Shown: positions 1 to 64,000 of the stretch, in pieces
How positions within the stretch are numbered: position 1 is the first letter of the stretch
How the letters are laid out: every line of letters starts with the position of its first letter
Source of the DNA: Amphiscolops sp. MND2022
Taxonomy: Eukaryota
Length of the DNA stretch: 64,000 nucleotides
Direction: 5' to 3'
Assembly: GCA_964187785.1 (NCBI GenBank)
Contig: OZ076409.1
Location: 14,758,001 to 14,822,000 of the forward strand
Notes under the pieces: model-generated
Told to the model about the DNA's origin: nothing
The model's database searches: none
Seen by the model: the letters and a program-made list of their open reading frames with translations, nothing else
Made by a program: the position numbers and the translations under genes

Positions 1-11
1 TTATTCTCAAA

Positions 12-706
12 TACAAGCCGGGACCGGCCCAAGTCGGTGCCATATCCAAGGCTCAAAAATAACGAAAGGACTTCCAAGTGTCAATTTACAATACTCGAAA
101 ATCGAAAAACCAAAAAAAAAAAGTGGACCGAGTGGCGCGCCGGGGCCCGCTAAAAGGGGGGACACTTCTGAAATTGTCAACATTTTTGTCGCAGTTGAAG
201 GGGGACCCTTTGGCGAGAAAAAATTTTCGAAAAAAGTCTCACAATGCCGAAAAACAGAAAGGGGGACCCTTCGGGATTTTTAAACACCCATTCTGTCGTA
301 ATATATCAAAGAAAATTGCAGTGGGACCCTTTGGAGAGAAAAAAGTCTCAATGTCGAAAAACTGAAAGGGCGACTCTTTGGAAATTTTTTCAACATCCAT
401 TCTGTCGCAAAACAGCAAAAAAATTGAAGGGGGACCCTTAGGGGAAAAAACTTTTCCAAAAAAAGTCTCGAAGTGCCGAAAAAAATGAAAGGGGGACCTT
501 TTGGTCTCGCCCGGTATGGTATGTTACGCGTGAAAACAGGAAAAACCTTTTTGGTTCAGTTCGCTAGGCCAAATGGAGCAATTTGGTGCAATAATATTTT
601 GTAGAACTTTCAAGAACTATTTTGGTCAGTTCGTGTGGATTGAAAAAAAAAGAAAAAAAATCACTATAATAGTCGCGTTTCACTTCATGAAGCGCCGACT
701 AAAAAA
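12..706 (-). mobile_element. Non-autonomous Helentron-like (HINE/DINE-1-type) element with internal GTGCCGAAAA..AAGGGGGACCC repeats
   Basis: Minus strand begins with T-run + AGTCGGCGCTTC..GAAACGCGACTA (subTIR plus inverted repeat). It ends with GCACCGACT (3' subTIR), a GGCCGG-TC-CCGGCT stem-loop and a T-rich flank. Degenerate internal tandem units. Confidence 0.7.
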
Positions 707-723
707 GGTTAGGCAGACTGTCA

Positions 724-1162
724 TATAATAGGACGGGAACGGCATAAATCGGTGTCCCGCTTAAGGCTCAAAAAGGACAAAAGTACTTAAAAGCATGAGG
801 ATTCGCTTTCAAATAAATTCTCATTTCACAGTACTAAAAATCTCAAAGGGGACCCATTTGGGTATAAAAGGGGGTTTCGGTTTTTATTCTAACCAGAAAT
901 ATAAATTAATTCGGATAGATGGTCAAAACGTTCAGAGGTAGTGTGCTTTTCATTCGATTTTGGAAGGAAACGAAACATTGAAACAGACAAGATTCGAACA
1001 TCCGCCTCCTCCCTAATAAAACGCAATTTACTAAGGATATAGCGTCAAAAATTCAGAGAGTAGAGAAAGTTACAGAAATGTTTACAGATTTCCGTCAGTT
1101 CGCTCGTCCCAAAAAAACTACTGCTATAGTCGGTTCTTTTCTTCGAAAAGCTCCGACTAATA
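724..1162 (-). mobile_element. Second, diverged Helentron-like element; a third partial terminus lies at ~1400-1560
   Basis: Same terminal architecture (TAGTCGGAGCTTTTC..GAAAAGAACCGACTA). The AAGGCTCAAAAA block is shared with 12-706 and recurs at ~1437. Confidence 0.55.
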
Positions 1163-2868
1163 ACTTGATTAAATCAGACGCATTTTGAGGCGAACATCAT
1201 TATAAGTGCAAACTATTCAACTCAGAGCAACAAAATTTAGATGACAAGAGTCCCGTAACAAAACCAAAGAGTAAATATTGCGGTCTCTCGATGTGCAGTT
1301 CTGCGAACCTGCCCTGAGAGTTGAGGGTGGACTACAATTTACGCACATGTAGGGCTCATAGAGACAAAGTGGTATAAAGGCGCCTTGTTTCGCAAATCGA
1401 AACAAGTCGGGGACGTCAGAAGTCAGCACCCCGTTTAAGGCTCAAAAAAGCTAAAGCGATAACTCTTTCTTGAAATAAAAATTTCCCAAAAAATCGCAAA
1501 GTGCCGAAAAACCCAAAGAGACCACCATTTGAGGTTAAAAACGCCCTTTCCTATCCAAAAATGAGTGGAAATCAAAGGGAATCCTTTTGGAAATTTGAAA
1601 AAAGTATCACGGTTTCGAAAATAGCCTATTAAGTTACAAAGCGATTCAATTTAAGATGTCAAACAGTTTGGTCAAATAGTTAGTTTCTCCAGTTTACCCA
1701 GAATATCTGCTTGAGTTTGACATGCAAACTATTGTTTTTATGAGTAAAGAAGTGGCATGAATATCAACAAGACGTTCTGAAAAATGAATCAGAGCCGCAT
1801 GTGCGGTGAACCAGTCGGAAACGGATTAAAATATTCAAAAACAAATTACCTACTTCAGTCATTTGGTCATTTTTGGAGGAACTTTGGCCATTTCAGTTTC
1901 TCAGATCCCAGTAGCACGAATTTGATGCCATTGCCCACATATGATCCTAATATGGTGTAGAATGGCTGTAAAACATTTCGTTCGAATCATACGGACAGTT
2001 TTTGAGAAAATCGATAAAAAGTCCAAAAATGGTAGTTTGTGTCATTTTTGGACTAATTATGGCTGTTTCTCAAGATCCGTCATACGATGTTGATGTTATT
2101 GTACACGCAGGAGCACCATTAGGTGTAGAATTAAAAAGAGAGAATGCATAAGTAGTCGAAACTTCAACGACGCCACGAAAATAGCGCTTTTTTTCAGAAA
2201 ATGTACGCAGCGTTAAAATACGCCAGCGTTAAAATGTACGCAGCGTTAAAATATTGTTAGCAAAGTACATGAAAATTTTTCAAAATTTCAAAAAATGAAA
2301 TTCCGAAAATATAGAAACACTGGATACGAGTTAGTTCGTTACTTTCAACTGAGTAAAAAGACAAATCCATAATAGCGACCATACCGTTTCTTAGTTCGGA
2401 CTTCAAATTTTACTAATACTACAGACTTTTTTCCGAAACTACTTTTGTTGTATAATCTTATCGACGGTCTGCGAAACAACGACCGGATTAACATTTACGA
2501 TCTTCTCGCGGCACGCTCAATTTAACTTTCGAGCGTAGAGTAGTAAAAGTGATAAAAAGATAATGTAACTTGACACCACTCAATTAAGAATATCAGAAAA
2601 TTTTCACAGTGAAATGTCGCAATTTGACAACTTTTGTGGTCCATCATTACGAGAACGGCTCTGCTTCTGTAATGATAAAACCCACTTGAAAAGGATGAAA
2701 CTTTAAGTTTTTCAACTTTAAATTTGAAAAAAGGTGCAAAATGGTGCAATCATTTCGCCGAAAGTAGAAATAGCCGCAATCAGAATTATAAACCATAATT
2801 TCTTGAATAGGGATTCATTATGAGAGATAACAACTCGGAATTCCAGATTAACTCAAATAATCGAAGTC

Positions 2869-3489
2869 ATGAATCTTGTAATTTTCTTCGCAGCATCGCT
2901 TCAACTAGTTTCTTGTTTCATAATCCGACGTGATTCGGATGCGACCAACTCGTCAGATGCACAGAACTGCGAATCGGCGACTGGAATTGTTGAGCATATC
3001 AACAAAAGATACAGCAGAGACAAGAAAGAGCCGGCGGGATACATCGTGGATTTGGTGCAGAAACGACAAGAGCTCACTCATTTCCAGGAGAACTCGCAAA
3101 TCTGCGCATCCGTAGCCGAAGAGGGATGCAACACGAAATGTTTCTGGTTCTCAAACATGTTTCCCGAAATTCAACTCGAGACAGAATTGCTGGTTCAAAT
3201 CTCACAAGATGACCAATGCGACGAACGATGGGAACCAGTTTCGGCCGTCATAGAATCTTGCGAGCCCACTGAAAAAGTTCTATTTTATTTGCCACTCAAT
3301 GTAACCAAAAAAAATTCGTGAAACGACTTCATAGTTTGGGAGACGAGACCGCTGGAACGAGTTCCAGTCAGTCATGAATGTTCAGAGGAGCCAACTGGAG
3401 GTTGTATGTTGAACAGACGAGTCACTAAGCAGACCAATGCATCTTACACAGTCGGCCACAGGCTAGCTATTAGAGTTTTGGGTAGCTGA
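2869..3489 (+). CDS. Secreted Cys-containing protein, cystine-knot cytokine-like (IL-17/trunk/PTTH-like), interrupted by in-frame TGA at 3319-3321
   Basis: Signal-peptide-like MNLVIFFAASLQLVSC; motifs NMFPEIQLE, CEPTEKVLFYLPL and YTVGH resemble the IL-17-type pattern. The frame stays open 55 codons beyond the TGA to the stop at 3487-3489. Confidence 0.5.
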
Positions 3490-3708
3490 CTTGGTGATCG
3501 TTGTTCAAGTCACAGCCTGACAAAAACAGCTAAATTTGAAACCAGAAGCCTCAACGTCAAACCAACCAGTAAGGAAATCTTGCCAAATTGTGGAATTTTC
3601 CAAATTCTTAATGCTTGTATAGCCAATTTATTTCTATTGATACTGAGTTACCAAGTTTTTATAGTCTTGTATTTATGAAATATTTATAGCTTTCAAATTG
3701 AAAACGTA

Positions 3709-3871
3709 CAGTAAACCCTCGATTATCCGCCACCTTTGGTCAACCGCCACAAATCTACGGGGACATTTTGCTATACCACCCGTGTCTAAGCTCCCTTGAT
3801 TAACCGCCACTCTCACTTATCCGCCATAATTCGCGCTGGACCGATGGTGGCGGATAATCGAGGGTTTACTG
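3709..3871. mobile_element. Tc1/pogo (Tigger-like) MITE
   Basis: TIR CAGTAAACCCTCGATTATCCGCCACC / GGTGGCGGATAATCGAGGGTTTACTG, flanked by TA on both sides. Confidence 0.9.
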
Positions 3872-5307
3872 TATATTTAAACTTTTATTTATTAGCAAAA
3901 TTTGAATTTAAGAATTATTGAAATGGTATTCATGGTGTCAGATTGTATTTTGTGGAAATCAATATAATTTATGAATTCAGATGAGTGTTTTTTTGCATAC
4001 AAAAAAGTAATTCGAGATTGATAGCAAGCAGAACAACACAATCAACGGGCACTTTGGAAACTCGAGAGATTCCTAAACCTCATATGAGCAAAGTTTCAAA
4101 ACGAAAAAGATACTAGACCAAGAAACATGGATTTACTTAATGATACCGTTGAACGGAATGCAACATTTCAAGTGGTCCAGAAATACCAATATGGGATTTC
4201 CGCAATAGAAACCTGTTCTTGGATCATTTCAGCATTCCGTCCATGAAAGCATGTATCGTGAGAATTAGCTTTGTCTGGCCAGCAAAATGCCACAATTTTC
4301 GCGTGGTCCCAAATTTAGGAACGAGTTATTTTTGAGGTCATTTAACATGCGTGGGAAAATTTCAGTAACAAAGCAGGAACATTACGTGGCAATAAAACTA
4401 CTCAATTAAGCCATGTTTTACTAAGGTATCATAAAACTTACAACGGAAATGCCTTCCGCTTCTTAAACAACTGATCCTTCCATGATTTCCAAATGCCATG
4501 TTGAAGCATAGAATTAAATATAATAGAAAATTACGTAGCAAAATTAAAGACACTCAACTCAAGGGAAAGAGTTATTGAATCAATTCAGTACGTAACAAAC
4601 CATTTAGCAACTTTCAGATAGCCTAAATAGTTTACTTTTCTCGAAAGGGAGAAAAACTTCCGTAAATAGCTTTCTTTGAAACCTCAAAATCAATTTAATG
4701 CCCGGAACGAACAATACTTCTATGTTCTGAGAATATGAATTCGAAATTGTGGCAAATAACAGCACCACGTTCATGAAGGTTTCAAGGTCAACATGCGATC
4801 AAAACATTTTTCCCAATTACGGTCCAAAAATTCGAACTACTATAAAACACAATTTGCAGTTTGGGAAGTCCAGGTTAAAATATAAGCGGGTTGCAATGAG
4901 CAACGTTCATATACATGCAGTGCCCTGAACACAAAAGTACAACGGCACACCATTAAAGTTCCAGACTTGGTTTTACTAAAACTGTCCAAAAAGGAAGCTG
5001 AGGAAAAAGACGTAATAAATTTGGCGTGGTTGAATAAATTTCATTAATTAGCAACACAACCTTTTCAAGTTGACAAAAACATACGGAATTGTTGAGGGTT
5101 CCATTCGCTAGTTTCAACATCGAATGCTACCGAGATAACAAAAACTATTGCGAAAAACAGAAAGGACTTCTACAGGTTTTCTTTCAATTGAAAAATTTAC
5201 AACTAAACACTATATATTAGAAATATATTAGCGAGATCGAACCAACAACGAATTCGACTACAGTGAAGGTAGTCAAGTTGTGAGATAATTTGCATTCTAC
5301 ATCGGAA

Positions 5308-6636
5308 TCAGCTGATGATTTTGGTCACAACAATTGCATCCGAGTCGGTACCCTCTTTCCTTGGATCTTTCCAGGTTTCCAGAGTTTCCATCCATGAATC
5401 GGGATTAACAATGGTAGTCAGCTCCTCACTATCTGAACATCTTAATTTCCGTCGCTTCCGATAAAACCAACAGCGGAGATATTCGATATGGACCTCTGTG
5501 ACGTCAGATAATGCTTTAAGGCTATCCGTTGTAGGTGAATGGTTGAGTTTGAAAAGGGTCTCCAACAATTCAGTTTTTTCTGGGCTCAGTTCTTGACGAC
5601 CACCAATTATGGGCTGCCTTCGAGGTCTACACACAAAGGATCGATGACTCAAACCCATGCTTTTACAATAGTCAAACCACGGTTCCATTTTGTTCAGCAG
5701 TGTTTTCGCATGTCCAATTGAAACGTTCTGCTTCTCAAGCTGCGAAATCTGTGTCTGAAATTTAAAAACCAAGAAAGACTTATTGGAGAAAACGATTTCA
5801 GAGTAGAAACCATTACGTGAAAAAGTAAAGATTTCCCTTTTAGGTCATATGGTTGAAACAACTCTTTATTGATGATAATTCTTTATAGGAGACATCCGTC
5901 AAAAACCGGGATTTTTCGCCTTTGCCCGTAAACGATCATGATAGACAGTCGGATTTGAGTCTCGAACATTTCGACAAGAAAAACATTTGAAAAAATTTCT
6001 AAACAAAAAATGGACCCTGAATGGCCAAAAGCGGGCACGTTAGGTCTAAAACAATTGGATGGTTGACTTCTATATATAGTTGTGCAGTCTAGCAGAAACA
6101 TTTTCACCACCTTTCGTGAAGACGAAATTAAGATGGATAGTTTAAAAATCCCGGGTTGGCAAACGGCTGTTATTAGACCTGAATAAAATTCGTGCAAATG
6201 TTTCTTTGATTGTTAAACAAAATGATGGTAAAACGAGGGACGGATAATCGAAGTTTTATAGTTTCAAAAAATAAGGGAAATCTCATTCATATTCACAATT
6301 TTATTTACGACAATACTATCATACAAAATACCTAACGACCAGCTGAATGGTCCTAAAATTAGATGATGATCAATTACCTGAGAAACATCAACGCTGTACT
6401 TTGTTTTCAAATGTGTAGACAATTCCAATTGGGTCATACTGAAGGCTTGACGGAACAGTTCAATGAGCTCCATGCGTTGTTTCAAGGAGGAAAAATCGGG
6501 AGAGCAACCAAACGTACTGAAGGGTAGGTCCTTCACTTTCGTCTTTTGCTTCACATGTTTGACAGTAATGTGAAAGGTTTGATAATTGCACTTTCGTTTA
6601 ACGATCGGTCGACATTGTCCCACAATTTGCCTCTGC
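5308..6636 (-). CDS. Highly divergent POU-class homeobox gene; exons 6636-6378 and 5754-5308
   Basis: Splicing the phase-0 GT-AG intron 6377-5755 gives FRQAFSMTQLELSTHLKTKYSVDVSQ|TQISQLEKQNVSIGHAKTLLNKMEPWFD (POU-specific-like). It is followed by the homeodomain LSPEKTELLETLFKLNHSP...YLRCWFYRKRRKLR. Confidence 0.8.
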
Positions 6637-6760
6637 CTGAAATAAAGTTTAGTATGATAATTGAAAGACAATCCTCGATAATTGACAACCTCATAAAATA
6701 AACAGGTGTCAGTACGGCAGAGGCGGTTTTAAGGGGGCGCCGCTCGCCCTGGAGAGATGC

Positions 6761-7087
6761 ATGGCCACAGAAAATACTGACCACCAGTTGGAACAAAGTT
6801 TGCTCCAAAAAAGAAGACAAGCAAATCGGCCAAGACAGATGGAACAAAACTTTCAATTCGTAGAGAAAATTCCTGCATCTAGAAGGTCTTTGATTCGTTG
6901 GATAAGTCAGATGCAGTTCCACGCACTGCTCATCAATCGGAAGAGACCCGGTAGCAGTTCCGACAACCGAGGAACTGTGGTCACTCCCGGAGCTACGAGT
7001 TTCGTTAGAAATATTTACGGCTTTGACATCGTAGGTAGAATTAGAAGTGACGTCTTCGCCAACAGCTTCAAGCCCCTCACTGTGCAT
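6761..7087 (-). CDS. N-terminal fragment (cytosolic tail + TM1) of a MATE/SLC47-family transporter
   Basis: ELKVLFHLSWPICLSSFLEQTLFQLVVSIFCGH matches the metazoan MATE start (EL..L..LA.P.....L.....S.FCGH). Similarity stops abruptly after CGH. Confidence 0.75.
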
Positions 7088-8405
7088 ATCATACTCCGGG
7101 ACCTGGAATTATTGCGAAAACTACATATAATCATTTTTGAAAAATATCAGAAATAAAAAGTTTTATAATTTCATCTAGTTTATATTAGTATATTTTTACA
7201 AATAGCTGGTTTTGAGCAAGAGCCGAGTAATGAGCCGAGTTTTCCTAGTTTCAACTGGTGCTGTCGTTGCAGTGCGTCCGTGTTGAAAATCCGTCAACCC
7301 GTTGAGAAAATCCTAAAACCATACCTGGAGGACAGTAAATAATTTTCGGACCCAAGCTTATTTCCTACCACTCCATGGCATGTGTTACTGGGAATTTAGT
7401 ATACCCTGTATTCAGATGTTATTCTTCATCAGTTGCCTTTTTCACTATTATACCACCTATTTTTAGTTGCCTTCGGCTCGAATATACGAAAAAGCGCGTA
7501 AGCCAAAGAAGTGCGCGCATTCTGCATACACAAGAGAGCCTTTTGACGACATAATGGTTGATGAAATCGGCCCATTTGGGGTTCAGTAATATTTCTCAGT
7601 GAACAGAATTCTCAGCGATTTCTAATTCCAAACAAATTTCTCAAAAAGTTTTGAATTTTGGAAAGTGGCAAAACAGGTCATTTTGACTGAAATCATCCAA
7701 AACTGGGGCTGGAAACGTTGTTACTTGACTGAAAGAAAGTACTTCATTGAACGCCCTCGTGACTAGGCTCAGTATAATTTCAGGAGACGTGAAGTGTAAT
7801 CGCGCGAATTTTCAGCCAATCAAATTTCAGCGTCTCGCGAGTATACACAACAGTGAAAGTTTGTGAAAATGATTTGATTGTCCACATCACTGCCAGGCCT
7901 GGTACATAAAATCACTATGACAACTGGCTCAGGACAATCAACACTCTGGGGTATCTGGACCATTCTGTTGGTCTGTTGAAACAATTCTCATCTCAACTAT
8001 CTCGAATTAGTCCATTGCCTCTATCTTTATGATCAAAACAAGAGCAGCAAGTTCTCTTCATCACAAAAAAACCCCAGAAAAATAAGAGTAATGAAAACTT
8101 AGAGACTGTTTACTCGTACCGTGGTCCCAATAGCTCAAACTGTGTCTCAATTATTTAACACCTGTCCCTTCAAGAAGCCGAAAACCAGTTCTCTGGCACG
8201 GCCTGCTGAACAATACGTTAACTTCTAATTCGAAGAACACACCACAGCATTGCAGAGCTAAGTTGGTACAATGTCATAGCATTCGACAAAAGTTCGGAAA
8301 AACCCAACCGCAAATTGTCATAGTGTGACAAACACAGGGAGGTGCTGAAGATAGGAAAGAAAAATTACGCGCGTGGAAGCTGATGCAGCATCCCTGGACA
8401 AGGAG

Positions 8406-11400
8406 GCGTCGCCACCTGTATAAAGAAGCTCAGGAAACACCCAATTCACTCACGTATCGACTCCACATGGGCAAAAGTACAAACCGGAAATAAAATGGCA
8501 CTCTGTTGTGCTTAATAAGAGGGGGGGTCATATTTAGAGGGGGGGTCTAGCAAATTTCTGGCGGACAGTAAGAGGGGGGTCTAAACAGCTCCTGAATTCT
8601 AGAAAACATTTTTTAAAGCAGAAAAATAAAACTGAAACGCATCTCTTACACTACAAATGTTTATACAAAACAAAACAATTATTTTCCGGCCGGCTTTCTG
8701 AATTTTCGTCTTTGTTGATTGATTTCCGATATCAGTTTGTTTGGTTCGAACCTGGGCGTGAGCTTTTTTTCTTTCGTGTTTGCTACCAGGGGGGGTCATA
8801 ATTAGAGGAGGGGTCCCTGATTTTCAGGCCGAGACAGTAGTAGGTACCCCCCCCTCTTATTAAGCACAACAGAGTAATTGGATATGCAAACAAACCCCCA
8901 TTGACCCTGACCCGCACAAACTTCAGAAGAAAACTTGGAACAGCTCATTGCAGGAGACCTAAACTCGCGACATAAAATGTGCAGCGATAAATAGATGAGC
9001 AAACAGTGAAATGCTAACAAATGCACTTCAAGCCACATGCAGGAACAACGACGATGAGCCGACTTTCTGCATCACAAATAGTACCAGCGTCATTGATCTC
9101 TTCATTCTCACAAAATCTCCGAAAAACTCAAAAACTACAGTATACGAACAATGATATCGAACTTTTTACAGCAGCACCCTCCCGAGCAAAGGATCCAACA
9201 TGGTAACTTATGAATGAAACCGAATAAAAAGCCACAACCACACTAAATCTGGAGAAAGCGGACTGGCCAGGTTTTTACAAAGAATCGCTAGCTTTCGAAT
9301 TGATAGAAAATGCGCTCAGGAATATCACAAAAATAACGTTTGGAATGACGTCAACAAATTGCTGTCTGGAAATCAAATAGCGGTTTAACACCGCTTCTCA
9401 AGAATGGAAAATGTTCTTTTTTCAAAAGCAGAACGAGAGAAAATTTTGCACGAAACGCTATTCACTTGAATGTTATCTTCGTTTATTGCTTTGAATGTAC
9501 ATTCCAGTTTTGACAACGTAAACGAAAGCTCTTCTTCCCGAAAGGTTCGATTGAACCATCCAGTCTGATTATCGTCGGACGAAGTGTGAAGCGAGGCTTC
9601 TTTCTGGCCTCTGAAAATTTCGGCAGAATTGGTACCAGAGGTGCTTCCCCCTCAAAATGCTTAAACATGCTGGCAATTGTTTCATGAGTCATGTTCCTGT
9701 TAAAAAATGTCTCCAAGAAGAAACATGGCCATGGAAAACCTACAAAGTAATATTCCTACGAAAACCTGGTAACTGACTATACAAATTCATCCTCGTACCG
9801 ATCAGTAACGACATCAAGATATGTCGGAAAACCAGATGAAAGACTAAATGGAAGCGATATTGCGTTCTTTTGACAGCCCACATCAACAACTCGAGGAAGA
9901 ACAGAAAGGCTTTAGACCTCCCAGAAGTACTGTTCGTCTGGAGTATCGGTTGAAGACCAAGCTAATTGAATACAAACAAACACTCGCGTCGCCACCTGTA
10001 TAAAGAAGCTCAGGAAACACCCAATTCACTCACGTATCGACTCCACATGGGCAAAAGTACAAATCGGAAATAAAATGGCACTCTGTTGTGCTTAATAAGA
10101 GGGGGGGGTCATATTTAGAGGGGGGTCTAGCAAATTTCTGGCGGACAGTAAGAGGGGGGTCTAAACAGCTCCTGAATTCTAGAAAACATTTTTTAAAGCA
10201 GAAAAATAAAACTGAAACGCATCTCTTACACTACAAATGTTTATACAAAACAAAACAGTTATTTTCCGGCGGGCTTTCTGAATTTTCGTCTTTGTTGATT
10301 GATTTCCGAGATCAGTTTGTTTGGTTCGAACCTGGGCGTGAGCTTTTTTCTTTCGTGTTTGCTACCAGGGGGGGTCATAATTAGAGGAGGGGTCCCTGAT
10401 TTTCAGGCCGAGACAGTAGTAGGTACCCCCCCTCTTATTAAGCACAACAGAGTAATTGGATATGCAAACAAACCCCCATTGACCCTGACCCGCACAAACT
10501 TCAGAAGAAAACTTGGAACAGCTCATTGCAGGAGACCTAAACTCGCGACATAAAATGTGCGGCGATAAATAGATGAGCAAACAGTAAAATGCTAACAAAT
10601 GCACTTCAAGCCACATGCAGGAACAACGACGATGAGCCGACTTTCTGCACTACAAATAGTACCAGCGTCATTGATCTCTTCATTCTCACAAAATCTCCGA
10701 AGAGCTCAAAAACTACAGTATACGAACAATGATATCGAACTTTTTACAGCAACACCCTCCCGAGCAAAGGATCCAACATGGTAACTTATGAATGAAACCG
10801 AATAAAAAGCCACAACCACACTAAATCTGGAGAAAGCGGACTGGCCAGGTTTTTACAAAGATTCGCTAGCTTTCGAATTGATAGAAAATGCGCTCAAGAA
10901 TATCACAAAAATAACGTTTGGAATGACGTCAACAAATTGCTGTCTGGAAATCAAATAGCGGTTTAACACCGCTTCTCAAGAATGGAAAATGTTCTTTTTT
11001 CAAAAGCAGAACGAGAGAAAATTTTGCACGAAACGCTATTCACTTGAATGTTATCTTCGTTTATTGCTTTGAATGTACATTCCAGTTTTGACAACGTAAA
11101 CGAAAGCTCTTCTTCCCGAAAGGTTCGATTGAACCATCCAGTCTGATTATCGTCGGACGAAGTGTGAAGCGAGGCTTCTTTCTGGCCTCTGAAAATTTCG
11201 GCAGAATTGGTACCAGAGGTGCTTCCCCCTCAAAATGCTTAAACATGCTGGCAATTGTTTCATGAGTCATGTTCCTGTTAAAAAATGTCTCCAAGAAGAA
11301 ACATGGCCATGGAAAACCTACAAAGTAATATTCCTACGAAAACCTGGTAACTGACTATACAAATTCATCCTCGTACCGATCAGTAACGACATCAAGATAT

Positions 11401-13142
11401 GTCGGAAAACCAGATGAAAGACTAAATGGAAGCGATATTGCGTTCTTTTGACAGCCCACATCAACAACTCGAGGAAGAACAGAAAGGCTTTAGACCTCCC
11501 AGAAGTACTGTTCGTCTGGAGTATCGGTTGAAGACCAAGCTAATTGAATACAAACAAACACTCGCGTCGCCACCTGTATAAAGAAGCTCAGGAAACACCC
11601 AATTCACTCACGTATCGACTCCACATGGGCAAAAGTACAAATCGGAAATAAAATGGCACTCTGTTGTGCTTAATAAGAGGGGGGGGTCATATTTAGAGGG
11701 GGGTCTAGCAAATTTCTGGCGGACAGTAAGAGGGGGGTCTAAACAGCTCCTGAATTCTAGAAAACATTTTTAAAGCAGAAAAATAAAACTGAAACGCATC
11801 TCTTACACTACAAATGTTTATACAAAACAAAACAGTTATTTTCCGGCGGGCTTTCTGAATTTTCGTCTTTGTTGATTGATTTCCGAGATCAGTTTGTTTG
11901 GTTCGAACCTGGGCGTGAGCTTTTTTCTTTCGTGTTTGCTACCAGGGGGGGGTCATAATTAGAGGAGGGGTCCCTGATTTTCAGGCCGAGACAGTAGTAG
12001 GTACCCCCCCCTCTTATTAAGCACAACAGAGTAATTGGATATGCAAACAAACCCCCATTGACCCTGACCCGCACAAACTTCAGAAGAAAACTTGGAACAG
12101 CTCATTGCAGGAGACCTAAACTCGCGACATAAAATGTGCGGCGATAAATAGATGAGCAAACAGTAAAATGCTAACAAATGCACTTCAAGCCACATGCAGG
12201 AACAACGACGATGAGCCGACTTTCTGCACTACAAATAGTACCAGCGTCATTGATCTCTTCATTCTCACAAAATCTCCGAAGAGCTCAAAAACTACAGTAT
12301 ACGAACAATGATATCGAACTTTTTACAGCAACACCCTCCCGAGCAAAGGATCCAACATGGTAACTTATGAATGAAACCGAATAAAAAGCCACAACCACAC
12401 TAAATCTGGAGAAAGCGGACTGGCCAGGTTTTTACAAAGATTCGCTAGCTTTCGAATTGATAGAAAATGCGCTCAAGAATATCACAAAAATAACGTTTGG
12501 AATGACGTCAACAAATTGCTGTCTGGAAATCAAATAGCGGTTTAACATCGCTTCTCAAGAATGGAAAATGTTCTTTTTTCAAAAGCAGAACGAGAGAAAA
12601 TTTTGCACGAAACGCTATTCACTTGAATGTTATTTTCGTTTATTGCTTTGAATGTACATTCCAGTTTTGACAACGTAAACGAAAGCTCTTCTTCCCGAAA
12701 GGTTCGATTGAACCATCCAGTCTGATTATCGTCGGACGAAGTGTGAAGCGAGGCTTCTTTCTGGCCTCTGAAAATTTCGGCAGAATTGGTACCAGAGGTG
12801 CTTCCCCCTCAAAATGCTTAAACATGCTGGCAATTGTTTCATGAGTCATGTTCCTGTTAAAAAATGTCTCCAAGAAGAAACATGGCCATGGAAAACCTAC
12901 AAAGTAATATTCCTACGAAAACCTGGTAACTGACTATACAAATTCATCCTCGTACCGATCAGTAACGACATCAAGATATGTCGGAAAACCAGATGAAAGA
13001 CTAAATGGAAGCGATATTGCGTTCTTTTCACAGCCCACATCAACAACTCGAGGAAGAACAGAAAGGCTTTAGACCTCCCAGAAGTACTGTTCGTCTGGAG
13101 TATCGGTTGAAGACCAAGCTAATTGAATACAAACAAACACTC
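8406..13142 (+). repeat. Three near-identical tandem copies of a ~1.58-kb unit (8406-9985, 9986-11563, 11564-13142)
   Basis: GCGTCGCCACCTGTATAAAG starts at 8406, 9986 and 11564; identical ORFs recur in the ORF track. Confidence 0.97.
8501..8874. mobile_element. Tc1/mariner-type MITE inside each 1.58-kb unit (copies from ~10081 and ~11659)
   Basis: TIR CTCTGTTGTGCTTAATAAGAGGGGGG / CCCCCCTCTTATTAAGCACAACAGAG; flanks CA/TA; interrupts the LINE endonuclease region. Confidence 0.85.
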
Positions 13143-14682
13143 GATCGGCGCGTTGTGGACTTTGCGAAGACATTCGGCGAAGTCTGGACTTGTTTACTTG
13201 ATTTGTCATGTTCGAGCCAAAAATGCTGAAAATTACAGATTTGGTAGTAATACGATTTTCAAAATCGAAAAGATAGAAAAGCGCAATTTATGAGAACCTA
13301 TAGCTCTATCGTATGTTATTGTTGCATTCGTTTTTTTTGAGCAAAAAATTGCCAGCGCAACGGTGCTCCCGAATAAGTTATACTATAATTCAAATGAACA
13401 TCAATATCGAAGTGCCAATTAATTAATAGCCATTAAGGAGTACATTGAAGTTGAGTGCCTAGCAGCAACAAAACGAGATCATTTCACTTTGTTTGGATTA
13501 TTCTAATGATACCAGCCGCCGTCAAATTTAGTTGAAAATATATTTATACGCAGCGGCCTGTATTCGGAAAACAGGAGAAAATAGCCATTCATGGCAATAA
13601 AATACCTAGGAATTAAGGTTTCTACATTCCCTGATTTCTATTATTCAAAAATAGTTACATGAGCCTTTCGTAGGAGTGCGGAAAACACTTACTTCTGGTG
13701 CAATTTATGTCTGCGAAGATCATTTTCATTCAAATGTTTGACGTTCCAAAAATTGGTATATTGATGATCATTCAGTTCTTGTAGCGCTGCATCAAAGGTA
13801 ACACGTGGTTTAAAAATTTTTTGAATTTCGTTTTTGGTTGAAGCCACATCGGGCTCTTTTGCCAAAGGTTGAGCACATCGTAGGGGCTTCAGAAAGCTGG
13901 ATATGGGGCTGAGGGGAATCGGATTCATCACGAAGTTACATTTCAACCTGAAAACATTCACATTTTTGACAATATGCAGATCGACAACTTTGTGCTGACA
14001 TAAACCGAAAATAGGCGCGCTGTGCTTGGACCCGAGCTATCACAGCTGTAGGCCAGTAAAGCCCAAAATGCATGCCCAAACGAAACATGGAACGAGATAG
14101 TCCCCCAGACAACGCGAACAAAGAATATCTGAAGCGATCTACAGGGATTGTGGCTACCATGAATAGTAGTATGCGTTATCGTTTATTTCGTTTTTTGGTT
14201 GCAAACAACGGTGTTTGTCATCTAGTCTCTATATGATGACCTAAACGGAACTAGATAAATGACGACGATCTATGTCATCTGAGAGAGGTCTAAAAAGCGA
14301 TACTTCTAATTTCTCCTAAGCCTTTTTTTCTTTTTTTTCCTTTCTCTATCAGATACCAGAAGAAAGAATTTGAACTTACTCTGATGCGTATATTAATAAA
14401 TGAACGTATACAAAAGAATATTCAAACAACTAAATGAACACAGCACCAAAGGGGACCTTCCAAAGGTATTCCTGATAGGGGGAGGACCCCACAAACACAG
14501 GGGCATCAGCGAAAGACTTCGTCTGCCAGAAGTTCGCAACATATTTTGTTCTTGAGTTTCATTTAGTGGTGTTTTCCCCAAAGACTTTTTATCAAGTGTT
14601 TTCCAGTTTGAAAGCTACGAAAGGTTTCCAATCTTTAAACCTGGGAAAAAGATCAATCGTGAGAATTATAGACCTATATCAA

Positions 14683-15670
14683 TGTAACGTCTGCCACCGG
14701 GGGTGAACGGAAATGGGTCGAAAGAAATGGGTCGAATCGCCTCCTGTGCCATGGGTCGAATCTTCACCGTTTCGGAATTGGGTCGAATGGACTTGGGTCG
14801 ACCTTGAAAAATGCCAAGTTCAAAGGAGACAACATATTGATTTCGGACTATTCGACCTCAGTCAATTCGACCTAAGTTATTCGACCAAAAGGGTCGACCT
14901 AATTCTTTTCGAACTATTTCATTCGACCTATTTCATTCAACCCACTTCATGCAATCCTGCCACCGGCATGACCAAAATTTCGATGAAAAATTCGAAATGT
15001 GCGATGTCAAACCAGAAGAAAAAAGATGGCCGACCTAGCAGGAACAAAAAAAGCATGAAAGAAAAAAGAAAATACACGGAGAGCGAGCAAGAAACAGAGC
15101 ACGTGTGAAAGAGTTGCAGAAATGGATGAAAAATTGCCAGAAGATGAAGAAACATCAGCAGAAAGATCATCGGAATGTTGTGCCATCTCCTTGGGAAATC
15201 AACAACATCTGCAGAGCCTTGCCAGAGGCAAAATATGGATGATGGACTGAAAACTGTAAAGTAACTGGGGCTTATCCCCGTTTTCCCTTATTATTTCCAT
15301 ATTTCCCCTTTAGTATTTGGAAGATGTTTGACCTTCTAGGTCTTTTTATATCTTATTTGCCAAATACTATCTTTTCCAGCTGATCACCGTTTTTGACCTC
15401 GGAAGCATGTAGGAACTCGTAGGAACGCACTAGAAACCTTAGGGAACGTTTTTACAGGCTTGTGGGGCGTGTCCGGACTTTGAGAGTGCCGGTGCGTCGC
15501 TTCGGAGCTCTAACTAGAGAAGCCTCCTTAGACGTCAGAAAAGTCCCCGTAGGAGACCATTTTGGTACCAAAAACTAGTGTCTAGGTATGTAGTAAGACA
15601 ACGGTCTCCTGTTTAAGCATCCTAGGCATTGTCCCTCTTCCTAGATGTGCGTCGCTAGCCGGTCGTTACA
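14683..15670 (+). repeat. 5' LTR (contains a 257-bp MITE)
   Basis: Starts TGTAACGTCTGCCACCGG, ends GCCGGTCGTTACA; matches 33214-33944 apart from the insert and scattered substitutions. Confidence 0.95.
14701..14957. mobile_element. Mutator-like MITE (GGTCGAA subterminal repeats) inserted in the 5' LTR
   Basis: 9-bp TSD TGCCACCGG (14692-14700, 14958-14966); absent from the 3' LTR; GG..CC ends; inverted GGTCGAA/TTCGACC arrays. Confidence 0.88.
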
Positions 15671-15686
15671 TCTGGAATAGTTTTTA

Positions 15687-15704
15687 TGGCGACCACAGAG
15701 GGAT
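15687..15704 (+). promoter_or_regulatory. Primer-binding site, tRNA-Arg(TCG)-like
   Basis: TGGCGACCACAGAGGGAT is close to the reverse complement of the metazoan tRNA-Arg(TCG) 3' end; it lies 16 nt after the LTR. Confidence 0.75.
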
Positions 15705-18662
15705 ATTTTTCATTTTGCGTATAAGTAGGAGCAACTTCTGCTTTCCGGCCCCGAAGGGTCCAGATCTAGGAAAACTTATGGGAGAGTCCTAGATTATTCT
15801 TATCGCCTTTTTCTGGCCCTTTGGGCTTTGTACTAATGCTGTCCCTGCGTTTTCCGCATGTTTCCGAGGTCTACTTAGAAAAATTAAAGGTTTCTGACAG
15901 TGTACCCCCTTTAACCTTACTAAAGCCTAATAAAAAAGCTGTTCCGGCCTATCCGGAACGTGTTTTAAGGGGTTTTCTAGCTTGATTTTAGCTAATTTGC
16001 AATGTATGGGGACAGAGAGGACGAATGCTGAAGGCTTCCACCAGCTGTGCTGACGTGACGACGTTTGCAGTACGCCACGTCAAACGGGTGAAATCGTCCA
16101 TTTTCTTATTTTAACGGCCCAAAAAGAATATTCCCAGGCCTATTCCCATTACAACTAACTGAGAAAAATACCCAAAGGGTATTCCGATCAGTTATTAAAA
16201 AATTTGAGCTTGAAAACCTCGAAAATAACGTTATTTATAGCTCAAATACCAAAATTTTCAATTTTGAAAGCCAATATTTCGTCAAAAAGAGTGAGGCCAG
16301 TGGGAATACTAGAAAAACGTTCCAATAGACCCCCTTGGTCAGAAACAAAATTTTTTGTGGGGCCAATTTTCCAAAAACAGTGAGAAATTCAGCGATTTTT
16401 GTTTAAAAATTGTCAAATTTGGCCATTTTGACCCAATTTGTTAAGGGCAAAGCATTGGACATTAGCTTCCAAGCTTCTGAATCAGCCCAAAAACCTTTTC
16501 CCCTAGCTTGGTAGTACGAAACACTATTGCCAAAAAGCTTTTTAAGGCTCCCCAATAGAAATTGAAACTTTAACAACTTTTTTCTCTTGATATACATAGA
16601 CCTGAGTAGAGGACCCCATAGACCTGAGAGATATAACATCAAAAATAATATTTGAACGAACCCCAGCCCCCTAAAATAAGTTGTCATTTTCCATTCAGTA
16701 CTATTGGAACAATCCCGAACGTCCAAGAACCGACAGATAGAAATTTCTTGGTGAAAACACGTTATTTCAGTGTTGTTCCGAGAGTGTAGAAAGTGCAATA
16801 TGAAAATTTTTTGAGAGACCTTTTTTGGAACCTACCAGGTTTCGCTTGCCCATTTTCTGTTAGTATAAAGTATAACGTTACAAACGCAGAAAACCGCGAG
16901 TGATTCCAACCAGTGGTTGTTGAGAAATAGCCGAAAACGCGTTATTTTTGCGACATTTTGGGAACCATGTAGTAGTGCTTCCAGCACTAGTCGAAATCTC
17001 TCCTAATAGAAGCAGCCTCAAACAGATTACACCATCGTGTAGCTCACAAAGAGTTACGTTAGTGGTGTAATTTTTGTAGCGCTAGCATTACTAGTGATTA
17101 AGAAATCTTAGCCGCAGTTTTGCTCAAAAATCGTGTGAAAATGTCGAAAAAAAACTTTAGTTGAGCATAGTGCAATACCTTGCAGGTATCCCAGCACTAA
17201 AATTCTTGCATTTTCTTACGTACTGCACTAAATCCCGACGATTTATGCAATTTGAGCAGCCAGTGGCTAGCCAAAGCTGAAAAATCGACATTTTTGTGAA
17301 TTTTGACCCGTCAATGTGGTACCTCTGGTACATCAAGGTTTTATCACCTCGAATAGCCAAGTATCGCCCCAGGCACCTCGCCGCCGTGTTTTTCCAATAC
17401 CTGGGCACAAGGTACGCTCGCACGCAAAGTTTCAGGTAGCCAGGACGCCTACAAAGCGAGTTTGACCACTTTTTACAAATTACACGACATAGTCAATTTT
17501 TCAAAGAACATTATTAAAGGGCCGCAACACCCACAGGGTAAATTTTGGCACAATCGGCATTCAGTTCCCCACGATTCAATTAATGTAGTATACGGAGTGA
17601 AATTTTCAAGTCACTACGAGCCCGGGAAGTGATTTTCACCCTTCCCAGACGTGCCGATTGACGACAAATCCGCTAGTTTTGCGAAAACTGAACAGAGCAC
17701 GGCACTCTTTCAGTCCCAAACGACCCGTATAAGGACTTGAACATAACCCTTAAACATAAAGAGCACCCCCTACGCTCCCAACAGAGTCGCATTAACCGCC
17801 ATAGCAGTGCTTCCAAAACCAAGAGCCTCCAAAAAGATGCCCAGTTGACCAAAGAAATTGCGCACTTTAGTACCGAATTTGCTAAAAAAAGTGAAACTGT
17901 AGCACCATCAACGCAACAGCCTCAATCAAAGTTACCTTCCAAACTAAACGCCTTCTTCCATACTAGTTACCGAGTCCCGTTCCAATCCCCATCCATCCCA
18001 CCATACCCGAATCCGAAAGTCGGAAAGACTAGGTGAGTGACAAGCTTAGCCAGTCGAAAGAGCGCACTGCGCTTGAAACATCTATCTCGACCATTACCAT
18101 TCAACCCAATCTACCACCCACAGCACTAGCCACAATTCAATAGGCTCCTCCATAGCTTATTCCAAAGTAGATTAGCAAGTAGAACGTAAATAGTCAAAAA
18201 AAAACTTTTTCTGTTTGATAAATCAAAAATCCATTTCCCTCCACTCTGTGCAGACAGAGAACGAAACTTCAGTTAGTATTAATACATAGAATTACACTAG
18301 CCCAATTACCAAAGGTAGTACAAACTTTTTGTTAATCGCGACCCTATGATCTCACCCCAACCACAGCGCGACCACACCCATGTAATCCAGTTAATTTTAA
18401 TTTTGAAAAACTGCAACGAGCACCTGTTATTACCTTCCATCCTCTCTTTCAGGGGGACGAACAAGACAAATAAACCAAAAACACCATTGTTCAAAAATTC
18501 CCCTTTAGTTCACGATCAGAATCCAAACGCCAAAAACTAACCAGAAAGAACTGGAACCCTCCCAAAAGCTTCCATGCTACTGATCCTTTTAGTAACGTAA
18601 TAGAGGACGCAACCCGTTGGGAGACCCTTACCGACAACCCACAGAAACCAACTATTGCAGAT

Positions 18663-21106
18663 ATGTTTTCAGAACTCATGTCTGACTATATTTCCAACAC
18701 GGAACAAAACATGGAGATGACAACCGCAGCCGAACAACTCGGTTCGTCGCAAGCTTCCCCTGATAGTACTGATCCAGTGGATAGTACCGGAAGCACCACG
18801 CGAAACAACGCGTGGCCCCTTCTAGAAGTCACTGACTATAGCCTAGAGGAGTGGTTAAACTCAAATAAAAAACCCCCGTATGAAACAAGTGAAGCCGAAG
18901 AAACGGCATCACAAAACAGCAATCACTCAACTCCTGTAGCGCCCCCCGCACTCCTTCGATAAATAAGAACCCGCTGGATTCCCACGCATTAGACATTAAC
19001 GCGAATCGAAACGATCAAACCCCCTTTCTAAGCGGATACGCACAAAAAGCAGGGCCATCCACGGCACCTACCAAATCAAATGACAACCAACCAACACAAG
19101 TGGAAGACAACCCATTGCGGTACGTCTTTAGGACACCTCCATCAAGAAACCTGGATCTTGTCCCAAGACAAATAGACAAACCAAACTACACACCTAACTC
19201 CAGAGCCAGTGCAGGCACGGCCCCAGACTCGACCGTAACCAAGATCACAAAAGAATCACAAGCCGCGAGAGAAGATTTTCGAAATACCCTGGCCCAATTG
19301 TCACAAGTACATTCACGATTGTCACGAGAAAATACTGAACACGTGATGAGAGCTGATGTCATTATGAGGGACATGGATGAAATGAGGAAAGGCCTGTTAG
19401 AAATACAGGCTGAAGGACGTCAGAGCCAAGGAAGATTGGAAGCATCCATGGCCTCTCTCAATGACTTGATAAAACAAAGAGAAAACATGGCAGACACACG
19501 CATGGCCGAAATGTCCGCAGTGATGAAAGAAAGAGATCATCAAGCACACGAACGGATGAAAATGATGTCAGACCTCATGCAACGCAGAGAGACTGACGCA
19601 AACACCAGAATGATAGATCTGATGACCACGATGAAGGACCTGACATTAGGAGTGAGAGCAATGGCAGCCCAAACTGCAGCGGCTCAGGCAAAAATAACGC
19701 CAGCGGCGCCAATGACCTCTCACTCAGACGAACTGCCTTCCACCAGCACTGCCCCAAACCCAACACAAGCCACCTACCGCAAAATAGACCAGTCCAACGC
19801 CGAGCAAAATGAACCTCTGAAGTTGATACCACCTGCAACATAGAAAAAAGATCAACCACGAACCAACAAGATGATGAGAGTAATCAGAACAGAATCCTGC
19901 GATGTGGGCACGGACCCACTAACCAGTGTCTCATTTGACCCTTTTGCTCGTGGTGCATCAACAACGGGAGATTATTGTTCACCCGCAAGCGGCATGACTA
20001 CAAGAGAATCAAACTATTATACCGCCAAGACCAACATCAGCGAGAAATCCTCCAAGCAAGCATACTTAGATTTGATCCCGCGGCCAGTGGCAACTAGCAC
20101 GCAGCGAAAATCCACGACAAAGAGAAACTTAGAACAAGACAACGACGAGATGGAACAGCTTCCAGAAACGCCAAGCGCAACACCCGACACCCCAAGAACT
20201 AGCCAACGACAAGCATTGGCGGAAGCGATTTCAACCGCATTGTCCAAAGGCTTGGAACCGCTGCTCGCGGTGAAAGAATCGAAGAACAAACCCACGAAAT
20301 ATCGAGGGACCAAGGACGGAAACGCCGACGGATGGATGATGTTGATGAAACGTCACTTAGAGAAGGCACATGCCAGAGCGACTCCCCTCGACAAGGCCTG
20401 GAATATAATAGAGTATCTAGGACACGAGGCCCGAGACTACATCACCAATAAATCCGAGGCGGAAAGAGACACCGACGAAAAAGTCTTTACATTACTGGCA
20501 CGACGATTCGGAACTGGGTCAAGCAAGATCCATATACAGCAACAATTCCGAACACGCAACCAGAACAATGAAGAAGACTACATGCAATATCTCGATGCCC
20601 TCGAGGGTCTACGCAGCCAAGGCTACCCTAACGAGGAGGTGATCGTTCGCAGATACGAAATAATGCAAAAATTCATCGAAGGTGTACGCAACTTCGAACT
20701 AAAAAGAAACCTCGCACTGATGTATGCGCAAGAACAGTACGTTGAAGCACCTCCAACAGTAGAAGCGCTTCGCTTCACTGTTCAAAAATACCTGCGCATG
20801 CGCGGTTCTAATCGTCCAGAGAATTATCAAATGGCTCCGCCTCAACAATCTCAGCCTCCGCAACCGAATCAACAACCGAAATTGCCCCAGACAATTCCAC
20901 CACCTATACAGCAACCCCAACAAGTTCCACCTCCACCACAATTGGCACCCTACCGACAACAACCCCAACGAGCATGCTTTAACTTCGTGATCGATTGCCC
21001 ACTCAAAGACCATGCACGAAAACCAATACAACAACAAGTAAATTCTTGCCACACAAGCCCATCTGGTGGATGGACTTGCCCTTCACAACCACACGGGGGT
21101 GAATAA
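18663..21106 (+). pseudogene. gag: Gag (long low-complexity/coiled-coil N-terminus, capsid domain, damaged Zn knuckle)
   Basis: KPTKYRGTKDGNADGW...RFG...FRTRNQ...YLDALEGL...FIEGV is a Ty3-type capsid pattern. CFN-FVIDCP is a knuckle with a deletion. In-frame TAG at 19841-19843; upstream frameshift. Confidence 0.85.
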
Positions 21107-24100
21107 CGAAGTACACCCAGCATCACTACCTATCCAAGGGACTGTAGCCTTCTGTATCAATTGTGGATGCACTGAGCATTCCGCATCAGAATGTATAGCC
21201 CCAGAATACCCTAGACAAGAAGAACAAATTAGGGCAACATGGTATGCTCCGCATACCAACCAGTTTGATGGCGTACCGCAGGATGATCAAGTTAGAGTAA
21301 TCTCGGTAGCAGAGGCCGGAGGCCCTTCTCGTCCCGTCGTCATTACTTGCGGCGAAAAACAAGTGCTTACCACGCTAGAAGCACCCGCCCCGGACTGCAC
21401 CGAGACACTCATATCTATTCACTTACTCCTCTCGGCTGAACTAAAATCGCGTCCCGAACTGACACTAGCGCAATTAAAGGAAGACCTGTGTAGAAACACC
21501 AAGTATACAATCACCGCTCGACCGTTACCGCACTTCACCCGGGAGGACGAGACCAAATTAGCACCAATCCAAAAAGTGAAGACAATTTCCCCAGTACCAG
21601 TGGCCATTAACGTAGACGGGGTCGACTTGAAATTTGACGCCATCGTAGTAGTAGAAGGTTATTTCCCACAGGGATTATACCTGGGTCGCCAGGAGTTGAG
21701 GTGTTATAACATCGGAGTGCAAGACACTCAAGGGGAAGCTCGCATTGACGAACGAGCATCACTGGTAGTTGCCTTTGGCAGCAACCTCCAGGAACCCATT
21801 CCCTTATATGGTATGATCGACACGGGTTCAGGTGTCTCTATTCTCTCCCTTGCCGCTTACCAAAAGATTGCTTCCGCCCATTCATTGAGCCTCATGCCGT
21901 ATGACGTCCAGCTATACGCAGCAAACGGCAAAACCATAACGACTGTCGACATGGCTGAGAGTGTGAGCTTCCAATTGGGTAGCCACACACTGAAGACCAA
22001 CTTTATTGTCATAGTTGACCACCTAGGAGCTGAAGACTTCCTGTTAGGACGCAACTTCTTACGCACCTATTATGTCCTCGTGGATTTGACCGCAATGAGG
22101 GTCACAATCCGAGACCCAAAAACTCCACGCCATTTCAAACCTGACCATGAGGTTAGTGACCACGAACCTTCGTTGGTAGTGTCCACCGACAAAGTTGTAC
22201 TAGGACCTTTCGAACGTAAGTTGGTTAGAGCACAGGTCATCACACAGGACCCCAACCAATATCGTTTCCGTAATGTAATGATACGCCCCAGCGGGATGTA
22301 CAATCGAAGTTCCTTTATTTCAGAAGACACCCTAACTTCAGTGGGAGACGACGGCACGGTGTACCTAACCATAAGAAACAAAACCGCTACCGAAAACGTG
22401 CAAATACCAAGCAAAATTGTCCTTGGCAAGGCGGAGCCTACCATTTTTATGTTTAGACCGGTTTCGGTCGACCAAGCCGATGGAACCTCCATGCCTCTGA
22501 TAGAACAAGTTAATAATAATAACATTGTTGATCTTGACGACACAAGCAGTGAATTAGGTTCTTTCGCACAAAACTTCCTATCGTCTACTGAGTTGTCGGA
22601 AGAGGAAATGTCGGAAAGTGAAAAACGCGCCCAAACCAACCCCAACCTATTAAAACCAATACCAGGCCCTGACCTACCCTCTGTCCTTTCGTCTTGGGGG
22701 GAGGGAGCGAGAGAACAATTAGCAGAAGTTTTAAACGAGTACGACGACCTCTTTATGAAACATAAGGCCGACATAGGAAAACGTACAATAGCAAAATATC
22801 GTATTGAATTAGAACCACAAGCTATCCCCCACAATGAGGGCGCAAGGCGAATGTCTCCAGACAAGGCTGCCAAAGCCAATCAAGAAGTAAGGAACCTCTT
22901 AGCCTTAGGCTTAATCCAACCCTCCTACTCGCCTTGGGCTGGTGGAATAGTAATGGTAAAGAAAAAGACAGGCGAACTTCGCTTCTGTTGCGACTTCCGA
23001 CCGCTAAACGACGTAACAGTAAAAGACGCATTCCCCCTTCCCAGAATAGATGAAAGTCTGTCCAGAATAGGTAACGCTAAGATCTTCACGAGCATCGACC
23101 TAGCGTGGGCCATTTGGCAAATACCACTGAATAAACGCGATAGAAGGAAAACAGCATTTGCCTGTGAATTGGGTTTGTTTGAATGGCAACGTATGCCCTT
23201 TGGGCTATGCAATGCATCCGCCACCTTCCAACGATCCATCACTAGAGCGCTACAAAAAATCCAACAGAGACACGGGAGTGTCGTCATGGCCTACATTGAC
23301 GACATAGTGATTGCAACCGAAACAATGGAAGACCACATAATGAGAATCAAAGAAGTATTCGAATGTCTCAGAGAGGCAGGCTTCAAAATGCGAGCAGAAA
23401 AGTGCGACTTCATGCGCACGGAAACCAAATATCTGGGACGAATAGTATCAGCCGATGGAATCAAGCCCGACCCAGAAGCAGTGGCTAAAATCCGAGAGTG
23501 GATGCCACCAAGGAACGAAGAAGAACTCCAAAGCTTCCTAGGATTCGCCAACTACTATCGCGATTTCGTCCCATTCCACGCCGCCAAGGTGCAACCCATG
23601 CAGGAATTGCTAAAGAAGAATCAACACTTCAGTTGAGAAGAAAGGCACCCAGAAGCCTTCGACTCGGTGAAACAAGCCCTATCCGACGCTACCACTCTAG
23701 CTGCACCGAATGAACAAGGACGGTTCGTGCTAGATACTGACGCCAGCACGGTAGCGATCGCAGGTATTCTACATCAAGAACAAGAATACAATGGCAAAAC
23801 CATCCTGAGACCAATAGTATACGGCAGTAAATCACTGACCAAGACCCAACTGAACTATGGTGCCCCCAAGCTGGAAATGTATGCAGTGTTTTACTTCGTG
23901 GAGAAATTCCACTCATACCTAGCAGGTAGAGAGTTTACGCTTCGCGTAGACAACCAAGCCCTGTCATGGCTCAAAACTTACTCCATGGACCAAGCCATGA
24001 TTGGCCGTTGGATCGCACGTCTAGACCAATATCATTTCAAAACGATCCACAGACCGCGTACGCAACACCGAAATGTCGATGGACTCAGCAAGCGCACCAA

Positions 24101-25891
24101 CGACTATTTTAATCTCGAACAAATCCTTAAAAAGCCACCAGAGGTAAGCGAAGGATTCAATTTCATGTCACAAAAAGACTACGACGAACTCCCCACAGTT
24201 CCATACTTCGACAAACGTGGTCATCTAATTCCAGACCACCCAAAACTCCCTCCAGAAGCTCGAGCTCAACTACCCCTGTTATACATTCTTCAGAAGAAAC
24301 GAAAGAGCAAACAGCCCGAAGAGCCAACCAGGATTACCCCCTGGTATCCCGAAACTCAATGGGAAACCACACCGACTCTTGAAGAAAACGAACGACCTAA
24401 CCGAATTTTGAGCATAACCACAAGAGTGCCTCCGGCACGAATAGACACCACTAAACCCGATCCAACTCTAAGGTCACTCCCTGTCGAATGTCAAAAACAA
24501 GCAGACGTTTTGAGAACCATCGATGCAGAACTGCACGAACACCACCTAACCAAATATGGCCTCCGAGACCTACACATGGCTCAGAATAGAGACGTACATC
24601 TCTTGGCACTGAAGAAACTCATGAAGAACGAGCCCTTAGAAGGTCCAATGTTCCCAGATTAAATACAAGACTTCGCCAAGAGGTATTACCATCAAAAAAA
24701 GGATCTACTTATCTTAAACCCTGACGACATACTCTGCGTCAATTACGTTCCTCAACAACGTGCTCTCCACGTACGCCTTTGCATGATAATCATGCCGCAA
24801 CTTTTCCAACACGAAATCTTGTATCGAGCGCACGATGAATCGGGACATCAAGGCGTGGGAAAAGTGCTGGCCAGGATACAAGAACGACACACTTGGCCAG
24901 GAATCAAAAGGGACGTAGTAAACCACATCAAACAATGCTTAACTTGTCAACAAGCAAAGCACCCAGCAAAAAATCCTTGCTACCTGCAAAGCATCAATAG
25001 TAGCAATTTCAACGACCTGGTTCAATTTGATCATTTAAAGCTCTGCAAAACAGACTCTGGCAACACCGGCCTTTTGGTAATAATAGATCATTTTACCAAA
25101 TTTGCGGAAGCAGTCCCATGCGCTCACGACGAATATGACGCGCAAACCACGCCAAAATCTATCCGAAATAAATGGTTTGCCAGGCATGGCACTCCTGCTA
25201 GGATGCAATCAGACAATGCGACAAACTTCACCGCTGAGGTCGCCCAGGAACTTATGAAAGCCTCTCAAGTCACCAAAGTTACGTCTACCCCAGCACACCC
25301 CAGAGGAAATGGACTCGTGGAGCGACAGAATAAAACTTTACTCACTTTGCTCCGAGTCTACACATCGCGCAGAATGCAAGACTGGGATGAATACATTGAT
25401 GGAGTCCTAGGCGCATATAATTCCACCCGAAACGCCACTACAGGGTTTTCACCCTACATGCTCCATCATGGCGCAGAAAAATCCATCCCACTATCATTTA
25501 TATACCCAGAGTTCGCAGCGCGAGGCTTTGATTCCCAAGAAGAGTTCGTGGAAAACCTATTGGCCAGACAACGAGAAATCCATGAATTGGTTCGAAGAAA
25601 CACTCATCAAGCTCAGCTTCGGCAAAAGCTAAAATTCGACCGCCACGTAAAAGCAAAAGCGCATGCCGTCGGCGACGCTGTCTGGGTTTTTTGTCACAAA
25701 TCCCCAAAGGTGGTACTCGCAAGCTTATACGCGCTTGGCGCGGACCCCACAAAGTCACCGATGTACTACAAGATGGACGTCTCTACGTACTCGACACAGG
25801 TCAAAAAGTTCACTACGAGAGACTAAAGAAACACGTACCAGCCCCTGGGACTGGACTACTTACCAACCTTTTGGACCGGATCAAAATATAG
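21066..25891 (+). pseudogene. pol: Pol: CCHC knuckle, protease, RT, RNase H, integrase
   Basis: CINCGCTEHSASEC; IDTGS (D at 21819); RMPFGLCNA and YIDD (23292); DTDAS..E..DN; HDESGH..CLTC, QFDH..SDN..VER; WRGPH. Stops at 23634 and 24660; frameshift near 25700. Confidence 0.97.
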
Positions 25892-28163
25892 CTATCATCG
25901 CTGATCCATACGTGGAAGACACTAACGAAGAATTTACTTCCGATATCTCTAGAGACTCCTTCCTACCTGAACAACTCTCTGAGGCATCGTTCGAATTGGA
26001 ACCCACAAGACCGGTCCCTCCTCGTACCATCCAGACACGTACTCAAACTGCCCTAGAACAAGGGGTCCCGCGCAGGAGATTCAGCCAATTCGGATACCCA
26101 TCCGAATCAGACTCTGAGGCCGAAGCGCCCGGACCTCCTCCCATGACCTCTCCCTCCCAGGTAGTATTCCCCGAAATCGACGATCTAGAACCACTATTTT
26201 CTGATCAGGAGGAAATACTACCACCAACTCTCACCGAAAGCTTGGTACCATCGCCCTCTGGAACTTCAGCTCCATTACTATCTAACCCCTCACTCACAGA
26301 TACCTTAAGCAACTTCCCCCTATTTAACTAACAAACAAAGAATCCCAACAAACAGACTGATCCAATCCAAACCACTGAACCTAAAGAACATAATGTCGGA
26401 CCCGACAACCAGATCACGAGTCAAAACCCACCACCCACAACTACCAACATTAGAGGTCGACCTCGAGGCAGACCCCCCGGTCTCAGAAACCAACTACCCA
26501 AGTCATCAAGCGGAACTACTACGTCTTCCTGGAGACCAACCACACGGAAGAAAAGAGGCCCAAGAACCCAATTTTCCTCCAGAACCGCACCCAGGACACT
26601 TGACAGAGCCATGACTCTCCCTCAGATTCCTGAGAGTTCAACTCCTACTCAATCAAACCAACTAGATGATACTTCCAGACAAGCACCACGCTATCAACTC
26701 CGAGCCAACAGAACGCCAAAATATAGATGCGGAACCTGTGGTTCCCGTGACTGTAGTTGCATCCAGCTAGTCACAACGGAACCCCCGAATCAGCGACTGG
26801 CCCTGGGAGCGATGATTCCGGCTTGCGAACTCATCTTAGCACAAACAGCAAACCATCCACAACACGAAATCTTGAATATACGAGTAAAGCTACAAAAACC
26901 CAAAACCCCGCCAACCATCCGACACATCACCTTAACATTTGAGAAGACTTTTACAAGCACCGAATCTGAATCAATACCACCTCTAGAATCCACTTTGAAA
27001 GAAATGCATAAATTCTCCCCTTCTAATTGCCCAACGTATCGCTTCAAAGAATGGACAACTCATGAAAAGATGGACTTGAATTCACATTAGCCGCAACCAT
27101 TCCCCCTTTACCACCCTCATTCTTATTCGGTGAGCTAGACGATACCTGCAACAACCTCCAAATGATTCGGTGCATCACCGACAACCAACTATGGAAGAAA
27201 TATCACATCACTTCCCCTCCGGGTGACGTATATCAACCATCCACAGGATGGTGGTTCCTAGTCACTTCCCTCGACGACTCCTCATTGGTCTCACCGACTA
27301 CATTATTACTATGCCTAGAGAATCTACGCACCCTTGTAGAGACAAGCGACACCCTATGTTTTCATCTCGCCGACATTTACCGCGGAAAATTCTTGAGCCA
27401 ACACTGGTTGCAACTGATAGTCATTATCTTTTGCAGACAAACGAAGATTTGCATTTTCGACCGATTAACATACACACCCAAAACTCCAATATCTCCATTA
27501 GAAGCACTTTCCGTAATGCACAGCTGGTCGTGCATACACATGGGTAACCGCCCCCTGCAACGTACAATATGGGAAGATCGCAAAGCATTTTTTGGACACT
27601 TGATGTCGAACCCCTTAGAGAATCATGCAGCAGAAACTGGAAAATGGCTCATATCACAACCGAAAATTCGTCCAAGCCACGTGCCATGGATTACTTACTC
27701 TGACACGGATATTCTACAAGCCTCTGGCACACTAGTATTGTGTTGTCCCGCAAACCTCTAATTCCAATCGGCGACTATTCGATATATCATTCGCGAAGAT
27801 GGACAAGAAACCATCTTCCGTTTAAAACCTTCGGTTGGCATGACCATTTGCTTGCAATATTCCCACACGGCACCCTGGAACAATCAAATTTTCCTCTTGT
27901 GCACCAGAGCCTCCAACAAGCACCCACTCCTGCACGAAACCCTACATACATGCCTCAACCACCTCCGACACCAACTCCATCAACACGGAATTTCCCAAAT
28001 TCATATACCCATCTATGATCCCGAACGATCGATCAATCTCCTACCAACTTGGTACGCCACACTCCGGGACCATTTTTTCGGGTTGAATCTAGAAATAATA
28101 CTCCACGATAGAGTCTACGTTTCAATCGCATCAATTTCTCCTACTGACATCACTGCTGATTGA
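25860..28163 (+). pseudogene. Integrase C-terminal extension ending in two TARG1/OARD1-like macrodomains
   Basis: P/S/E-rich linker and CGTCGSRDCSC motif, then WWFLVTS..TLLLCLENLR..HWLQLIVIIF and DILQASGTLVLCCPANL..IFLLCTR..ETLHTCLNHLRHQLHQHGISQIHIP..WYATLRDHF, both paralleling the OARD1 pattern. Stops at 26329 and 27759; frameshift ~27070. Confidence 0.72.
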
Positions 28164-28504
28164 ATCCTCATAACTGCAGGGCCAGAGGCCAGCCCTCCTT
28201 ATTCTTCTGAAAAACCATCCCACTTTCCTTATTGACTTTCTCGATACGTGCGAACTAGTCCGTAGGATTTTTAATGACTGCACTCTATTAAGCTACAAGT
28301 CTTCCTAACACTTACTCGGTTTTTTAAGTTTTAACCATTTGTATTCCCTTCTTAACTTTTTTGATATACCCTATGAAACTCCTCTCTACTCATGTGCAAC
28401 TTGCTTTTCAGTTTTATCCTATTGCTTCGCCCTTGCGCAGCTTTCCTAACTTGCACCATCACTCACTTTCATCGATATCACCCTATTCCCTATCAGTGCT
28501 ATCA

Positions 28505-31500
28505 ATGGACTCTTCATCACGCAACCGCATGCCTGCACCCAGCAGCCAACAGAATCCCCAACCTCGTATGCCTCCTGCTAACACTCTTCCACCAGTGGGC
28601 GAGGTTATTGGTCGAATCGAACAACTAGCCTTAGTCCAACAAGCTTTACAAGATGGAGCCACCCCCACCATGATCGCTGGCTTTGCCATGATCGTAACAC
28701 AGATGCAAGCTCAAGCTGTGCACCCAGAAGTCCTGTTAACCATCACGAGTAGCATCGGGCCGCTTGAGCGTTCCGCTACCTTCCGCGATGGCGTTTGGCA
28801 TGGTTATGACTTAACTCATAATCTTATTGACCCTCGCTCCCACATGCTCTATGGAGAAACTGAAAGGCCTCCAATGGATCAGGAACGATCATTCAGAATC
28901 TCTCCCCCAACGATTCAACCTTTGTTCCAAGCACCACAGCCAACCCCCCCCCACAAACCATGATTCAGCTTCCACCCACCAAAACTACAACCTTCAGCTG
29001 CATCCTACCCTTAATGCCACCTCCAATTCCCACACCACCTATGCCTCTGGCATCCGTAAGTGTCAGCTCGCTCACTCCATCTACTTCTGGCTTTATGCTT
29101 CCTTCCACCTTTCAGGGGAGAGGGGTGCAAGTAAGCCCCATCGAATGCAACCAAGTAACAACACAAGAACAAGCCAAAGAAACTCGCCCGACAAGAAAGG
29201 TCACGTTCCAAGATGCATATGAAGAACTAATTCCCTCCACCTCCAACACCCAACCTGCCCGAAACGAACCCAGCAGACTGATAGGATTCCAAAAGGATCC
29301 AAAACTGCATGAACGGCAAAGAGAAGAACAGCGAGAGGAAAGAAAGGCCAACAATGCTCCAATAGACCTTCGCGACAAGTTGAACGCAACCAAGAGGGCC
29401 AGAGAACAAGACGGGCAATCTAGCTCAAGATCAAACAAAGGAATTCAATCCCCATCCCCTAGCCAACCAGAGACCAGGAGGCAAAAGGTCGCAAGAGAGC
29501 TACTGACTGCGGCAGAAATGAAGCAGCTGGATATAACGGCAAAGGACGCAGTGCGTCTTCAACGCGAAGTACCAAATATGCCTGATGAAGAAAATCCTCC
29601 AAGTCAGAAGTTTGCGAGCGCTAATAGCAAAGGTGACCAAACCACTCAGCGAATCATAGAGAAGGCAAACATTGGAGTAGTTTACAACAGACCAGTTAAG
29701 CCACCGATATTCACCAATGATGGAGGAGTCCCGCCATGGCTCGAGCGTCTTAGGAGAGAGTTGCAGAACAGTAACTCAACGTACCTACAACCGCTCCAAG
29801 CAACCAACGAGCGACTAGCTCGCCAGAGACCCGGCAGATTCGGAGAAAGTCATCTACAATCAAAAAACTATGCAAGGAACCCCATCACCCTGCTGCCAAT
29901 GGGAAAAGACCTATTGCAAAAAACCAGAATTGCTCTCTTCGTAGACTCGACCATCAAATCATCGTACAATTCTAACAATAATCTGATGGATTATAGACTA
30001 ATGAACATGCCCTGCACCGCACTCAATGAAATGGCTGAGGTAACCGACAAAATGCTCACACCAGCGGCGGCAGAAACAAAACCTCTTCCACCAATCCTGG
30101 TATACTCGAACGTAATCGACCACCTCGCCCTGCGAGGATCAATGCGACACTTCGATACGCTGAGCACTCGATTCACTGAAGGATTTGTCACCGACGAAGT
30201 CACCGCGTACGTAGAAACATTGTCCCATATTGCCACATTGATGAAAAATAAGAAACCAAACACAGGAACAGTCTTCGTGTCACCCCCTGGATACATCTAT
30301 CTCCCGAGAGCGTTGCAACAATTCTTGTACTTGGTGCTGGAAGCATCCTATGCAAGAGACTTGCATTTCTACATCGTTGCTCCGAACTTAAGGATCAACG
30401 TAACCACGTGGCGCCCCTGTGAAGCATCATACCCCGCATTCTTGGCTGATATATCCAAGGCTATCCAAGGATTTACGGGATATGAAGGCAACTCACAGCT
30501 TATTGTTGACGAAGCCACCGCATACGACTACGGAATGCAAATGTCCATCAGATCCCTAGATGAAAACGGTGTGCGCAAAGTATTTGACCCAAACGAAGGT
30601 GAGAGAAAACACCTGATAGATAACCTCTGGTTTGAAAGGAGGGACGAATCCACCCTCGATGAAAAGACTCACGATCCGAAATTCCATAAAGAGCTCCTAG
30701 CTCTTTTCAAGGAAACAGAGATGATCAAAGCAGAACGGACCAACACTACTGTGTTCCCCATTGCAGCCATAGCAACAGATGCCAAACTCGACATGGCGTC
30801 CCTCACCTTGACACTCTTGATGGTAATGACACGAGGCTTGGCAAGACAGAACGAAGCAGAACCAAATCACACTTACCAAACTTGGCACAAAGCCTTACGT
30901 GAAACTCTAAATCAGGTCGCCCTGCGGCTGGAAATCCCATTCCCTGTATTCCTCTACAATATCTCCCCCTTTTGGCTCCCAAGTTTCGTCCAAGCTCAAT
31001 TCAACCTCGATGACCAACAAATACGCCTATACGTGGAGGCAATGCGAAAAGCCACCATAAGCGAAATATTGGCTTATTTAATGGCGGTGGGCATGCACGC
31101 AGTCTACAAAGGACCCTCAGGCATTCTGCAGAAGCTGATCTTCGACAAAGGACACTTACCGCTCTTCAGCTACCTGGTGTATGCTCAAAATCAGAAGAAC
31201 TGGCTGCAAGCAATCTTAGGTGCCTTGGACCCAGCGGGTCCCCAACGATTGAAGAAACAACTAGAACTGAACATTGAAGCCATTCTCACGTGGATCTACT
31301 CAACTTGGGTAAATGTCGCGGTTCTTATGCATCTTCTGGATGAAAACCCGGCCATCAATAGAGAACCTAACCTTTTCCCTGGCTTCTTTTTTCCCTCACA
31401 AATGGCCACTCTCATGTTGGTGTGTTGGTGGAAACAGAGGATTTAATACCTCTAATCGCTCCCATCGTCTGGTCAATTTTTGGCGCGGTCATGGCACTGA

Positions 31501-32664
31501 GATACCCGACCCAAGTCTTGCGTGTGGCAGCGAATACTCCCACTTTTTCCATACTACACTTTGTAACGACAGATGGAACCCAACCGGAGCCCACCTACCG
31601 CGGAGTAATAGCCAACTTCAATTCTTTACAACCGCCTATGGCCTACACAATCATCAAAGACAAAAAGCAGGCAGAACACAAATTCACATCTATCATAAGA
31701 GCACGTGCGCGATGCGCCCTCCCGATGCCAATGGAATTCCATCCAATCGCATGGCTACATATCCCTCTGAACCCAGCAACAGGAGCAGCGCATTCCCTTG
31801 CAGACTGGAACACAGAAGTGATCTTGAGGATCTTAACCACTGTAATTCAGAGATTGGGCGGCAGAAGGCGAGGCGAAAAACCAAGTGGGTTACGATATCC
31901 TTATGTATGTGACATTTCAAGGATGTACTGTGATCGAACCAATCCCCGCGCACACCCATCCCATATACTAGAAGCAACGACATGCTGGTCAAAACCAGAC
32001 TTGGTGGATTTTGCAGTTCACCAGACGTCTCAGCGCATGAAGGCAAAGACGCCCTCAGTGGCAAAAGAACCAAATAGAAAAGCCTTACCAATCAGTACAG
32101 ATGTCCCAAACAATCCGCGCGCCGCGCTGGAAATTTTCTTAAATCTGCACAACAAACAAAGGGAACGAGGATGTTTCTGTTGGCGAAGACTATGCACGCG
32201 GAATTCAGAATTTCAAAAATTTGTTCGTACAGTATGGCCACCCAGAATTGGCCGACAAACTGCCCGACTTCCCACAGGGAAATACCACCGAACAAAATAG
32301 TGTAACAAATACGGCTGCCCCTGACAGCTCACAGCAAACAATACCCAGTGGGTTGCCCTCGGAAGGAACTGAGACTTGAATGGAGGAAGACCAGGAGAAT
32401 CTATCCATTGCCACAGAAACCCATGATGAACCCATTACAGACGATAATTTCACTCTGTCCGATGGCACAACCCCTACCCAAGATGAACCAGAGACGGGAA
32501 TATCGCAAATCGACGCTGCTGATATTGAATCAGAGTTGAAAAACTTACTCACCATCGACGACTCAATCCAATATCCTCCCTTGGTGGCGGAATTGTCAAC
32601 AAATCAGCAGTCAACAGTAACATCATCCGTTTCGGACTCACAACAGAGCCAAAATGATGAGTAA
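28505..32664 (+). pseudogene. Accessory ORF3 (~1380 codons if repaired) with SGNH-hydrolase-like domain at ~29925-30475
   Basis: Abutting ORFs 28361/28960/31422/32380 are joined by frameshifts (poly-C ~28945, TGTTGGTG duplication ~31415). SGNH-like blocks IALFVDS, PPILVYSNVIDHL, KPNTGTVFVSPP and WRPCEASY. Confidence 0.7.
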
Positions 32665-33205
32665 AGGAGCAACAACCGACGCTGACCCGTCTACCAAATG
32701 AAAACCAGAGCTTACCCTCAAATGGACACAACCTCATCCTAATGGTCCTAGACCATTTCATTTTTGTTGGTGCTAAGACACTGAATTCCTGAGCAATACT
32801 CATTATATGCTTAAAATTTTAGTTAAACCATGCTATGTGGGTGGGCCCTGAGCCAGTTCCCACCCTCTCCAATTCGGTATTTGACCATTGTTACCAAGAC
32901 CCGAATTTTGTTACCCCGAGAAGTGCCAGAGCACCTTCTAGAAAAAAGATTTTAACCTAAGTTCGTGGAATTGCATGTAATTTTTGAAACCGTCTGCCAT
33001 AATTTTAGTTTTGTCAAGTAAATTTTTAAGTTGTCGTTAGACTGACTGATATTAGTACGAGGAGATAACAAGGAAATTTGGAGGTTGAAGGAAAACAAAT
33101 AAGAAAAAATGAAACCTTCCTAAGGTGTTCAGAAAACTCTCAACATTGCTAGCACCCTCTGGGTATTACATCCTCTTCTTTGCCGAGGACGACAAACTAC
33201 GGCCC

Positions 33206-33213
33206 GGGGAGGA
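33206..33213 (+). promoter_or_regulatory. Polypurine tract
   Basis: GGGGAGGA immediately before the TG of the 3' LTR. Confidence 0.8.
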
Positions 33214-33944
33214 TGTAACGTCTGCCACCGGCATGACCAAAATTTCGATGAAAAATTCAAAATGTGCGATGTCAAAACAGAAGAAAAAAGATTGCCGACC
33301 TAGCAAATACAAAAAAAGGATGAAAGAAAAAAGAAAATACGCGGAGAGCGAGCAAGAAACAGAGCACGTGTGAAAAAATTGCAGAAGAAGATGAAGAATT
33401 GCCAGAAGATGAAGAAACATCAGCAGAAAGATTATCGGAATGTTGTGCCATCTCCTTGGGAAATCAACAACATCTGCAGAGCCTTGCCAGAGGCAAAATA
33501 TGGATGATGAACTGAAAACTGTAAAGTAACTGGGGCTTATCCCCGTTTTCCCTTATTATTTCCATATTTCCCCTTTAGTATTTGGAAGATGTTTGACCTT
33601 CTAGGTCTTTTTATATCTTATTTGCCAAATACTATCTTTTCCAGCTGATCACCGTTTTTGACCTCGGAAGCATGTAGGAACTCGTAGGAACGCACTAGAA
33701 ACCTTAGGGAACGTTTTTACAGGCTTGTGGGGCGTGTCCGGACTTTGAGAGTGCCGGCGCGTCGCTTCGGAACTCTAACTAGACAAGCCTCCGAACTCTA
33801 ACTAGACGTCAGAAGGGTCCCCCTAGGAGACCATTTTGGGACCAAAAACTAGTGTCTAGGTATGTAGTAAGACAACGGTCTCCTGTTTAAGCATCCTAGG
33901 CATTGTCCCTCTTCCTAGATGTGCGTCGCTAGCCGGTCGTTACA
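33214..33944 (+). repeat. 3' LTR (731 bp)
   Basis: TGTAACG...CGTTACA, direct repeat of the 5' LTR. Confidence 0.97.
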
Positions 33945-34183
33945 CAATCTTATCGGTTCTGAGCAAACTCTTTGAGCGGGTAGTTTTCGAGCGACAATTA
34001 AATTCATGCAAGTGAACAATCTTTTCTATTGTAAATTCGGATCAAAAATAAGTACACTGAATGCACTAAGGGGCATATTGGAAACGATCCGAAATGATAC
34101 CCAACTTGATGTATCCTGTATGCTATTGAATCTGTAAAAACGGCGTTGTTAGTGATATGTCGAATGATTGGCGAGGTTAAATA

Positions 34184-34257
34184 AGCCATTTGGTCCAAGA
34201 GTTAAGGCGCTTGACTACTATCAAGATCCGTCTTGCGATGCAGGTTCTGTCATGGCT
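34184..34257 (+). pseudogene. tRNA-Ser-like pseudogene / SINE head (copies at ~35277, ~39768, ~40861)
   Basis: AGCCAT..ATGGCT acceptor-like stem, GTTAAGGCG D-arm end, CTTGA/TCAAG anticodon stem, long variable arm, GCAGGTTC with deleted T-loop remainder. Confidence 0.6.
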
Positions 34258-34266
34258 ACTTTCACA

Positions 34267-34767
34267 GGTTACCAGTCACTTGGTTTAATACCATTTGGCT
34301 CATTTTTTTTCTTGAGTCACTTGGCTCAAAAATTTTAACCCAAGTGACCACAAAATTAGGCCAACTCCATTCCAACTCACGGAATAAATAAATCAACTCG
34401 CAAAGATAATCTCCAACTACGATCGCTTCGCGATCTCCGTTCCCTCTGGGTCTTTGCTCCTGTTCGACCTCACTTAGCAAGATGGGAATATAAGCGGCCC
34501 CAAGGGGCCGCAGGGCACTAGAGGAAATGGGGAAATATCCGAGGGGTACTTGATATGACAGGTTATAATAGTACGTTGACTACGTTATAATGATAAATTC
34601 GACAAAATCTGCCACGTGTTTTCAACTAAGTGGTTTTAAGTCAAATCACTTCAAGCCAAGTGACCAAAACCCGAGACACTTAGCTTGAAAAAATTAAGCC
34701 AAGTGACTAATGTCATTGAGCCAAGTGACTTTAAGCCAAACGGTATTAAGCAAAGTGACCATTTGTC
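34267..34767. mobile_element. MITE with GTCACTTGG/CCAAGTGAC subterminal arrays (4 copies through duplication)
   Basis: TSD CTTTCACA (34259-34266, 34768-34775); imperfect TIR GTCACTTGGTTTAATACC / GGTATTAAGCAAAGTGAC. Confidence 0.8.
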
Positions 34768-36011
34768 CTTTCACACAATCATGCCGAGTTTGAGTTGTTA
34801 TTAATCTAAGAATAACTCTTGAAATGAAACATGAAATCTTTGATAAAATTGAAGAGTTATGGTGTGAGAGGTATTTGTTTGGAATGGTTGCAGTGGTGTC
34901 TCAATGATCGTATCTAATGGGTGAGCGGAAATAGGTCGAAGGAACGGGATCGAAAATCAGAAATAGTTCTCGAGTCGACATACCAAATTTTTGAATGGGA
35001 TCGAAACAACTCGGATCGAAATTTTGATTTTTGGGGAACAAATCGAATTGCCGCAGATAGAATTTTCTAGAAGGGGACCGCAACTAAGGTCTAAAGAATA
35101 AGATCTAAGGAAATTTCGTAACTTAGATCTAAAGAACTAAGATCTAGAAAGCATGCACCGTAACTAAGGTCTAAATTGAAATAGAATAACGTCTAAGGAA
35201 TAACAATCCTGTATGCTATTGAATCTGTAAAAACGGCGTTGTTAGTGATATGTCGAATGATTGGCGAGGTTAAATAAGCCATTTGGTCCAAGAGTTAAGG
35301 CGCTTGACTACTATCAAGATCCGTCTTGCGATGCAGGTTCTGTCATGGCTACTTTCACAGGTTACCAGTCACTTGGTTTAATACCATTTGGCTCATTTTT
35401 TTTCTTGAGTCACTTGGCTTAAAAATTTTAACCCAAGTGACCACAAAATTAGGCCAACTCCATTCCAACTCACGGAAAAAATAAGTCAACTCGCAAAGTT
35501 AATCTCCAGCTACGATCGCTTCGCGATCTCCGTTCCCTCTGGGTCTTTGCTCCTGTTCGACCTCACTTAGCAAGATGGGAATATAAGCGGCCCCAAGGGG
35601 CCGCAGGGCACTAGAGGAAATGGGGAAATATCCGAGGGGTACTTGATATGACAGGTTATAATAGTACGCTGACTACGTTATAATGATAAATTCGACAAAA
35701 TCTGCCACGTGTTTTCAACTAAGTGGTTTTAAGTCAAATCACTTCAAGCCAAGTGACCAAAACCCGAGACACTTAGCTTGAAAAAATTAAGCCAAGTGAC
35801 TAATGTCATTGAGCCAAGTGACTTTAAGCCAAACGGTATTAAGCAAAGTGACCATTTGTCCTTTCACACAATCATGCCGAGTTTGAGTTGTTATTAATCT
35901 AAGAATAACTCTTGAAATGAATCATGAAATCTTTGATAAAATTGAAGGGTTTTGGTGTGAGAGGTATTTGTTTGGAATGGTTGCAGTGGTGTCTCAATGA
36001 TCGTATCCAAT

Positions 36012-37061
36012 GGGTGAGCGGAAATAGGTCGAAGGAACGGGATCGAAAATCAGAAATAGTTCTCGGGTCGACATACCAAATTTTTGAATGGGATCGAAAC
36101 AACTCGGATCGAAATTTTGATTTTTGGGGAACAAATCGAATTGCCGCAGATAGAATTTTCTAGAAGGGGACCGCAACTAAGGTCTAAAGAATAAGATCTA
36201 AGGAAATTTCGTAACTAAGATCTAAAGAACTAAGATCTAGAAAGCATGCACCGTAACTAAGGTCTAAATTGAAATAGAATAACGTCTAAGGAATAATGTG
36301 GGGTCATATACGGTGTATGCACGCTCGCCCTCACCGTCGCAAAGACCAGCTCCCACTATGATCGCTTCGCGATCTCCGTTCCCGCTAGGTCTTTGCTCCT
36401 GTTCGACCTCGCTTAGCAAGATGGGAACATAAGCGGCCCCCAAGGGGCCGCAGGGCACTAGAGGAAATGGGGACATATCTGAGGCACGTTTATTTTTTAA
36501 AGCATTTTATACTTTACCCGTAACATTTAAAAAATGGGAATAACGGAAATTAAAACGGGAATAACGTCTGAAATTTAGACTTTCGGTACTATTCGGGAGC
36601 TGGCATTCTCTAGATCTTAGTTACGAAAAATGACATTTAGATCTTAGTTCTTTAGATCTGAGTTACAGAAGTGCGTTTCGATCTTATTCCTTAGATCGTA
36701 GTTTGTGCCCACTTTCTAGAAAAGTATAAAACGTGTCTCGAATATGTCCCCATTTCCTCTAGCGCCCCGCGGCCCCTCGGGGCCGCGTATGTTCCCACCT
36801 TGCCAAGCCAGGTCGAACAGGACCAAAGACCTAGCGGGAACAGAGATCGCGAAGCGTTCGTAATGTGAGCTGGTCTTTGCGACGGTGAGGGCGAGCGTGC
36901 ATACACAGCATATGCCAACATTATGATAGTCAATTGACTTGAGGCAAACAAAGAACGTTTTCGTCCAGAAGGCTTCGATCAAACTCGACCGCATTCCATT
37001 CGATCCCTACAATTCGATCAAAAGGTTCGACCAAAAAAATTCGACCTATTTACAGCCACCC
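36012..37061. mobile_element. Mutator-like MITE, same GGTCGAA family as 14701-14957 (duplicate 41596-42645)
   Basis: 9-bp TSD GTATCCAAT; TIR GGGTGAGCGGAAATAGGTCGAA / TTCGACCTATTTACAGCCACCC. Confidence 0.9.
36166..36712. mobile_element. Nested Mutator-like MITE with ACTAAGATCT arrays (duplicate 41750-42296)
   Basis: 9-bp TSD TTTCTAGAA (36157-36165, 36713-36721); imperfect 22-bp TIR. Confidence 0.85.
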
Positions 37062-37092
37062 GTATCCAATGCGTTGCCCTTAATCATCAGTG

Positions 37093-38716
37093 TAGGGGAT
37101 TCGAATTATTTGGGTTTCCTGAAATTTGGTATTGGGTCTGACCCATTTAATTGGTATTGGGTAATTGGGGTCGCATCAGGTAATTGGGGTCAAAATTGGG
37201 CTTCGAAAGCGAAAGTTGAGTGGAGCACAGAATCAAAATGAAGCGTCTAACTTACGAAAAATAGCTTGTATACACAGTTTTTGAACGTGAATCTCACAGA
37301 ATCAAAGCAAAAGTGTAATGCGATTATCTTTCTGCATTAATTGATGACCCAGCTGTCTTTTTGATCTGAAAACAATTTGAGACAGAAAATTAAATTCGTG
37401 TCATTTGAGCAACTGAGAATTTTTATTTATAAAAACATTTATGTTCCTATTATAAGGAGACATTCGATTTTGTAAATAATTTTTCGCTACTCTGCCATAG
37501 GTCATTTGATTCAATGTAGTCGTAAAATCGACCGTGTTCATGCAATAAACCAGTAACAATCTCGTTTTTATCCAGCCATTTGTTGTAAACCGACTTGATA
37601 GCAGAACTCATTTGCGGGTTGTTCGAGGACAGTAACTTTAAGTAACGAATGACATTAACTGCAGTTTCAGCATTTGCACTCTCTTTCTTTAAATCCAGAG
37701 TCAAGTCTTCAAGTGGCTGTAAGCATTCAACAATCGGCATTTAATATATCTACATCCGTAAGACTCAAATCGAATAAACCCAAGCGACTGTTTAGATAAC
37801 CAATTATCTCCTGAGCTCCACAAAAACCCTCGTAATTTATAAGCCCCAAACAATACTTCTTCGAGCGAAAATTTATGTAAGCGCCAATGAACTTTACATT
37901 GCCAGAAGCCTTCCATTTATCGAAACTCAATGGAATGAAGTCCGACGACTTTCGCGCTGCGAACGTTGATTCAATTTTTGAAACAATTTCGTGGTAACTT
38001 AGCTTCAATTGCAACAGAATCAAATGATATTCTCCCGAAGCGCATTCGCTTAAAAAATAACTGCATTGTCTCAGATCGAACAACTGCGGATATAGGAAAG
38101 TAGTCCTGGCAAACCAATCGCGCAACTTCGTTGCAACCAATGACTTTCGAAGATCGATACGAAATTGACGGTCTGGTTGCTATCTGCCTGGAAGTCGCGC
38201 TTTTTCCAGGAATTCCATTGGGTATTCATACTTCTGGTTCCATAGTTCATATTCCTTACTACGGTACCACATTTGATACAATTCCGGAAATTGGTTTTAC
38301 GGTCGTTATCAAATTGAACATGAAACTTGTTGTAAATGTCTGTTTTGGATTTAATTAATCTCCATTCTTCGTTCTTTTGCTTTTTTGGCGGAGCGACTTC
38401 AACGCATATTTCGGCAGCTTCATCTGTTTCGCTCCCACTATTATTCTCAATATCGGATTGATCCATTAATATCTTGAAGCAAAACAAAATAGTGTATTTG
38501 ACCGAAGCTTTCGAAGGTAAAACAATTCTTCAACGAACTCTGAAAATTGGGTCACCCAATTATTTGGGAGCCAATCAAGTGGGTAATTGGGTTTTTCTCG
38601 AAATCATTGGGTTGGGAAAGTGGGTGTCTTCGGATATTTGGGTTGGGTAATTGGGTTGGGTACCCATTTAATTGTGTTGGGTGTTTGATTATTTGGGTTC
38701 ACTAAATGGGAAACCG
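37093..38716 (-). mobile_element. Internally deleted hAT transposon with transposase remnant (duplicate 42677-44305)
   Basis: BED-finger-like IYNKF..CIKC..GTRSM and LSFDKWKA..FIGAYINF (first catalytic D region). TTGGG subterminal repeats; imperfect 8-bp TSD CATCAGTG/GATCAGTA; TIRs degenerate. Confidence 0.75.
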
Positions 38717-39726
38717 GATCAGTATTCAAACACCCTAGCTATTGAGTGTGGCGAACCACAAGGATCGATTCCAGGACCGCTTTTGTTTCTAGTATAAGTC
38801 AAGGATTTTCCAAGCTCTTGCGATGATATTTTATCATTCTTGTACGCATATGATACTAACTGTATGTATATTCGACCGAAAAATGCTACGTCGGCACTTC
38901 AAGATAAAGTTAATAAAATACCGTTGTTTATGGCAAAAATGAAATGAGTCATCATATTGGAAAGACTGAGCTGGCGCACGTCTTGAGTTGTCGGGAAGAA
39001 AGTGTGAAATTGGCAAATACTACCATATCTCCAATCAAATCTGTGAAGAATCCGGGTGTTCATCTGGATAGAAATTTGACCTTCGAAGCCCATGTTCAAA
39101 GTGTATTTGGAAAAATGGCTGAACATGTATCAGTGGTAATGCGGATGAGACATTTTTGTAAAAGTTCATCAGTGGTGAGGTATTATAACATTCACATGAA
39201 ACCTATCATCCAATACGGTCTTTCAGTATACAGTTGCACTAGGAAAAGTAAATTGAAGGACATACTTCTGCTGCAAAAGAAATTACTTCGAGTTATCTTT
39301 TTGAAAAATCGAAAATACCCGTCCGATGAGCTGTTCGAAAGAAGCCGTATCAAAAATGTCTAAAACCACTATGTTTGTGAAATTTTGAAATCTGCCGTTC
39401 CTTCAACGTGAGGCAAAATTTTAAAAAATGTGAAAACTTTTTCACTCACAAGAGCTCATTGATCTTCACTCGAAATGTTAGCACGAACATGTTTCATGTA
39501 CCACAGCTAGGTTTGAAAGTTTATCGACAGTCTCTGGAGTATCGTGGAACGTTACTACTGAATCACTTTCAGAGGACAAAATCTTTTGCCTCCTGATTAC
39601 GAGATATGCGAAAGTCGAGAGCTTAGTTATAGTCTCCGTAACATCTAAAAACGAAAAAAGAGTGAGTGCCTGGCTGATAGTTTTTGTGTGATGGACTGTG
39701 TACGAGAAACCTACCCCGTCTTAGTA

Positions 39727-39762
39727 ATATATATATAATAATATATATATATATATATATAT
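39727..39762. repeat. (TA)n microsatellite
   Basis: Directly visible. Confidence 0.95.
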
Positions 39763-42700
39763 AAATAAGCCATTTGGTCCAAGAGTTAAGGCGCTTGACT
39801 ACTATCAAGATCCGTCTTGCGATGCAGGTTCTGTCATGGCTACTTTCACAGGTTACCAGTCACTTGGTTTAATACCATTTGGCTCATTTTTTTTCTTGAG
39901 TCACTTGGCTTAAAAATTTTAACCCAAGTGACCACAAAAATAGGCCAACTCCATTCCAACTCACGGAAAAAATAAGTCAACTCGCAAAGATAATCTCCAA
40001 CTACGATCGCTTCGCGATCTCCGTTCCCTCTGGGTCTTTGCTCCTGTTCGACCTCACTTAGCAAGATGGGAATATAAGCGGCCCCAAGGGGCCGCAGGGC
40101 ACTAGAGGAAATGGGGAAATATCCGAGGGGTACTTGATATGACAGGTTATAAGAGTACGCTGACTACGTTATAATGATAAATTCGACAAAATCTGCCACG
40201 TGTTTTCAACTAAGTGGTTTTAAGTCAAATCACTTCAAGCCAAGTGACCAAAACCCGAGACACTTAGCTTGAAAAAATTAAGCCAAGTGACTAATGTCAT
40301 TGAGCCAAGTGACTTTAAGCCAAACGGTATTAAGCAAAGTGACCATTTGTCCTTTCACACAATCATGCCGAGTTTGAGTTGTTATTAATCTAAGAATAAC
40401 TCTTGAAATGAATCATGAAATCTTTGATAAAATTGAAGAGTTATGGTGTGAGAGGTATTTGTTTGGAATGGTTGCAGTGGTGTCTCAATGATCGTATCCA
40501 ATGGGTGAGCGGAAATAGGTCGAAGGAACGGGATCGAAAATCAGAAATAGTTCTCGGGTCGACATACCAAATTTTTGAATGGGATCGAAACAACTCGGAT
40601 CGAAATTTTGATTTTTGGGGAACAAATCGAATTGCCGCAGATAGAATTTTCTAGAAGGGGACCGCAACTAAGGTCTAAAGAATAAGATCTAAGGAAATTT
40701 CGTAACTAAGATCTAAAGAACTAAGATCTAGAAAGCATGCACCGTAACTAAGGTCTAAATTGAAATAGAATAACGTCTAAGGAATAATAATCCTGTATGC
40801 TATTGAATCTGTAAAAACGGCGTTGTTAGTGATATGTCGAATGATTGGCGAGGTTAAATAAGCCATTTGGTCCAAGAGTTAAGGCGCTTGACTACTATCA
40901 AGATCCGGCTTGCGATGCAGGTTCTGTCATGGCTACTTTCACAGGTTACCAGTCACTTGGTTTAATACCATTTGGCTCATTTTTTTTCTTGAGTCACTTG
41001 GCTTAAAAATTTTAACCCAAGTGACGACAAAATTAGGCCAACTCCATTCCAACTCACGGAAAAAATAAGTCAACTCGCAAAGATAATCTCCAACTACGAT
41101 CGCTTCGCGATCTCCGTTCCCTCTGGGTCTTTGCTCCTGTTCGACCTCACTTAGCAAGATGGGAATATAAGCGGCCCCAAGGGGCCGCAGGGCACTAGAG
41201 GAAATGGGGAAATATCCGAGGGGTACTTGATATGACAGGTTATAATAGTACGCTGACTACGTTATAATGATAAATTCGACAAAATCTGCCACGTGTTTTC
41301 AACTAAGTGGTTTTAAGTCAAATCACTTCAAGCCAAGTGACCAAAACCCGAGACACTTAGCTTGAAAAAATTAAGCCAAGTGACTAATGTCATTGAGCCA
41401 AGTGACTTTAAGCCAAACGGTATTAAGCAAAGTGACCATTTGTCCTTTCACACAATCATGCCGAGTTTGAGTTGTTATTAATCTAAGAATAACTCTTGAA
41501 ATGAATCATGAAATCTTTGATAAAATTGAAGAGTTATGGTGTGAGAGGTATTTGTTTGGAATGGTTGCAGTGGTGTCTCAATGATCGTATCCAATGGGTG
41601 AGCGGAAATAGGTCGAAGGAACGGGATCGAAAATCAGAAATAGTTCTCGGGTCGACATACCAAATTTTTGAATGGGATCGAAACAACTCGGATCGAAATT
41701 TTGATTTTTGGGGAACAAATCGAATTGCCGCAGATAGAATTTTCTAGAAGGGGACCGCAACTAAGGTCTAAAGAATAAGATCTAAGGAAATTTCGTAACT
41801 AAGATCTAAAGAACTAAGATCTAGAAAGCATGCACCGTAACTAAGGTCTAAATGGAAATAGAATAACGTCTAAGGAATAATGTGGGGTCATATACGGTGT
41901 ATGCACGCTCGCCCTCACCGTCGCAAAGACCAGCTCCCACTACGATCGCTTCGCGATCTCCGTTCCCGCTAGGTCTTTGCTCCTGTTCGACCTCGCTTAG
42001 CAAGATGGGAACATAAGCGGCCCCCAAGGGGCCGCAGGGCACTAGAGGAAATGGGGACATATCTGAGGCACGTTTATTTTTTAAAGCATTTTATACTTTA
42101 CCCGTAACATTTAAAAAATGGGAATAACGGAAAATAAAACGGGAATAACGTCTGAAATTTAGACTTTCGGTACGATTCGGGAGCTGGCATTCTCTAGATC
42201 TTAGTTACGAAAAATGACATTTAGATCTTAGTTCTTTAGATCTGAGTTACAGAAGTGCGTTTCGATCTTATTCCTTAGATCGTAGTTTGTGCCCACTTTC
42301 TAGAAAAGTATAAAACGTGTCTCGAATATGTCCCCATTTCCTCTAGCGCCCCGCGGCCCCTCGGGGCCGCGTATGTTCCCACCTTGCCAAGCCAGGTCGA
42401 ACAGGACCAAAGACCTAGCGGGAACAGAGATCGCGAAGCGTTCGTAATGTGAGCTGGTCTTTGCGACGGTGAGGGCGAGCGTGCATACACAGCATATGCC
42501 AACATTATGATAGTCAATTGACTTGAGGCAAACAAAGAACGTTTTCGTCCAGAAGGCTTCGATCAAATTCGACCGCATTCCATTCGATCCCTACAATTCG
42601 ATCAAAAGGTTCGACCAAAAAAATTCGACCTATTTACAGCCACCCGTATCCAATGCGTTGCCCTTAATCATCAGTGTAGGGGATTCGAATTATTTGGGTT

Positions 42701-45087
42701 TCCTGAAATTTGGTATTGGGTCTGACCCAATTAATTGGTATTGGGTAATTGGGGTCGCATCAGGTAATTGGGGTCAAAATTGGGCTTCGAAAGCGAAAGT
42801 TGAGTGGAGCACAGAATCAAAATGAAGCGTCTAACTTACGAAAAATAGCTTGTATACACAGTTTTTGAACGTGAATCTCACAGAATCAAAGCAAAAGTGT
42901 AATGCGATTATCTTTCTGCATTAATTGATGACCCAGCTGTCTTTTTGATCTGAAAACAATTTGAGACAGAAAATTAAATTCGTGTCATTTGAGCAACTGA
43001 GAATTTTTATTTATAAAAACATTTCTGTTCCTATTATAAGGAGACATTCGATTTTGTAAATAATTTTTCGCTACTCTGCCAAAGGTCATTTGATTCAATG
43101 TAGTCGTAAAATCGACCGTGTTCATGCAATAAACCAGTAACAATCTCGTTTTTATCCAGCCATTTGTTGTAAACCGACTTGATAGCAGAACTCATTTGCG
43201 GGTTGTTCGAGGACAGTAACTTTAAGTAACGAATGACATTAACTGCAGTTTCAGCATTTGCACTCTCTTTCTGTAAATCCAGAGTCAAGTCTTCAAGTGG
43301 TTGTAAGCATTCAACAATCGGCATTTAATATATCTACATCCGTAAGACTCAAATCGAATAAACCCAAGCGACTGTTTAGATAACCAATTATCTCCTGAGC
43401 TCCACAAAAACCCTCGTAATTTATAAGCCCCAAACAATACTTCTTCGAGCGAAAATTTATGTAAGCGCCAATGAACTTTACATTGCCAGAAGCCTTCCAT
43501 TTATCGAAACTCAATGGAATGAAGTCCGACGACTTTCGCGCTGCGAACGTTGATTCAATTTTTGAAACAATTTCGTGGTAACTTAGCTTCAATTGTTCGT
43601 CAACAGAATCAAATGATATTCTCCCGAAGCGCATTCGCTTAAAAAATAACTGCATTGTCTCAGATCGAACAACTGCGGATATAGGAAAGTAGTCCTGGCA
43701 AACCAATCGCGCAACTTCGTTGCAACCAATGACTTTCGAAGATCGATACGAAATTGACGGTCTGGTTGCTATCTGCCTGGAAGTCGCGCTTTTTCCAGGA
43801 ATTCCATTGGGTATTCATACTTCTGGTTCCATAGTTCATACTCTTTACTACGGTACCACATTTGATACAATTCCGGAAATTGGTTTTACGGTCGTTATCA
43901 AATTGAACATGAAACTTGTTGTAAATGTCTGTTTTGGATTTAATTAATCTCCATTCTTCGTTCTTTTGCTTTTTTGGCGGAGCGACTTCAACGCATATTT
44001 CGGCAGCTTCATCTGTTTCGCTCCCACTATTATTCTCAATATCGGATTGATCCATTAATATCTTGAAGCAAAACAAAATAGTGTATTTGACCGAAGCTTT
44101 CGAAGGTAAAACAATTCTTCAACGAACTCTGAAAATTGGGTCACCCATTTATTTGGGAGCCAATCAAGTGGGTAATTGGGTTTTTCTCGAAATCATTGGG
44201 TTGGGAAAGTGGGTGTCTTCGGATATTTGGGTTGGGTAATTGGGTTGGGTACCCATTTAATTGTGTTGGGTGTTTGATTATTTGGGTTCACTAAATGGGA
44301 AACCGGATCAGTATTCAAACACCCTAGCTATTGAGTGTGGCGAACCACAAGGATCGATTCCAGGACCGCTTTTGTTTCTAGTATAAGTCAAGGATTTCCC
44401 AAGCTCTTGCGATGATATTTTATCATTCTTGTACGCATATGATACTAACTGTGTGTATATTCGACCGAAAAATGCTACGTCGGCACTTCAAGATAAAGTT
44501 AATAAAATACCGTTGTTTATGGCAAAAATGAAATGAGTCATCATATTGGAAAGACTGAGCTGGCGCACGTCTTGAGTTGTCGGGAAGAAAGTGTGAAATT
44601 GGCAAATACTACCATATCTCCAATCAAATCTGTGAAGAATCCGGGTGTTCATCTAGATAGAAATTTGACCTTCGAAGCCCATGTTCAAAGTGTATTTGGA
44701 AAAATGGCTAAACATGTATCAGTGGTAATGCGGATGAGACATTTTTGTAAAAGTTCATCAGTGGTGAGGTATTATAACATTCACATGAAACCTATCATCC
44801 AATACGGTCTTTCAGTATACAGTTGCACTAGGAAAAGTAAATTGAAGGACATACTTCTGCTGCAAAAGAAAATACTTCGAGTTATCTTTTTGAAAAATCG
44901 AAAATACCCGTCCGATGAGCTGTTCGAAAGAAGCCGTATCAAAAATGTCTAAAACCACTATGTTTGTGAAATTTTGAAATCTGCCGTTCCTTCAACGTGA
45001 GGCAAAATTTAAAAAAATGTAGAAAACTTTTTCACTCATAAGAGCTCATTGATCTTCACTCGAAATGTTAGCACGAACATGTTTCAT

Positions 45088-45287
45088 NNNNNNNNNNNNN
45101 NNNNNNNNNNNNNNNNNNNNNNNNNNNNNNNNNNNNNNNNNNNNNNNNNNNNNNNNNNNNNNNNNNNNNNNNNNNNNNNNNNNNNNNNNNNNNNNNNNNN
45201 NNNNNNNNNNNNNNNNNNNNNNNNNNNNNNNNNNNNNNNNNNNNNNNNNNNNNNNNNNNNNNNNNNNNNNNNNNNNNNNNNNNNNNN
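45088..45287. other. Assembly gap (200 N)
   Basis: N run. Confidence 1.
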
Positions 45288-45559
45288 TACTACACCAAAG
45301 GAAGTACCATCTTCTTCTGCTTTTTCTTCTTCTAAGATTAACTTTTTCGTCTCATTTTCAACGACAAATGTTACAGTTCAGCGATATTTAAGTGGTTTTC
45401 GACTGACTTCTGTTCGTACTTCAGGCTCTTTGAACATTTTGGGAACAAGCAATCCGAATAAAAATGGGTGAACTTTTATGGATGCCCTGGGTTTTGATAT
45501 TGGTCAGTTGACTTCCTCTACTCGTATGCACGGCGAACTTCAATAGTTCAAATACTTAA

Positions 45560-48150
45560 AGGTCGAAAATTTTTCTAATTTGGCTTCTTTCGAGCAATTC
45601 ATCAGAGGGAAACGTTCTGTTTTCAAAAAACGGAAAACGACGATATTTTTTCTGAACAAAAACTTCATCATTCAGGATACTTTTCCTCGCGTGCACATTT
45701 AGCAAGTGTCCTCATTGGATAATAGCTTTCATGTAATGGTATTAAAATCTTATCATTACAGAACTACTGGGGAAATGCTTCAGACGGTTGATAATACTTT
45801 CATGTTCGACTAATTCACTCAATACTCGATGGACGTGGAACAGGTAACTTATGTTTATATCCAGTAAGATACCAGATAGTTGACGTAATCAGTACAAATT
45901 ATTTCAGTCTTTTAAATACTAAGTTGTCATCTTTCCTGTTTAGGAAATGGACCAATTCCCTTTAAGGAATCTTTTGACTCATTTTATTATAGGCCATCCA
46001 TTCCAGTATGTGTTCAAGTTCATCTTGCAATGAAGAGGATTCATTTTCATTCTTCACGTAAAGACAACTGGCGTCATCAGCGAAGAGGAACGGAATAATT
46101 TTTTTGCATGAGTTCCGGAAATCAAAAACAAAAATAATCGAAAGCAGTGGACCCAAAATAGATCTTTGAGGAAAACCAGAGTCAATGACAAATAAATTTG
46201 AGACTTTAGCATAATTTGAAACTTATCAATTCCATTCACTTAGATAATATGTGAATCAATCAATCAGATCCCTCTGACACCATATCTTTCACGTTTGTAC
46301 AGGAGATACTCGTGGTTTATTGCATCAAAGGTTTTTGTATATCTTTTTTTCGTAAAACCATTGCAGTTCGACGCCAACTCATTCGCGAGATTTTGAACGA
46401 AATTTTTGTTTTTATTTGCTTGCGTTCATCGTCGCCTTCAATGGATTTTTGGTTTGCTCTGTTTGCGGCGAAAATCCAAATCATGATACATGGAACGCTT
46501 GTCAAGATCATGGCAAGTTCATGGCAAGATCTTGACAAGATAACCATGGTAAGACATGTAAGCTGGTATTAATTGTGCATAATTTATTCTTTTCGCCAAA
46601 CTTCTTTGTCGTCTGGAATTTTTGAATTAGTCATTGTAATAACGTCGGACATAAAATTTATTGATCGAAAATAGTTTTTTAATTGAAAATTATCCAAAAC
46701 TTACTCAATAATTAGCTGCACCAATTGACCGAGTTTTGTTAGTTGTGAGCACGGCATTGTTACTACTATCATAAATTATCATACAGTGCAAGCTCCGAAT
46801 CAAGTTATTGCAACTTGCGGTTTGCGATATCGGTGTGAAAACCAACTTTTCTAGCTATGATTTGTTTACAATTATGCAAATCATGCTATTACCTTATCTA
46901 TTGTGGTAACGGTTCTCATTACTGAAGTTCGAGAATGCAATAACAACATGAAATGGTCGGAGCAAAAACATTTTTCCTTTAATGTCTTGAGTATCAAATT
47001 TTCTTCTGTTTAACCCTATACATGTCTGTTTTTTGGTCCGAATAAATTCTTAGATACTAGTTACAATTTGAAAATAAGATCTCTGAATTTTCCAAAAGTT
47101 TCGCCAATGGTACCATGGAACCCTTGCCAAGATCATGGTTAATCGTGGTTAGCTTTTGCACGATCTTGCATGGCCATGGTATCCTTGCCAAGATCATGGC
47201 AAGATCATGGCAAGATCTTGGCAAGGCTAGCAAGGAACTTGCCATGGATCTTGTCAACGGTACCATGGCTTCGAACACTGGGTTTGCAGCTACACCAAAG
47301 AGTAGAGAGCACTTTCATGGACTCATAAACGTGATGAGCAAGGTTAGGCAACCGATGCAAAAGTGGTCCCCTTTCCTTCAAGGTCAATGGATCCTTTTTT
47401 GCAACTGCAAATCCATTTTTTACCTTCGTGGCTAGTACTCGGTTTCTCTCGTCTTCTCTTACCCTTTGCGCTTTTCAATTTTAGCTGTCCAGAATGTTTA
47501 AAATCTCGAAAAGCCACCACAAGAAAATTGGTAAGATAGTTTAGGTACGCTAACTTTTATTTTTACCCCTTTTACTATATGGTTGTTTTATAGAGATTCG
47601 TCTACGGGATTGGAAACATTTCTTGAATTTTAGTCGTCTCAAGTTCTTTCGATGATCATTTTCAGTAGTTAGCAAGTTACTATCAATTCTTAACTCCGAT
47701 TACTTTCAGAGTAATTGATGTTTAAAATTGTTGCTTTTCTGCTTTCGTCTGGAGAAGTTATTGGTACGAACGTCGATGGTGAGAAAAACAGTTGATCTCC
47801 AAACAGTTTCGAACCTTTTTTCCGTTCCAAACTTCCTTGTGTAAACAATTGCTTTGACGCTCAATAGCTATCAGGGCTATGATCAAATGGTCTTGTGTCA
47901 GTGATTTTTTGTTGTTACGTTGATGGCGAGTAAAACACTTTGAATGTCATGCCAAACGACAATATCTGTCCTGTTTAGAGGGTTTTGCAACAGGCAGTGT
48001 TGGAGATTCAAGTTTATTCGGCAATTGTGTTCAAGGCGGAGACTGAGATTGCATGTTCTCCGGTGATATGATTTTTTGCAGTTGCGGTGAATGCTGCAAA
48101 ATTGTTGCAATTTACTCCCAACCAATTATGTACTTTTACGGGATCACTCT
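45560..48150 (-). pseudogene. Decayed CR1/L2-type LINE (RT at ~45560-46335; possible ORF1 remnant at ~47500-48150)
   Basis: GPLLSIIFV..FLFADD..MAYNKM and YVNYLVS in the RT part. The link to the upstream DIVVWHD segment is tentative. Confidence 0.6.
47105..47283. mobile_element. Partial CCCAG-ended element with CATGGCAAGAT repeats (related fragment ~46485-46560)
   Basis: Tandem CATGGCAAGAT units ending in ACACTGGG. Confidence 0.5.
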
Positions 48151-51100
48151 TCATCCTCCAAGCTAGAGGTCAGTGAGAATCCCCAAAATTTCTGATTTAT
48201 TCCCCTTCCAGACTGCTCCAAGAATAAGGAAATCTCAAATAGCTACACGAAATTTTGGATTCAGTGCTGTAGGTAAAAGTCTCTGAAAATAAACGTTTTG
48301 AAAAGGTGAAAGAGAATTTCTCGTAATGTTTTTCACAACACTAAGGCAAACAATATAAAAGCTAATTTCTATGCCAGCCACTATTCCAGTAAACCGACTA
48401 AATCAATGTAGCCCACTTTCAAATAGTAGAGCGCTGTTTCAGATCATTGCAATATGAGCGAAACCAAAGTACTCGCTTTGTTCGAACGCGTCTCTGTCAC
48501 TCACTGTCCCTAGAACACTTGCCGCACTACCAACATTACGAGCCATTAAGATACGTTGCGTTGGAAACCTTCCCGCTTACTGCTCATCGTGCGAATGACA
48601 CAGTTTTTCATGAATAAGGTCAGGTTTGTAAAAGATTGTCTTTTTTCGTTGCGTATAGGTAAAAGACCAGGAAAAGTATATTACCTACTATAACCACCAA
48701 AAGGGACCCCACAAAGCAGAGAACTAAGACGAAGGAGGAATCTCCTTACACAGGCCATGTTGCAACTTTGTCGGTCAGTGTTTGGTTTCTGATTCTAATA
48801 CCGACATTGCGGAGGAAATTTTGAAACTCTTGTTCTTTCCACTTCTCAAGACAAACAACGAAAGTTTTCTCCTGATTAGGGTATCCAGTGAAAATAAAAT
48901 AACGAGACCCACTATTTTTCAGACACTGGCCATTTATTTTCAGGCGTCATTGAACATATGTTTAAATCACCACTACAAGTACATAATAAGACGCCCGCTA
49001 TGCCCCGGGATATTTTCCGCCTTCAATTGGCTAACAATAAACACTTAATCGAAAGTATACCTCCCTGGTAAAACGCAATTTATTTCGGATATAACGTCGG
49101 TGGGTTTCCCCAAAAATTGAAATTCGGATAAAAGCGCATTTGGTTCCAACCTTCACTTCCTCCGTAGTAAAACACAATCAACGTCCGATATCACGTCATA
49201 AGTTCGGATACAGCGTGCTGGGACAAATGGGAGCGCTTGTTTTCGAACCCCTGCCTCCTCCTCCTCAGTAAAACGCAATATTGAATTCAAGTATCTGGAA
49301 TAGTCAAGTAACTGAAAGTGTTAAGTGGATGTGCAGATTTGGCCGAATTTTGACAAAAAAAAACGAATCACAGAGTATAATTTCCCTCCCCCCATTATAT
49401 GTCGGCGGAAAACAATAACAAAGAACTTTAATTGAGTGAACAGACTCAGATCGTTTTGTGGAGTTGGTCTGGTTACATGATCGGCAAACTTTAAGAGTTC
49501 AAATACATAAAAGTCATAGACGTGTTCACAATGCCGCTTCATTCAAAGAAATCTTCGAACAGACAGTTTCTGTAAACTTTTTTTTACTAATGAAAAGCCT
49601 CTTCGTGTACGTTGCGAAGAGCATCCATGAATGAGCAGACCGTTTTAAATAGTACGTTGCTTTAAGGTGTTGTAAGAACACCATTGACGTACCGCAAAAC
49701 GTCTCACGGCCAATATTATTTAAACATCTTTCGACAGTTTGAAGAATACTCGAACAATATGGGCTCCGAACGTTGAGTTTCTATCCAGAAGAAACCCAAG
49801 ATATCTTACAGACTCAGTCTGCGATATCCTAACACAAGCCTGTTCGTAAAGTTCCCCCTGACGAACAAAAAATGCACAATTTCTTTTCTCCAACATTCAA
49901 TTTCCGAAACTCAATTGATATCTCACCAACCAATTTGATATAAGCTCATTTTCTTTTTTGAGTTTCAAAACGTAAACTTTGGAGAGAACATAACAAACTT
50001 TGTGTCACCAGCAGAAAAGAAACACTCAATTCTATCTGTCTCAATCTTGTACACTGGTTTGGGAGTCTACTGGGATTTCCCGGTTTGAACCTACATGACT
50101 GCTAAATTTGGGTTTTAAATTGCTGCGGTCCTGCTGGTCTTGTTGGCCAACACGTCCTAATGGGCTCCTGTCTAGTCCTGTGGACCTATGGTCCACTTGA
50201 CTAAATTGACCTCCAGCATTCTCGCCTTGTCGACCAGACTGGTGGTCCACTTGGCCAGAGTAATCTCTGTGGCCCTCCCCTGGAACGATGGTCCATTTGG
50301 TTAAAACAGTCTCTGGGCCTCCCAGCTAGTACTCTGGACCGGTGGTTCATATGGATAGAATGATCTTCAGGGCCCCTGACTAGTCTACCGGACTGATGGT
50401 CCCTCATGGTATTTATTCCCGATTTTCGAACTCCTAATACATTCTGAATACTGAGAGGCACCTTTTCAGCAATTGCTGAGTTGATAACTTCTAAAATCTG
50501 AGCATTCAAGTCTTCTCTAATTTCGTCAAGTTTTCTAGTAACTTAGGGGTAGCGATTTCGCTGTTATTCATCCTTACATTCTCTATGGTAACTTCACTGT
50601 TTTCTCGATTATTTGTAAAAATAAAAGACCTAAGTCCTCACTAGTATGATTAGCCGTTTGAAGTCCGTTGGACTCAAGGTCACCTTCAGTTTCTCTCCCA
50701 CTTGACTGACGGTCTAGATTATTTCTACAGTAATTTCTTCACATTATATCCATAAGATCCAAGACTGTTTCTCCTTAGCTTTCTGTTTCCTTGTTGAGGG
50801 CATTTGAAAAGTTCAAAGCTCGAGAAAGATTATATTTGAGCTTTTATTCGTTAACCAAATTCGAACTGAGAGAACGTAAAACAGAATGAGAAAAAAGCAA
50901 AGTTACACTAAAGATCAACAGATTGTGTTTACTGATTTGTAGCGTCGTATTCAAACGTTGCGCCCCTCGTACTACAGGAACCAGTAATTTAGAATAAATG
51001 GTGAATGACAAGCAACATTATGATGATCATGATTTTAAAATAGTAACTAATTTGGGTTAAAATAGCCGTTTGATCTGACGTCAATATTACATCACTATTG

Positions 51101-51599
51101 GGTCATGTCTAAAATTAGCATCGTTGGGCCCTGAATCTATAAGTAGAATGGGGGACGGGAAGGCGGTCCGCCTTTCAAGTTATAGCAAATGAATAGAATG
51201 ACAAGCACTTGTTTACCTAATACTCTATATGAGAATAATGCAGCATGGCGGACTGTTAGTCCTCTTGAATAACGAATATTAGCAAATACAGCATATTGGA
51301 CTGGTGGTCCAAGCGGCTAGTGAATACTAGCACGTGATTGGTCAATAATCATCAGTGATTGCGCGTCGAGTTGACTAGAGTAATTGCCATTTTCGAGCGC
51401 GTTTTCTTTATTGCATAGAGCTATTTGGCAGTACTTGTTTCGATTATCAAACTAAAAATCTACAACAATTCATTCTCGATTTACATTAACACTAGCATAA
51501 ATTGCAAAATTAGTACCAATAATCAAAAACAATTTACATGTAAAACAAACAAAGTCAAGTCTAAAAGTTATAGGCAAATGAACCTACGATCCCGTGATT

Positions 51600-54500
51600 G
51601 TAGGGGTAGTACTCCGGGTATGAATGGTAGGTTGTTGTCACTAGGAGCCACCTGGTATCGATTACCGTCACAGGGGGCAGCCTGCAACATATCAATTAGC
51701 TTGAAATATCAGTAACATAAAATGAACAACGATTTGGCCTTCAGTAGATCACTACGGCGCATCGCAACAGTATCTGATGGTTTTGTTGTAATTTTTCATT
51801 CCAACACACCGTGTCAGATCTTTTAGATACGATGTGAATTAATCCAAGCAAACAACTCAATTTCCATTTCTGGTCGTAAAGTATGTACCATGGTCCACTT
51901 TGTAGAAACAAGTAGAATACCAGTAGAACTCTACAAACTTGACCAAACAATTCCACAAACTGGATGTCAAATTCTAACAGGCTGTACATCCCTAAATGTC
52001 ATTTTGTAGGTGGAACTGCGTTGTTTATTGTTACCATTGAATATTACGAAAGTTAGTGCAGTTGTTTTTACTCTTATTACAAGTTCGTGAGTTTCAGTTT
52101 CATTTGGTGAAGCGTTACAAAACACCTTGCTTAATTCCACAATTCCGAATTTCGATTTTGAGACACTGGCGTAATTTCAATACCTGACGTTAAGAAGTTA
52201 GACATATTGACGCAACCTAAAATGGGGAATTTTCGGTGTATGTACGCTTGCCGTCACCGTCGCACAGAACAGCTCCCAATAGATAGCCTCGGGATCTCCG
52301 TTCTCGCTATGTATTTGTTTGATAGATGTTTATCCTTCTAGTCTGAAGACAAAAGAGGCCATTGACTTTTGTTTCAGTTGTGTTCAAAGTTTTTCGAAAG
52401 TGGGTTAAATTGCAGTAAGAGATTTAGTGAATTCCTCAGCTGCTCTTTGAATTTTTTTACGCTAATCAACAAAGGCTCCATTTGTACTCTAGGTACAAAA
52501 TCTTTGCAAGTAACTTCTGTGGCCTATCAAACTGTCAAGAGTGTTTTCATTTCCAAGTGTCAAGCGTTTAGGTATGACCGTATGAAAATGTCTAGGCAGT
52601 AAAACACATTTCCGGGTGTATGTTATATTCGTCAATGAAACTAAGGGCAATTCGAAGTTTATTGGTTACTCAGACTTATTCGCCATAGATATAACACGAT
52701 TGAACCATTCAATTTCATAATTTCCTTTTTGTTCCACTATGTTGACATTTTGTAGGTGACCATTGACACAGTCACACAAGCTACTGTTGAAAAAGTGATG
52801 TTTTGGTTCATATCGCTGAAAACCGTCCATCAAAACCTCCGATTTGGCAGTGGCAGAAAAACCCGAGGTCTTGAACAACATCAACGGCGCGACTGTATTG
52901 TTGACTGAGAAAAATTTTCTACAACATTTTTCCTGGTTTCGTGTCTTGTTTGTTTCCTGTAGTTTGAATCTCCAGCAGTCGATCAACTCAAAATCGTTTT
53001 AACATTCATATTGGCCCTATTCAAAGCTGCCGTGTTCAATGAACTGTTTTCTTGAAAATCTTTCACAAGCTCCGTATTTCAACGCCTAATTTTTTTGAGG
53101 ACTGTTTTGTTTTCTTCTAAAGTGGTTTTGATTTCTTTTCAAGCAGTATGGACATCGTTACAATAGTCAGCTCTCCGGTCAACAGTTTGGAACATTATTT
53201 TCATCTAATCCCATTTTCTTATCAAAAAAATCATTTCATGTAGGAGGTATTGTTCTCTATTTCTTTCGGGTGATCGCCCAGGGATGTTGAAATTCTAAAC
53301 ACAGCATGGGGGTTAGCTGTGATTATTTCACCAGATGTATCAGTGTGATGTAGTTTATATGGTTCAGTGAGGTTGTCTGAATTATCGTCACATTCATGAC
53401 AGACGTTCCAATCACTTCGACAAACGTTGGCTAACCATTGTTCAAAATGATTGCATTCAACGGGGCTTCTGTGAACGAATAATGCCGCAGAAGTTGTTGT
53501 TAAGGGTAAGCCACAGAGAGTTCCTCTGGCATACAAGTAGCTAGCAAGGAATATGCCATGCAGTTCGTTCTCTACGCAATCGTTTCATAACTGTCTCGAG
53601 ATGAACACCCTGAAGTTTATATCTGCATTGTGTGGCAGATGAACAGTAGCGACCGAGAATGATAGTTTTCCATGATGGATATGGACCATACCGGAAATGT
53701 CGATTTTCGAACATTTTGATTTCACACCAAGTGACATTCGATTTCACGCCGTTGTTATTAGAAGTTTTCCGCGCTGTGCAACTTGGTGACGTGAAAAACG
53801 TACAGGACTTGAAGAAACTATCTTGAGTTAGGCTAGCTTTAGTTTCATTCAAAGTGGATCAAATGATCTGGTTTCCTTGATATAGTTGTTCAGAAGTGTT
53901 GGCTTAGCTGCTGATGCCACAGATAGGTTTCGATGAACGAAGGTATTTGGTTATTGTCACACACTGCACGTCATCACGCAGTCCCAAGTAAACGAGTCAA
54001 TTTTTGCTGATGAAAGGTGGGCTTGAGCAGGCGTCTTTGTTGGTATATATACTTTGGACGCATGATAAAATCACGTGTCACAGCTTGAATCAATCATTTG
54101 GTGACATTCATTGCAGTTCGCTCTTTTTCAGTAGCTTTTTCAACACTAGCGTGGTGGCCAGTGAATTGAACGTACAAAGAATTTCGGGAGGCTATGACAT
54201 AATTAAGCACTTAGTCCGGACGTTTAGCAATTACAGCAGCGTATGATGCGTATTCCTGACTCTTGTTTGAAATGTGTCCTGAAATTTGGTTGTTTTGGTA
54301 GAGAAATATATGTAGCGCTACATCAATGTCGGATTGCTTTATGCGAGTCGCTTGTAGCGGTATTCATTATAGTTTATGGTCACGTTTGGTAATCAAAGCG
54401 TTGTGCGTGTCAACACTTGTGAAGTCCTAAGCTAGAAGTTTGTTCAGGCTTCCATCAGAGAATTGAGATTCCTTTGGTGCGTCTCTACCCAGGTTGTCTA

Positions 54501-55845
54501 TCATGGCTCGTTCATGGAAAATCATCCATGATCATGGATTTTTCGACACATTACTTCTACTTCCATGGAAAATCATGGATTACCGATGGCAGGGCATGAC
54601 CTCATGGATCATCATCCATGATTTTGACCCATGATTCATCCATGATGAGCCATGTTGAAAATTTCGTTCAAAGTCGAAATATTCTCTTTTTGTGTCAGTT
54701 TTTGTCTCTACTTCTGTCTCTTGTTTCTGAGGGTTACCTTAATGGCCCGGGTAGCATTAAGGACGCTTTTCGACACCGGGTATCCTGAAGCCGCGAGATA
54801 GGTAAGAGTTTCGTTAGGTGGGTTTTTGGTGGTTTTGGGGATGGTTTTTGACGGAATTGCGGAAAAACGCGTCTTTTCATATCAATTTTGGAGAAAATGT
54901 AGAATTATTCTAGTTTGTATCTAGATCAATGCCTCGACCGATTTAGACCTTAATTCTGCAGTTATATGGTCTAACGGCCCGTTTCAAATTTTTCAGCCAT
55001 GGCTCATGGATTTCCATCCATGATTTATCCATGATTCATGGATTTCCATACATTGCCCATATCATGGGCCATGCCATGGCGAGCCATGAATCATGGATGA
55101 ATCATGGATGGCGGGCCATGGCGTGACAACCTGGGTACTCGACAGAGAGAACTTCGTTCAAATGGTTGTCGGTGTGCAGCAAGCGGTTTCCAGATCTCCA
55201 GTTGTTAGCTTTCCAACTGCTCCCGATTTTCCTGGAGTTTCATTTTCCAGATCATAGTTTCCTGTGATGGTTCTGAAAACGAATTGTAACTTTTATTGGT
55301 AAAAGATTTGGAAAAATGTATAAGAACTTTTTTAAGGTTGATGACGCTGTTCTGAATTCTCAACGGAGAGTTCGAGTCCATTTTGTGTGCAGTTTTTTGT
55401 ATATCATCAGATTCAGGTTGCCTCTGTTTGAAGGCATCAGTTCTACAATACTTTTCATGGAGCAAATCTTCGGCATAACTCCTTGTGCAACTTTAGGCAT
55501 TGAAGTAATCATTGCCGTAAGTTTCATGACACTAAGATACTCTAAAGGCAATAGGGGTTGCGCTGGTTACTTGTTCGATTTTGGTGTTAGGAGCCGAGAA
55601 TCTCGTTTGGTGTACTTCATTTGTTAGAAAGAATGTGTCACGGTTTTTGTTGAATCATTTCAGCCATGAAGTTGGAGCAGTTTCGTTGCGACTGTGAGAC
55701 ATTTTTGCAATACCAATGCTCTGAGTGTAAATCGACCATATCATTAACGTTACCCTCAGATTGGATGTTTAGCAACATGCACATACAATGAAGATGAGCA
55801 AATGAAGACTCAGGAAGCTACAAAATAAACATTTTTTGCACATGC
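51600..55845 (-). pseudogene. Possible heavily decayed envelope-like (gB-type) glycoprotein ORF
   Basis: Fragmentary motifs in a plausible order: hydrophobic start ~55840, FRVS.C, AW..C..VCQRNSLW, ATAKSEVLM..FNSSL, CFT..TFSYG..LTLGNENTL..TEVTC, hydrophobic segment ~51930. Confidence 0.35.
54488..55135. mobile_element. Non-autonomous EnSpm/CMC-like element (CCCAG ends) with CCATGG/TCATGG subterminal arrays
   Basis: TIR CCCAGGTTGTC / GACAACCTGGG flanked by TA. Confidence 0.8.
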
Positions 55846-56580
55846 GTCTGGCCGAATTTGTTTGATTGCTTACGTCTTGATTCGGATCGATTCTGCTAGA
55901 CTAGTCCGCGTAGCGTCCTGAATTGCTTGATGACAGTTGCAAGTTTTTTCCAACCAAAAAGAAATTTTAGGTTTTTGATCTCTTCAATATACCAAGGGTT
56001 CGTTTCCTTTCTGATAGATACTAACTGTCTCCATACTTAAGAAGCAGGAACCCCCGGGAGAATATTTCGTTTAGAGATTTTCCAGGTATGGGTCGTCTGA
56101 AATGAATGATGGCAATTCGGTCGCTGGATTTGAATTAAGCGAGGCTCTTAAATCATAATTTTATATGATCAATACGACTTAAGCTAGTGGAGTTGAACAA
56201 AATTTCAAAAAATGACCACACGAGAACGTTCAAATCGAAATATGCTGATGGGTTAAAATTACTAAAAATTTTTACAATTATTTGCAATAAATAATAACAA
56301 TGAAGTTGAAAACCCTGTGTGCCCCTTTTTATTTTCCGCCCATAAATAATATGAGAAAGGAAAATAATTCGATCAAATCGGCTTTTTTTACAAAATTTGA
56401 CAAGGAGCAAACTTATATTTAACTTTAAGGGTGTTACCCATAGAATTCAATTCACATAATTTTAAATTCGTGCGATCTGTATTTGTGGAGATTTCTGGAT
56501 TTTTCAGTTGACCCCAAGGACCCCAGAAAGGTCCGAAAACGAGAAAATTTGCAAAAAGTTTCAAATTGTTTTTAATGGAG

Positions 56581-57650
56581 ATTTTGTCCATTTTTCGATA
56601 AGTATCGTGAAGTAGAATGTTGAAAACGTTCAACCAGGCACAAACTCGCGGTCCAATAGTCTTCTATGAAAAGATACTTGCTGTTTTTCGAAAAAATATA
56701 TTTCAAATTGACACCGAAAATGACAACAAAAGAAACGCAAAATTCTCGAATTTCAACGTTTTTTATGCAATTTTAGTCCAATTTTCGATAAACTTCGTGA
56801 ATTAGAATAGTGAAAAGAGTAAACAAGGAGAGGGTTGTTTGTCCAGTAGTTTTTTATGAAGAGATAATTGCACTTGTAAAAATGAAATATGTCTCAAATT
56901 GACACCAAAGGTGACAAAAGTCTCAAAGTTTTCCAATTTTCAAAGTTTTAATGCATTTGTTGTCAAATTTTTGACAGAAGTCGTGGATTGGAATGTTGAA
57001 ACGGGTCAACAAGGAAAGAATGTGTTGTCTTGTATGCTTAGAGAAGAGATAAATGCAGTTTTTCAAATGAAATATGTCTGAAAAGGACATCGAAAAAGAC
57101 AAAACTTCATACGCTCTCCAATTTTCAACAATTTTGTTCGATTTTTGTCAACTTATCGATAATTTCGTGGACTCGAACGCTAAAAACCGTAAACGATACA
57201 AAAATGTGTTGTTTAAGTTAGCTTTCGTCAAGACATAAGTTCAATTTGTAACATAAAAATGCCTCAATTTGACTCTGAAATTGTGGAAAAAATTTGAAGT
57301 ATTTGTCGTTTTCGATGCTAATTTCGTACATATTCCGCAAAATTAGTAACAAGTTCCAACACAATCAACAACAAAAGAACGAGCATTTACTGAAGAGAAC
57401 GTTGAAGCGTTCTGCTTCAAAACCACTTCGGAATGGCTCGAAAATTTTCAACAATTTCACGTTTTTATGCAACTTTTGTGTACTTTTTGTATTGTTTTGG
57501 AGTCAGAACATTGGCAAACGTTTAGCAAAGATTAAACTCTCAATCCAGTAGGCTTTCAAAGAATTATTTTCAGCTTGCTGTTGGAAACTGGCTCAGAATT
57601 GACCGCAAAAAGTCGAAAGTGTCGAAATTTTCGAGGATTTTTGTCATTTT
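56581..57650 (+). repeat. Degenerate ~187-bp tandem array (4-5 units) with an inverted unit at ~58580-58680
   Basis: CAAATTGACACC-like anchors at ~56704, 56895, 57082 and 57266; reverse complement GGTGTCAATTTG at ~58606. Confidence 0.7.
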
Positions 57651-59169
57651 CAGTGAATTTTTCTTTAGGATTGGATAATGTCGGTAAGATAAAAGCTCTA
57701 AAAAATTCGAGATTATAAAACTGGGTCCTCAGCACTTTTTTGAAAGAGATATTGGCATATTTTTCGGCAGAAAAATTCTTCAGAATATCCCAAAAAATGC
57801 GAAAATGAGAATTTTCAAGTTTTACATTTACGGGGCAGTTTTTTGTACAACTTTTGAGCTACAATGTTGCTTAAAATGGTTCAAAAACTCAACAATGACA
57901 AATCGTGGTATCCAGTAGACAATTTTGGAAATATACCTGCAACTTTCTGTTGGAATGGGCCTACAAAACACTCCAAAAGTTATTAAATAACAAAAAAGCA
58001 CAATTTTTATCACAACTTTTGTTCCAGCTACGAAACTTTTTGTAGAGTGAAACTTCCATTGACCTAAGCGTTTAAGCAATGGGGGTTTGGGGAAAAAGAG
58101 GGATGAAGTTCATCGAGTTTACAAAAAAGGTGTCCAAGTTCTCGAATTTTCTAAATTTTCGACATTATGGACCAATTTTGGATACCTACTATTTTGGACA
58201 CTTTGCAAAAACTTATTTCAATCAGAAAACCCAAAACATCAGGATTGAAACGTGTTGCTACCGGTAGCGATTCGAAAAGATATCAGACAATTTCATTTGC
58301 GCAACTTTCAAATCCTTTATTTGAAAACCTGAAATTCGACGTTGTTTTTCAAATGTATAAAATCAATAAGCTCGAAGTAAAATCACTATATAAGGAGTAC
58401 ACCTTCCAGAGGAAAGTATTTCGAGCTTGTTGGGTTGTTTCCGAGTCTCAGACGAATTTCTTGGGGTAAGTACCTCTGAGAAAATAGTAAAAGTTTGAAA
58501 CTAGGTTCTTCGCAAGTTTACGAAACTTGAGCAGTCCCGGTTTGTTATATTATTGTACATAGTTTCATCAGTTGTCAAAAATTTGAAATTTTTGCCACAA
58601 CTTTGGGTGTCAATTTGAGGGACTTTTCTAACAGGAATCTACTGATATCTCTTCAATAAAAAGCTTACTGGACACCACGTTAAGTCGTTGCTGAATGTTT
58701 ACACCATTCTAGCCCACGAAGTGGAATCACAAAAATTCCAAAGGTTTGAAAGTTTTTCCGGTAAAGAACTATTATGGCGAAACAAGTTTCATCTGGGAAA
58801 ACCACTTTTCTCAAGCCTAAATCAGCTATGAAAACGAAGGGTACCGTTCGACCAAATGAAAGTTTCGGAAAGACGCACAGAGCCGAGAAAAACTGAAATG
58901 AGGTAGTTTCCAAAATCAATGAGAACTAATCAGTTCCACAAGATCAAAAATAACAAAGAGATCATCCTCAAGACGCGGGAAACTCATTTTCTCTACAGAA
59001 AACCTCGAAAATTGAAATTTGCGAAGAAAGCTTTTTGAAAATTATTTTCGAAAAATTATTTCGAAAATTTCTCTTTACTCGGTAAGTCGCATAGTGCCGA
59101 AAAAAAACGAAAAGTTGCCAGCTATCGCAGAAATAATATTAGGTGTTTCTTTTTAAAATGGGATAAGAT

Positions 59170-60050
59170 GAATCAAAGCTTTCTTTTCTTCGAACTACTT
59201 TGGGTTTTTACAGTGCATTGGTTATTCTTGTGCCTTAAATTTATGTAGTTGTAGAGCAGTTTGGGGCGGAAACTATCTCGCTGCTCAGCGGGCGTCTTGT
59301 ATTTCATCCAGTTGAGGCTGTATGTGTGCACTTTTTCAGATATTTGAGACCTAAGCTCCGGTGATGAGCCAACACTTGTGCGACTATCTGTATCAGGCCC
59401 ACATCAAAAAATGGTCCATCCGAAGATTTTTATTGCGTTTCTTGTCCGGCTGAGTTTCAGCTCATTTGACAGGTAACTTGCCAAAAATAATCATCCCATA
59501 CGTACGGAACGTGTGAGAGTGATGCTCTAAAATACATCAATGTGGCTTCGAAACCAACCCTATTTCGGGATTCTGCGGTGCGTGTATTGTTGTTTTCTCA
59601 GTTGAAGTTAGTGAAAACTTCAACAATTGTAGACTGTTCCAACATTCTGTGACATGATTTTTGTCGTAATAGGAGGAGTCGTTTGTCAATTTAACTTGCC
59701 TTCTCAATAAAACCTCTACTTTTTCAGTTGCAGTTTTGGTCGCTTGTCACTGTGCTTTGGATTTTTCATCGAATTTTTTGGTGCAAAAATAGTAATGGTT
59801 TTGAGTCATAGCTTTCATTCTTCGAGAGAAAAACAAATCTGCCACGAGATTTCCTTGCCCCAGATAAATGTATGAGTCAGAATTTCGTACTATTTGTTCC
59901 ATCGATGGTCAATATAAACCATCAGGTTTTTTGAATGAATGTTTATCCCAACTATTTTACAGGCGGTAGGTTGTTTACAAATGTGAAACTTACATTCATT
60001 ATGCTGTGTTTGATTACTTCAAAATGACATTCTTGAGAATTTCGTCTCGG
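59170..60050 (-). pseudogene. Possible RTE-like LINE 3' fragment
   Basis: DSYIYLGQ, a YG motif and a degenerate WA(G)..D segment; very decayed. Confidence 0.35.
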
Positions 60051-60169
60051 GATTCAGGTTTTTAACTTGAAAAAACAATTATATCTTTATTAAAAACAAA
60101 ATCATCTTGGTTTTAAAACAAAGCAGTAATTTCGCTATAAAATTCATGTTAATCATAAACATTGAAATG

Positions 60170-63100
60170 CCAGGGGTTTAATGAAATTTTAAATCTTTCC
60201 AACACTTTTTGTTATATTCGGGAAGGTTTATTTCGTTTTTGAATTTTTCAAGAAATAACATTTTCATTTTCGCTTTTATTGTTTGATATGATTGTGGTTC
60301 GGTTTTCAAATTTTTCGCGAGGGTGTTCCATATTGAGACCATTTTGCTGAAAAAGCTATTTTCAATAAAGATACTGTCTCTTCTGATATTGAGGTAGAAT
60401 TGATCCGTTCGTTTATGCTCTCTAAAAACAGCAGTAGTTGGTCTATTTTCATTCGTTAAAGAAAGAACCATGTTGTGACAGAACTTCCAAAAATTAAAGA
60501 TGATTTTAAATTCAAGAATTATTGTATAGGTAAAATATCATGTAAAAGTTTCAGACCCGCTGAGTGAACACATTTTCTCCTATTAAAACACACTTTAACC
60601 GCCCAGCTTAGTTGTTTTCCAAAGTTGTCATTAGATTTTCGGAAATTCCATTAAGCAAGATAGCAGAATATTGAACATGACTGTTTTCTCGGGAAATGAT
60701 TCACGTTTTGCGTATAATGTTTTGATTCCGCCTGCCATTTTTCAAAAGATTCTTCACTCATTTTGAAAAATTAGGTTCAGATCAAGAAAGACTCCAAGAA
60801 ATTTACCATAGTCCGAAAATTTGATTATTTCTTTTCTCACCAATTCTCGATTTTTCATTTGATTGTCTTTGAATGGTTTACAAAAAAGTATGAATTCTGT
60901 CTTATCTGCGTTGATAGTCAGTCTAATCCATTCAAAAAAGTGAACCAGTTTTCTGACAATTTCGAGATTTTGTATCGCTTGGTTTTGATCTAGATGGGCT
61001 AAATATATCATTGTATTATCAGCATATTGTACAAGTTGACAATTAGTAGAAACCGATTTTCTCATCCTATTGACGTAAATATTGAGAAGAGGACCCAATA
61101 CAGTGCATTGTGGAACACCTTGATATAATTGAATCTAATCCGATTTACCAGCGGTGAGCATCACTTTTTGATTACTATTTCTCATAACTTTCTATCGATG
61201 AGACTGCATGATTACCAGCAATTTGTCCAGCAAAATAGAGAAATTGATTCAAACGCTTTCGAAAGTTCCAAGAATGCAGCAGCAACTTTTTCGTTGTCAT
61301 TAAAGTTTTTTACGAATGTTCTCAGTAGCCTACAACAAAGCATTAACGGAAGATAAATTGTCACGGAACCCGAATTGAGAAGAAGCGAGTAGTTTGTTTC
61401 TGTTCAAATATTGAGTGATTTGGTCTCTCACGACTTTTTCAAAAATTTTAGACAGTGCAGGAGAAATAGACATCGGTCGAGAATTGTTAGATTCTTCGCA
61501 ATATCCTTTTTGAATATTGGAATAAAATAAGCTTGCTTCAAAGGGTTTGGGAATATTCCTTACTCCAGGAAAGCGTTAATCAGAAAAGCGAGTGGCTCAG
61601 CAGTTACGTTCATCGCATCTTTTGAAGCCCACGCAGGAATTTTCGATGGTCCTATAGGTTTATTGAATTTCAAGTTCTTGATCTGTTTTATACTTTCAAA
61701 TGGACTTTTGGGTTGAAACGTAAATTCCTTGTATTTGTTTACACTATCTAGCTGTGGAATATAGCTTTTATTTTTGCCTAGATAATTGCTCAAATGGGAA
61801 AAACGATAATTCAGTAAATTGGCAATTTGTAAATCATCAGTAACTAGATCACCCAAGCAATGTTTTAGGCTCGATATTGTTGCAGTTCTATTGGCGTTTC
61901 TGGTTTCGTTTATAAAGTTCCATTTATCATTTCCTGATGTCAAGCCATTGAAGTATTTAATTCTATGTTCCATCTCATTAGCGCCTAAATTATCGATGAA
62001 ATCATGTTTACGTGTTTCATAGGCAGCCTCGTTTGGGTTTGAGTTGGGGTTGATTTTTCTAAAATGTCTTTCTGTAGGTACATCTATCAAGCGCTTTCTC
62101 AATGATGTCGCAAAATATTTTGTACACCCCCTCAGCACAATCATTATAGAAACTACGCCAGTTAGCATTATTGATGTTGCCGAATACCTCTTTCGAATAA
62201 TTTGCTTTATCGAAAATTTCTTTCGTTATAACTTCTGATTTTGTTTTCATTTCTATCGTTGTAATGATTGAGGTACCTAGAAGATCATTATCTGTATTCT
62301 TCAGTGTTCTCAATGTTGTATGAGACACAACGGACTCAAAGGTTTCAGCAGGGGGAAGATCAGTGATAATATAATCGATCAAGGAGCTGGAATTTTCTTG
62401 TATCCTGGTTGGTTGGTTATCATTGATAACGCTGAGTCCATAGGAAACAATTACAATATCTAAGCATTGTTTTCATTGCCAATTGAGATAGTCAATATTA
62501 TTATCCCCATCAATGATATTGGCTTGTTTTCGGTAAAGTCAAAATCAATGCTTGTTAATAATTTAAGAAAGGAATTTTTGTTCAGACGAATAAGGTCCTT
62601 TCTTAATTTGGGATTAGTTGATTTTGGAACGATAAGCATTACTCCACCGCCTCTGTCTTTTAACATTGTTTCTCTATCCGATCGAAATGTTTTGAAAAGA
62701 CCTTTTTCCAATTCCCAGAAACTCTTACTATCCTCTGCTTTTAACCATGTTTCAGATAAACCGTATAGTGTTGTTGCCAAGATCCCTGACAAGATTTTGG
62801 ATTCGCTTTTTCTTTAGGACAATGCTTTGACAATTCACATGGAAAAACTTCAGTTTTTTGTTTCAGTAATAGAATTAAGGAACAAAATGTATTCAGGACC
62901 TTTTTGAACACTTTCAACAGTTGTCCTGGTTTCAACCCATAAGTTTTTTGTTTTATTCGAAATGTTTGATGAGTTTTATTTGATGTAAAATAGGAGCAGG
63001 TAGCGATAGGGAGACAACATAGTTTTTCATCATCTTTGTTGCGAGGCGAGATAGCACCTAAAATCAAAAGCAACAAGATGAACATAGTAGGGGTCAATTG

Positions 63101-63810
63101 ATTGATTGAACTAATATTCAGTCAGGTCCAAAATTCAAAATCTTCGATTGAAACAATCTACATAATGGTAAGTTTGTTTGAGATACTACGTGTTAGCCAA
63201 AGAATTGTTATATTGGTGTTGTTGGTAGCAAGGAAAGAAATCTTGTTGTGATTTCATCAAGGGGAGTCCATAAAAGGTGACCAACAGAGCAGTTAAGAAA
63301 TTTGGAAAAATGGCAGGCCAATTCTGTAATTCAGGTGGATATCATCATAGTTGTTGCAATTAGGAACTTTCTGTAATAATTGGGCTACAGGTGGATGTTT
63401 GATTGTAACATTCAGGTCGTTCCACTGGATAAAACAAGATAACAAATTATTGAATTCTTTGATGCGTTCATTTTCATCACGATACCGGTCATTATCTCTC
63501 ATGGGAAGCACTTCACAAAGTAGTCAATATGCAGGTTGAAATTTCCACTGCACATTTTTCACCAGCTCAATATATTTGCCGAAAAGTTCTGCTACTTCAG
63601 AGGTTTTCCTTTTCAAAATAGAATTGGTTCTATCTTGTAACACTACAGTTTTAAGCTTTCTGTCTGGATATTTTTCCAAAACTGCCAATTTTTCAGCAGT
63701 AGTAGAGCCACGATATCCATGGATGGCTACATCTTGAGGAATACTTTTCGAACTTCTCAAAATCGAAAATGAAAAAAAAATCATTTTATCGGACGACAAA
63801 TATAAATATC
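60170..63810 (-). mobile_element. Near full-length decayed CR1/L2-type LINE: SGNH-esterase ORF1 (~63290-63800) and APE-RT ORF2 (~60178-62850)
   Basis: ORF1: GYRGST, VVLQDRTNSI, DDIHLN. ORF2: GLSETWL, RSDR..RGGGVML, IDYII, KPIGPSKIP, GVPQ..GPLL, QYADN, FLGVFLD. Many frameshifts. Confidence 0.9.
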
Positions 63811-64000
63811 TCCGTAAGGTATGAAATGCAATTTCAACATCAAATACAGGCGCAAAATGAAAACAATTGTTCTTCGAGTTTGCACCCTACCAACTAAAAT
63901 ACATTAATCGATTGCATCAACCAACGTTAAGGTAAAGCAAAATTGTCGTCTTGCTCAGTCAATGAGATGAAAATTCTTGGTATCATGTTTCGGCGCTAAA

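Follow-up and report, generated by a model that had tools for sequence, protein, structure and literature searches.

A truncated copy of a MATE transporter gene ahead of a divergent POU-like gene in Amphiscolops sp. MND2022

Gene content of the locus

The window analysed here is a stretch of 64,000 nucleotides of contig OZ076409.1 from Amphiscolops sp. MND2022 (assembly GCA_964187785.1). It is eukaryotic DNA with 33–49% GC and contains one gap of 200 Ns (45,088–45,287). On the minus strand the 5′ part of a MATE/SLC47-type transporter gene is followed by the exons of a POU-like gene. The initial annotation had taken the two for one chimeric gene, in which a MATE first exon is spliced in frame to a POU-homeodomain. 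The features, from upstream to downstream and in window coordinates, are as follows (a slash marks the exon–intron boundary).

7103..7324, minus: possible 5′-UTR intron, from a predicted donor CAG/GTATGG at 7324 (5 of 7 consensus positions) to the acceptor at 7103.
7088..7110, minus: acceptor-like site (TTCCAG ending at 7103, a putative acceptor judged by its sequence) and short leader, ahead of the MATE ATG.
6761..7087, minus: 5′ fragment of a MATE/SLC47-type transporter gene, codons 1–109, cut after His109; 108 of 109 residues identical to P0001.
6551..7087, minus: read-through ORF from the MATE ATG without splicing, 178 aa, ending ahead of the POU-like domain.
6690..6760, minus: junction DNA of 71 nt without MATE similarity, GC-rich at about 6718–6752, with an in-frame ATG at 6694.
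6637..6689, minus: proposed 53-nt intron, a candidate with a good acceptor, a branch-like TACTAAAC and a weak donor, GAG/GTTGTC.
6378..6636, minus: POU-like exon 2, with the N-terminal part of a POU-specific-like domain (6506–6378), an in-frame ATG at 6473 and a second candidate acceptor at 6517.
5755..6377, minus: phase-0 intron of 623 nt (GT..TTTCAG), well supported, interrupting the POU-specific-like domain after SQ and before TQ.
5308..5754, minus: last exon (exon 3), with the C-terminal part of the POU-specific-like domain (5754–5674), a linker, a divergent homeodomain (about 5610–5431) and the tail motif WKDPRKEG.

Judged by its domain matches, the downstream gene is a real and very divergent POU-like gene. 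Its description as a POU-homeodomain gene was right in part: exon 3 matches the Pfam Homeodomain family (PF00046) with 27.4 bits against a cut-off of 22.9, but the Pfam Pou family has no match on exon 2 or exon 3 scanned separately, and we file the gene as POU-like rather than as a POU member. In the PDB, exon 3 matches best to the POU domain of Oct-1 (E 1.7e-4). The alignment covers both subdomains and begins at a point in the POU-specific recognition helix that is exactly the start of the exon; five of the best six matches, of 23 in all, are to Oct-1. The same search with pieces of exon 2 gave no meaningful match, and a single-sequence AlphaFold run on exon 3 gave no usable model (mean pLDDT 39).

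Exons 2 and 3 were also set by eye, without gaps, against the Pit-1 POU-specific domain as printed in the accessible part of PMC4245813; 16 of 70 positions are identical, with exon 2 contributing 9 (of 43) and exon 3 contributing 7 (of 27). The 623-nt intron is supported because this gapless match spans both exons; the domain register runs across the intron without a gap, and the donor at 6377 (CAG/GTAATT) agrees with the consensus at 6 of 7 positions. Ten Pit-1 contact residues are named in the accessible text of PMC2425483, which gives Cys50 and Asn51 a role in DNA contact. Five of the ten are kept (Ser43, Gln44, Thr45, Arg5 and Arg46) and five are changed (Val47, Cys50, Asn51 and Gln54 of the homeodomain and Arg49 of the POU-specific domain). 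Cys50 and Asn51 are absent not only from the window, as Tyr50 and Arg51 are also found in a second copy of the locus, described below, and in a paralogue, P0005; at position 47 these two have Gly and the window Cys. Cys50 is a hallmark of the POU class.

P0005 is 61% identical to the POU-like protein. Since it shares the helix-3 changes and the tail motif, this comparison makes the POU-like family older than the junction, and it appears to be under constraint. A HMMER scan of 1.84 billion 50% representatives returned 30 matches: the second copy, the paralogue and 28 homeodomain-bearing proteins. Pfam shows no Pou family in these 28 (13 were scanned at E 0.01 and 15 at E 1e-8), and none of the 30 is an annotated orthologue or a full-length relative that would fix the native start. 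In JGI metagenome and GTDB contigs, 216 and 96 pattern matches to the POU-like exon were obtained, none of which was confirmed, and Atlas searches gave leads under 0.9 only, exon 3 pointing to the homeodomain and exon 2 to helix-turn-helix clusters. The accessible part of an acoel survey (PMC6125248) gives Pou2, Pou3, Pou4 and Pou6 together with a small number of ambiguous genes; judged by sequence search, our gene would lie outside the xenacoelomorph Pou2/3/4/6 families. No report on this family was found in a literature search that covered few subscription papers. The gene is of modest interest in itself: it belongs to a small family, with two or more paralogues, in which the two-domain layout is kept and Asn51 and Cys50 are replaced.

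Several other elements lie in the window. On the plus strand, an uninterrupted ORF of 150 aa (2869–3321) is convergent with the POU-like gene; it has a hydrophobic N-terminus, several cysteines and no Pfam match above cut-off, is found with one change on both public contigs introduced below, and likely encodes a small secreted protein. A 167-bp element at 3707–3873 has inverted ends of 41 bp, 90% identical to each other, and TA flanks; it resembles a Tc1/mariner-type miniature element. Three minus-strand tandem units of ∼1,578 bp (8406–13143; 98.7–99.3% identical) end 1.3 kb upstream of the MATE piece. They repeat exon-like pieces of a minus-strand gene that starts near 13946 and has no Pfam match above cut-off, and each holds a 376-bp element with terminal inverted repeats of 28–30 bp. 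An LTR retrotransposon of ∼19 kb (14957–33944) has protease, RT, RNase H and integrase in Ty3/Gypsy order, interrupted by stops; its LTRs are 95.6% identical, with CAATC on both flanks and the left LTR apparently missing its first few bases, and it carries an extra ORF of 860 aa (28864–31446) without a Pfam match. Nested tandem duplications (34113–45087; units of ∼1,093 and ∼5,584 bp, ∼99% identical) extend up to the N gap and could be real or an assembly overlap at a contig end.

The MATE fragment, its parent and the second copy of the locus

The similarity to MATE stops, as had been claimed, at Cys-Gly-His109 (nt 6761), and the window holds no further MATE sequence: tblastn with P0001 finds no other MATE-like stretch (next best E 0.099). 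The initial annotation had proposed a search for the parental genes, and this gave P0005 as the POU-like paralogue and P0001, which lies on a contig other than that of the junction, as the MATE parent. P0001 has 683 aa, is called as one ORF and contains two MatE domains by Pfam. It is 51% identical to a MATE1-like protein of the acoel Convolutriloba macropyga (XP_075259747.1), the sole named relative of the MATE piece, and aligns with human MATE1 over residues 67–510 (E 2e-77). A PDB search with the MATE piece gave no meaningful match.

The collection from which P0001 comes holds unspliced ORF calls (the exon-3 ORF and the 178-aa read-through ORF of the window were entered in that way), and P0001 is therefore likely to be a single coding exon of a gene that is likely intronless. 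Because its ORF of 683 codons runs on without interruption past His109, this residue would mark a break made at the DNA level and is not the end of an exon, contrary to the first-exon reading. The idea that the remaining MATE exons lie outside the window was rejected as well, as the parent likely has none. Of the proposal of a young exon-shuffled gene, the part that stands is the young MATE-derived DNA (1 of 109 residues changed) ahead of a POU-like gene. Exon shuffling does not fit: the break falls inside a coding sequence that is likely intronless, the proposed donor sits 71 nt into non-MATE DNA, and the join is not at exon boundaries of the donor gene, as exon shuffling would have it. What the locus does combine is sequence of two ancestral genes on one strand (MATE codons 1–109 and the POU-like exons, both minus), and the MATE part is a truncated, near-identical copy of an intact longer parent, P0001, as in a partial duplicate.

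The MATE piece carries 109 of the 683 parental residues and ends 23 positions into the first MatE domain, which has 161; from this content it cannot be expected to act as a transporter. The initial annotation had also suggested that the MATE promoter came along, a transfer that is putative, and that one helix would serve as a membrane anchor, but the best 19-aa hydropathy value in the MATE part is 1.54, under all 12 parent peaks listed (>1.6). Ahead of the ATG the leader reads FQVPEYDM in frame, and two MATE paralogues, P0002 and P0043, have FQILEYDM at the same place. Because they share residues there, the copied DNA appears to extend at least to the acceptor-like site, which would have come along with the fragment.

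The same two paralogues, on ENA contigs of 72,640 and 14,274 bp, are 65–70% identical at the N-terminus and apparently frameshifted soon after the first helices; broken copies seem to be a frequent product of this MATE family. Further upstream, 600–750 nt from the MATE ATG, there is a GC-rich patch on the minus strand (about 7690–7840), which may serve either the MATE piece or the POU-like gene as a promoter. It contains motifs that we take to be CCAAT-box-like, E2F-like and initiator-like.

An exact look-up of 10 window ORFs found five in the collection, all on an ENA contig of 49,824 bp, where the exon-3 and exon-2 ORFs are also found, which makes seven. Six of the seven have a counterpart in a second, near-identical copy of the locus, the lone exception being P0035, the ORF that crosses the MATE junction. 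P0004, P0037 and P0041, which lie on both sides of the junction, have variants with one change on a contig of 39,380 bp; P0038 and P0039 are identical on two contigs; and the second member for P0042, the exon-2 ORF, is known from its cluster count alone. No MATE-like ORF was found on a contig of that length in a search of ORFs of 63–270 aa (three matches among 78 candidates), the profile of which detects a 60-aa MATE piece at E 3e-15 in a local test, or in a search of 203–2,000 aa (three among 225). Because P0035 alone lacks a counterpart and no MATE-like ORF was seen on this contig, the second copy likely lacks the MATE piece. The absence is read from protein ORF calls, with contigs told apart by size, and a frameshifted or uncalled piece would look alike. 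The 39,380-bp contig is likely the other allele, although it could instead be a segmental duplicate.

The two copies also date the fragment. Its divergence from the parent (1 of 109 residues) is of the same order as that between the copies (1 of 126, 1 of 150 and 1 of 131), which argues that the MATE piece is very young.

The 49,824-bp contig is the sole public contig with the junction and may be the window's own (the window has its gap at 45,088), in which case it gives no independent check of the junction. A MATE piece misjoined to the POU-like locus during assembly would agree with this, with the missing ORF in the second copy and with the tandem triplication 1.3 kb upstream. We nevertheless consider such a misjoin very improbable: the MATE piece differs from its parent by one residue, the 71 nt after the break are present in neither gene, and the three tandem units differ from each other by 0.7–1.3%, as real repeats do.

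The junction and the proposed fusion

The GC-rich stretch at 6718–6752 had been called a remnant resembling a terminal inverted repeat. It is indeed GC-rich and next to the break, but it has no partner end in the window with up to three mismatches and forms no hairpin (z = 0.09). It has no exact match in JGI metagenomes, and the junction DNA as a whole has no second copy or partner repeat within the 64 kb. Its likeness to a transposon end, which we assume rather than derive from a search, together with the gene pieces borne by the tandem units upstream, would suit a MATE piece carried as cargo in a non-autonomous Helitron or Pack-type DNA transposon with one end in this stretch. The paired terminal inverted repeats of Pack-type elements, or the 3′ hairpin with a CTRR end of Helitrons, and a target-site signature were all absent within the window, where no target-site duplication was found, and we give the cargo hypothesis hardly any credence.

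The proposed gene model itself translates as had been stated. Exons 7087–6690 (398 nt), 6636–6378 (259 nt) and 5754–5308 (447 nt) give 1,104 nt and 367 aa with no internal stop, and the 53-nt intron (6689–6637) has both the GT start and the TACTAAACTTTATTTCAG end. An open frame of this kind is, however, easily obtained by chance. Between 6760 and 6474 there are 24 GT–AG pairs that give open in-frame joins. At least one such join was present in 647 of 1,000 dinucleotide shuffles of the junction (192 of 1,000 if the acceptor had to be YAG and have a pyrimidine tract), and with acceptor 6637 and exon 2 fixed an open phase-2 donor was present in 2,768 of 5,000; the frame across the 71 nt of junction DNA alone stayed open in 43%. 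Because shuffled junctions are so often open, the open frame of 367 aa is weak evidence for a fusion: chance gives as much.

The donor of the proposed intron, at 6689, agrees with the splice-donor consensus at 2 of 7 positions and at 0 of the 4 intronic ones, a score that is the commonest among the 3,729 minus-strand GT sites scored in the window. A neighbouring gene model seemingly relies on a poor donor too (GAG/GTCTAA near 13070), so weak donors may work in this genome. Without splicing, translation from the MATE ATG gives the 178-aa read-through ORF, which is P0035 (called on the 49,824-bp contig, a cluster of one, no Pfam matches). The fusion protein, which depends on the weak candidate splice site, is probably not the main product. 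One value runs the other way: the MATE frame stays open for 69 codons beyond the break, as it does in 4.4% of shuffles, and this counts against the explanation that we favour below. A codon-usage test was powerless here, as held-out MATE sequence scored like non-coding DNA.

The POU-like gene offers a case for splicing at 6689. Its likeness to the POU-specific domain of Pit-1, as printed, already begins ahead of ATG 6473, where comparison by eye gives 3 identities in 11 positions, and for this reason the gene probably requires a further coding exon upstream, in phase 2. The nearest candidate first exon starts at ATG 6694 and uses exactly the 53-nt intron, with donor 6689 supplying phase 2. If that intron is native, transcripts started at the MATE piece would be spliced into the fusion. 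Upstream of the MATE piece there are other phase-2 pairs of ATG and donor in which the donor is better (7747/7724 and 8391/8368); with either of these the MATE piece would sit inside a POU-like intron.

It is on the first of these options that an expressed newborn chimera would depend. The 53-nt intron would be the own first intron of the POU-like gene, and MATE-driven transcripts would yield 367 aa with the MATE N-terminal tail and first helix placed on a POU-like DNA-binding module. The open three-exon model, the good acceptor and branch-like site at 6637, and the fit of donor 6689 to the phase that the upstream similarity wants are all consistent with it. By analogy, young chimeras are often expressed: the accessible part of Rogers et al. 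2017 (PMC5460883) gives raised expression for 24 of 76 young segregating chimeras in D. yakuba. We still regard expression of the chimera as unlikely, though deserving some weight, given the intronic positions of the donor, the open joins in 55–65% of shuffles, the better donors upstream and a first MATE helix that is only mildly hydrophobic. The copy is also too young to bear any sign of selection and is likely absent from the other copy of the locus. In its fullest form, which we rate as distinctly unlikely, the proposal would be a newborn chimeric gene still segregating: on one haplotype, an acoel-specific POU-like gene would have acquired the MATE 5′ end, in frame, before its native first intron; carriers would make, under the transporter promoter, a 367-aa protein with the first membrane helix of the transporter and a POU-like module with a rewired recognition helix.

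A change of expression without any fusion protein is also conceivable. The MATE upstream region would drive a long precursor, from which spliced-leader trans-splicing at 6637 or 6517 would free a normal POU-like mRNA (ATG 6473), so that the site of expression was altered and the product was the same. Trans-splicing would be in keeping with the 30.2% of genes reported for the acoel Symsagittifera roscoffensis in the accessible part of PMC9911081, and acceptor 6517 lies 43 nt ahead of ATG 6473, a start codon in good context. For the present species, however, trans-splicing is argued by analogy only, and the copying of a promoter is putative. A start at 6473 loses 11 residues that match the beginning of the POU-specific domain, and with acceptor 6637 two short ORFs (ATG 6615 and ATG 6556) would precede the main one. 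We therefore consider promoter capture quite improbable.

A probable young partial duplicate among known systems

With somewhat more confidence than doubt, we favour the following account of the locus. It would be a very young, DNA-level partial duplicate of a MATE gene (codons 1–109 and the acceptor), placed upstream of a divergent POU-like gene, probably in only one of the two copies of that locus, and mostly yielding the dead-end frame of 178 aa instead of a fusion. The proposed course of events begins with what is found in the sequence: a near-identical, intact MATE gene elsewhere, with the break falling inside its ORF, and a POU-like gene with a near-identical second copy and an older paralogue. 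If the second copy lacks the MATE piece, the insertion would postdate the POU-like gene and still be segregating. The joint would have been made by illegitimate recombination or templated gap repair, with a gain of 71 nt of unrelated DNA; exon shuffling mediated by splicing would have played no part. From the MATE acceptor onward, transcripts would meet no good donor and would reach the stop at 6553–6551, ∼175 nt before the next intron; such read-through transcripts would likely be degraded, which would make the insertion neutral or, like a gene trap, damaging to the POU-like allele.

As a partial duplicate only, the locus would represent ordinary genome churn at the population level. Its importance would be greater were the chimera spliced: a newborn transporter–transcription factor fusion in the heterozygous state would permit an allele-versus-allele test of chimeric gene birth in the same animal. 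The literature covered, again with few subscription papers, contained no MATE–homeodomain fusion and no acoel chimeric gene.

The parent P0001 has both MatE domains of MATE/SLC47 transporters (PF01554; human MATE1), whereas the window holds 109 of its 683 residues, set against two such domains and about 12 membrane helices in that family. The POU-like gene has the POU-specific-like domain, linker and homeodomain in the order of Oct-1/POU2F1 and Pit-1/POU1F1, and differs from them in five of the ten contact residues named for Pit-1 in the accessible text and in having no Pfam Pou match on its separate exons. The proposed fusion would tie a degenerate homeodomain to a membrane segment, as in the CERS class, the only membrane-anchored homeobox class in the accessible part of the acoel survey (PMC6125248). 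The CERS proteins, however, are ancient enzymes with a TLC domain; no TLC domain is present here, and the fusion is putative.

The closest likeness is to the young duplicates of C. elegans and Drosophila. According to the accessible part of Katju 2012 (PMC3449122), partial duplicates outnumber every other class in population data from worms and flies, and most young duplicates of these animals are either partial or chimeric. Our locus, too, has a 5′ gene part beside another gene in the same orientation, a break in coding sequence, near-zero divergence and, probably, a copy that is still segregating. Unlike them, it shows within the window no tandem duplication spanning neighbouring genes, the parent MATE gene lies on another contig, and the case is known from sequence alone. 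We regard the locus as another case of the known young partial and chimeric duplicates.

Follow-up and report, generated by a model that had tools for sequence, protein, structure and literature searches.

A decayed member of a high-copy, ~19-kb Ty3/Gypsy family with predicted macro-like domains behind the integrase and a non-envelope ORF3

In the bdelloid rotifer elements Vesta and Juno, a dUTPase lies between protease (PR) and reverse transcriptase (RT), and the third open reading frame (ORF3) encodes a non-envelope GDSL protein for which membrane targeting was proposed and whose catalytic residues are reported as intact (Rodriguez et al. 2017, main text of PMC5408684). The planarian element Burro/GYPSM1, as described in the main text of a review (PMC6431247), encodes a very long polyprotein with a dUTPase-like segment between PR and RT and with extra domains (MATH, BIR, BCL2, ankyrin and an in-frame env) located between gag and PR; its internal region reaches 25 kb, and the same text sets the threshold for a 'giant' element at 20 kb. 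A first-pass annotation of the locus described here had stated that beyond the usual genes an env is the most a typical element contains, which is overstated in view of these bdelloid and planarian examples. Macro ORFs have a precedent inside an LTR retroelement in fish epsilon-like endogenous retroviruses (PMC4977317, a second-hand account), and in MAGGY a post-integrase chromodomain is used in chromatin targeting, according to bioRxiv 10.1101/2021.11.30.470311.

The window, which is the whole 64-kb stretch of DNA analysed, contains an element of 19.3 kb with the following features:

14683..15670, + strand: 5′ LTR; its 988 bp include a sequence inserted later
14700..14956, no strand assigned: MITE-like inverted-repeat insertion of 257 bp inside the 5′ LTR, foreign to the retrotransposon
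15687..15703, + strand: putative primer-binding site (PBS), a 17-mer 16 nt downstream of the 5′ LTR
15704..18473, + strand: leader of 2.8 kb without a recognised coding domain
18474..21300, + strand: gag, with a coiled-coil N-terminus, a capsid region and two zinc-knuckle positions
21320..21745 (approximate bounds), + strand: protease-like lobe (lobe 1) without the catalytic Asp motif
21798..22127, + strand: retropepsin protease, catalytic motif intact
22137..22481, + strand: segment separating PR from RT, putatively a degenerate dUTPase-fold domain
22956..24032, + strand: reverse transcriptase and RNase H (RH), with a stop at 23634 in the window copy
24795..25850, + strand: integrase (IN), comprising zinc domain, core and C-terminal module
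25850..27065, + strand: integrase tail with an acidic linker, one to three AT-hook-like cores and a Cys4 motif
27160..27465 (approximate bounds), + strand: first, weaker macro-like domain
27680..28163, + strand: second macrodomain, TARG1-like but without the ADP-ribose loop glycines, last domain of pol; interrupted by a stop at 27759 in the window copy
28505..32664, + strand: ORF3, ~1,380 aa in relatives and broken in the window copy; in order, a conserved N-terminal block, an SGNH-like α/β region (about 29920-30500), a helical region, one hydrophobic 19-mer (about 31440-31500) and an acidic tail
33206..33213, + strand: short polypurine tract (PPT), an 8-nt purine run adjoining the 3′ LTR
33214..33944, + strand: 3′ LTR, 731 bp

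The LTRs are direct repeats with TG...CA ends, as in Ty3/Gypsy elements, and differ at 25 of 722 aligned columns (3.5%), in agreement with the few percent judged earlier by eye. The 257-bp insertion is missing from the 3′ LTR, is flanked by a 9-bp target duplication and has arms (14710-14737 and 14921-14948) that are 86% complementary. The putative PBS presumably resembles the 3′ end of tRNA-Arg; the 64-kb window holds no tRNA gene for comparison. The leader could contain a nested insertion. At the 4-5 bp expected for Ty3/Gypsy no exact target-site duplication (TSD) is present, the five bases flanking the element differing between left and right; the four bases to the right reappear on the left, where they include the first base of the LTR, so that decay of the junction or recombination between copies is possible. 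The LTR-PBS-gag-pol-ORF3-PPT-LTR layout of ~19 kb thus stands as first annotated, but not the completeness of the copy, which carries six in-frame stops and about seven frame changes (~13 breaks) and lacks an exact TSD. As had been claimed, coding sequence extends for ~6.8 kb beyond the integrase core, interrupted by a ~340-bp spacer (28164-28504), whereas the label 'giant' does not hold for an internal region of 17.5 kb, which is below the 20-kb threshold (PMC6431247). The element belongs to a high-copy Ty3/Gypsy family of ~19 kb, of which it is a decayed copy.

Pfam matches give the domain order gag-PR-RT-RH-IN, containing the PR-RT-RH-IN order of Ty3/Gypsy (E values of 8e-34 for RT, 1e-25 for RH, 8e-18 for the integrase zinc domain and 6e-8 for rve); the PR match, at 7e-6, is below the curated cut-off. 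The gag capsid region has a weak PNMA match, and gag, broken in the window copy, is continuous with pol in relatives. One natural relative (P0108) has a single unbroken gag-pol frame of 3,178 aa that includes the post-integrase tail and can be aligned along the window from gag through the end of pol; in unbroken relatives ORF3 is a separate protein of 1,277-1,439 aa. Intact relatives, whose existence had only been suspected, are therefore present, and the architecture occurs in at least three subfamilies. The tail was found in 25 proteins of 640-2000 aa, eight of which also contain Pfam integrase domains in the one polypeptide, and 12 of 86 ORF3 proteins come from a contig equal in length to that of a listed gag or pol protein and are putatively co-located with it, ten of these in the matching subfamily. 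P0026, in which RT is joined to ORF3, is a natural deletion derivative. In the PDB a further relative (P0062) is matched best by Ty3 Gag-Pol (E 1e-106), and the ranking for RT runs from Ty3 RT (3e-75) through a caulimovirus-type polyprotein (9e-49) to foamy virus (1e-32), which is an order of similarity and not a tree. Identity to metagenome loci is just 28-34%. The 26 protein clusters looked up are all ENA-only, none with a named protein. The architecture is almost certainly a family trait.

In relatives the integrase tail is in frame with pol and the post-integrase part spans ~800 aa. AT-hook-like and Cys4 motifs both occur in all 28 chosen proteins, including a relative of 36% identity, and no chromodomain was matched by Pfam in the element's proteins. 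The two AlphaFold models are of low confidence (mean pLDDT 40 and 35). Nonetheless, structure and sequence profile concur for the second domain, which very probably has a macro fold: all six Foldseek rows at E<=0.001 are TARG1, VIA gave Z 8.8 when searched widely and 9.7 on a second look (rmsd 3.6 over 116 residues), and TARG1 was the sole match of its profile among 177,635 PDB sequences, at E 0.65-0.82. The first domain (model residues 170-285) matched SUD and X domains of coronaviruses at VIA Z 5.4-5.8 and aligned to the second with an hhalign score of 26.3, compared with a shuffle maximum of 16.0 and a reversed control of 20.0, and we consider a macro fold moderately likely here also. The tandem macrodomains proposed at first pass are thus supported for the second member and less strongly for the first. 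The module is still present at 30-45% identity, although between near subfamilies the second macrodomain (58-70% identical) is conserved no better than the acidic linker (60-62%), giving no sign of stronger selection on it.

The AT-hook-like and Cys4 motifs upstream of the macro pair suggest a nucleic-acid or chromatin tether, a function that we assign tentatively and by analogy. Alternatively, and in our view fairly unlikely, the tail may be freed by the protease and act on RNA, as an RNP chaperone, a packaging aid for the long genome or a silencing suppressor. Such a role would fit the long disordered linker between integrase and tail in the AlphaFold model, and the coronavirus SUD macrodomains among the best matches of the first domain, since these bind nucleic acid without ADP-ribose. 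AT-hooks, in turn, are binders of the DNA minor groove, and their presence in the tail argues for the tether, as does the position of the tail where chromoviruses have their chromodomain. RNA binding by TARG1, a point in favour of the RNA reading, is independent of the ADP-ribose pocket, the G123E variant losing ADP-ribose binding and catalysis whilst keeping RNA binding (PMC5928194).

The ORF3 α/β region is, on balance, slightly more likely than not to have an SGNH fold. The ten best Atlas hits with a family label all belong to the GDSL clan (scores 0.86-0.88, which are leads only), and VIA rows spanning approximately residues 30-200 include five SGNH-type esterases at Z 5.3-5.8, within noise. 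The SGNH assignment of the first-pass annotation accordingly keeps these leads, but Pfam gave no SGNH match, PDB profile and Foldseek (at E<=0.001) searches returned nothing, and the ORF3 profile scored 11.8 against the true GDSL domain of P0045, under the shuffle maximum of 23.5. The catalytic motif is incomplete: the Ser is kept in 26 of 26 rows, whilst at columns assigned by pattern the preceding Gly, the Asn and the late His are absent, the last being Arg in 30 of 31 rows. Between subfamilies the SGNH-like region is 63-75% identical, compared with 37-49% for the linker. An env fusion glycoprotein is ruled against by a hydropathy scan of four relatives (one shared internal segment, one or two hydrophobic segments and 7-10 Cys each), in which neither a signal-peptide-like N-terminal hydrophobic segment nor a Cys-rich ectodomain with C-terminal anchor was seen, and by the lack of an env Pfam match. 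The negative SGNH tests, the env position and the one conserved hydrophobic segment would also suit a new fold, not derived from SGNH, that replaces env in egress or cell-to-cell spread; we hold this to be unlikely, given the shared GDSL clan of the Atlas hits, the esterases among the VIA rows (even within noise), and the few cysteines and missing N-terminal hydrophobic segment, which are unlike fusion glycoproteins.

The macro pair had been proposed to serve virus-like ADP-ribose counter-defence; it would then hydrolyse or sequester the ADP-ribose marks of host PARPs as do viral Mac1 and DarG. The nearest folds, TARG1 and DarG, are indeed both ADP-ribose erasers (at 10-16% identity to the second macrodomain), and an Asp at the domain start, a position that binds adenine, is kept in 20 of 23 rows. 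In an alignment of 30 rows, with gaps dropped per column, the TARG1 G123 column holds Glu in 19 of 23 rows and never Gly, in a register that depends on an alignment of E 0.65, and the G121 column holds Asp in 22 of 23. The catalytic residues of TARG1, Lys84 and Asp125, are replaced too, by Arg in 23 of 24 rows and by residues other than Asp in 22 rows. The macrodomain is therefore predicted from sequence to fold without its ADP-ribose-binding residues. Macro ORFs in fish retroviruses lend counter-defence a precedent (PMC4977317, citing Basta et al. 2009), but acidic residues at both loop positions and the changed catalytic columns, together with the inactive, binding-dead TARG1 G123E (PMC5928194), argue against it, and we regard it as quite improbable.

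Upstream of the intact protease, lobe 1 is probably protease-derived, judging from profile comparison: it aligns to PR with an hhalign score of 27.9 (maximum of 30 shuffles, 14.6) and E 4e-4 over its C-terminal 39-47 columns (~45 residues). The earlier term pseudo-protease is thus upheld for the C-terminal half, the N-terminal half giving no profile alignment to PR. It is very unlikely that lobe 1 pairs with the protease in one chain and donates a Glu, making a single-chain Glu/Asp retropepsin. A Glu is kept in 19 of 22 rows with residues near the expected catalytic position, and between near subfamilies lobe 1 is 83-87% identical, compared with 78-79% for PR; however, that position was assigned by eye, the N-terminal half is unaligned, and in the distant subfamily the relation reverses (48-50% versus 63-65%). 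The segment between PR and RT, 38-55% identical between subfamilies, somewhat more probably than otherwise has a dUTPase fold, as first annotated: of six PDB rows reaching E<=10, three belong to dUTPases (E 0.8-1.3), covering query residues 14-91. Pfam, PHROGs and one PDB profile search gave no match, and the conserved catalytic motifs of trimeric dUTPases were not seen in the aligned copies.

A single nested insertion into an otherwise ordinary Gypsy element, as the origin of 25.9-32.7 kb, can be practically discounted: the absence of an exact TSD would suit it and other copies did not turn up as DNA, but numerous independent proteins carry the tail in frame with integrase, which refutes it for the pol tail, ORF3 is linked by subfamily, and both recur in at least three subfamilies.

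We are evenly divided over the combined reading, a decayed Gypsy copy with a DNA/chromatin tether of dead macro folds on gag-pol and a non-envelope, dead SGNH-fold scaffold as ORF3. By analogy with the life cycle of Ty3, such an element would rely on its intact protease to cut the polyprotein and on RT and IN for copying and insertion; the extra lobe would likely regulate dimerisation or timing of the protease. The AT-hook-like cores, the Cys4 motif and the two macro folds may tether DNA or chromatin and guide integration, the part that the chromodomain has in chromoviruses. ORF3 would be translated from its own message and, likely as a catalytically dead SGNH-fold scaffold, may aid particle or RNP trafficking at membranes via its single hydrophobic segment, a role modelled on that proposed for the bdelloid GDSL ORF3s. 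A more far-reaching version is rather doubtful: an undescribed, old Gypsy lineage of pseudo-enzymes, in which the dead macro pair and AT-hooks form a new integrase-targeting class, with the duplicated lobe either regulating or completing the protease and with the 1,380-aa ORF3 as a new, non-env protein of egress or trafficking.

Few modules that target Gypsy integrases are known, chiefly the chromodomain, and a macro-fold pair kept over deep divergence without ADP-ribose residues would add a candidate for a new reader module. All captured enzymes (the protease copy, dUTPase, macro and SGNH) are apparently kept without catalysis, which bears on why accessory domains persist in retroelements. 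The duplicated retropepsin lobe parallels the proposed origin of the bilobed pepsin-like proteases. Should the functions prove mundane, there is still use in having annotated this high-copy family, for which the clusters checked contain no named proteins.

Precedents are known one by one, in bdelloids, Burro and fish endogenous retroviruses; a search limited to papers found no report of the combination. The word 'macro' does not occur in the main text of PMC5408684, nor do 'macro' and 'SGNH' in that of the review PMC6431247. The element resembles yeast Ty3 and other Metaviridae in its LTRs, PBS, PPT and PR-RT-RH-IN order, and Ty3 is the best solved match of the RT (in P0062), far above caulimovirus and retroviruses; it differs in its 19.3-kb length, 3,178-aa gag-pol, extra protease-like lobe, ~800-aa tail and 1,380-aa ORF3. 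With Vesta and Juno, as described in the main text cited above, it would share a putative dUTPase-like segment between PR and RT and a non-env ORF3 of putative GDSL/SGNH type, although here the SGNH-like region keeps the Ser without the preceding Gly and late His. With Burro it has in common a very long polyprotein with extra domains and, putatively, the dUTPase-like segment. The extras of Burro precede PR, whereas those of the window element are macro-like and lie behind the integrase. For the last pol domain the predicted fold is that of TARG1/OARD1 and DarG, but unlike these and the fish retroviral ORFs it is tandem and pol-fused behind AT-hook-like motifs in a Gypsy element, with loop glycines and catalytic columns replaced. 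In how it may work, the element is comparable to the chromoviruses, which likewise fuse an extra module C-terminal to integrase; here that module consists of AT-hook-like, Cys4 and macro-like parts in place of a chromodomain, and its targeting role is putative.

The element at 14683–33944 is a ~19-kb Ty3/Gypsy LTR retrotransposon copy, large but not record-sized, with a 17.5-kb internal region of its own composition (GC 44–49% over most of its length and strong negative GC skew; flanks ~35–42%). Its terminal features are as follows.

14683–15670: 5′ LTR
14700–14956: 257-bp MITE-like inverted-repeat insertion in the 5′ LTR, with inverted arms, 14–15-bp internal subrepeats and a 9-bp target duplication
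33214–33944: 3′ LTR

Across 722 aligned columns the LTRs show 25 differences (K2P 0.036), in line with the few percent estimated in the first-pass annotation; the differences cluster towards both ends, and none lies within 15246–15492. A PBS-like 17-mer starts 16 nt past the LTR, a purine run of 8 nt directly precedes the 3′ LTR, and the pol domains that Pfam finds, protease (PR), RT, RNase H and integrase, follow the order of a Gypsy element. Every Ty3/Gypsy feature looked for was found except an exact target-site duplication, which was absent at the element ends. The best solved match of P0062, a relative protein, is Ty3, by a wide margin. Along part of its length the 2.8-kb leader (15704–18473) is richer in AT than the remainder of the element; it has neither an Rfam match nor a notable repeat. 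At E ≤ 1, 14600–34000 as a whole drew 0 Rfam matches, and the window contains no tRNA genes.

Stops (19841, 23634, 24660, 26329, 27759, 32377) and frame changes (near 18.9, 21.1, 25.84, 27.07, 28.95, 31.42 and 32.2 kb) leave the window copy dead. A programmed gag-pol frameshift at ~21.1 kb is ruled out, as three relatives and P0108, a natural relative protein, cross the site in a single frame.

Around the element, an open frame at 5311–5844 (minus strand) matches a homeodomain (Pfam E 4e-6) and is either a host gene or transposase-associated, whilst three tandem copies of a ~1,578-bp unit (98–100% identity) occupy 8.4–12.3 kb. A tandem duplication at 34.1–45.1 kb (period ~5,585 bp, with 1,093-bp sub-repeats and 142-bp inverted arms) ends beside a 200-N gap at 45088–45287, and may be an assembly artefact. 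A separate reverse-transcriptase fragment lies at 60757–61134 (minus strand; Pfam E 1.5e-10).

The host would be a eukaryote, probably an animal. Relatives were compared at the protein level. Queries with ORF3 (the separate ~1,380-aa protein after pol) and the post-integrase pol tail returned 45 relatives and, among proteins of 640–2000 aa, 25 relatives, respectively; the protease region returned 561, and 120 of these were listed. A cluster may contain as many as 342 member sequences, including many fragments, and member counts do not equal copy numbers; all 26 of the clusters looked up are ENA-only, without a named protein. Intact relatives had been thought possible, and two unbroken proteins now bear this out: P0108, a 3,178-aa single frame that spans gag to tail, and P0129, a naturally occurring ORF3 of 1,382 aa from the same subfamily as the window copy. 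These proteins show the architecture and the single frame of gag-pol, and the tail and ORF3 are conserved across the family. The tail and ORF3 trees each contain about three near subfamilies, and deeper branches are present in the tail and protease-region trees. The tail module is kept at 30–49% identity in 34 among the best 150 of 425 representatives, a set made up mostly of same-lineage fragments, with distant hosts outside it. Six deeply diverged tail or protease-region relatives (P0239, P0241, P0164, P0390, P0422 and P0409) lie on contigs of 1.3–8.7 kb and may come from other assemblies or species. Scans of viral contigs gave no relatives of the element; the 10 integrase loci from a metagenome scan were distant (28–34% identity) and were left out of the analysis.

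Judged from sequence, ORF3 is part of the element, because RT is joined directly to ORF3 in the relative P0026 and because ORF3 and gag/pol proteins pair by subfamily on contigs. Twelve of 86 ORF3 proteins are on contigs equal in size to the contig of a listed gag/pol protein; in ten cases the partner is of the same subfamily, and in the other two, both on one 566-kb contig, it is not. A second round added more matching pairs and three mismatched ones, such mismatches being expected because there are many copies per contig. The tail, in frame with the integrase in many proteins, and the pairing of ORF3 by subfamily lead us to reject a one-off nested insertion as the source of the accessory region, the contrary case named in the first-pass annotation.

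Downstream of the integrase, where Pfam gave no significant match, the tail comprises an acidic linker, AT-hook-like cores (one to three), a Cys4 motif and two macro-like domains; the cores and Cys4 motif are present in 28/28 proteins selected because they span this region. For the last 517 pol residues the AlphaFold model is weak (mean pLDDT 40). With this model, TARG1 accounts for all six Foldseek rows at E ≤ 0.001, the top VIA ranks are the macrodomain proteins TARG1 (Z 8.8) and DarG (Z 8.3), with 9.7 in a second look, and many macro-domain proteins match in a viral structure library. Atlas leads for the tail are phage clusters at 0.88–0.91, one of them a Macro cluster. Independently of the model, when a 30-sequence profile was run against the PDB, TARG1 was the only protein retrieved at a cut-off of E ≤ 10, with five sequences at E 0.65–0.82; a PDB profile search with a shallow tail alignment gave nothing relevant. 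The upstream half reaches VIA Z 5.4–5.8 to coronavirus SUD and X domains and scores 26.3 against the downstream half in hhalign (shuffle maximum 16.0, reversed control 20.0). Of the tandem macrodomains first proposed, the second is supported, whereas a macro fold for the first is probable but not established.

In a gapless loop alignment the TARG1 G121 column holds Asp in 22/23 rows and the G123 column Glu in 19/23; the K84 column is Arg in 23 of 24 rows, and the D125 column has no Asp in 22 rows (the TARG1 numbering offset was verified against the chain range of the structural match). In TARG1 itself, the G123E change removes both catalysis and the binding of ADP-ribose, whereas RNA is still bound (PMC5928194). 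We favour a tail that tethers the integrase to DNA or chromatin, by analogy with chromodomains. A tail that is cleaved off and binds RNA would fit the RNA binding retained by TARG1 G123E, and we consider it a tentative, rather doubtful alternative. The proposal of ADP-ribose counter-defence, to which the TARG1 likeness lends itself, now appears improbable: the main evidence against it, and for a non-catalytic binding role, comes from these column replacements together with the effect of G123E. The second macro domain is no better conserved between near subfamilies than the acidic linker, which counts against strong selection.

ORF3 residues ~470–665 have an alpha/beta pattern with a conserved Ser ending the first strand. 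The suggestion of an SGNH fold retains its Atlas leads (GDSL-clan, 0.86–0.88), but Pfam, PDB profile and Foldseek searches were all negative for it, and the five SGNH-type esterases among VIA rows spanning the region (Z 5.3–5.8) are at noise level. The quality of the ORF3 model does not allow a fold search: Foldseek gave no match at E ≤ 0.001 and the best Z, 7.1, was to a helical patch, so that fold search reaches little of the protein. Should ORF3 have an SGNH fold, it would likely be a dead enzyme, because the pattern-assigned columns lack both the late His and the Gly that precedes the Ser. A distant ORF3 relative, P0045 (957 aa; hhalign 96%), carries, N-terminal to its ORF3-like part, an extra GDSL domain that passes the Pfam cut-off but does not match the ORF3 profile; P0045 suggests a sister lineage with a tandem intact-looking and degenerate arrangement. 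An env identity is ruled out because the one hydrophobic 19-mer common to four relatives is internal, no hydrophobic segment lies at the N-terminus, and cysteines are few. We envisage ORF3 as a separately expressed scaffold, likely acting at membranes; that it represents a new egress fold is unlikely.

Lobe 1, ~140 aa before PR, aligns to the protease over 39–47 C-terminal columns, above 30/30 shuffles, and lacks the catalytic Asp motif, with Glu near that position in 19/22 rows (by eye); the earlier pseudo-protease assignment is supported within those columns. Its identity is 83–87% between near subfamilies and 48–50% to a distant one. Lobe 1 may be a regulatory protease lobe; the Glu notwithstanding, a Glu/Asp single-chain protease formed with PR is very unlikely. 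The segment between PR and RT sits at the dUTPase position of bdelloid and Burro elements; among the folded parts of pol its conservation is lowest (38–55%). A dUTPase likeness was proposed for it, and of the six PDB rows at E ≤ 10, three (E 0.8–1.3) are dUTPases, but no such match came from Pfam, PHROGs or a profile search.

The element would replicate by the ordinary Ty3-type route. The literature searched contains no description of a Gypsy element with a macro pair fused to pol or with a duplicated protease lobe; subscription papers, supplements and Repbase Reports may differ. By comparison with published descriptions, we regard the element as a variant of Ty3/Gypsy. Parts of its architecture each have a separate precedent: bdelloid elements have a GDSL ORF3 and dUTPase (PMC5408684), Burro combines a dUTPase-like domain with numerous additional ones (PMC6431247), and fish retroviruses are described, at second hand, as bearing macro ORFs (PMC4977317).

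Follow-up and report, generated by a model that had tools for sequence, protein, structure and literature searches.

A decayed Ty3/Gypsy LTR element of 19,262 bp (~19.3 kb) in the 64-kb window (the whole stretch of DNA analysed here) encloses twin macrodomains, D1 and D2, which relatives carry in frame behind integrase and in which the residues that form the ADP-ribose pocket of TARG1 have been replaced. We read the pair as TARG1-fold pseudo-macrodomains that would serve as a protein-docking module on the integrase tail, neither binding nor cleaving ADP-ribose. This is the interpretation we favour, tentatively, and we rate it a little below an even chance.

The element and its decay

All features described here lie on the forward (+) strand. 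The element is bounded by a 5' LTR (TG...CA) at 14683..15670, with a 266-bp insertion at about 14691-14956, and by a 3' LTR at 33214..33944 with a purine-rich tract just before it; the two LTRs are 96.7% identical (698 of 722 aligned positions, 24 mismatches). Its TG...CA LTR ends, together with the order protease, reverse transcriptase (RT), RNase H and integrase in Pfam matches, identify it as Ty3/Gypsy. Gag, disrupted in the window copy, takes up 18570..21097 of the gag-pol frame; by alignment it covers residues 16-838 of P0252, a relative with a single ORF, and it gives a weak PNMA match. Protease, RT and RNase H follow at 21087..24032 (Pfam PF13975, PF00078 and PF17917/PF17919), and integrase lies at 24795..25856, its HHCC zinc domain, D-D-E core and C-terminal module being recognised from PF17921 and PF00665, from motif positions and from continuity in relatives. 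The natural end of the gag-pol frame is at 28161..28163, an endpoint shared with the close relatives P0216-P0219 and P0224. We take the integrase C-terminal module to be GPY/F-like. Further large ORFs of 211, 860 and 309 aa in the ORF list occupy 28328..32300 within the element, and the first two have no Pfam match. A segment of the 860-aa ORF resembles SGNH hydrolases (Atlas features 0.84), an observation we record as a lead only.

Stops interrupt pol in the window copy at 23634, 24660, 26329 and 27759, and the frame changes near 21090, 25700, 25845 and 27070. The first-pass annotation had joined the macrodomains to pol by repairing two stops and two frameshifts; the two stops (26329 and 27759) were recovered, but the frame changes on this path number three (near 25700, 25845 and 27070) rather than two. 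A target-site duplication of 4-6 bp was sought at the element flanks, where only three flanking bases agree. Judged by its sequence, the element is an old or recombined copy.

In-frame fusion to integrase

A search with RT returned many polyproteins of about 3,000 aa. Among 439 collected proteins, 143 contain a whole integrase core, and 77 of these carry D1 and D2 downstream in frame, 46 of them as polyproteins of at least 2,900 aa; the remaining 66 either stop short of the domains or are of other lineages. Integrase core through D2 is encoded in one ORF in 5 of the 64 long proteins found with the post-integrase linker, and in 17 of 47 cluster members, including the 3,178-aa ORF P0252, which runs from gag to D2. 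These frames show that the in-frame integrase-D1-D2 fusion first suggested by the broken window copy is real. A conserved stop between integrase and the domains, which the first-pass annotation had named as the observation that would speak against fusion, is ruled out by the 77 open in-frame relatives. The DNA of relatives was also sought in viral contigs (4 candidates) and metagenome contigs (138 candidates), and none of these was confirmed.

Fold of the two domains

D1, a shortened TARG1-fold pseudo-macrodomain, maps to 27108..27464, and D2, a full-length TARG1/DarG-fold pseudo-macrodomain that contains the stop at 27759 in the window copy, maps to 27672..28124; both assignments come from structural matches of relatives mapped by alignment. 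The first-pass annotation had placed an OARD1-like domain at 27690-28120 and a more degenerate second macrodomain at ~27100-27470, and both placements proved sound. The window stretch 27066-28163, translated with X at the stop, retrieved 221 relatives at E 0.001 or better, 150 of which were listed. Folds were modelled on the natural relatives P0012 and P0003, and the window coordinates of D1 and D2 were transferred by alignment.

The best structural matches of both domains are human TARG1 (also OARD1 or C6orf130; PDB 4J5S, 2LGR) and DarG (5M3I, 5M3E), which have the same compact fold. P0012 is 39% identical to the window stretch; in its AlphaFold model (111-sequence alignment, mean pLDDT 81), D2 matches TARG1 at a Foldseek E of 1.8e-7 with a target TM of 0.80, and at a VIA Z of 15.1 (rmsd 2.8, 139 aligned, residues 170-316 searched against 48,161 representative chains). 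DarG ties with TARG1 at Z 14.9, against 9.5 for MacroD2 and 7.9 for bacterial PARG. Residues 145-263 of the P0003-stretch model, which is 87% identical over D1, match TARG1 at Z 10.9 (rmsd 3.2, 118 aligned), and a second structure search gives E 4.4e-5 for the same pairing. The match lists for the D1 and D2 models hold macrodomains and the macro-like aminopeptidase N-domain. Profile comparison points the same way: when 46 D2 sequences are combined into a profile, the five best of its 7 PDB matches are OARD1/TARG1 entries, aligned without a gap across 75 columns (E 0.017-0.022). The trimmed D1 and D2 profiles align to each other with an hhalign probability of 82% (E 1.1e-5), and their score of 37 compares with a maximum of 18.7 over 30 column shuffles. 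D1 falls about 25 residues short of a TARG1-type domain. Structure prediction against macrodomain families, the check recommended in the first-pass annotation, gives a macro fold for both domains, and its attribution of a TARG1/DarG-type fold to both is upheld: the models place D1 and D2 closest to TARG1/DarG rather than to MacroD or PARG.

Pfam finds no match of any kind in the window stretch and no Macro match in any of the 111 relatives scanned (111/111), so this cargo escapes routine annotation. Searched against the PDB, the window's single sequence has no significant match and the D1 profile has chance matches only, and PHROGs returned one weak 'phosphatase' match among the 46 D2 sequences (1/46). 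A structure search of BFVD yielded many viral macrodomains at 7-17% identity, with no named retroelement among the 50 matches listed.

Replacement of the ADP-ribose pocket

According to PMC6397177, Asp20 in the TARG1 pocket serves adenine, the GxG loop holds the pyrophosphate, and catalysis falls to Thr83, Lys84 and Asp125; the active site follows the pattern TKx(30,35)Px[IL]GxGxD. This pattern is found in none of the 261 collected proteins and in none of the three forward frames of the window stretch. To name the corresponding residues we used a direct alignment of the D2 profile with OARD1 (residues 75-149) and a bridge through P0372, whose macrodomain aligns to the D2 series almost without gaps; the two agree, and the register is one of alignments rather than of residue-level superposition. 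Sites were counted in 119 representatives below 80% identity, with 223 of 259 proteins aligned and with the sequences covering each site as its denominator.

In D2, the position of Lys84 is occupied by Arg in 43 of 50 sequences and by Lys in 2. Its loop has Asp at Gly121 (37/40), Glu at Gly123 (32/40, with Gly in 2) and Arg at Leu124 (36/40), and Asp125 has given way to Pro (15), Ser (14) or Gly (4) in 39 sequences, with no Asp among the residues listed. D2 retains the adenine-site Asp20 (40/52), Thr83 (40/50) and also Pro118. D1 has Ala (24) or Ser (16) at Lys84 among 47 sequences, Asp at Gly121 in 43 of 52, Tyr (34) or Phe (10) at Gly123 among 52, and Gly at Asp125 in 41 of 51; its adenine Asp is lost (10 Glu, 9 Pro and 6 Lys among 35) along with part of loop 1, yet the D-x-x-R loop is kept. 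The GxG loop has thus become D-x-E-R in D2 and D-x-Y/F-R in D1: the Lys84/Asp125 pair and the loop glycines are gone, and conserved Asp, Glu/Tyr and Arg stand in their stead.

The window copy follows its family. Its D1 has Ser at Lys84 (27267) and Asp and Tyr at Gly121 and Gly123 (27372 and 27378). Its D2 keeps Asp20 (27708) and Thr83, has Arg in place of Lys84 (27906), carries Gly41 to Gln, Gly43 to Ala, Gly121 to Asp, Gly123 to Glu and Asp125 to Ser, and reads Asp-Pro-Glu-Arg-Ser at 28017-28031 where the GxGxD loop would be. The LITK lysine motif and GCGLD loop do read LCTR and IYDPE here, as had been noted in the first-pass annotation. Decay of the window copy as the source of these substitutions is ruled out, as they are family-wide in the representatives.

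That annotation had gone on to propose readers or erasers of ADP-ribose, with a role either in directing integration to PARylated chromatin or in countering host PARPs. The TARG1/DarG fold and the adenine-site Asp kept in D2 are in keeping with such a role, and host PARP-family restriction of retroelements exists (ZAP, PMC4441479), but the idea sits badly with a signature found in 0/261 proteins, with Glu/Tyr at Gly123 and Asp at Gly121, and with the missing Lys84/Asp125 pair. In TARG1 itself, G123E, like G43E, abolishes ADP-ribose binding and catalysis and leaves RNA binding intact (PMC5928194), so the Glu at Gly123 in D2 is a known binding-dead change. For the window family we judge a reader or eraser distinctly improbable. 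D1 and D2 very likely lack canonical ADP-ribose binding or hydrolysis, and with their pocket residues replaced they are likely to be docking modules rather than enzymes. The new charged loop residues probably close the cleft. One point against a loss of activity is that some macrodomains hydrolyse without Lys84: PMC9967889 confirms the catalytic Lys84/Lys80 and describes SCO6735, which has Gln there and still hydrolyses. Part of the D2 pocket may still bind a ligand, because Asp20 and Thr83 are kept and because P0413 and P0414, two single-domain relatives, combine the remodelled loop with a retained Lys84.

Conservation, charge and possible ligands

Between subfamilies (P0156 against P0184 and P0189), identity is 94% in the integrase core, 72% in D1 and 62-64% in D2, compared with about 39-51% in the flanking linkers. 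Conservation reaches 95% at the loop Asp and Arg, where the median column stands at 52%, and the remodelled loop persists across lineages whose RT-RNase H is only 57-59% identical. In all likelihood, to judge from these comparisons of protein sequences, the domains are maintained by selection, and conservation well above that of the linkers makes them likely non-enzymatic binding modules. That they are instead functionless, neutral relics of a captured host gene could be argued from the broken window copy and the lost enzyme signature; with 77 relatives open, conservation above the linkers and the same replacement residues across deep lineages, we regard this as hardly credible.

The same pattern of conservation can be read as a pocket that has been rewired rather than closed, with D2 binding another ligand such as an adenosine/AMP end, a nucleotide messenger or a modified peptide. 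Pocket-lining columns, the loop Asp and Arg among them, do rank with the most conserved, the adenine-site Asp, Thr83 and Pro118 are kept, and Arg in place of Lys84 makes up the one column of at least 90% in the D2 alignment. A buried salt-bridge network would give the same pattern, however, and D1 retains the D-x-x-R loop even though its adenine Asp and a portion of loop 1 are missing; we consider a rewired pocket rather unlikely.

Binding of RNA or DNA by the D1-D2 pair, for packaging or target capture, has a precedent in the SARS-unique domain (SUD-N, SUD-M) of SARS coronavirus nsp3. As PMC2674928 describes, these are likewise tandem macrodomains in the polyprotein of a mobile element that have moved off ADP-ribose binding, presumably from a canonical macrodomain source, and they bind G-quadruplexes through surface lysines; the RNA binding retained by TARG1-G123E (PMC5928194) is a second precedent. 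Both use basic surface patches, whereas D1 and D2 are neutral to acidic as whole domains, with a pI of 5.4-8.0 and basic and acidic residues about equal in number or in acidic excess, against a pI of 8.9 for a canonical relative. SUD, which belongs to an RNA virus rather than a retrotransposon, is also a weaker fold match to the D1 and D2 models (Z 6.7-7.0, against 10.9-15.1 for TARG1). Nucleic-acid binding is in our view improbable; the charge of the domains fits protein partners better and favours the docking module.

The integrase tail

Past the integrase C-terminal module, the tail measures 774-791 residues in most relatives (~775) and 732 in P0321, and runs in the order acidic segment, variable Pro/Ser/Thr linker, RYxLR motif, cysteine cluster, D0, D1 and D2. 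Its first part (25857..26900, with the stop at 26329 in the window copy) is acidic, rich in Pro, Ser and Thr and, from its composition, probably disordered; between subfamilies its first half is 73% identical and its second half 39-43%. Tandem Arg-Gly-Arg-Pro cores at 26452..26475, which we take to be AT-hook-like, recur in 74 of 75 linker-spanning relatives and are doubled in 64 of the 75. An RYxLR-type motif followed by a four-cysteine cluster (CxxC-x4-CxC) lies at 26689..26760; the cluster is present in 70 of these 75 relatives, where it is a probable zinc site, and an RYxLR-like motif in 67.

Ahead of D1 is packed a small conserved strand-helix-strand unit, D0 (26900..27107), with predicted strands and helix at a pLDDT of about 60-90 in the P0003 model and, in the window copy, the frame change near 27070. 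D0 has no fold match of its own in a structure search with the P0003 model that barely probed it, and a likeness to P0338 seen by eye is unsupported by profile. The D1-D2 connector (27465..27671) consists of two predicted helices and a low-confidence loop in the P0012 model and is 47-52% identical between subfamilies. A chromodomain was sought with Pfam in the tails of 8 and of 13 relatives and none was found; what is folded there is macrodomain.

The C-terminal extension of a Gypsy integrase is regarded as the seat of target-site choice, and to our knowledge few such modules are known. Chromovirus integrases have a C-terminal chromodomain that serves tethering. The docking module we favour would act at a comparable step: D1 and D2 would stay on integrase after protease processing and would anchor the integration complex on a chromatin protein of the host, aided by the long flexible linker with its AT-hook-like motifs and cysteine cluster, a sequence of steps that we put, taken as a whole, at not quite an even chance. 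Two points count against it: a single-domain lineage (P0361, P0364) has neither the AT-hook-like nor the cysteine motifs, and a tail of ~775 residues could be cut by the element's own protease, in which case the domains would lose their connection with integration.

The latter would instead make the tail a separate accessory protein, acting as a decoy or adaptor against host defence or as a structural part of the particle. Compatible with this are the long low-complexity linker between integrase and D1, the further accessory ORFs of the window element, and the habit of giant Gypsy elements of packing accessory domains into one polyprotein (Burro, PMC6431247). A cleavage site has not been identified, conservation is high (73%) over the first 158 residues beyond the integrase C-terminal module, and the DNA-binding-type motifs sit on the same tail, all of which argue against release; we think it unlikely.

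Relation to known systems

Relative to the chromovirus chromodomain, likewise an extra host-derived domain at a Gypsy integrase C-terminus, the domains of the window family have another fold and a much longer tail, and their targeting role is only proposed here. From TARG1 and DarG they differ in lacking the Lys84/Asp125 pair and the GxG loop, in an identity of 10-16% in structural matches, in being tandem and in being fused to a retrotransposon protein. Poa1p-like macrodomain annotations exist in some arthropod Gypsy polyproteins. Teleost epsilon-like endogenous retroviruses (PMC4977317, citing Basta et al. 2009) also carry macrodomains in an LTR retroelement, but these are described as additional ORFs; the window family, by contrast, is Ty3/Gypsy, with macrodomains that stand in frame behind integrase and are duplicated and degenerate. 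Burro/GYPSM1 of planarians (PMC6431247) is also a giant Gypsy element with one very long gag-pol ORF containing captured domains, plus accessory ORFs; the cargo listed is AIR1, Smc, MATH, BIR, ankyrin, BCL2 and env, and the strings 'macro' and 'ADP' are absent from that review text. The available portions of PMC7729036 and PMC11377751 make no mention of retrotransposon macrodomains, and full-text searches outside subscription journals, Repbase and supplements turned up no paper in which the C-terminus of a Gypsy integrase bears macrodomains, be it as a tandem pseudo-enzyme pair or as a TARG1-type enzyme. An LTR retroelement with a macrodomain is nothing new in itself; it is the tandem, integrase-fused pseudo-macrodomain variant that is apparently undescribed.

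Distant relatives and origin

Distant carriers emerged when D1 and D2 profiles were run over 120 proteins from the RT search; the 14 longer proteins retrieved with the D2 profile were all among those already collected. Both domains are present in P0320 and P0321 (integrase about 69% identical). P0338 (integrase 49% identical) has a D2 with D-W-D-R and a probable D1, whose score against a retroelement-macrodomain profile is 18.3 bits, with 3.9 the highest of 100 shuffles; searched by sequence against the PDB, this putative first macrodomain matches only designed PPR repeats and no OARD1. P0361, P0413 and P0414 have a single domain with D-P-N-R.

The full TARG1 pattern appears in P0366, P0369 and P0372 (integrase 38% identical), each with one terminal macrodomain. 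These are 3 of the 120 RT-search proteins, and in another set 24 of 71 carry the pattern, all from the clusters of these three (21 further members). Their Pfam Macro matches range from E 6e-5 to 1e-3, with the cut-off passed by P0366 only, and the macrodomain of P0372 matches OARD1 over its full length at E 1.3e-26. All three have Tyr at Asp20 and so are not textbook TARG1 either. On these sequence signatures, three distant Gypsy families carry an intact TARG1-signature macrodomain, a predicted enzyme, at the same position, which makes a series from enzyme to pseudo-enzyme. The reader or eraser idea draws support from them and would fit P0366, P0369 and P0372 better than the window family.

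A tree of 30 RT-RNase H rows gathers the seven with a degenerate domain, without exception, into one clade of 23 (support 98/95), whose 16 further members break off early or are rearranged; the canonical trio branches outside this clade, at the unresolved base. In the macrodomain tree, which contains no cellular TARG1 sequences, all six D1 rows group, though only at SH-aLRT 90 and on long branches, too weakly to build on. Compared with OARD1, the canonical domains have 7 residues inserted after the third strand; at this point the D2 series is shorter by ~2 residues. The shared insertion and shared position suggest one capture, which is unproven because the canonical families are unplaced at the base of the RT tree. 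On this picture a working TARG1-type eraser would have been captured at the integrase C-terminus, where it is still seen in the distant Gypsy families, and within the clade the loop would have been remodelled and the domain duplicated.

A fuller scenario, possible but doubtful in our estimation, is that a Gypsy lineage took up a working TARG1/DarG eraser to strip host ADP-ribose marks from its own proteins or cDNA, and that a daughter clade closed the pocket and duplicated the domain, arriving at a chromatin-tethering module that chooses integration sites. If true, ADP-ribosylation would be a host defence against LTR retrotransposons, and the tail would be a macrodomain counterpart of the chromovirus chromodomain with enzyme and pseudo-enzyme stages both extant. 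The predicted active TARG1-type enzyme in three families and the tandem pseudo-enzyme in a large related clade form a natural series, in which one can ask whether hosts turn ADP-ribosylation on LTR retrotransposons and by what steps a binding module arises from an anti-defence enzyme. Small as they are, the domains can be tested one at a time. The best PDB match of P0372 is Ty3 Gag-Pol.

Canonical macrodomains in distant Gypsy families

Three Gypsy families, represented by P0366, P0369 and P0372 (relative proteins found through the RT search) and by their respective clusters, end pol with a single macrodomain, which is preceded by a long acidic tail and retains the complete TARG1 catalytic signature. 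The position of the adenine-binding Asp20 (TARG1 numbering) is occupied by Tyr in these macrodomains. For an active eraser, that is, an enzyme removing ADP-ribose, these families are the better candidates.

Additional coding and internal regions of the element

Immediately upstream of D1, the first of the two pseudo-macrodomains fused behind the integrase, lies a small conserved unit, D0 (26900-27107), and the structure model predicts its strands with good confidence; no fold match was obtained for D0, which was searched only as part of a longer model.

Between pol and the 3' LTR, the element contains an 860-aa ORF (28864-31446) with an SGNH-hydrolase-like segment, for which Atlas features of 0.81-0.84 provide a lead only. 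The relative P0341 carries a GDSL-lipase Pfam match, slightly below the cut-off, after a rearranged integrase. Two further ORFs in this interval, of 211 aa (28328-28963) and 309 aa (31371-32300), gave no significant match in Pfam, and the latter may be a continuation, in a different frame, of the 860-aa ORF.

The distance from the 5' LTR to the start of gag homology is unusually long, at ~2.8 kb (15700-18470). Between protease and RT, a segment at 22150-22480 looks beta-rich and, by eye only, resembles the degenerate dUTPase-like region that some Gypsy lineages carry.

LTRs, flanks and surrounding repeats

The 5' LTR contains a 266-bp insertion (14691-14956), bracketed by a ~10-bp direct repeat and with short repeats inside it, which is possibly a small non-autonomous DNA transposon. 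A TGG that could begin a primer-binding site lies 16 bases past this LTR (region 15671-15705), and a second lies 2 bases past it. The element's flanks (14675-14682 and 33945-33950) show no target-site duplication of 4-6 bp.

Repeats also occur outside the 19.3-kb element, at 34100-45100 and 8400-12300; these comprise a duplicated ~5.6-kb block, which contains nested 1,093-bp repeats as well as inverted arms that flank transposase-like fragments, and three ~1,578-bp units in tandem.

What the first reader, a model, noticed from the sequence alone, without database searches (positions are those of the whole stretch)
28505..32664. Large non-env ORF3 with a probably non-catalytic SGNH domain in the env position
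Seen: Pro-rich N-terminus, SGNH-like core with VDS (block I) but WRP where DxxHP is expected, a long helical region, an acidic tail, and no signal peptide. Known: SGNH/esterase domains occur in CR1/L2 LINE ORF1p and as the inactive OSK domain of Oskar; I do not recognise them as standard LTR-element cargo. Inference: an RNA- or lipid-binding accessory protein.
Basis: partly seen in the sequence, partly recalled or inferred. Interest (0 to 1): 0.75.

Follow-up and report, generated by a model that had tools for sequence, protein, structure and literature searches.

The report
Giant retrotransposon's rewired esterase-fold protein
A 19-kb jumping gene carries, where a viral envelope gene would sit, a broken copy of a large, well-conserved gene whose protein is predicted to have an esterase fold with arginine in place of the catalytic histidine, so it likely binds a lipid-like molecule rather than cutting it; small active esterase cargo is known from rotifer elements, but this large, likely inactive form was not found in the papers searched.

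Summary
Real. A 19-kb Ty3/Gypsy element (14957-33944) carries a 4.16-kb gene after pol. This copy has three frameshifts and a stop, but it matches an intact 1,382-aa relative end to end. The family has high-copy subfamilies and relatives down to about 25% identity.

A relative's model gives an SGNH fold (Z 11.6). Ser is kept (107 of 108), the His site is Arg (115 of 120), and the canonical Asn is gone (0 of 118). This pattern differs from Oskar's.

New: sister Gypsy lineages encode 2,400-2,950-aa proteins with an intact GDSL esterase followed by the same Ser/Arg domain and about 500 colinear helical residues (HHalign 98.8%). No fold match was found for that helical part. There is no signal peptide.

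Most likely a cytoplasmic pseudo-esterase scaffold from a spliced mRNA that binds an anionic, probably lipid, ligand (inferred). SGNH cargo in the env slot is already published for rotifer LTR elements, so this is a new variant. The scan had no look-alike of this family; it noted an unrelated SGNH cargo in a copia element.

The parts
14957..15670 (+). 5' LTR. It lacks the first 8 bases present in the 3' LTR and is preceded by CAATC (14952-14956), a probable target-site duplication.
   Evidence: 690 matches, 24 mismatches and one indel against the 3' LTR
15687..15703 (+). Primer-binding-site-like stretch starting TGG, 16 nt after the 5' LTR
   Evidence: sequence; the tRNA match was not tested
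18570..28163 (+). gag-pol (PNMA-like gag at weak E, protease, RT, RNase H, integrase, long C-terminal extension). Broken in this copy; one ORF of about 3,000 aa in relatives.
   Evidence: Pfam; tblastn
27636..28130 (+). Macrodomain-like C-terminal segment of Pol (transitive evidence only)
   Evidence: Pfam Macro on P0403, E 6e-5; BLASTP 24-28% from P0403 to the tails of close relatives; tblastn places that tail here
28401..28415 (+). Candidate splice acceptor for a subgenomic mRNA (AG ends at 28411). The next ATG is 28505.
   Evidence: reads FQF in frame, and FQF recurs 31-35 codons before the start in 16 of 16 relatives with an upstream extension (three subfamilies); inferred
28505..32664 (+). 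Accessory gene in the env position ('ORF3'): about 1,380 aa in intact relatives, here with three frameshifts and one stop
28505..28945 (+). N-terminal piece: a small conserved domain, then Pro-rich sequence
28954..29919 (+). Pro/Ser/Thr-rich linker with a conserved KRAR-type basic motif (NLS-like; weak)
29920..30480 (+). SGNH-fold domain: Ser 29947-29949 (nucleophile site), Ile 30115-30117 (canonical Asn site), His 30121-30123 (DH motif), Arg 30412-30414 (catalytic His site)
30481..32250 (+). Conserved, mostly helical region, colinear with the sister giant ORFs; no fold match found; one hydrophobic helix near 31440-31500
32250..32664 (+). Acidic low-complexity tail with a short conserved helix motif (ADIExEL-type in 10 of 11 proteins checked)
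33214..33944 (+). 3' LTR (TG...CA), preceded by a purine tract (33206-33213) and followed by CAATC (33945-33949)

Best explanation
The gene sits in the envelope slot of a 19-kb Gypsy element and is conserved across many lineages; it encodes a likely intracellular accessory protein whose predicted SGNH domain is likely a pseudo-esterase, in which the kept serine and the arginine at the histidine site would hold an anionic, probably lipid, ligand instead of hydrolysing it, while the helical half would act as a scaffold tying the element's RNP or particle to membranes.

Shown: position, conservation, the residue pattern, no signal peptide, and kinship to giant sister ORFs that carry an intact GDSL esterase in front of the same module.

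Predicted: the fold.

Inferred: expression from a spliced mRNA, lack of hydrolysis, the ligand, and the membrane role. I put 'selected, non-env, no canonical esterase activity' at about 0.85; the lipid-binding mechanism is the weaker step.
For: Fold: AlphaFold model of natural relative P0060, domain pLDDT about 68-94 over residues 41-220. VIA search of 48,161 chains: top hit PAF acetylhydrolase 1bwp, Z 11.6, rmsd 3.7, 181 aligned; 45 chains at Z>=8, listed rows almost all SGNH/GDSL.

Register: TesA 1..178 aligns to model 42..227. With TesA Ser10 and His157 (PMC10792757) this puts Ser51 on the nucleophile and Arg206 on the base, assuming no gaps in those end stretches.

Residues: Ser 107 of 108, Arg 115 of 120, canonical Asn 0 of 118 among aligned segments from 282 proteins (many are near-identical copies). 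By lineages that I defined by eye: Ser 10 of 10 and Arg 13 of 13 with coverage. 29 of 30 reference SGNH structures keep both Ser and His; only Oskar lacks them.

Lipid context: 77 of 86 proteins carry Pfam Lipase_GDSL_2. That first domain is intact (S 74/76, G 76/77, N 77/79, D 79/83, H 81/83), and the second domain has S 79/81 and R 76/78. Colinear homology runs over 623-669 columns. The ZfL2-1 esterase binds liposomes even with active-site mutations (PMC3905857 passages).

Selection and residence: 26 of 93 listed cluster members are >=1,340 aa. Identity peaks in the core (50-82%) and falls in the tail (27-46%). Base composition equals that of pol and differs from the flank.
Against: No binding or activity data exist, and no coordinates were available to inspect the pocket. 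The model is of a relative about 65% identical to the window protein, with overall pTM 0.37. Foldseek alone gave no hit at E<=0.001 (best 0.035).

The domain is near neutral (-3 to +2) and acidic in the sisters (-7, -8), whereas ZfL2 membrane binding is driven by positive surface charge. A KRAR-type motif and an acidic tail would also suit a nuclear protein. Near-invariance of Ser and Arg fits catalysis as well as binding.

The intact and degenerate SGNH domains of the sisters are not alike by profile (probability 0.1%), so the lipid context is by adjacency only. The sisters' env position is inferred: 2 of 5 chimeric proteins read pol-then-ORF and 3 of 5 the reverse.
Confidence: 0.45

Rival explanations
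1. A nuclear or granule RNA-handling factor, working like Oskar's OSK domain or the Cer1 CERV export factor: it binds the element's RNA and promotes export, RNP assembly or escape from silencing.
For: Candidate spliced expression, as for CERV (PMC10309623 abstract). K[KR]x[KR] upstream of the domain in 8 of 11 proteins, RKR in 2 more. Acidic tail. Aliphatic residue at the Asn site, as in Oskar.
Against: Net charge of the domain is about zero. The basic motif arises in 9-32% of shuffles, and 7 of the 8 hits come from three closely related subfamilies. The Ser is kept, unlike Oskar.
Confidence: 0.25
2. A remodelled enzyme: the Ser is still a nucleophile, activated by Arg, by the His of the conserved DH motif, or by a residue from the helical half or a partner. 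The chemistry could be acyl transfer or phosphoester cleavage.
For: Ser and Arg are near-invariant down to about 20% identity. DH His 111 of 116 in this family and 80 of 80 in the sisters. Chimeric and rearranged triads exist in SGNH proteins (PMC10792757). One sister group keeps block II Gly and block III GxND.
Against: The DH His is Asp in P0493 and Tyr in P0190 (10 of 12 lineages keep it). Block II Gly, block III Asn and block V Asp are absent in the window's family. None of the 30 reference structures has Ser without the block V His.
Confidence: 0.2
3. An unrecognised envelope or fusion protein.
For: Env position; candidate subgenomic splice acceptor; one hydrophobic 19-mer of 1.8-2.2 in 6 of 6 relatives.
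Against: No signal peptide, an acidic rather than membrane-anchored C-terminus, only 7-10 Cys, and no conserved furin-type site. The aligned segment in the sisters holds Arg and Glu.
Confidence: 0.05
4. A captured host gene decaying inside the element.
For: This copy is broken, and most listed members are fragments (67 of 93 under 1,340 aa).
Against: gag-pol in this copy is broken too. Intact 4-kb frames persist in subfamilies 48-60% identical. Composition matches pol. None of the 45 hits carries a name; the 150 listed of 463 all align to family members.
Confidence: 0.03

Closest known systems
GDSL/SGNH ORF3 of bdelloid Vesta1 LTR retrotransposons (Rodriguez, Kenefick, Arkhipova 2017, PMC5408684)
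   Same: SGNH gene after pol, in place of env; no typical env features; function unproven.
   Different: Vesta ORF3 is about 1.3 kb with intact S, G, N, H. Here the gene is 4.1 kb, His is replaced by Arg, and about 500 conserved helical residues follow. The sisters carry an intact and a degenerate SGNH in tandem. Sequence kinship was not tested.
Catalytically dead GDSL derivatives of Athena-L/Terminon Penelope-like elements (same paper)
   Same: Retroelement-borne SGNH without catalytic residues.
   Different: Different retroelement class; their residue pattern and size were not seen (figures not held).
ZfL2-1/CR1/RTEX ORF1p esterase (Schneider et al. 2013, PMC3905857; PDB 4c1b)
   Same: Retroelement SGNH fold (4c1b at Foldseek rank 18); model for catalysis-independent membrane binding.
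   Different: Non-LTR element, gag-like position, active triad, basic surface.
Oskar OSK domain (5A4A)
   Same: Non-catalytic SGNH; aliphatic residue at the Asn site.
   Different: Oskar has Asp at the Ser site and no Arg at the His site; it is a host gene that binds RNA. The domain here is neutral.
Large Gypsy elements with accessory cargo (planarian Burro, plant Ogre; PMC6431247) and Cer1 CERV (PMC10309623)
   Same: Oversized element with extra coding capacity; accessory protein likely from a spliced mRNA.
   Different: No SGNH domain mentioned for them in the passages or abstract seen.

Membership tests
Ty3/Gypsy LTR retrotransposon (the carrier) | Two LTRs with TG...CA ends and a target-site duplication | tested here: met
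   the 5' LTR lacks its first 8 bases, so the TSD is probable
Ty3/Gypsy LTR retrotransposon (the carrier) | Order protease-RT-RNase H-integrase | tested here: met
SGNH hydrolase-like fold | Flavodoxin-like alpha/beta/alpha fold matching solved SGNH proteins | tested here: met
   predicted model of a relative; Z 11.6, rmsd 3.7, 181 aligned
Active SGNH/GDSL hydrolase | Block I Ser after Asp | tested here: met
   Ser 107 of 108, Asp 105 of 108
Active SGNH/GDSL hydrolase | Block II Gly and block III Asn (oxyanion hole) | tested here: not met
   canonical Asn 0 of 118; no Gly among the common residues at the block II positions tallied; the distant relative P0493 keeps a block II Gly; register from the sisters' GxND
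Active SGNH/GDSL hydrolase | Block V Asp-x-x-His | tested here: not met
   Arg 115 of 120, His 2 of 120; no conserved Asp; register
Active SGNH/GDSL hydrolase | Ester hydrolysis | not testable with these tools
   needs an assay
Oskar OSK domain | Ser replaced by Asp; whole triad absent | tested here: not met
   Ser kept against Table 2 of PMC10792757
Oskar OSK domain | Structural match to 5A4A | tested here: inconclusive
   lists capped at 50 rows
Oskar OSK domain | RNA binding | not testable with these tools
   net charge about zero is only a hint
Retroviral-type Env | Signal peptide and C-terminal membrane anchor | tested here: not met
   hydropathy scan of 6 relatives; no dedicated predictor was available
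Retroviral-type Env | Fusion-protein fold | tested here: inconclusive
   low-confidence model of the helical half
Bdelloid Vesta GDSL ORF3 | SGNH gene downstream of pol in an LTR element | tested here: met
Bdelloid Vesta GDSL ORF3 | Intact S, G, N, H in an ORF of about 1.3 kb | tested here: not met
   paper text
Bdelloid Vesta GDSL ORF3 | Common descent with the rotifer ORFs | not tested
   rotifer sequences were not on hand

The most novel reading that the evidence does not exclude
An old clade of giant Gypsy elements replaced env with a dedicated 1,100-3,000-residue machine. Its invariant core is an SGNH domain rewired to a Ser/Arg site with new chemistry, fused to a helical domain of undescribed fold, and in some lineages it works in tandem with an active lipase. 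That would be an envelope-free route for membrane remodelling, egress or counter-defence.
Probability: 0.2. Interest if true: 0.82.

Novelty: new variant of a known kind. Interest (0 to 1): 0.58.

Why it matters
Why retroelements repeatedly carry SGNH esterases is an open question (PMC5408684, PMC3905857). This family offers natural pairs: an intact and a His-to-Arg SGNH in one protein in some lineages, and only the His-to-Arg one in others. The degenerate domain is the part that every lineage keeps, which suggests that binding rather than hydrolysis is what the elements need, and that is directly testable. It also adds a Ser-kept, His-lost SGNH class that is absent from a 30-structure survey, plus about 500 conserved residues with no fold match found.

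Tried and rejected
No genome is held for this window, and no loci of relatives were found (metagenome contigs; viral contigs). dN/dS and the gene order of sister elements could therefore not be computed. No sequencing run was listed; this is no evidence on expression.

Sequence libraries gave nothing for ORF3: Pfam (only chance-level rows), PHROGs, PDB by profile. The PDB hits come from the sisters' intact GDSL domain, not from the degenerate one. Rfam found nothing in 14900-34000 and ARAGORN found no tRNA. The protein atlas gave a best score of 0.88 (Mediator Med5-like helical scaffolds, below the 0.9 lead line) and no usable hit for the sister.

Helical half: mean pLDDT 53; PDB best E 3.5, viral library best E 0.028 (prob 0.16), VIA best Z 4.8 with none >=5. 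This shows neither a match nor a new fold. Oskar (5A4A) was not among the rows listed, which does not exclude it.

Ideas not supported: tandem duplication as the origin of the sisters' two SGNH domains (probability 0.1%); homology of the N-terminal domains between the single and double types (2.5-3.6%); an invariant alternative His (lost in 2 of 12 lineages); a second macrodomain in Pol (0.6-5.6%; the 100% value there for the last domain is circular, as both profiles share rows). The donor-like AGGTGAGT at 18031-18038 is at chance level (1 found, 2.9 expected).

Gain versus loss of the active GDSL domain is unresolved: long branches meet in the domain tree, and the ORF content of the outgroup RT lineages is unknown. 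No complex prediction was run.

Nine paper searches listed no title or abstract describing this family. The library lacks most subscription papers and Repbase reports.
Full report
THE ELEMENT. The window is eukaryotic; no genome is held. Direct repeats at 14957-15670 and 33222-33944 (690 matches, 24 mismatches, one indel) bound a 19-kb element. [quoted passage not shown] Many close relatives encode Gag-Pol as one 2,998-aa ORF; in this copy it is broken. In a tree of 29 RT rows (the window plus 28 that I chose from the 120 listed), the window groups with unnamed ENA proteins (100/99). The nearest named RTs, from fishes and a pseudoscorpion, are about 40% identical. The host is probably an animal (inference) and was not identified.

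THE OBSERVATION. The stretch 28505-32664 matches the intact natural protein P0120 (1,382 aa) from first to last residue, in four pieces at 76-85% identity. This copy has three frameshifts and one stop. One search gave 45 relatives, in clusters of up to 342, 240, 210, 172 and 118 members. Of 93 members listed from seven clusters, 26 are >=1,340 aa. A profile search found 463 proteins at E<=0.001; I saw the best 150, of which 16 are under 40% identical to any of five references. Two distant relatives of 1,140 and 1,187 aa show the same layout. Identity between subfamilies peaks in the core and falls in the tail, and base composition equals that of pol, not of the flank. The gene is an old, selected part of the element (inference; dN/dS was not computable).

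FOLD AND ACTIVE SITE. I modelled the natural relative P0060 (92-row alignment). Residues 41-220 are confident (about 68-94); the whole is not (pTM 0.37). Foldseek listed 42 rows, nearly all SGNH/GDSL, none at E<=0.001, with the ZfL2-1 esterase at rank 18. The independent VIA search gave PAF acetylhydrolase Z 11.6 (rmsd 3.7, 181 aligned) and 45 chains at Z>=8. TesA 1..178 spans model 42..227. With Ser10 and His157 the end offsets place Ser51 on the nucleophile and Arg206 on the base; this is read from ranges, not from coordinates. Tallies over 290 segments from 282 proteins: Asp 105/108, Ser 107/108, canonical Asn 0/118, Arg 115/120 (2 His), and a His after the block III Asp 111/116. By lineage, Ser is kept in 10 of 10, Arg in 13 of 13, and the DH His in 10 of 12 (lineages defined by eye with the tree). 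In Table 2 of PMC10792757, 29 of 30 structures keep Ser and His, and Oskar has neither. Ser with Arg and no His is not among them.

SISTER LINEAGES. An RT search returned P0373, a pol protein fused to a Pfam GDSL domain. Its tail led to 85 further proteins, up to 2,951 aa, in clusters of up to 974 members. The ORF3 profile, built without them, hits them at E about 1e-15 to 1e-19 in that 85-protein set (first 70 rows seen). Profile comparison runs colinearly over 669 columns (98.8%) and 623 columns against P0477 alone (97.6%). Their layout is: N-terminal domain, intact GDSL esterase (S 74/76, G 76/77, N 77/79, D 79/83, H 81/83), then the degenerate domain (S 79/81, N 75/80, DH His 80/80, R 76/78), the helical region, and a long extension. 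Five chimeric proteins join this ORF to one pol lineage (82-98% to P0378/P0362), two in the order pol-ORF and three in the reverse order. P0029 joins RT to the window's type. These facts tie the giant ORFs to Gypsy elements of the sister RT clade; their env position is inferred, not seen. The two SGNH domains are not alike by profile, and gain versus loss of the active one is open.

THE REST OF THE PROTEIN. The helical half (model of P0035, 81 rows) is confident only over about 170 residues and matched nothing. One hydrophobic helix scores 1.8-2.2 in six relatives but aligns to charged segments in the sisters, so I read it as buried. There are 7-10 Cys and no conserved furin-type site. A KRAR-type motif in the linker is weak evidence for nuclear import ('NLS-like' is a recalled label). 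Upstream, TTTCAG at 28406-28411 is followed first by ATG 28505, and the in-frame word FQF recurs in 16 of 16 relatives with an upstream extension (16 of 41 with a recognisable start). This suggests a conserved splice acceptor; the relatives' codons were not seen, and the donor-like site is at chance level.

MECHANISM. Most likely (0.45): a soluble accessory protein from a subgenomic mRNA whose Ser/Arg pocket holds an anionic lipid-like ligand without turnover, while the helical half scaffolds RNP or particle to membranes. The analogy is the ZfL2-1 esterase, whose liposome binding survives active-site mutation. The neutral charge of the domain argues against simple electrostatic membrane binding and also against Oskar-like RNA binding. 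Rivals: nuclear RNA factor (0.25), rewired enzyme (0.2), cryptic env (0.05), decaying host gene (0.03).

KNOWN AND NEW. SGNH/GDSL genes in the env slot are published for bdelloid Vesta LTR elements, with intact residues, and dead GDSL ORFs for Athena-L elements. It works like, and sits like, that cargo. It is a member of the SGNH fold but not of the active hydrolases, not OSK, and not Env. New here are the size, the fixed His-to-Arg change with Ser kept, the long unmatched helical module, and the intact-plus-degenerate tandem in the sisters. Nine searches listed no description of the family. The scan's own index had no look-alike by sequence or place and one unrelated copia SGNH cargo (e1-7695285, not tested).

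PAPERS SEEN. PMC5408684: parts 1-3 of 5 (abstract to discussion; figures not held and the supplement not opened, which may show the residue pattern of the dead Athena-L ORFs). PMC10792757: parts 1-2 of 6 and passages. PMC3905857, PMC6431247, PMC6338049: passages. PMC10309623: abstract and outline. All others: search listings only.

VERDICT. Real and selected; a new variant of a known kind; interest 0.58.

Noticed in passing
window 27636-28130: The Pol polyprotein ends in a macrodomain-like segment. The outgroup relatives P0402 and P0403 hit Pfam Macro and match the tails of close relatives at 24-28%. One paper search listed nothing on Gypsy macrodomains. It may be a counter-defence module.
   Followed up: partly
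P0409, P0477, P0476 (sister lineages; clusters of 828, 907 and 344 members): Accessory ORFs of about 2,200-2,950 aa (P0409 starts downstream of its relatives' N-terminus). About 1,000-1,500 further C-terminal residues have no Pfam match and are absent from the window's type.
   Followed up: partly
window 15671-18570: A very long (about 2.9 kb) leader between the 5' LTR and gag, with no long ORF and no Rfam hit.
   Followed up: partly
window 24000-24660 and 25850-27060: Long insertions in Pol between RNase H and integrase and after integrase (Pro/acidic spacer with a small Cys cluster), shared with the 2,998-aa relatives.
   Followed up: no
window 34113-45087: Tandem duplication of about 5.3-5.6 kb at 99% identity, ending at a 200-N gap (45088-45287), with internal 1.09-kb repeats and inverted arms. 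It may be an assembly artefact.
   Followed up: no
window 8406-13143: Three tandem copies of a 1.58-kb unit at about 99% identity.
   Followed up: no
P0013, P0404, P0406: Relatives that appear to have internal in-frame duplications of the accessory ORF. Also five chimeric pol/ORF proteins in both orders (P0373, P0418, P0450, P0456, P0457), pointing to frequent internal rearrangement of these elements.
   Followed up: partly
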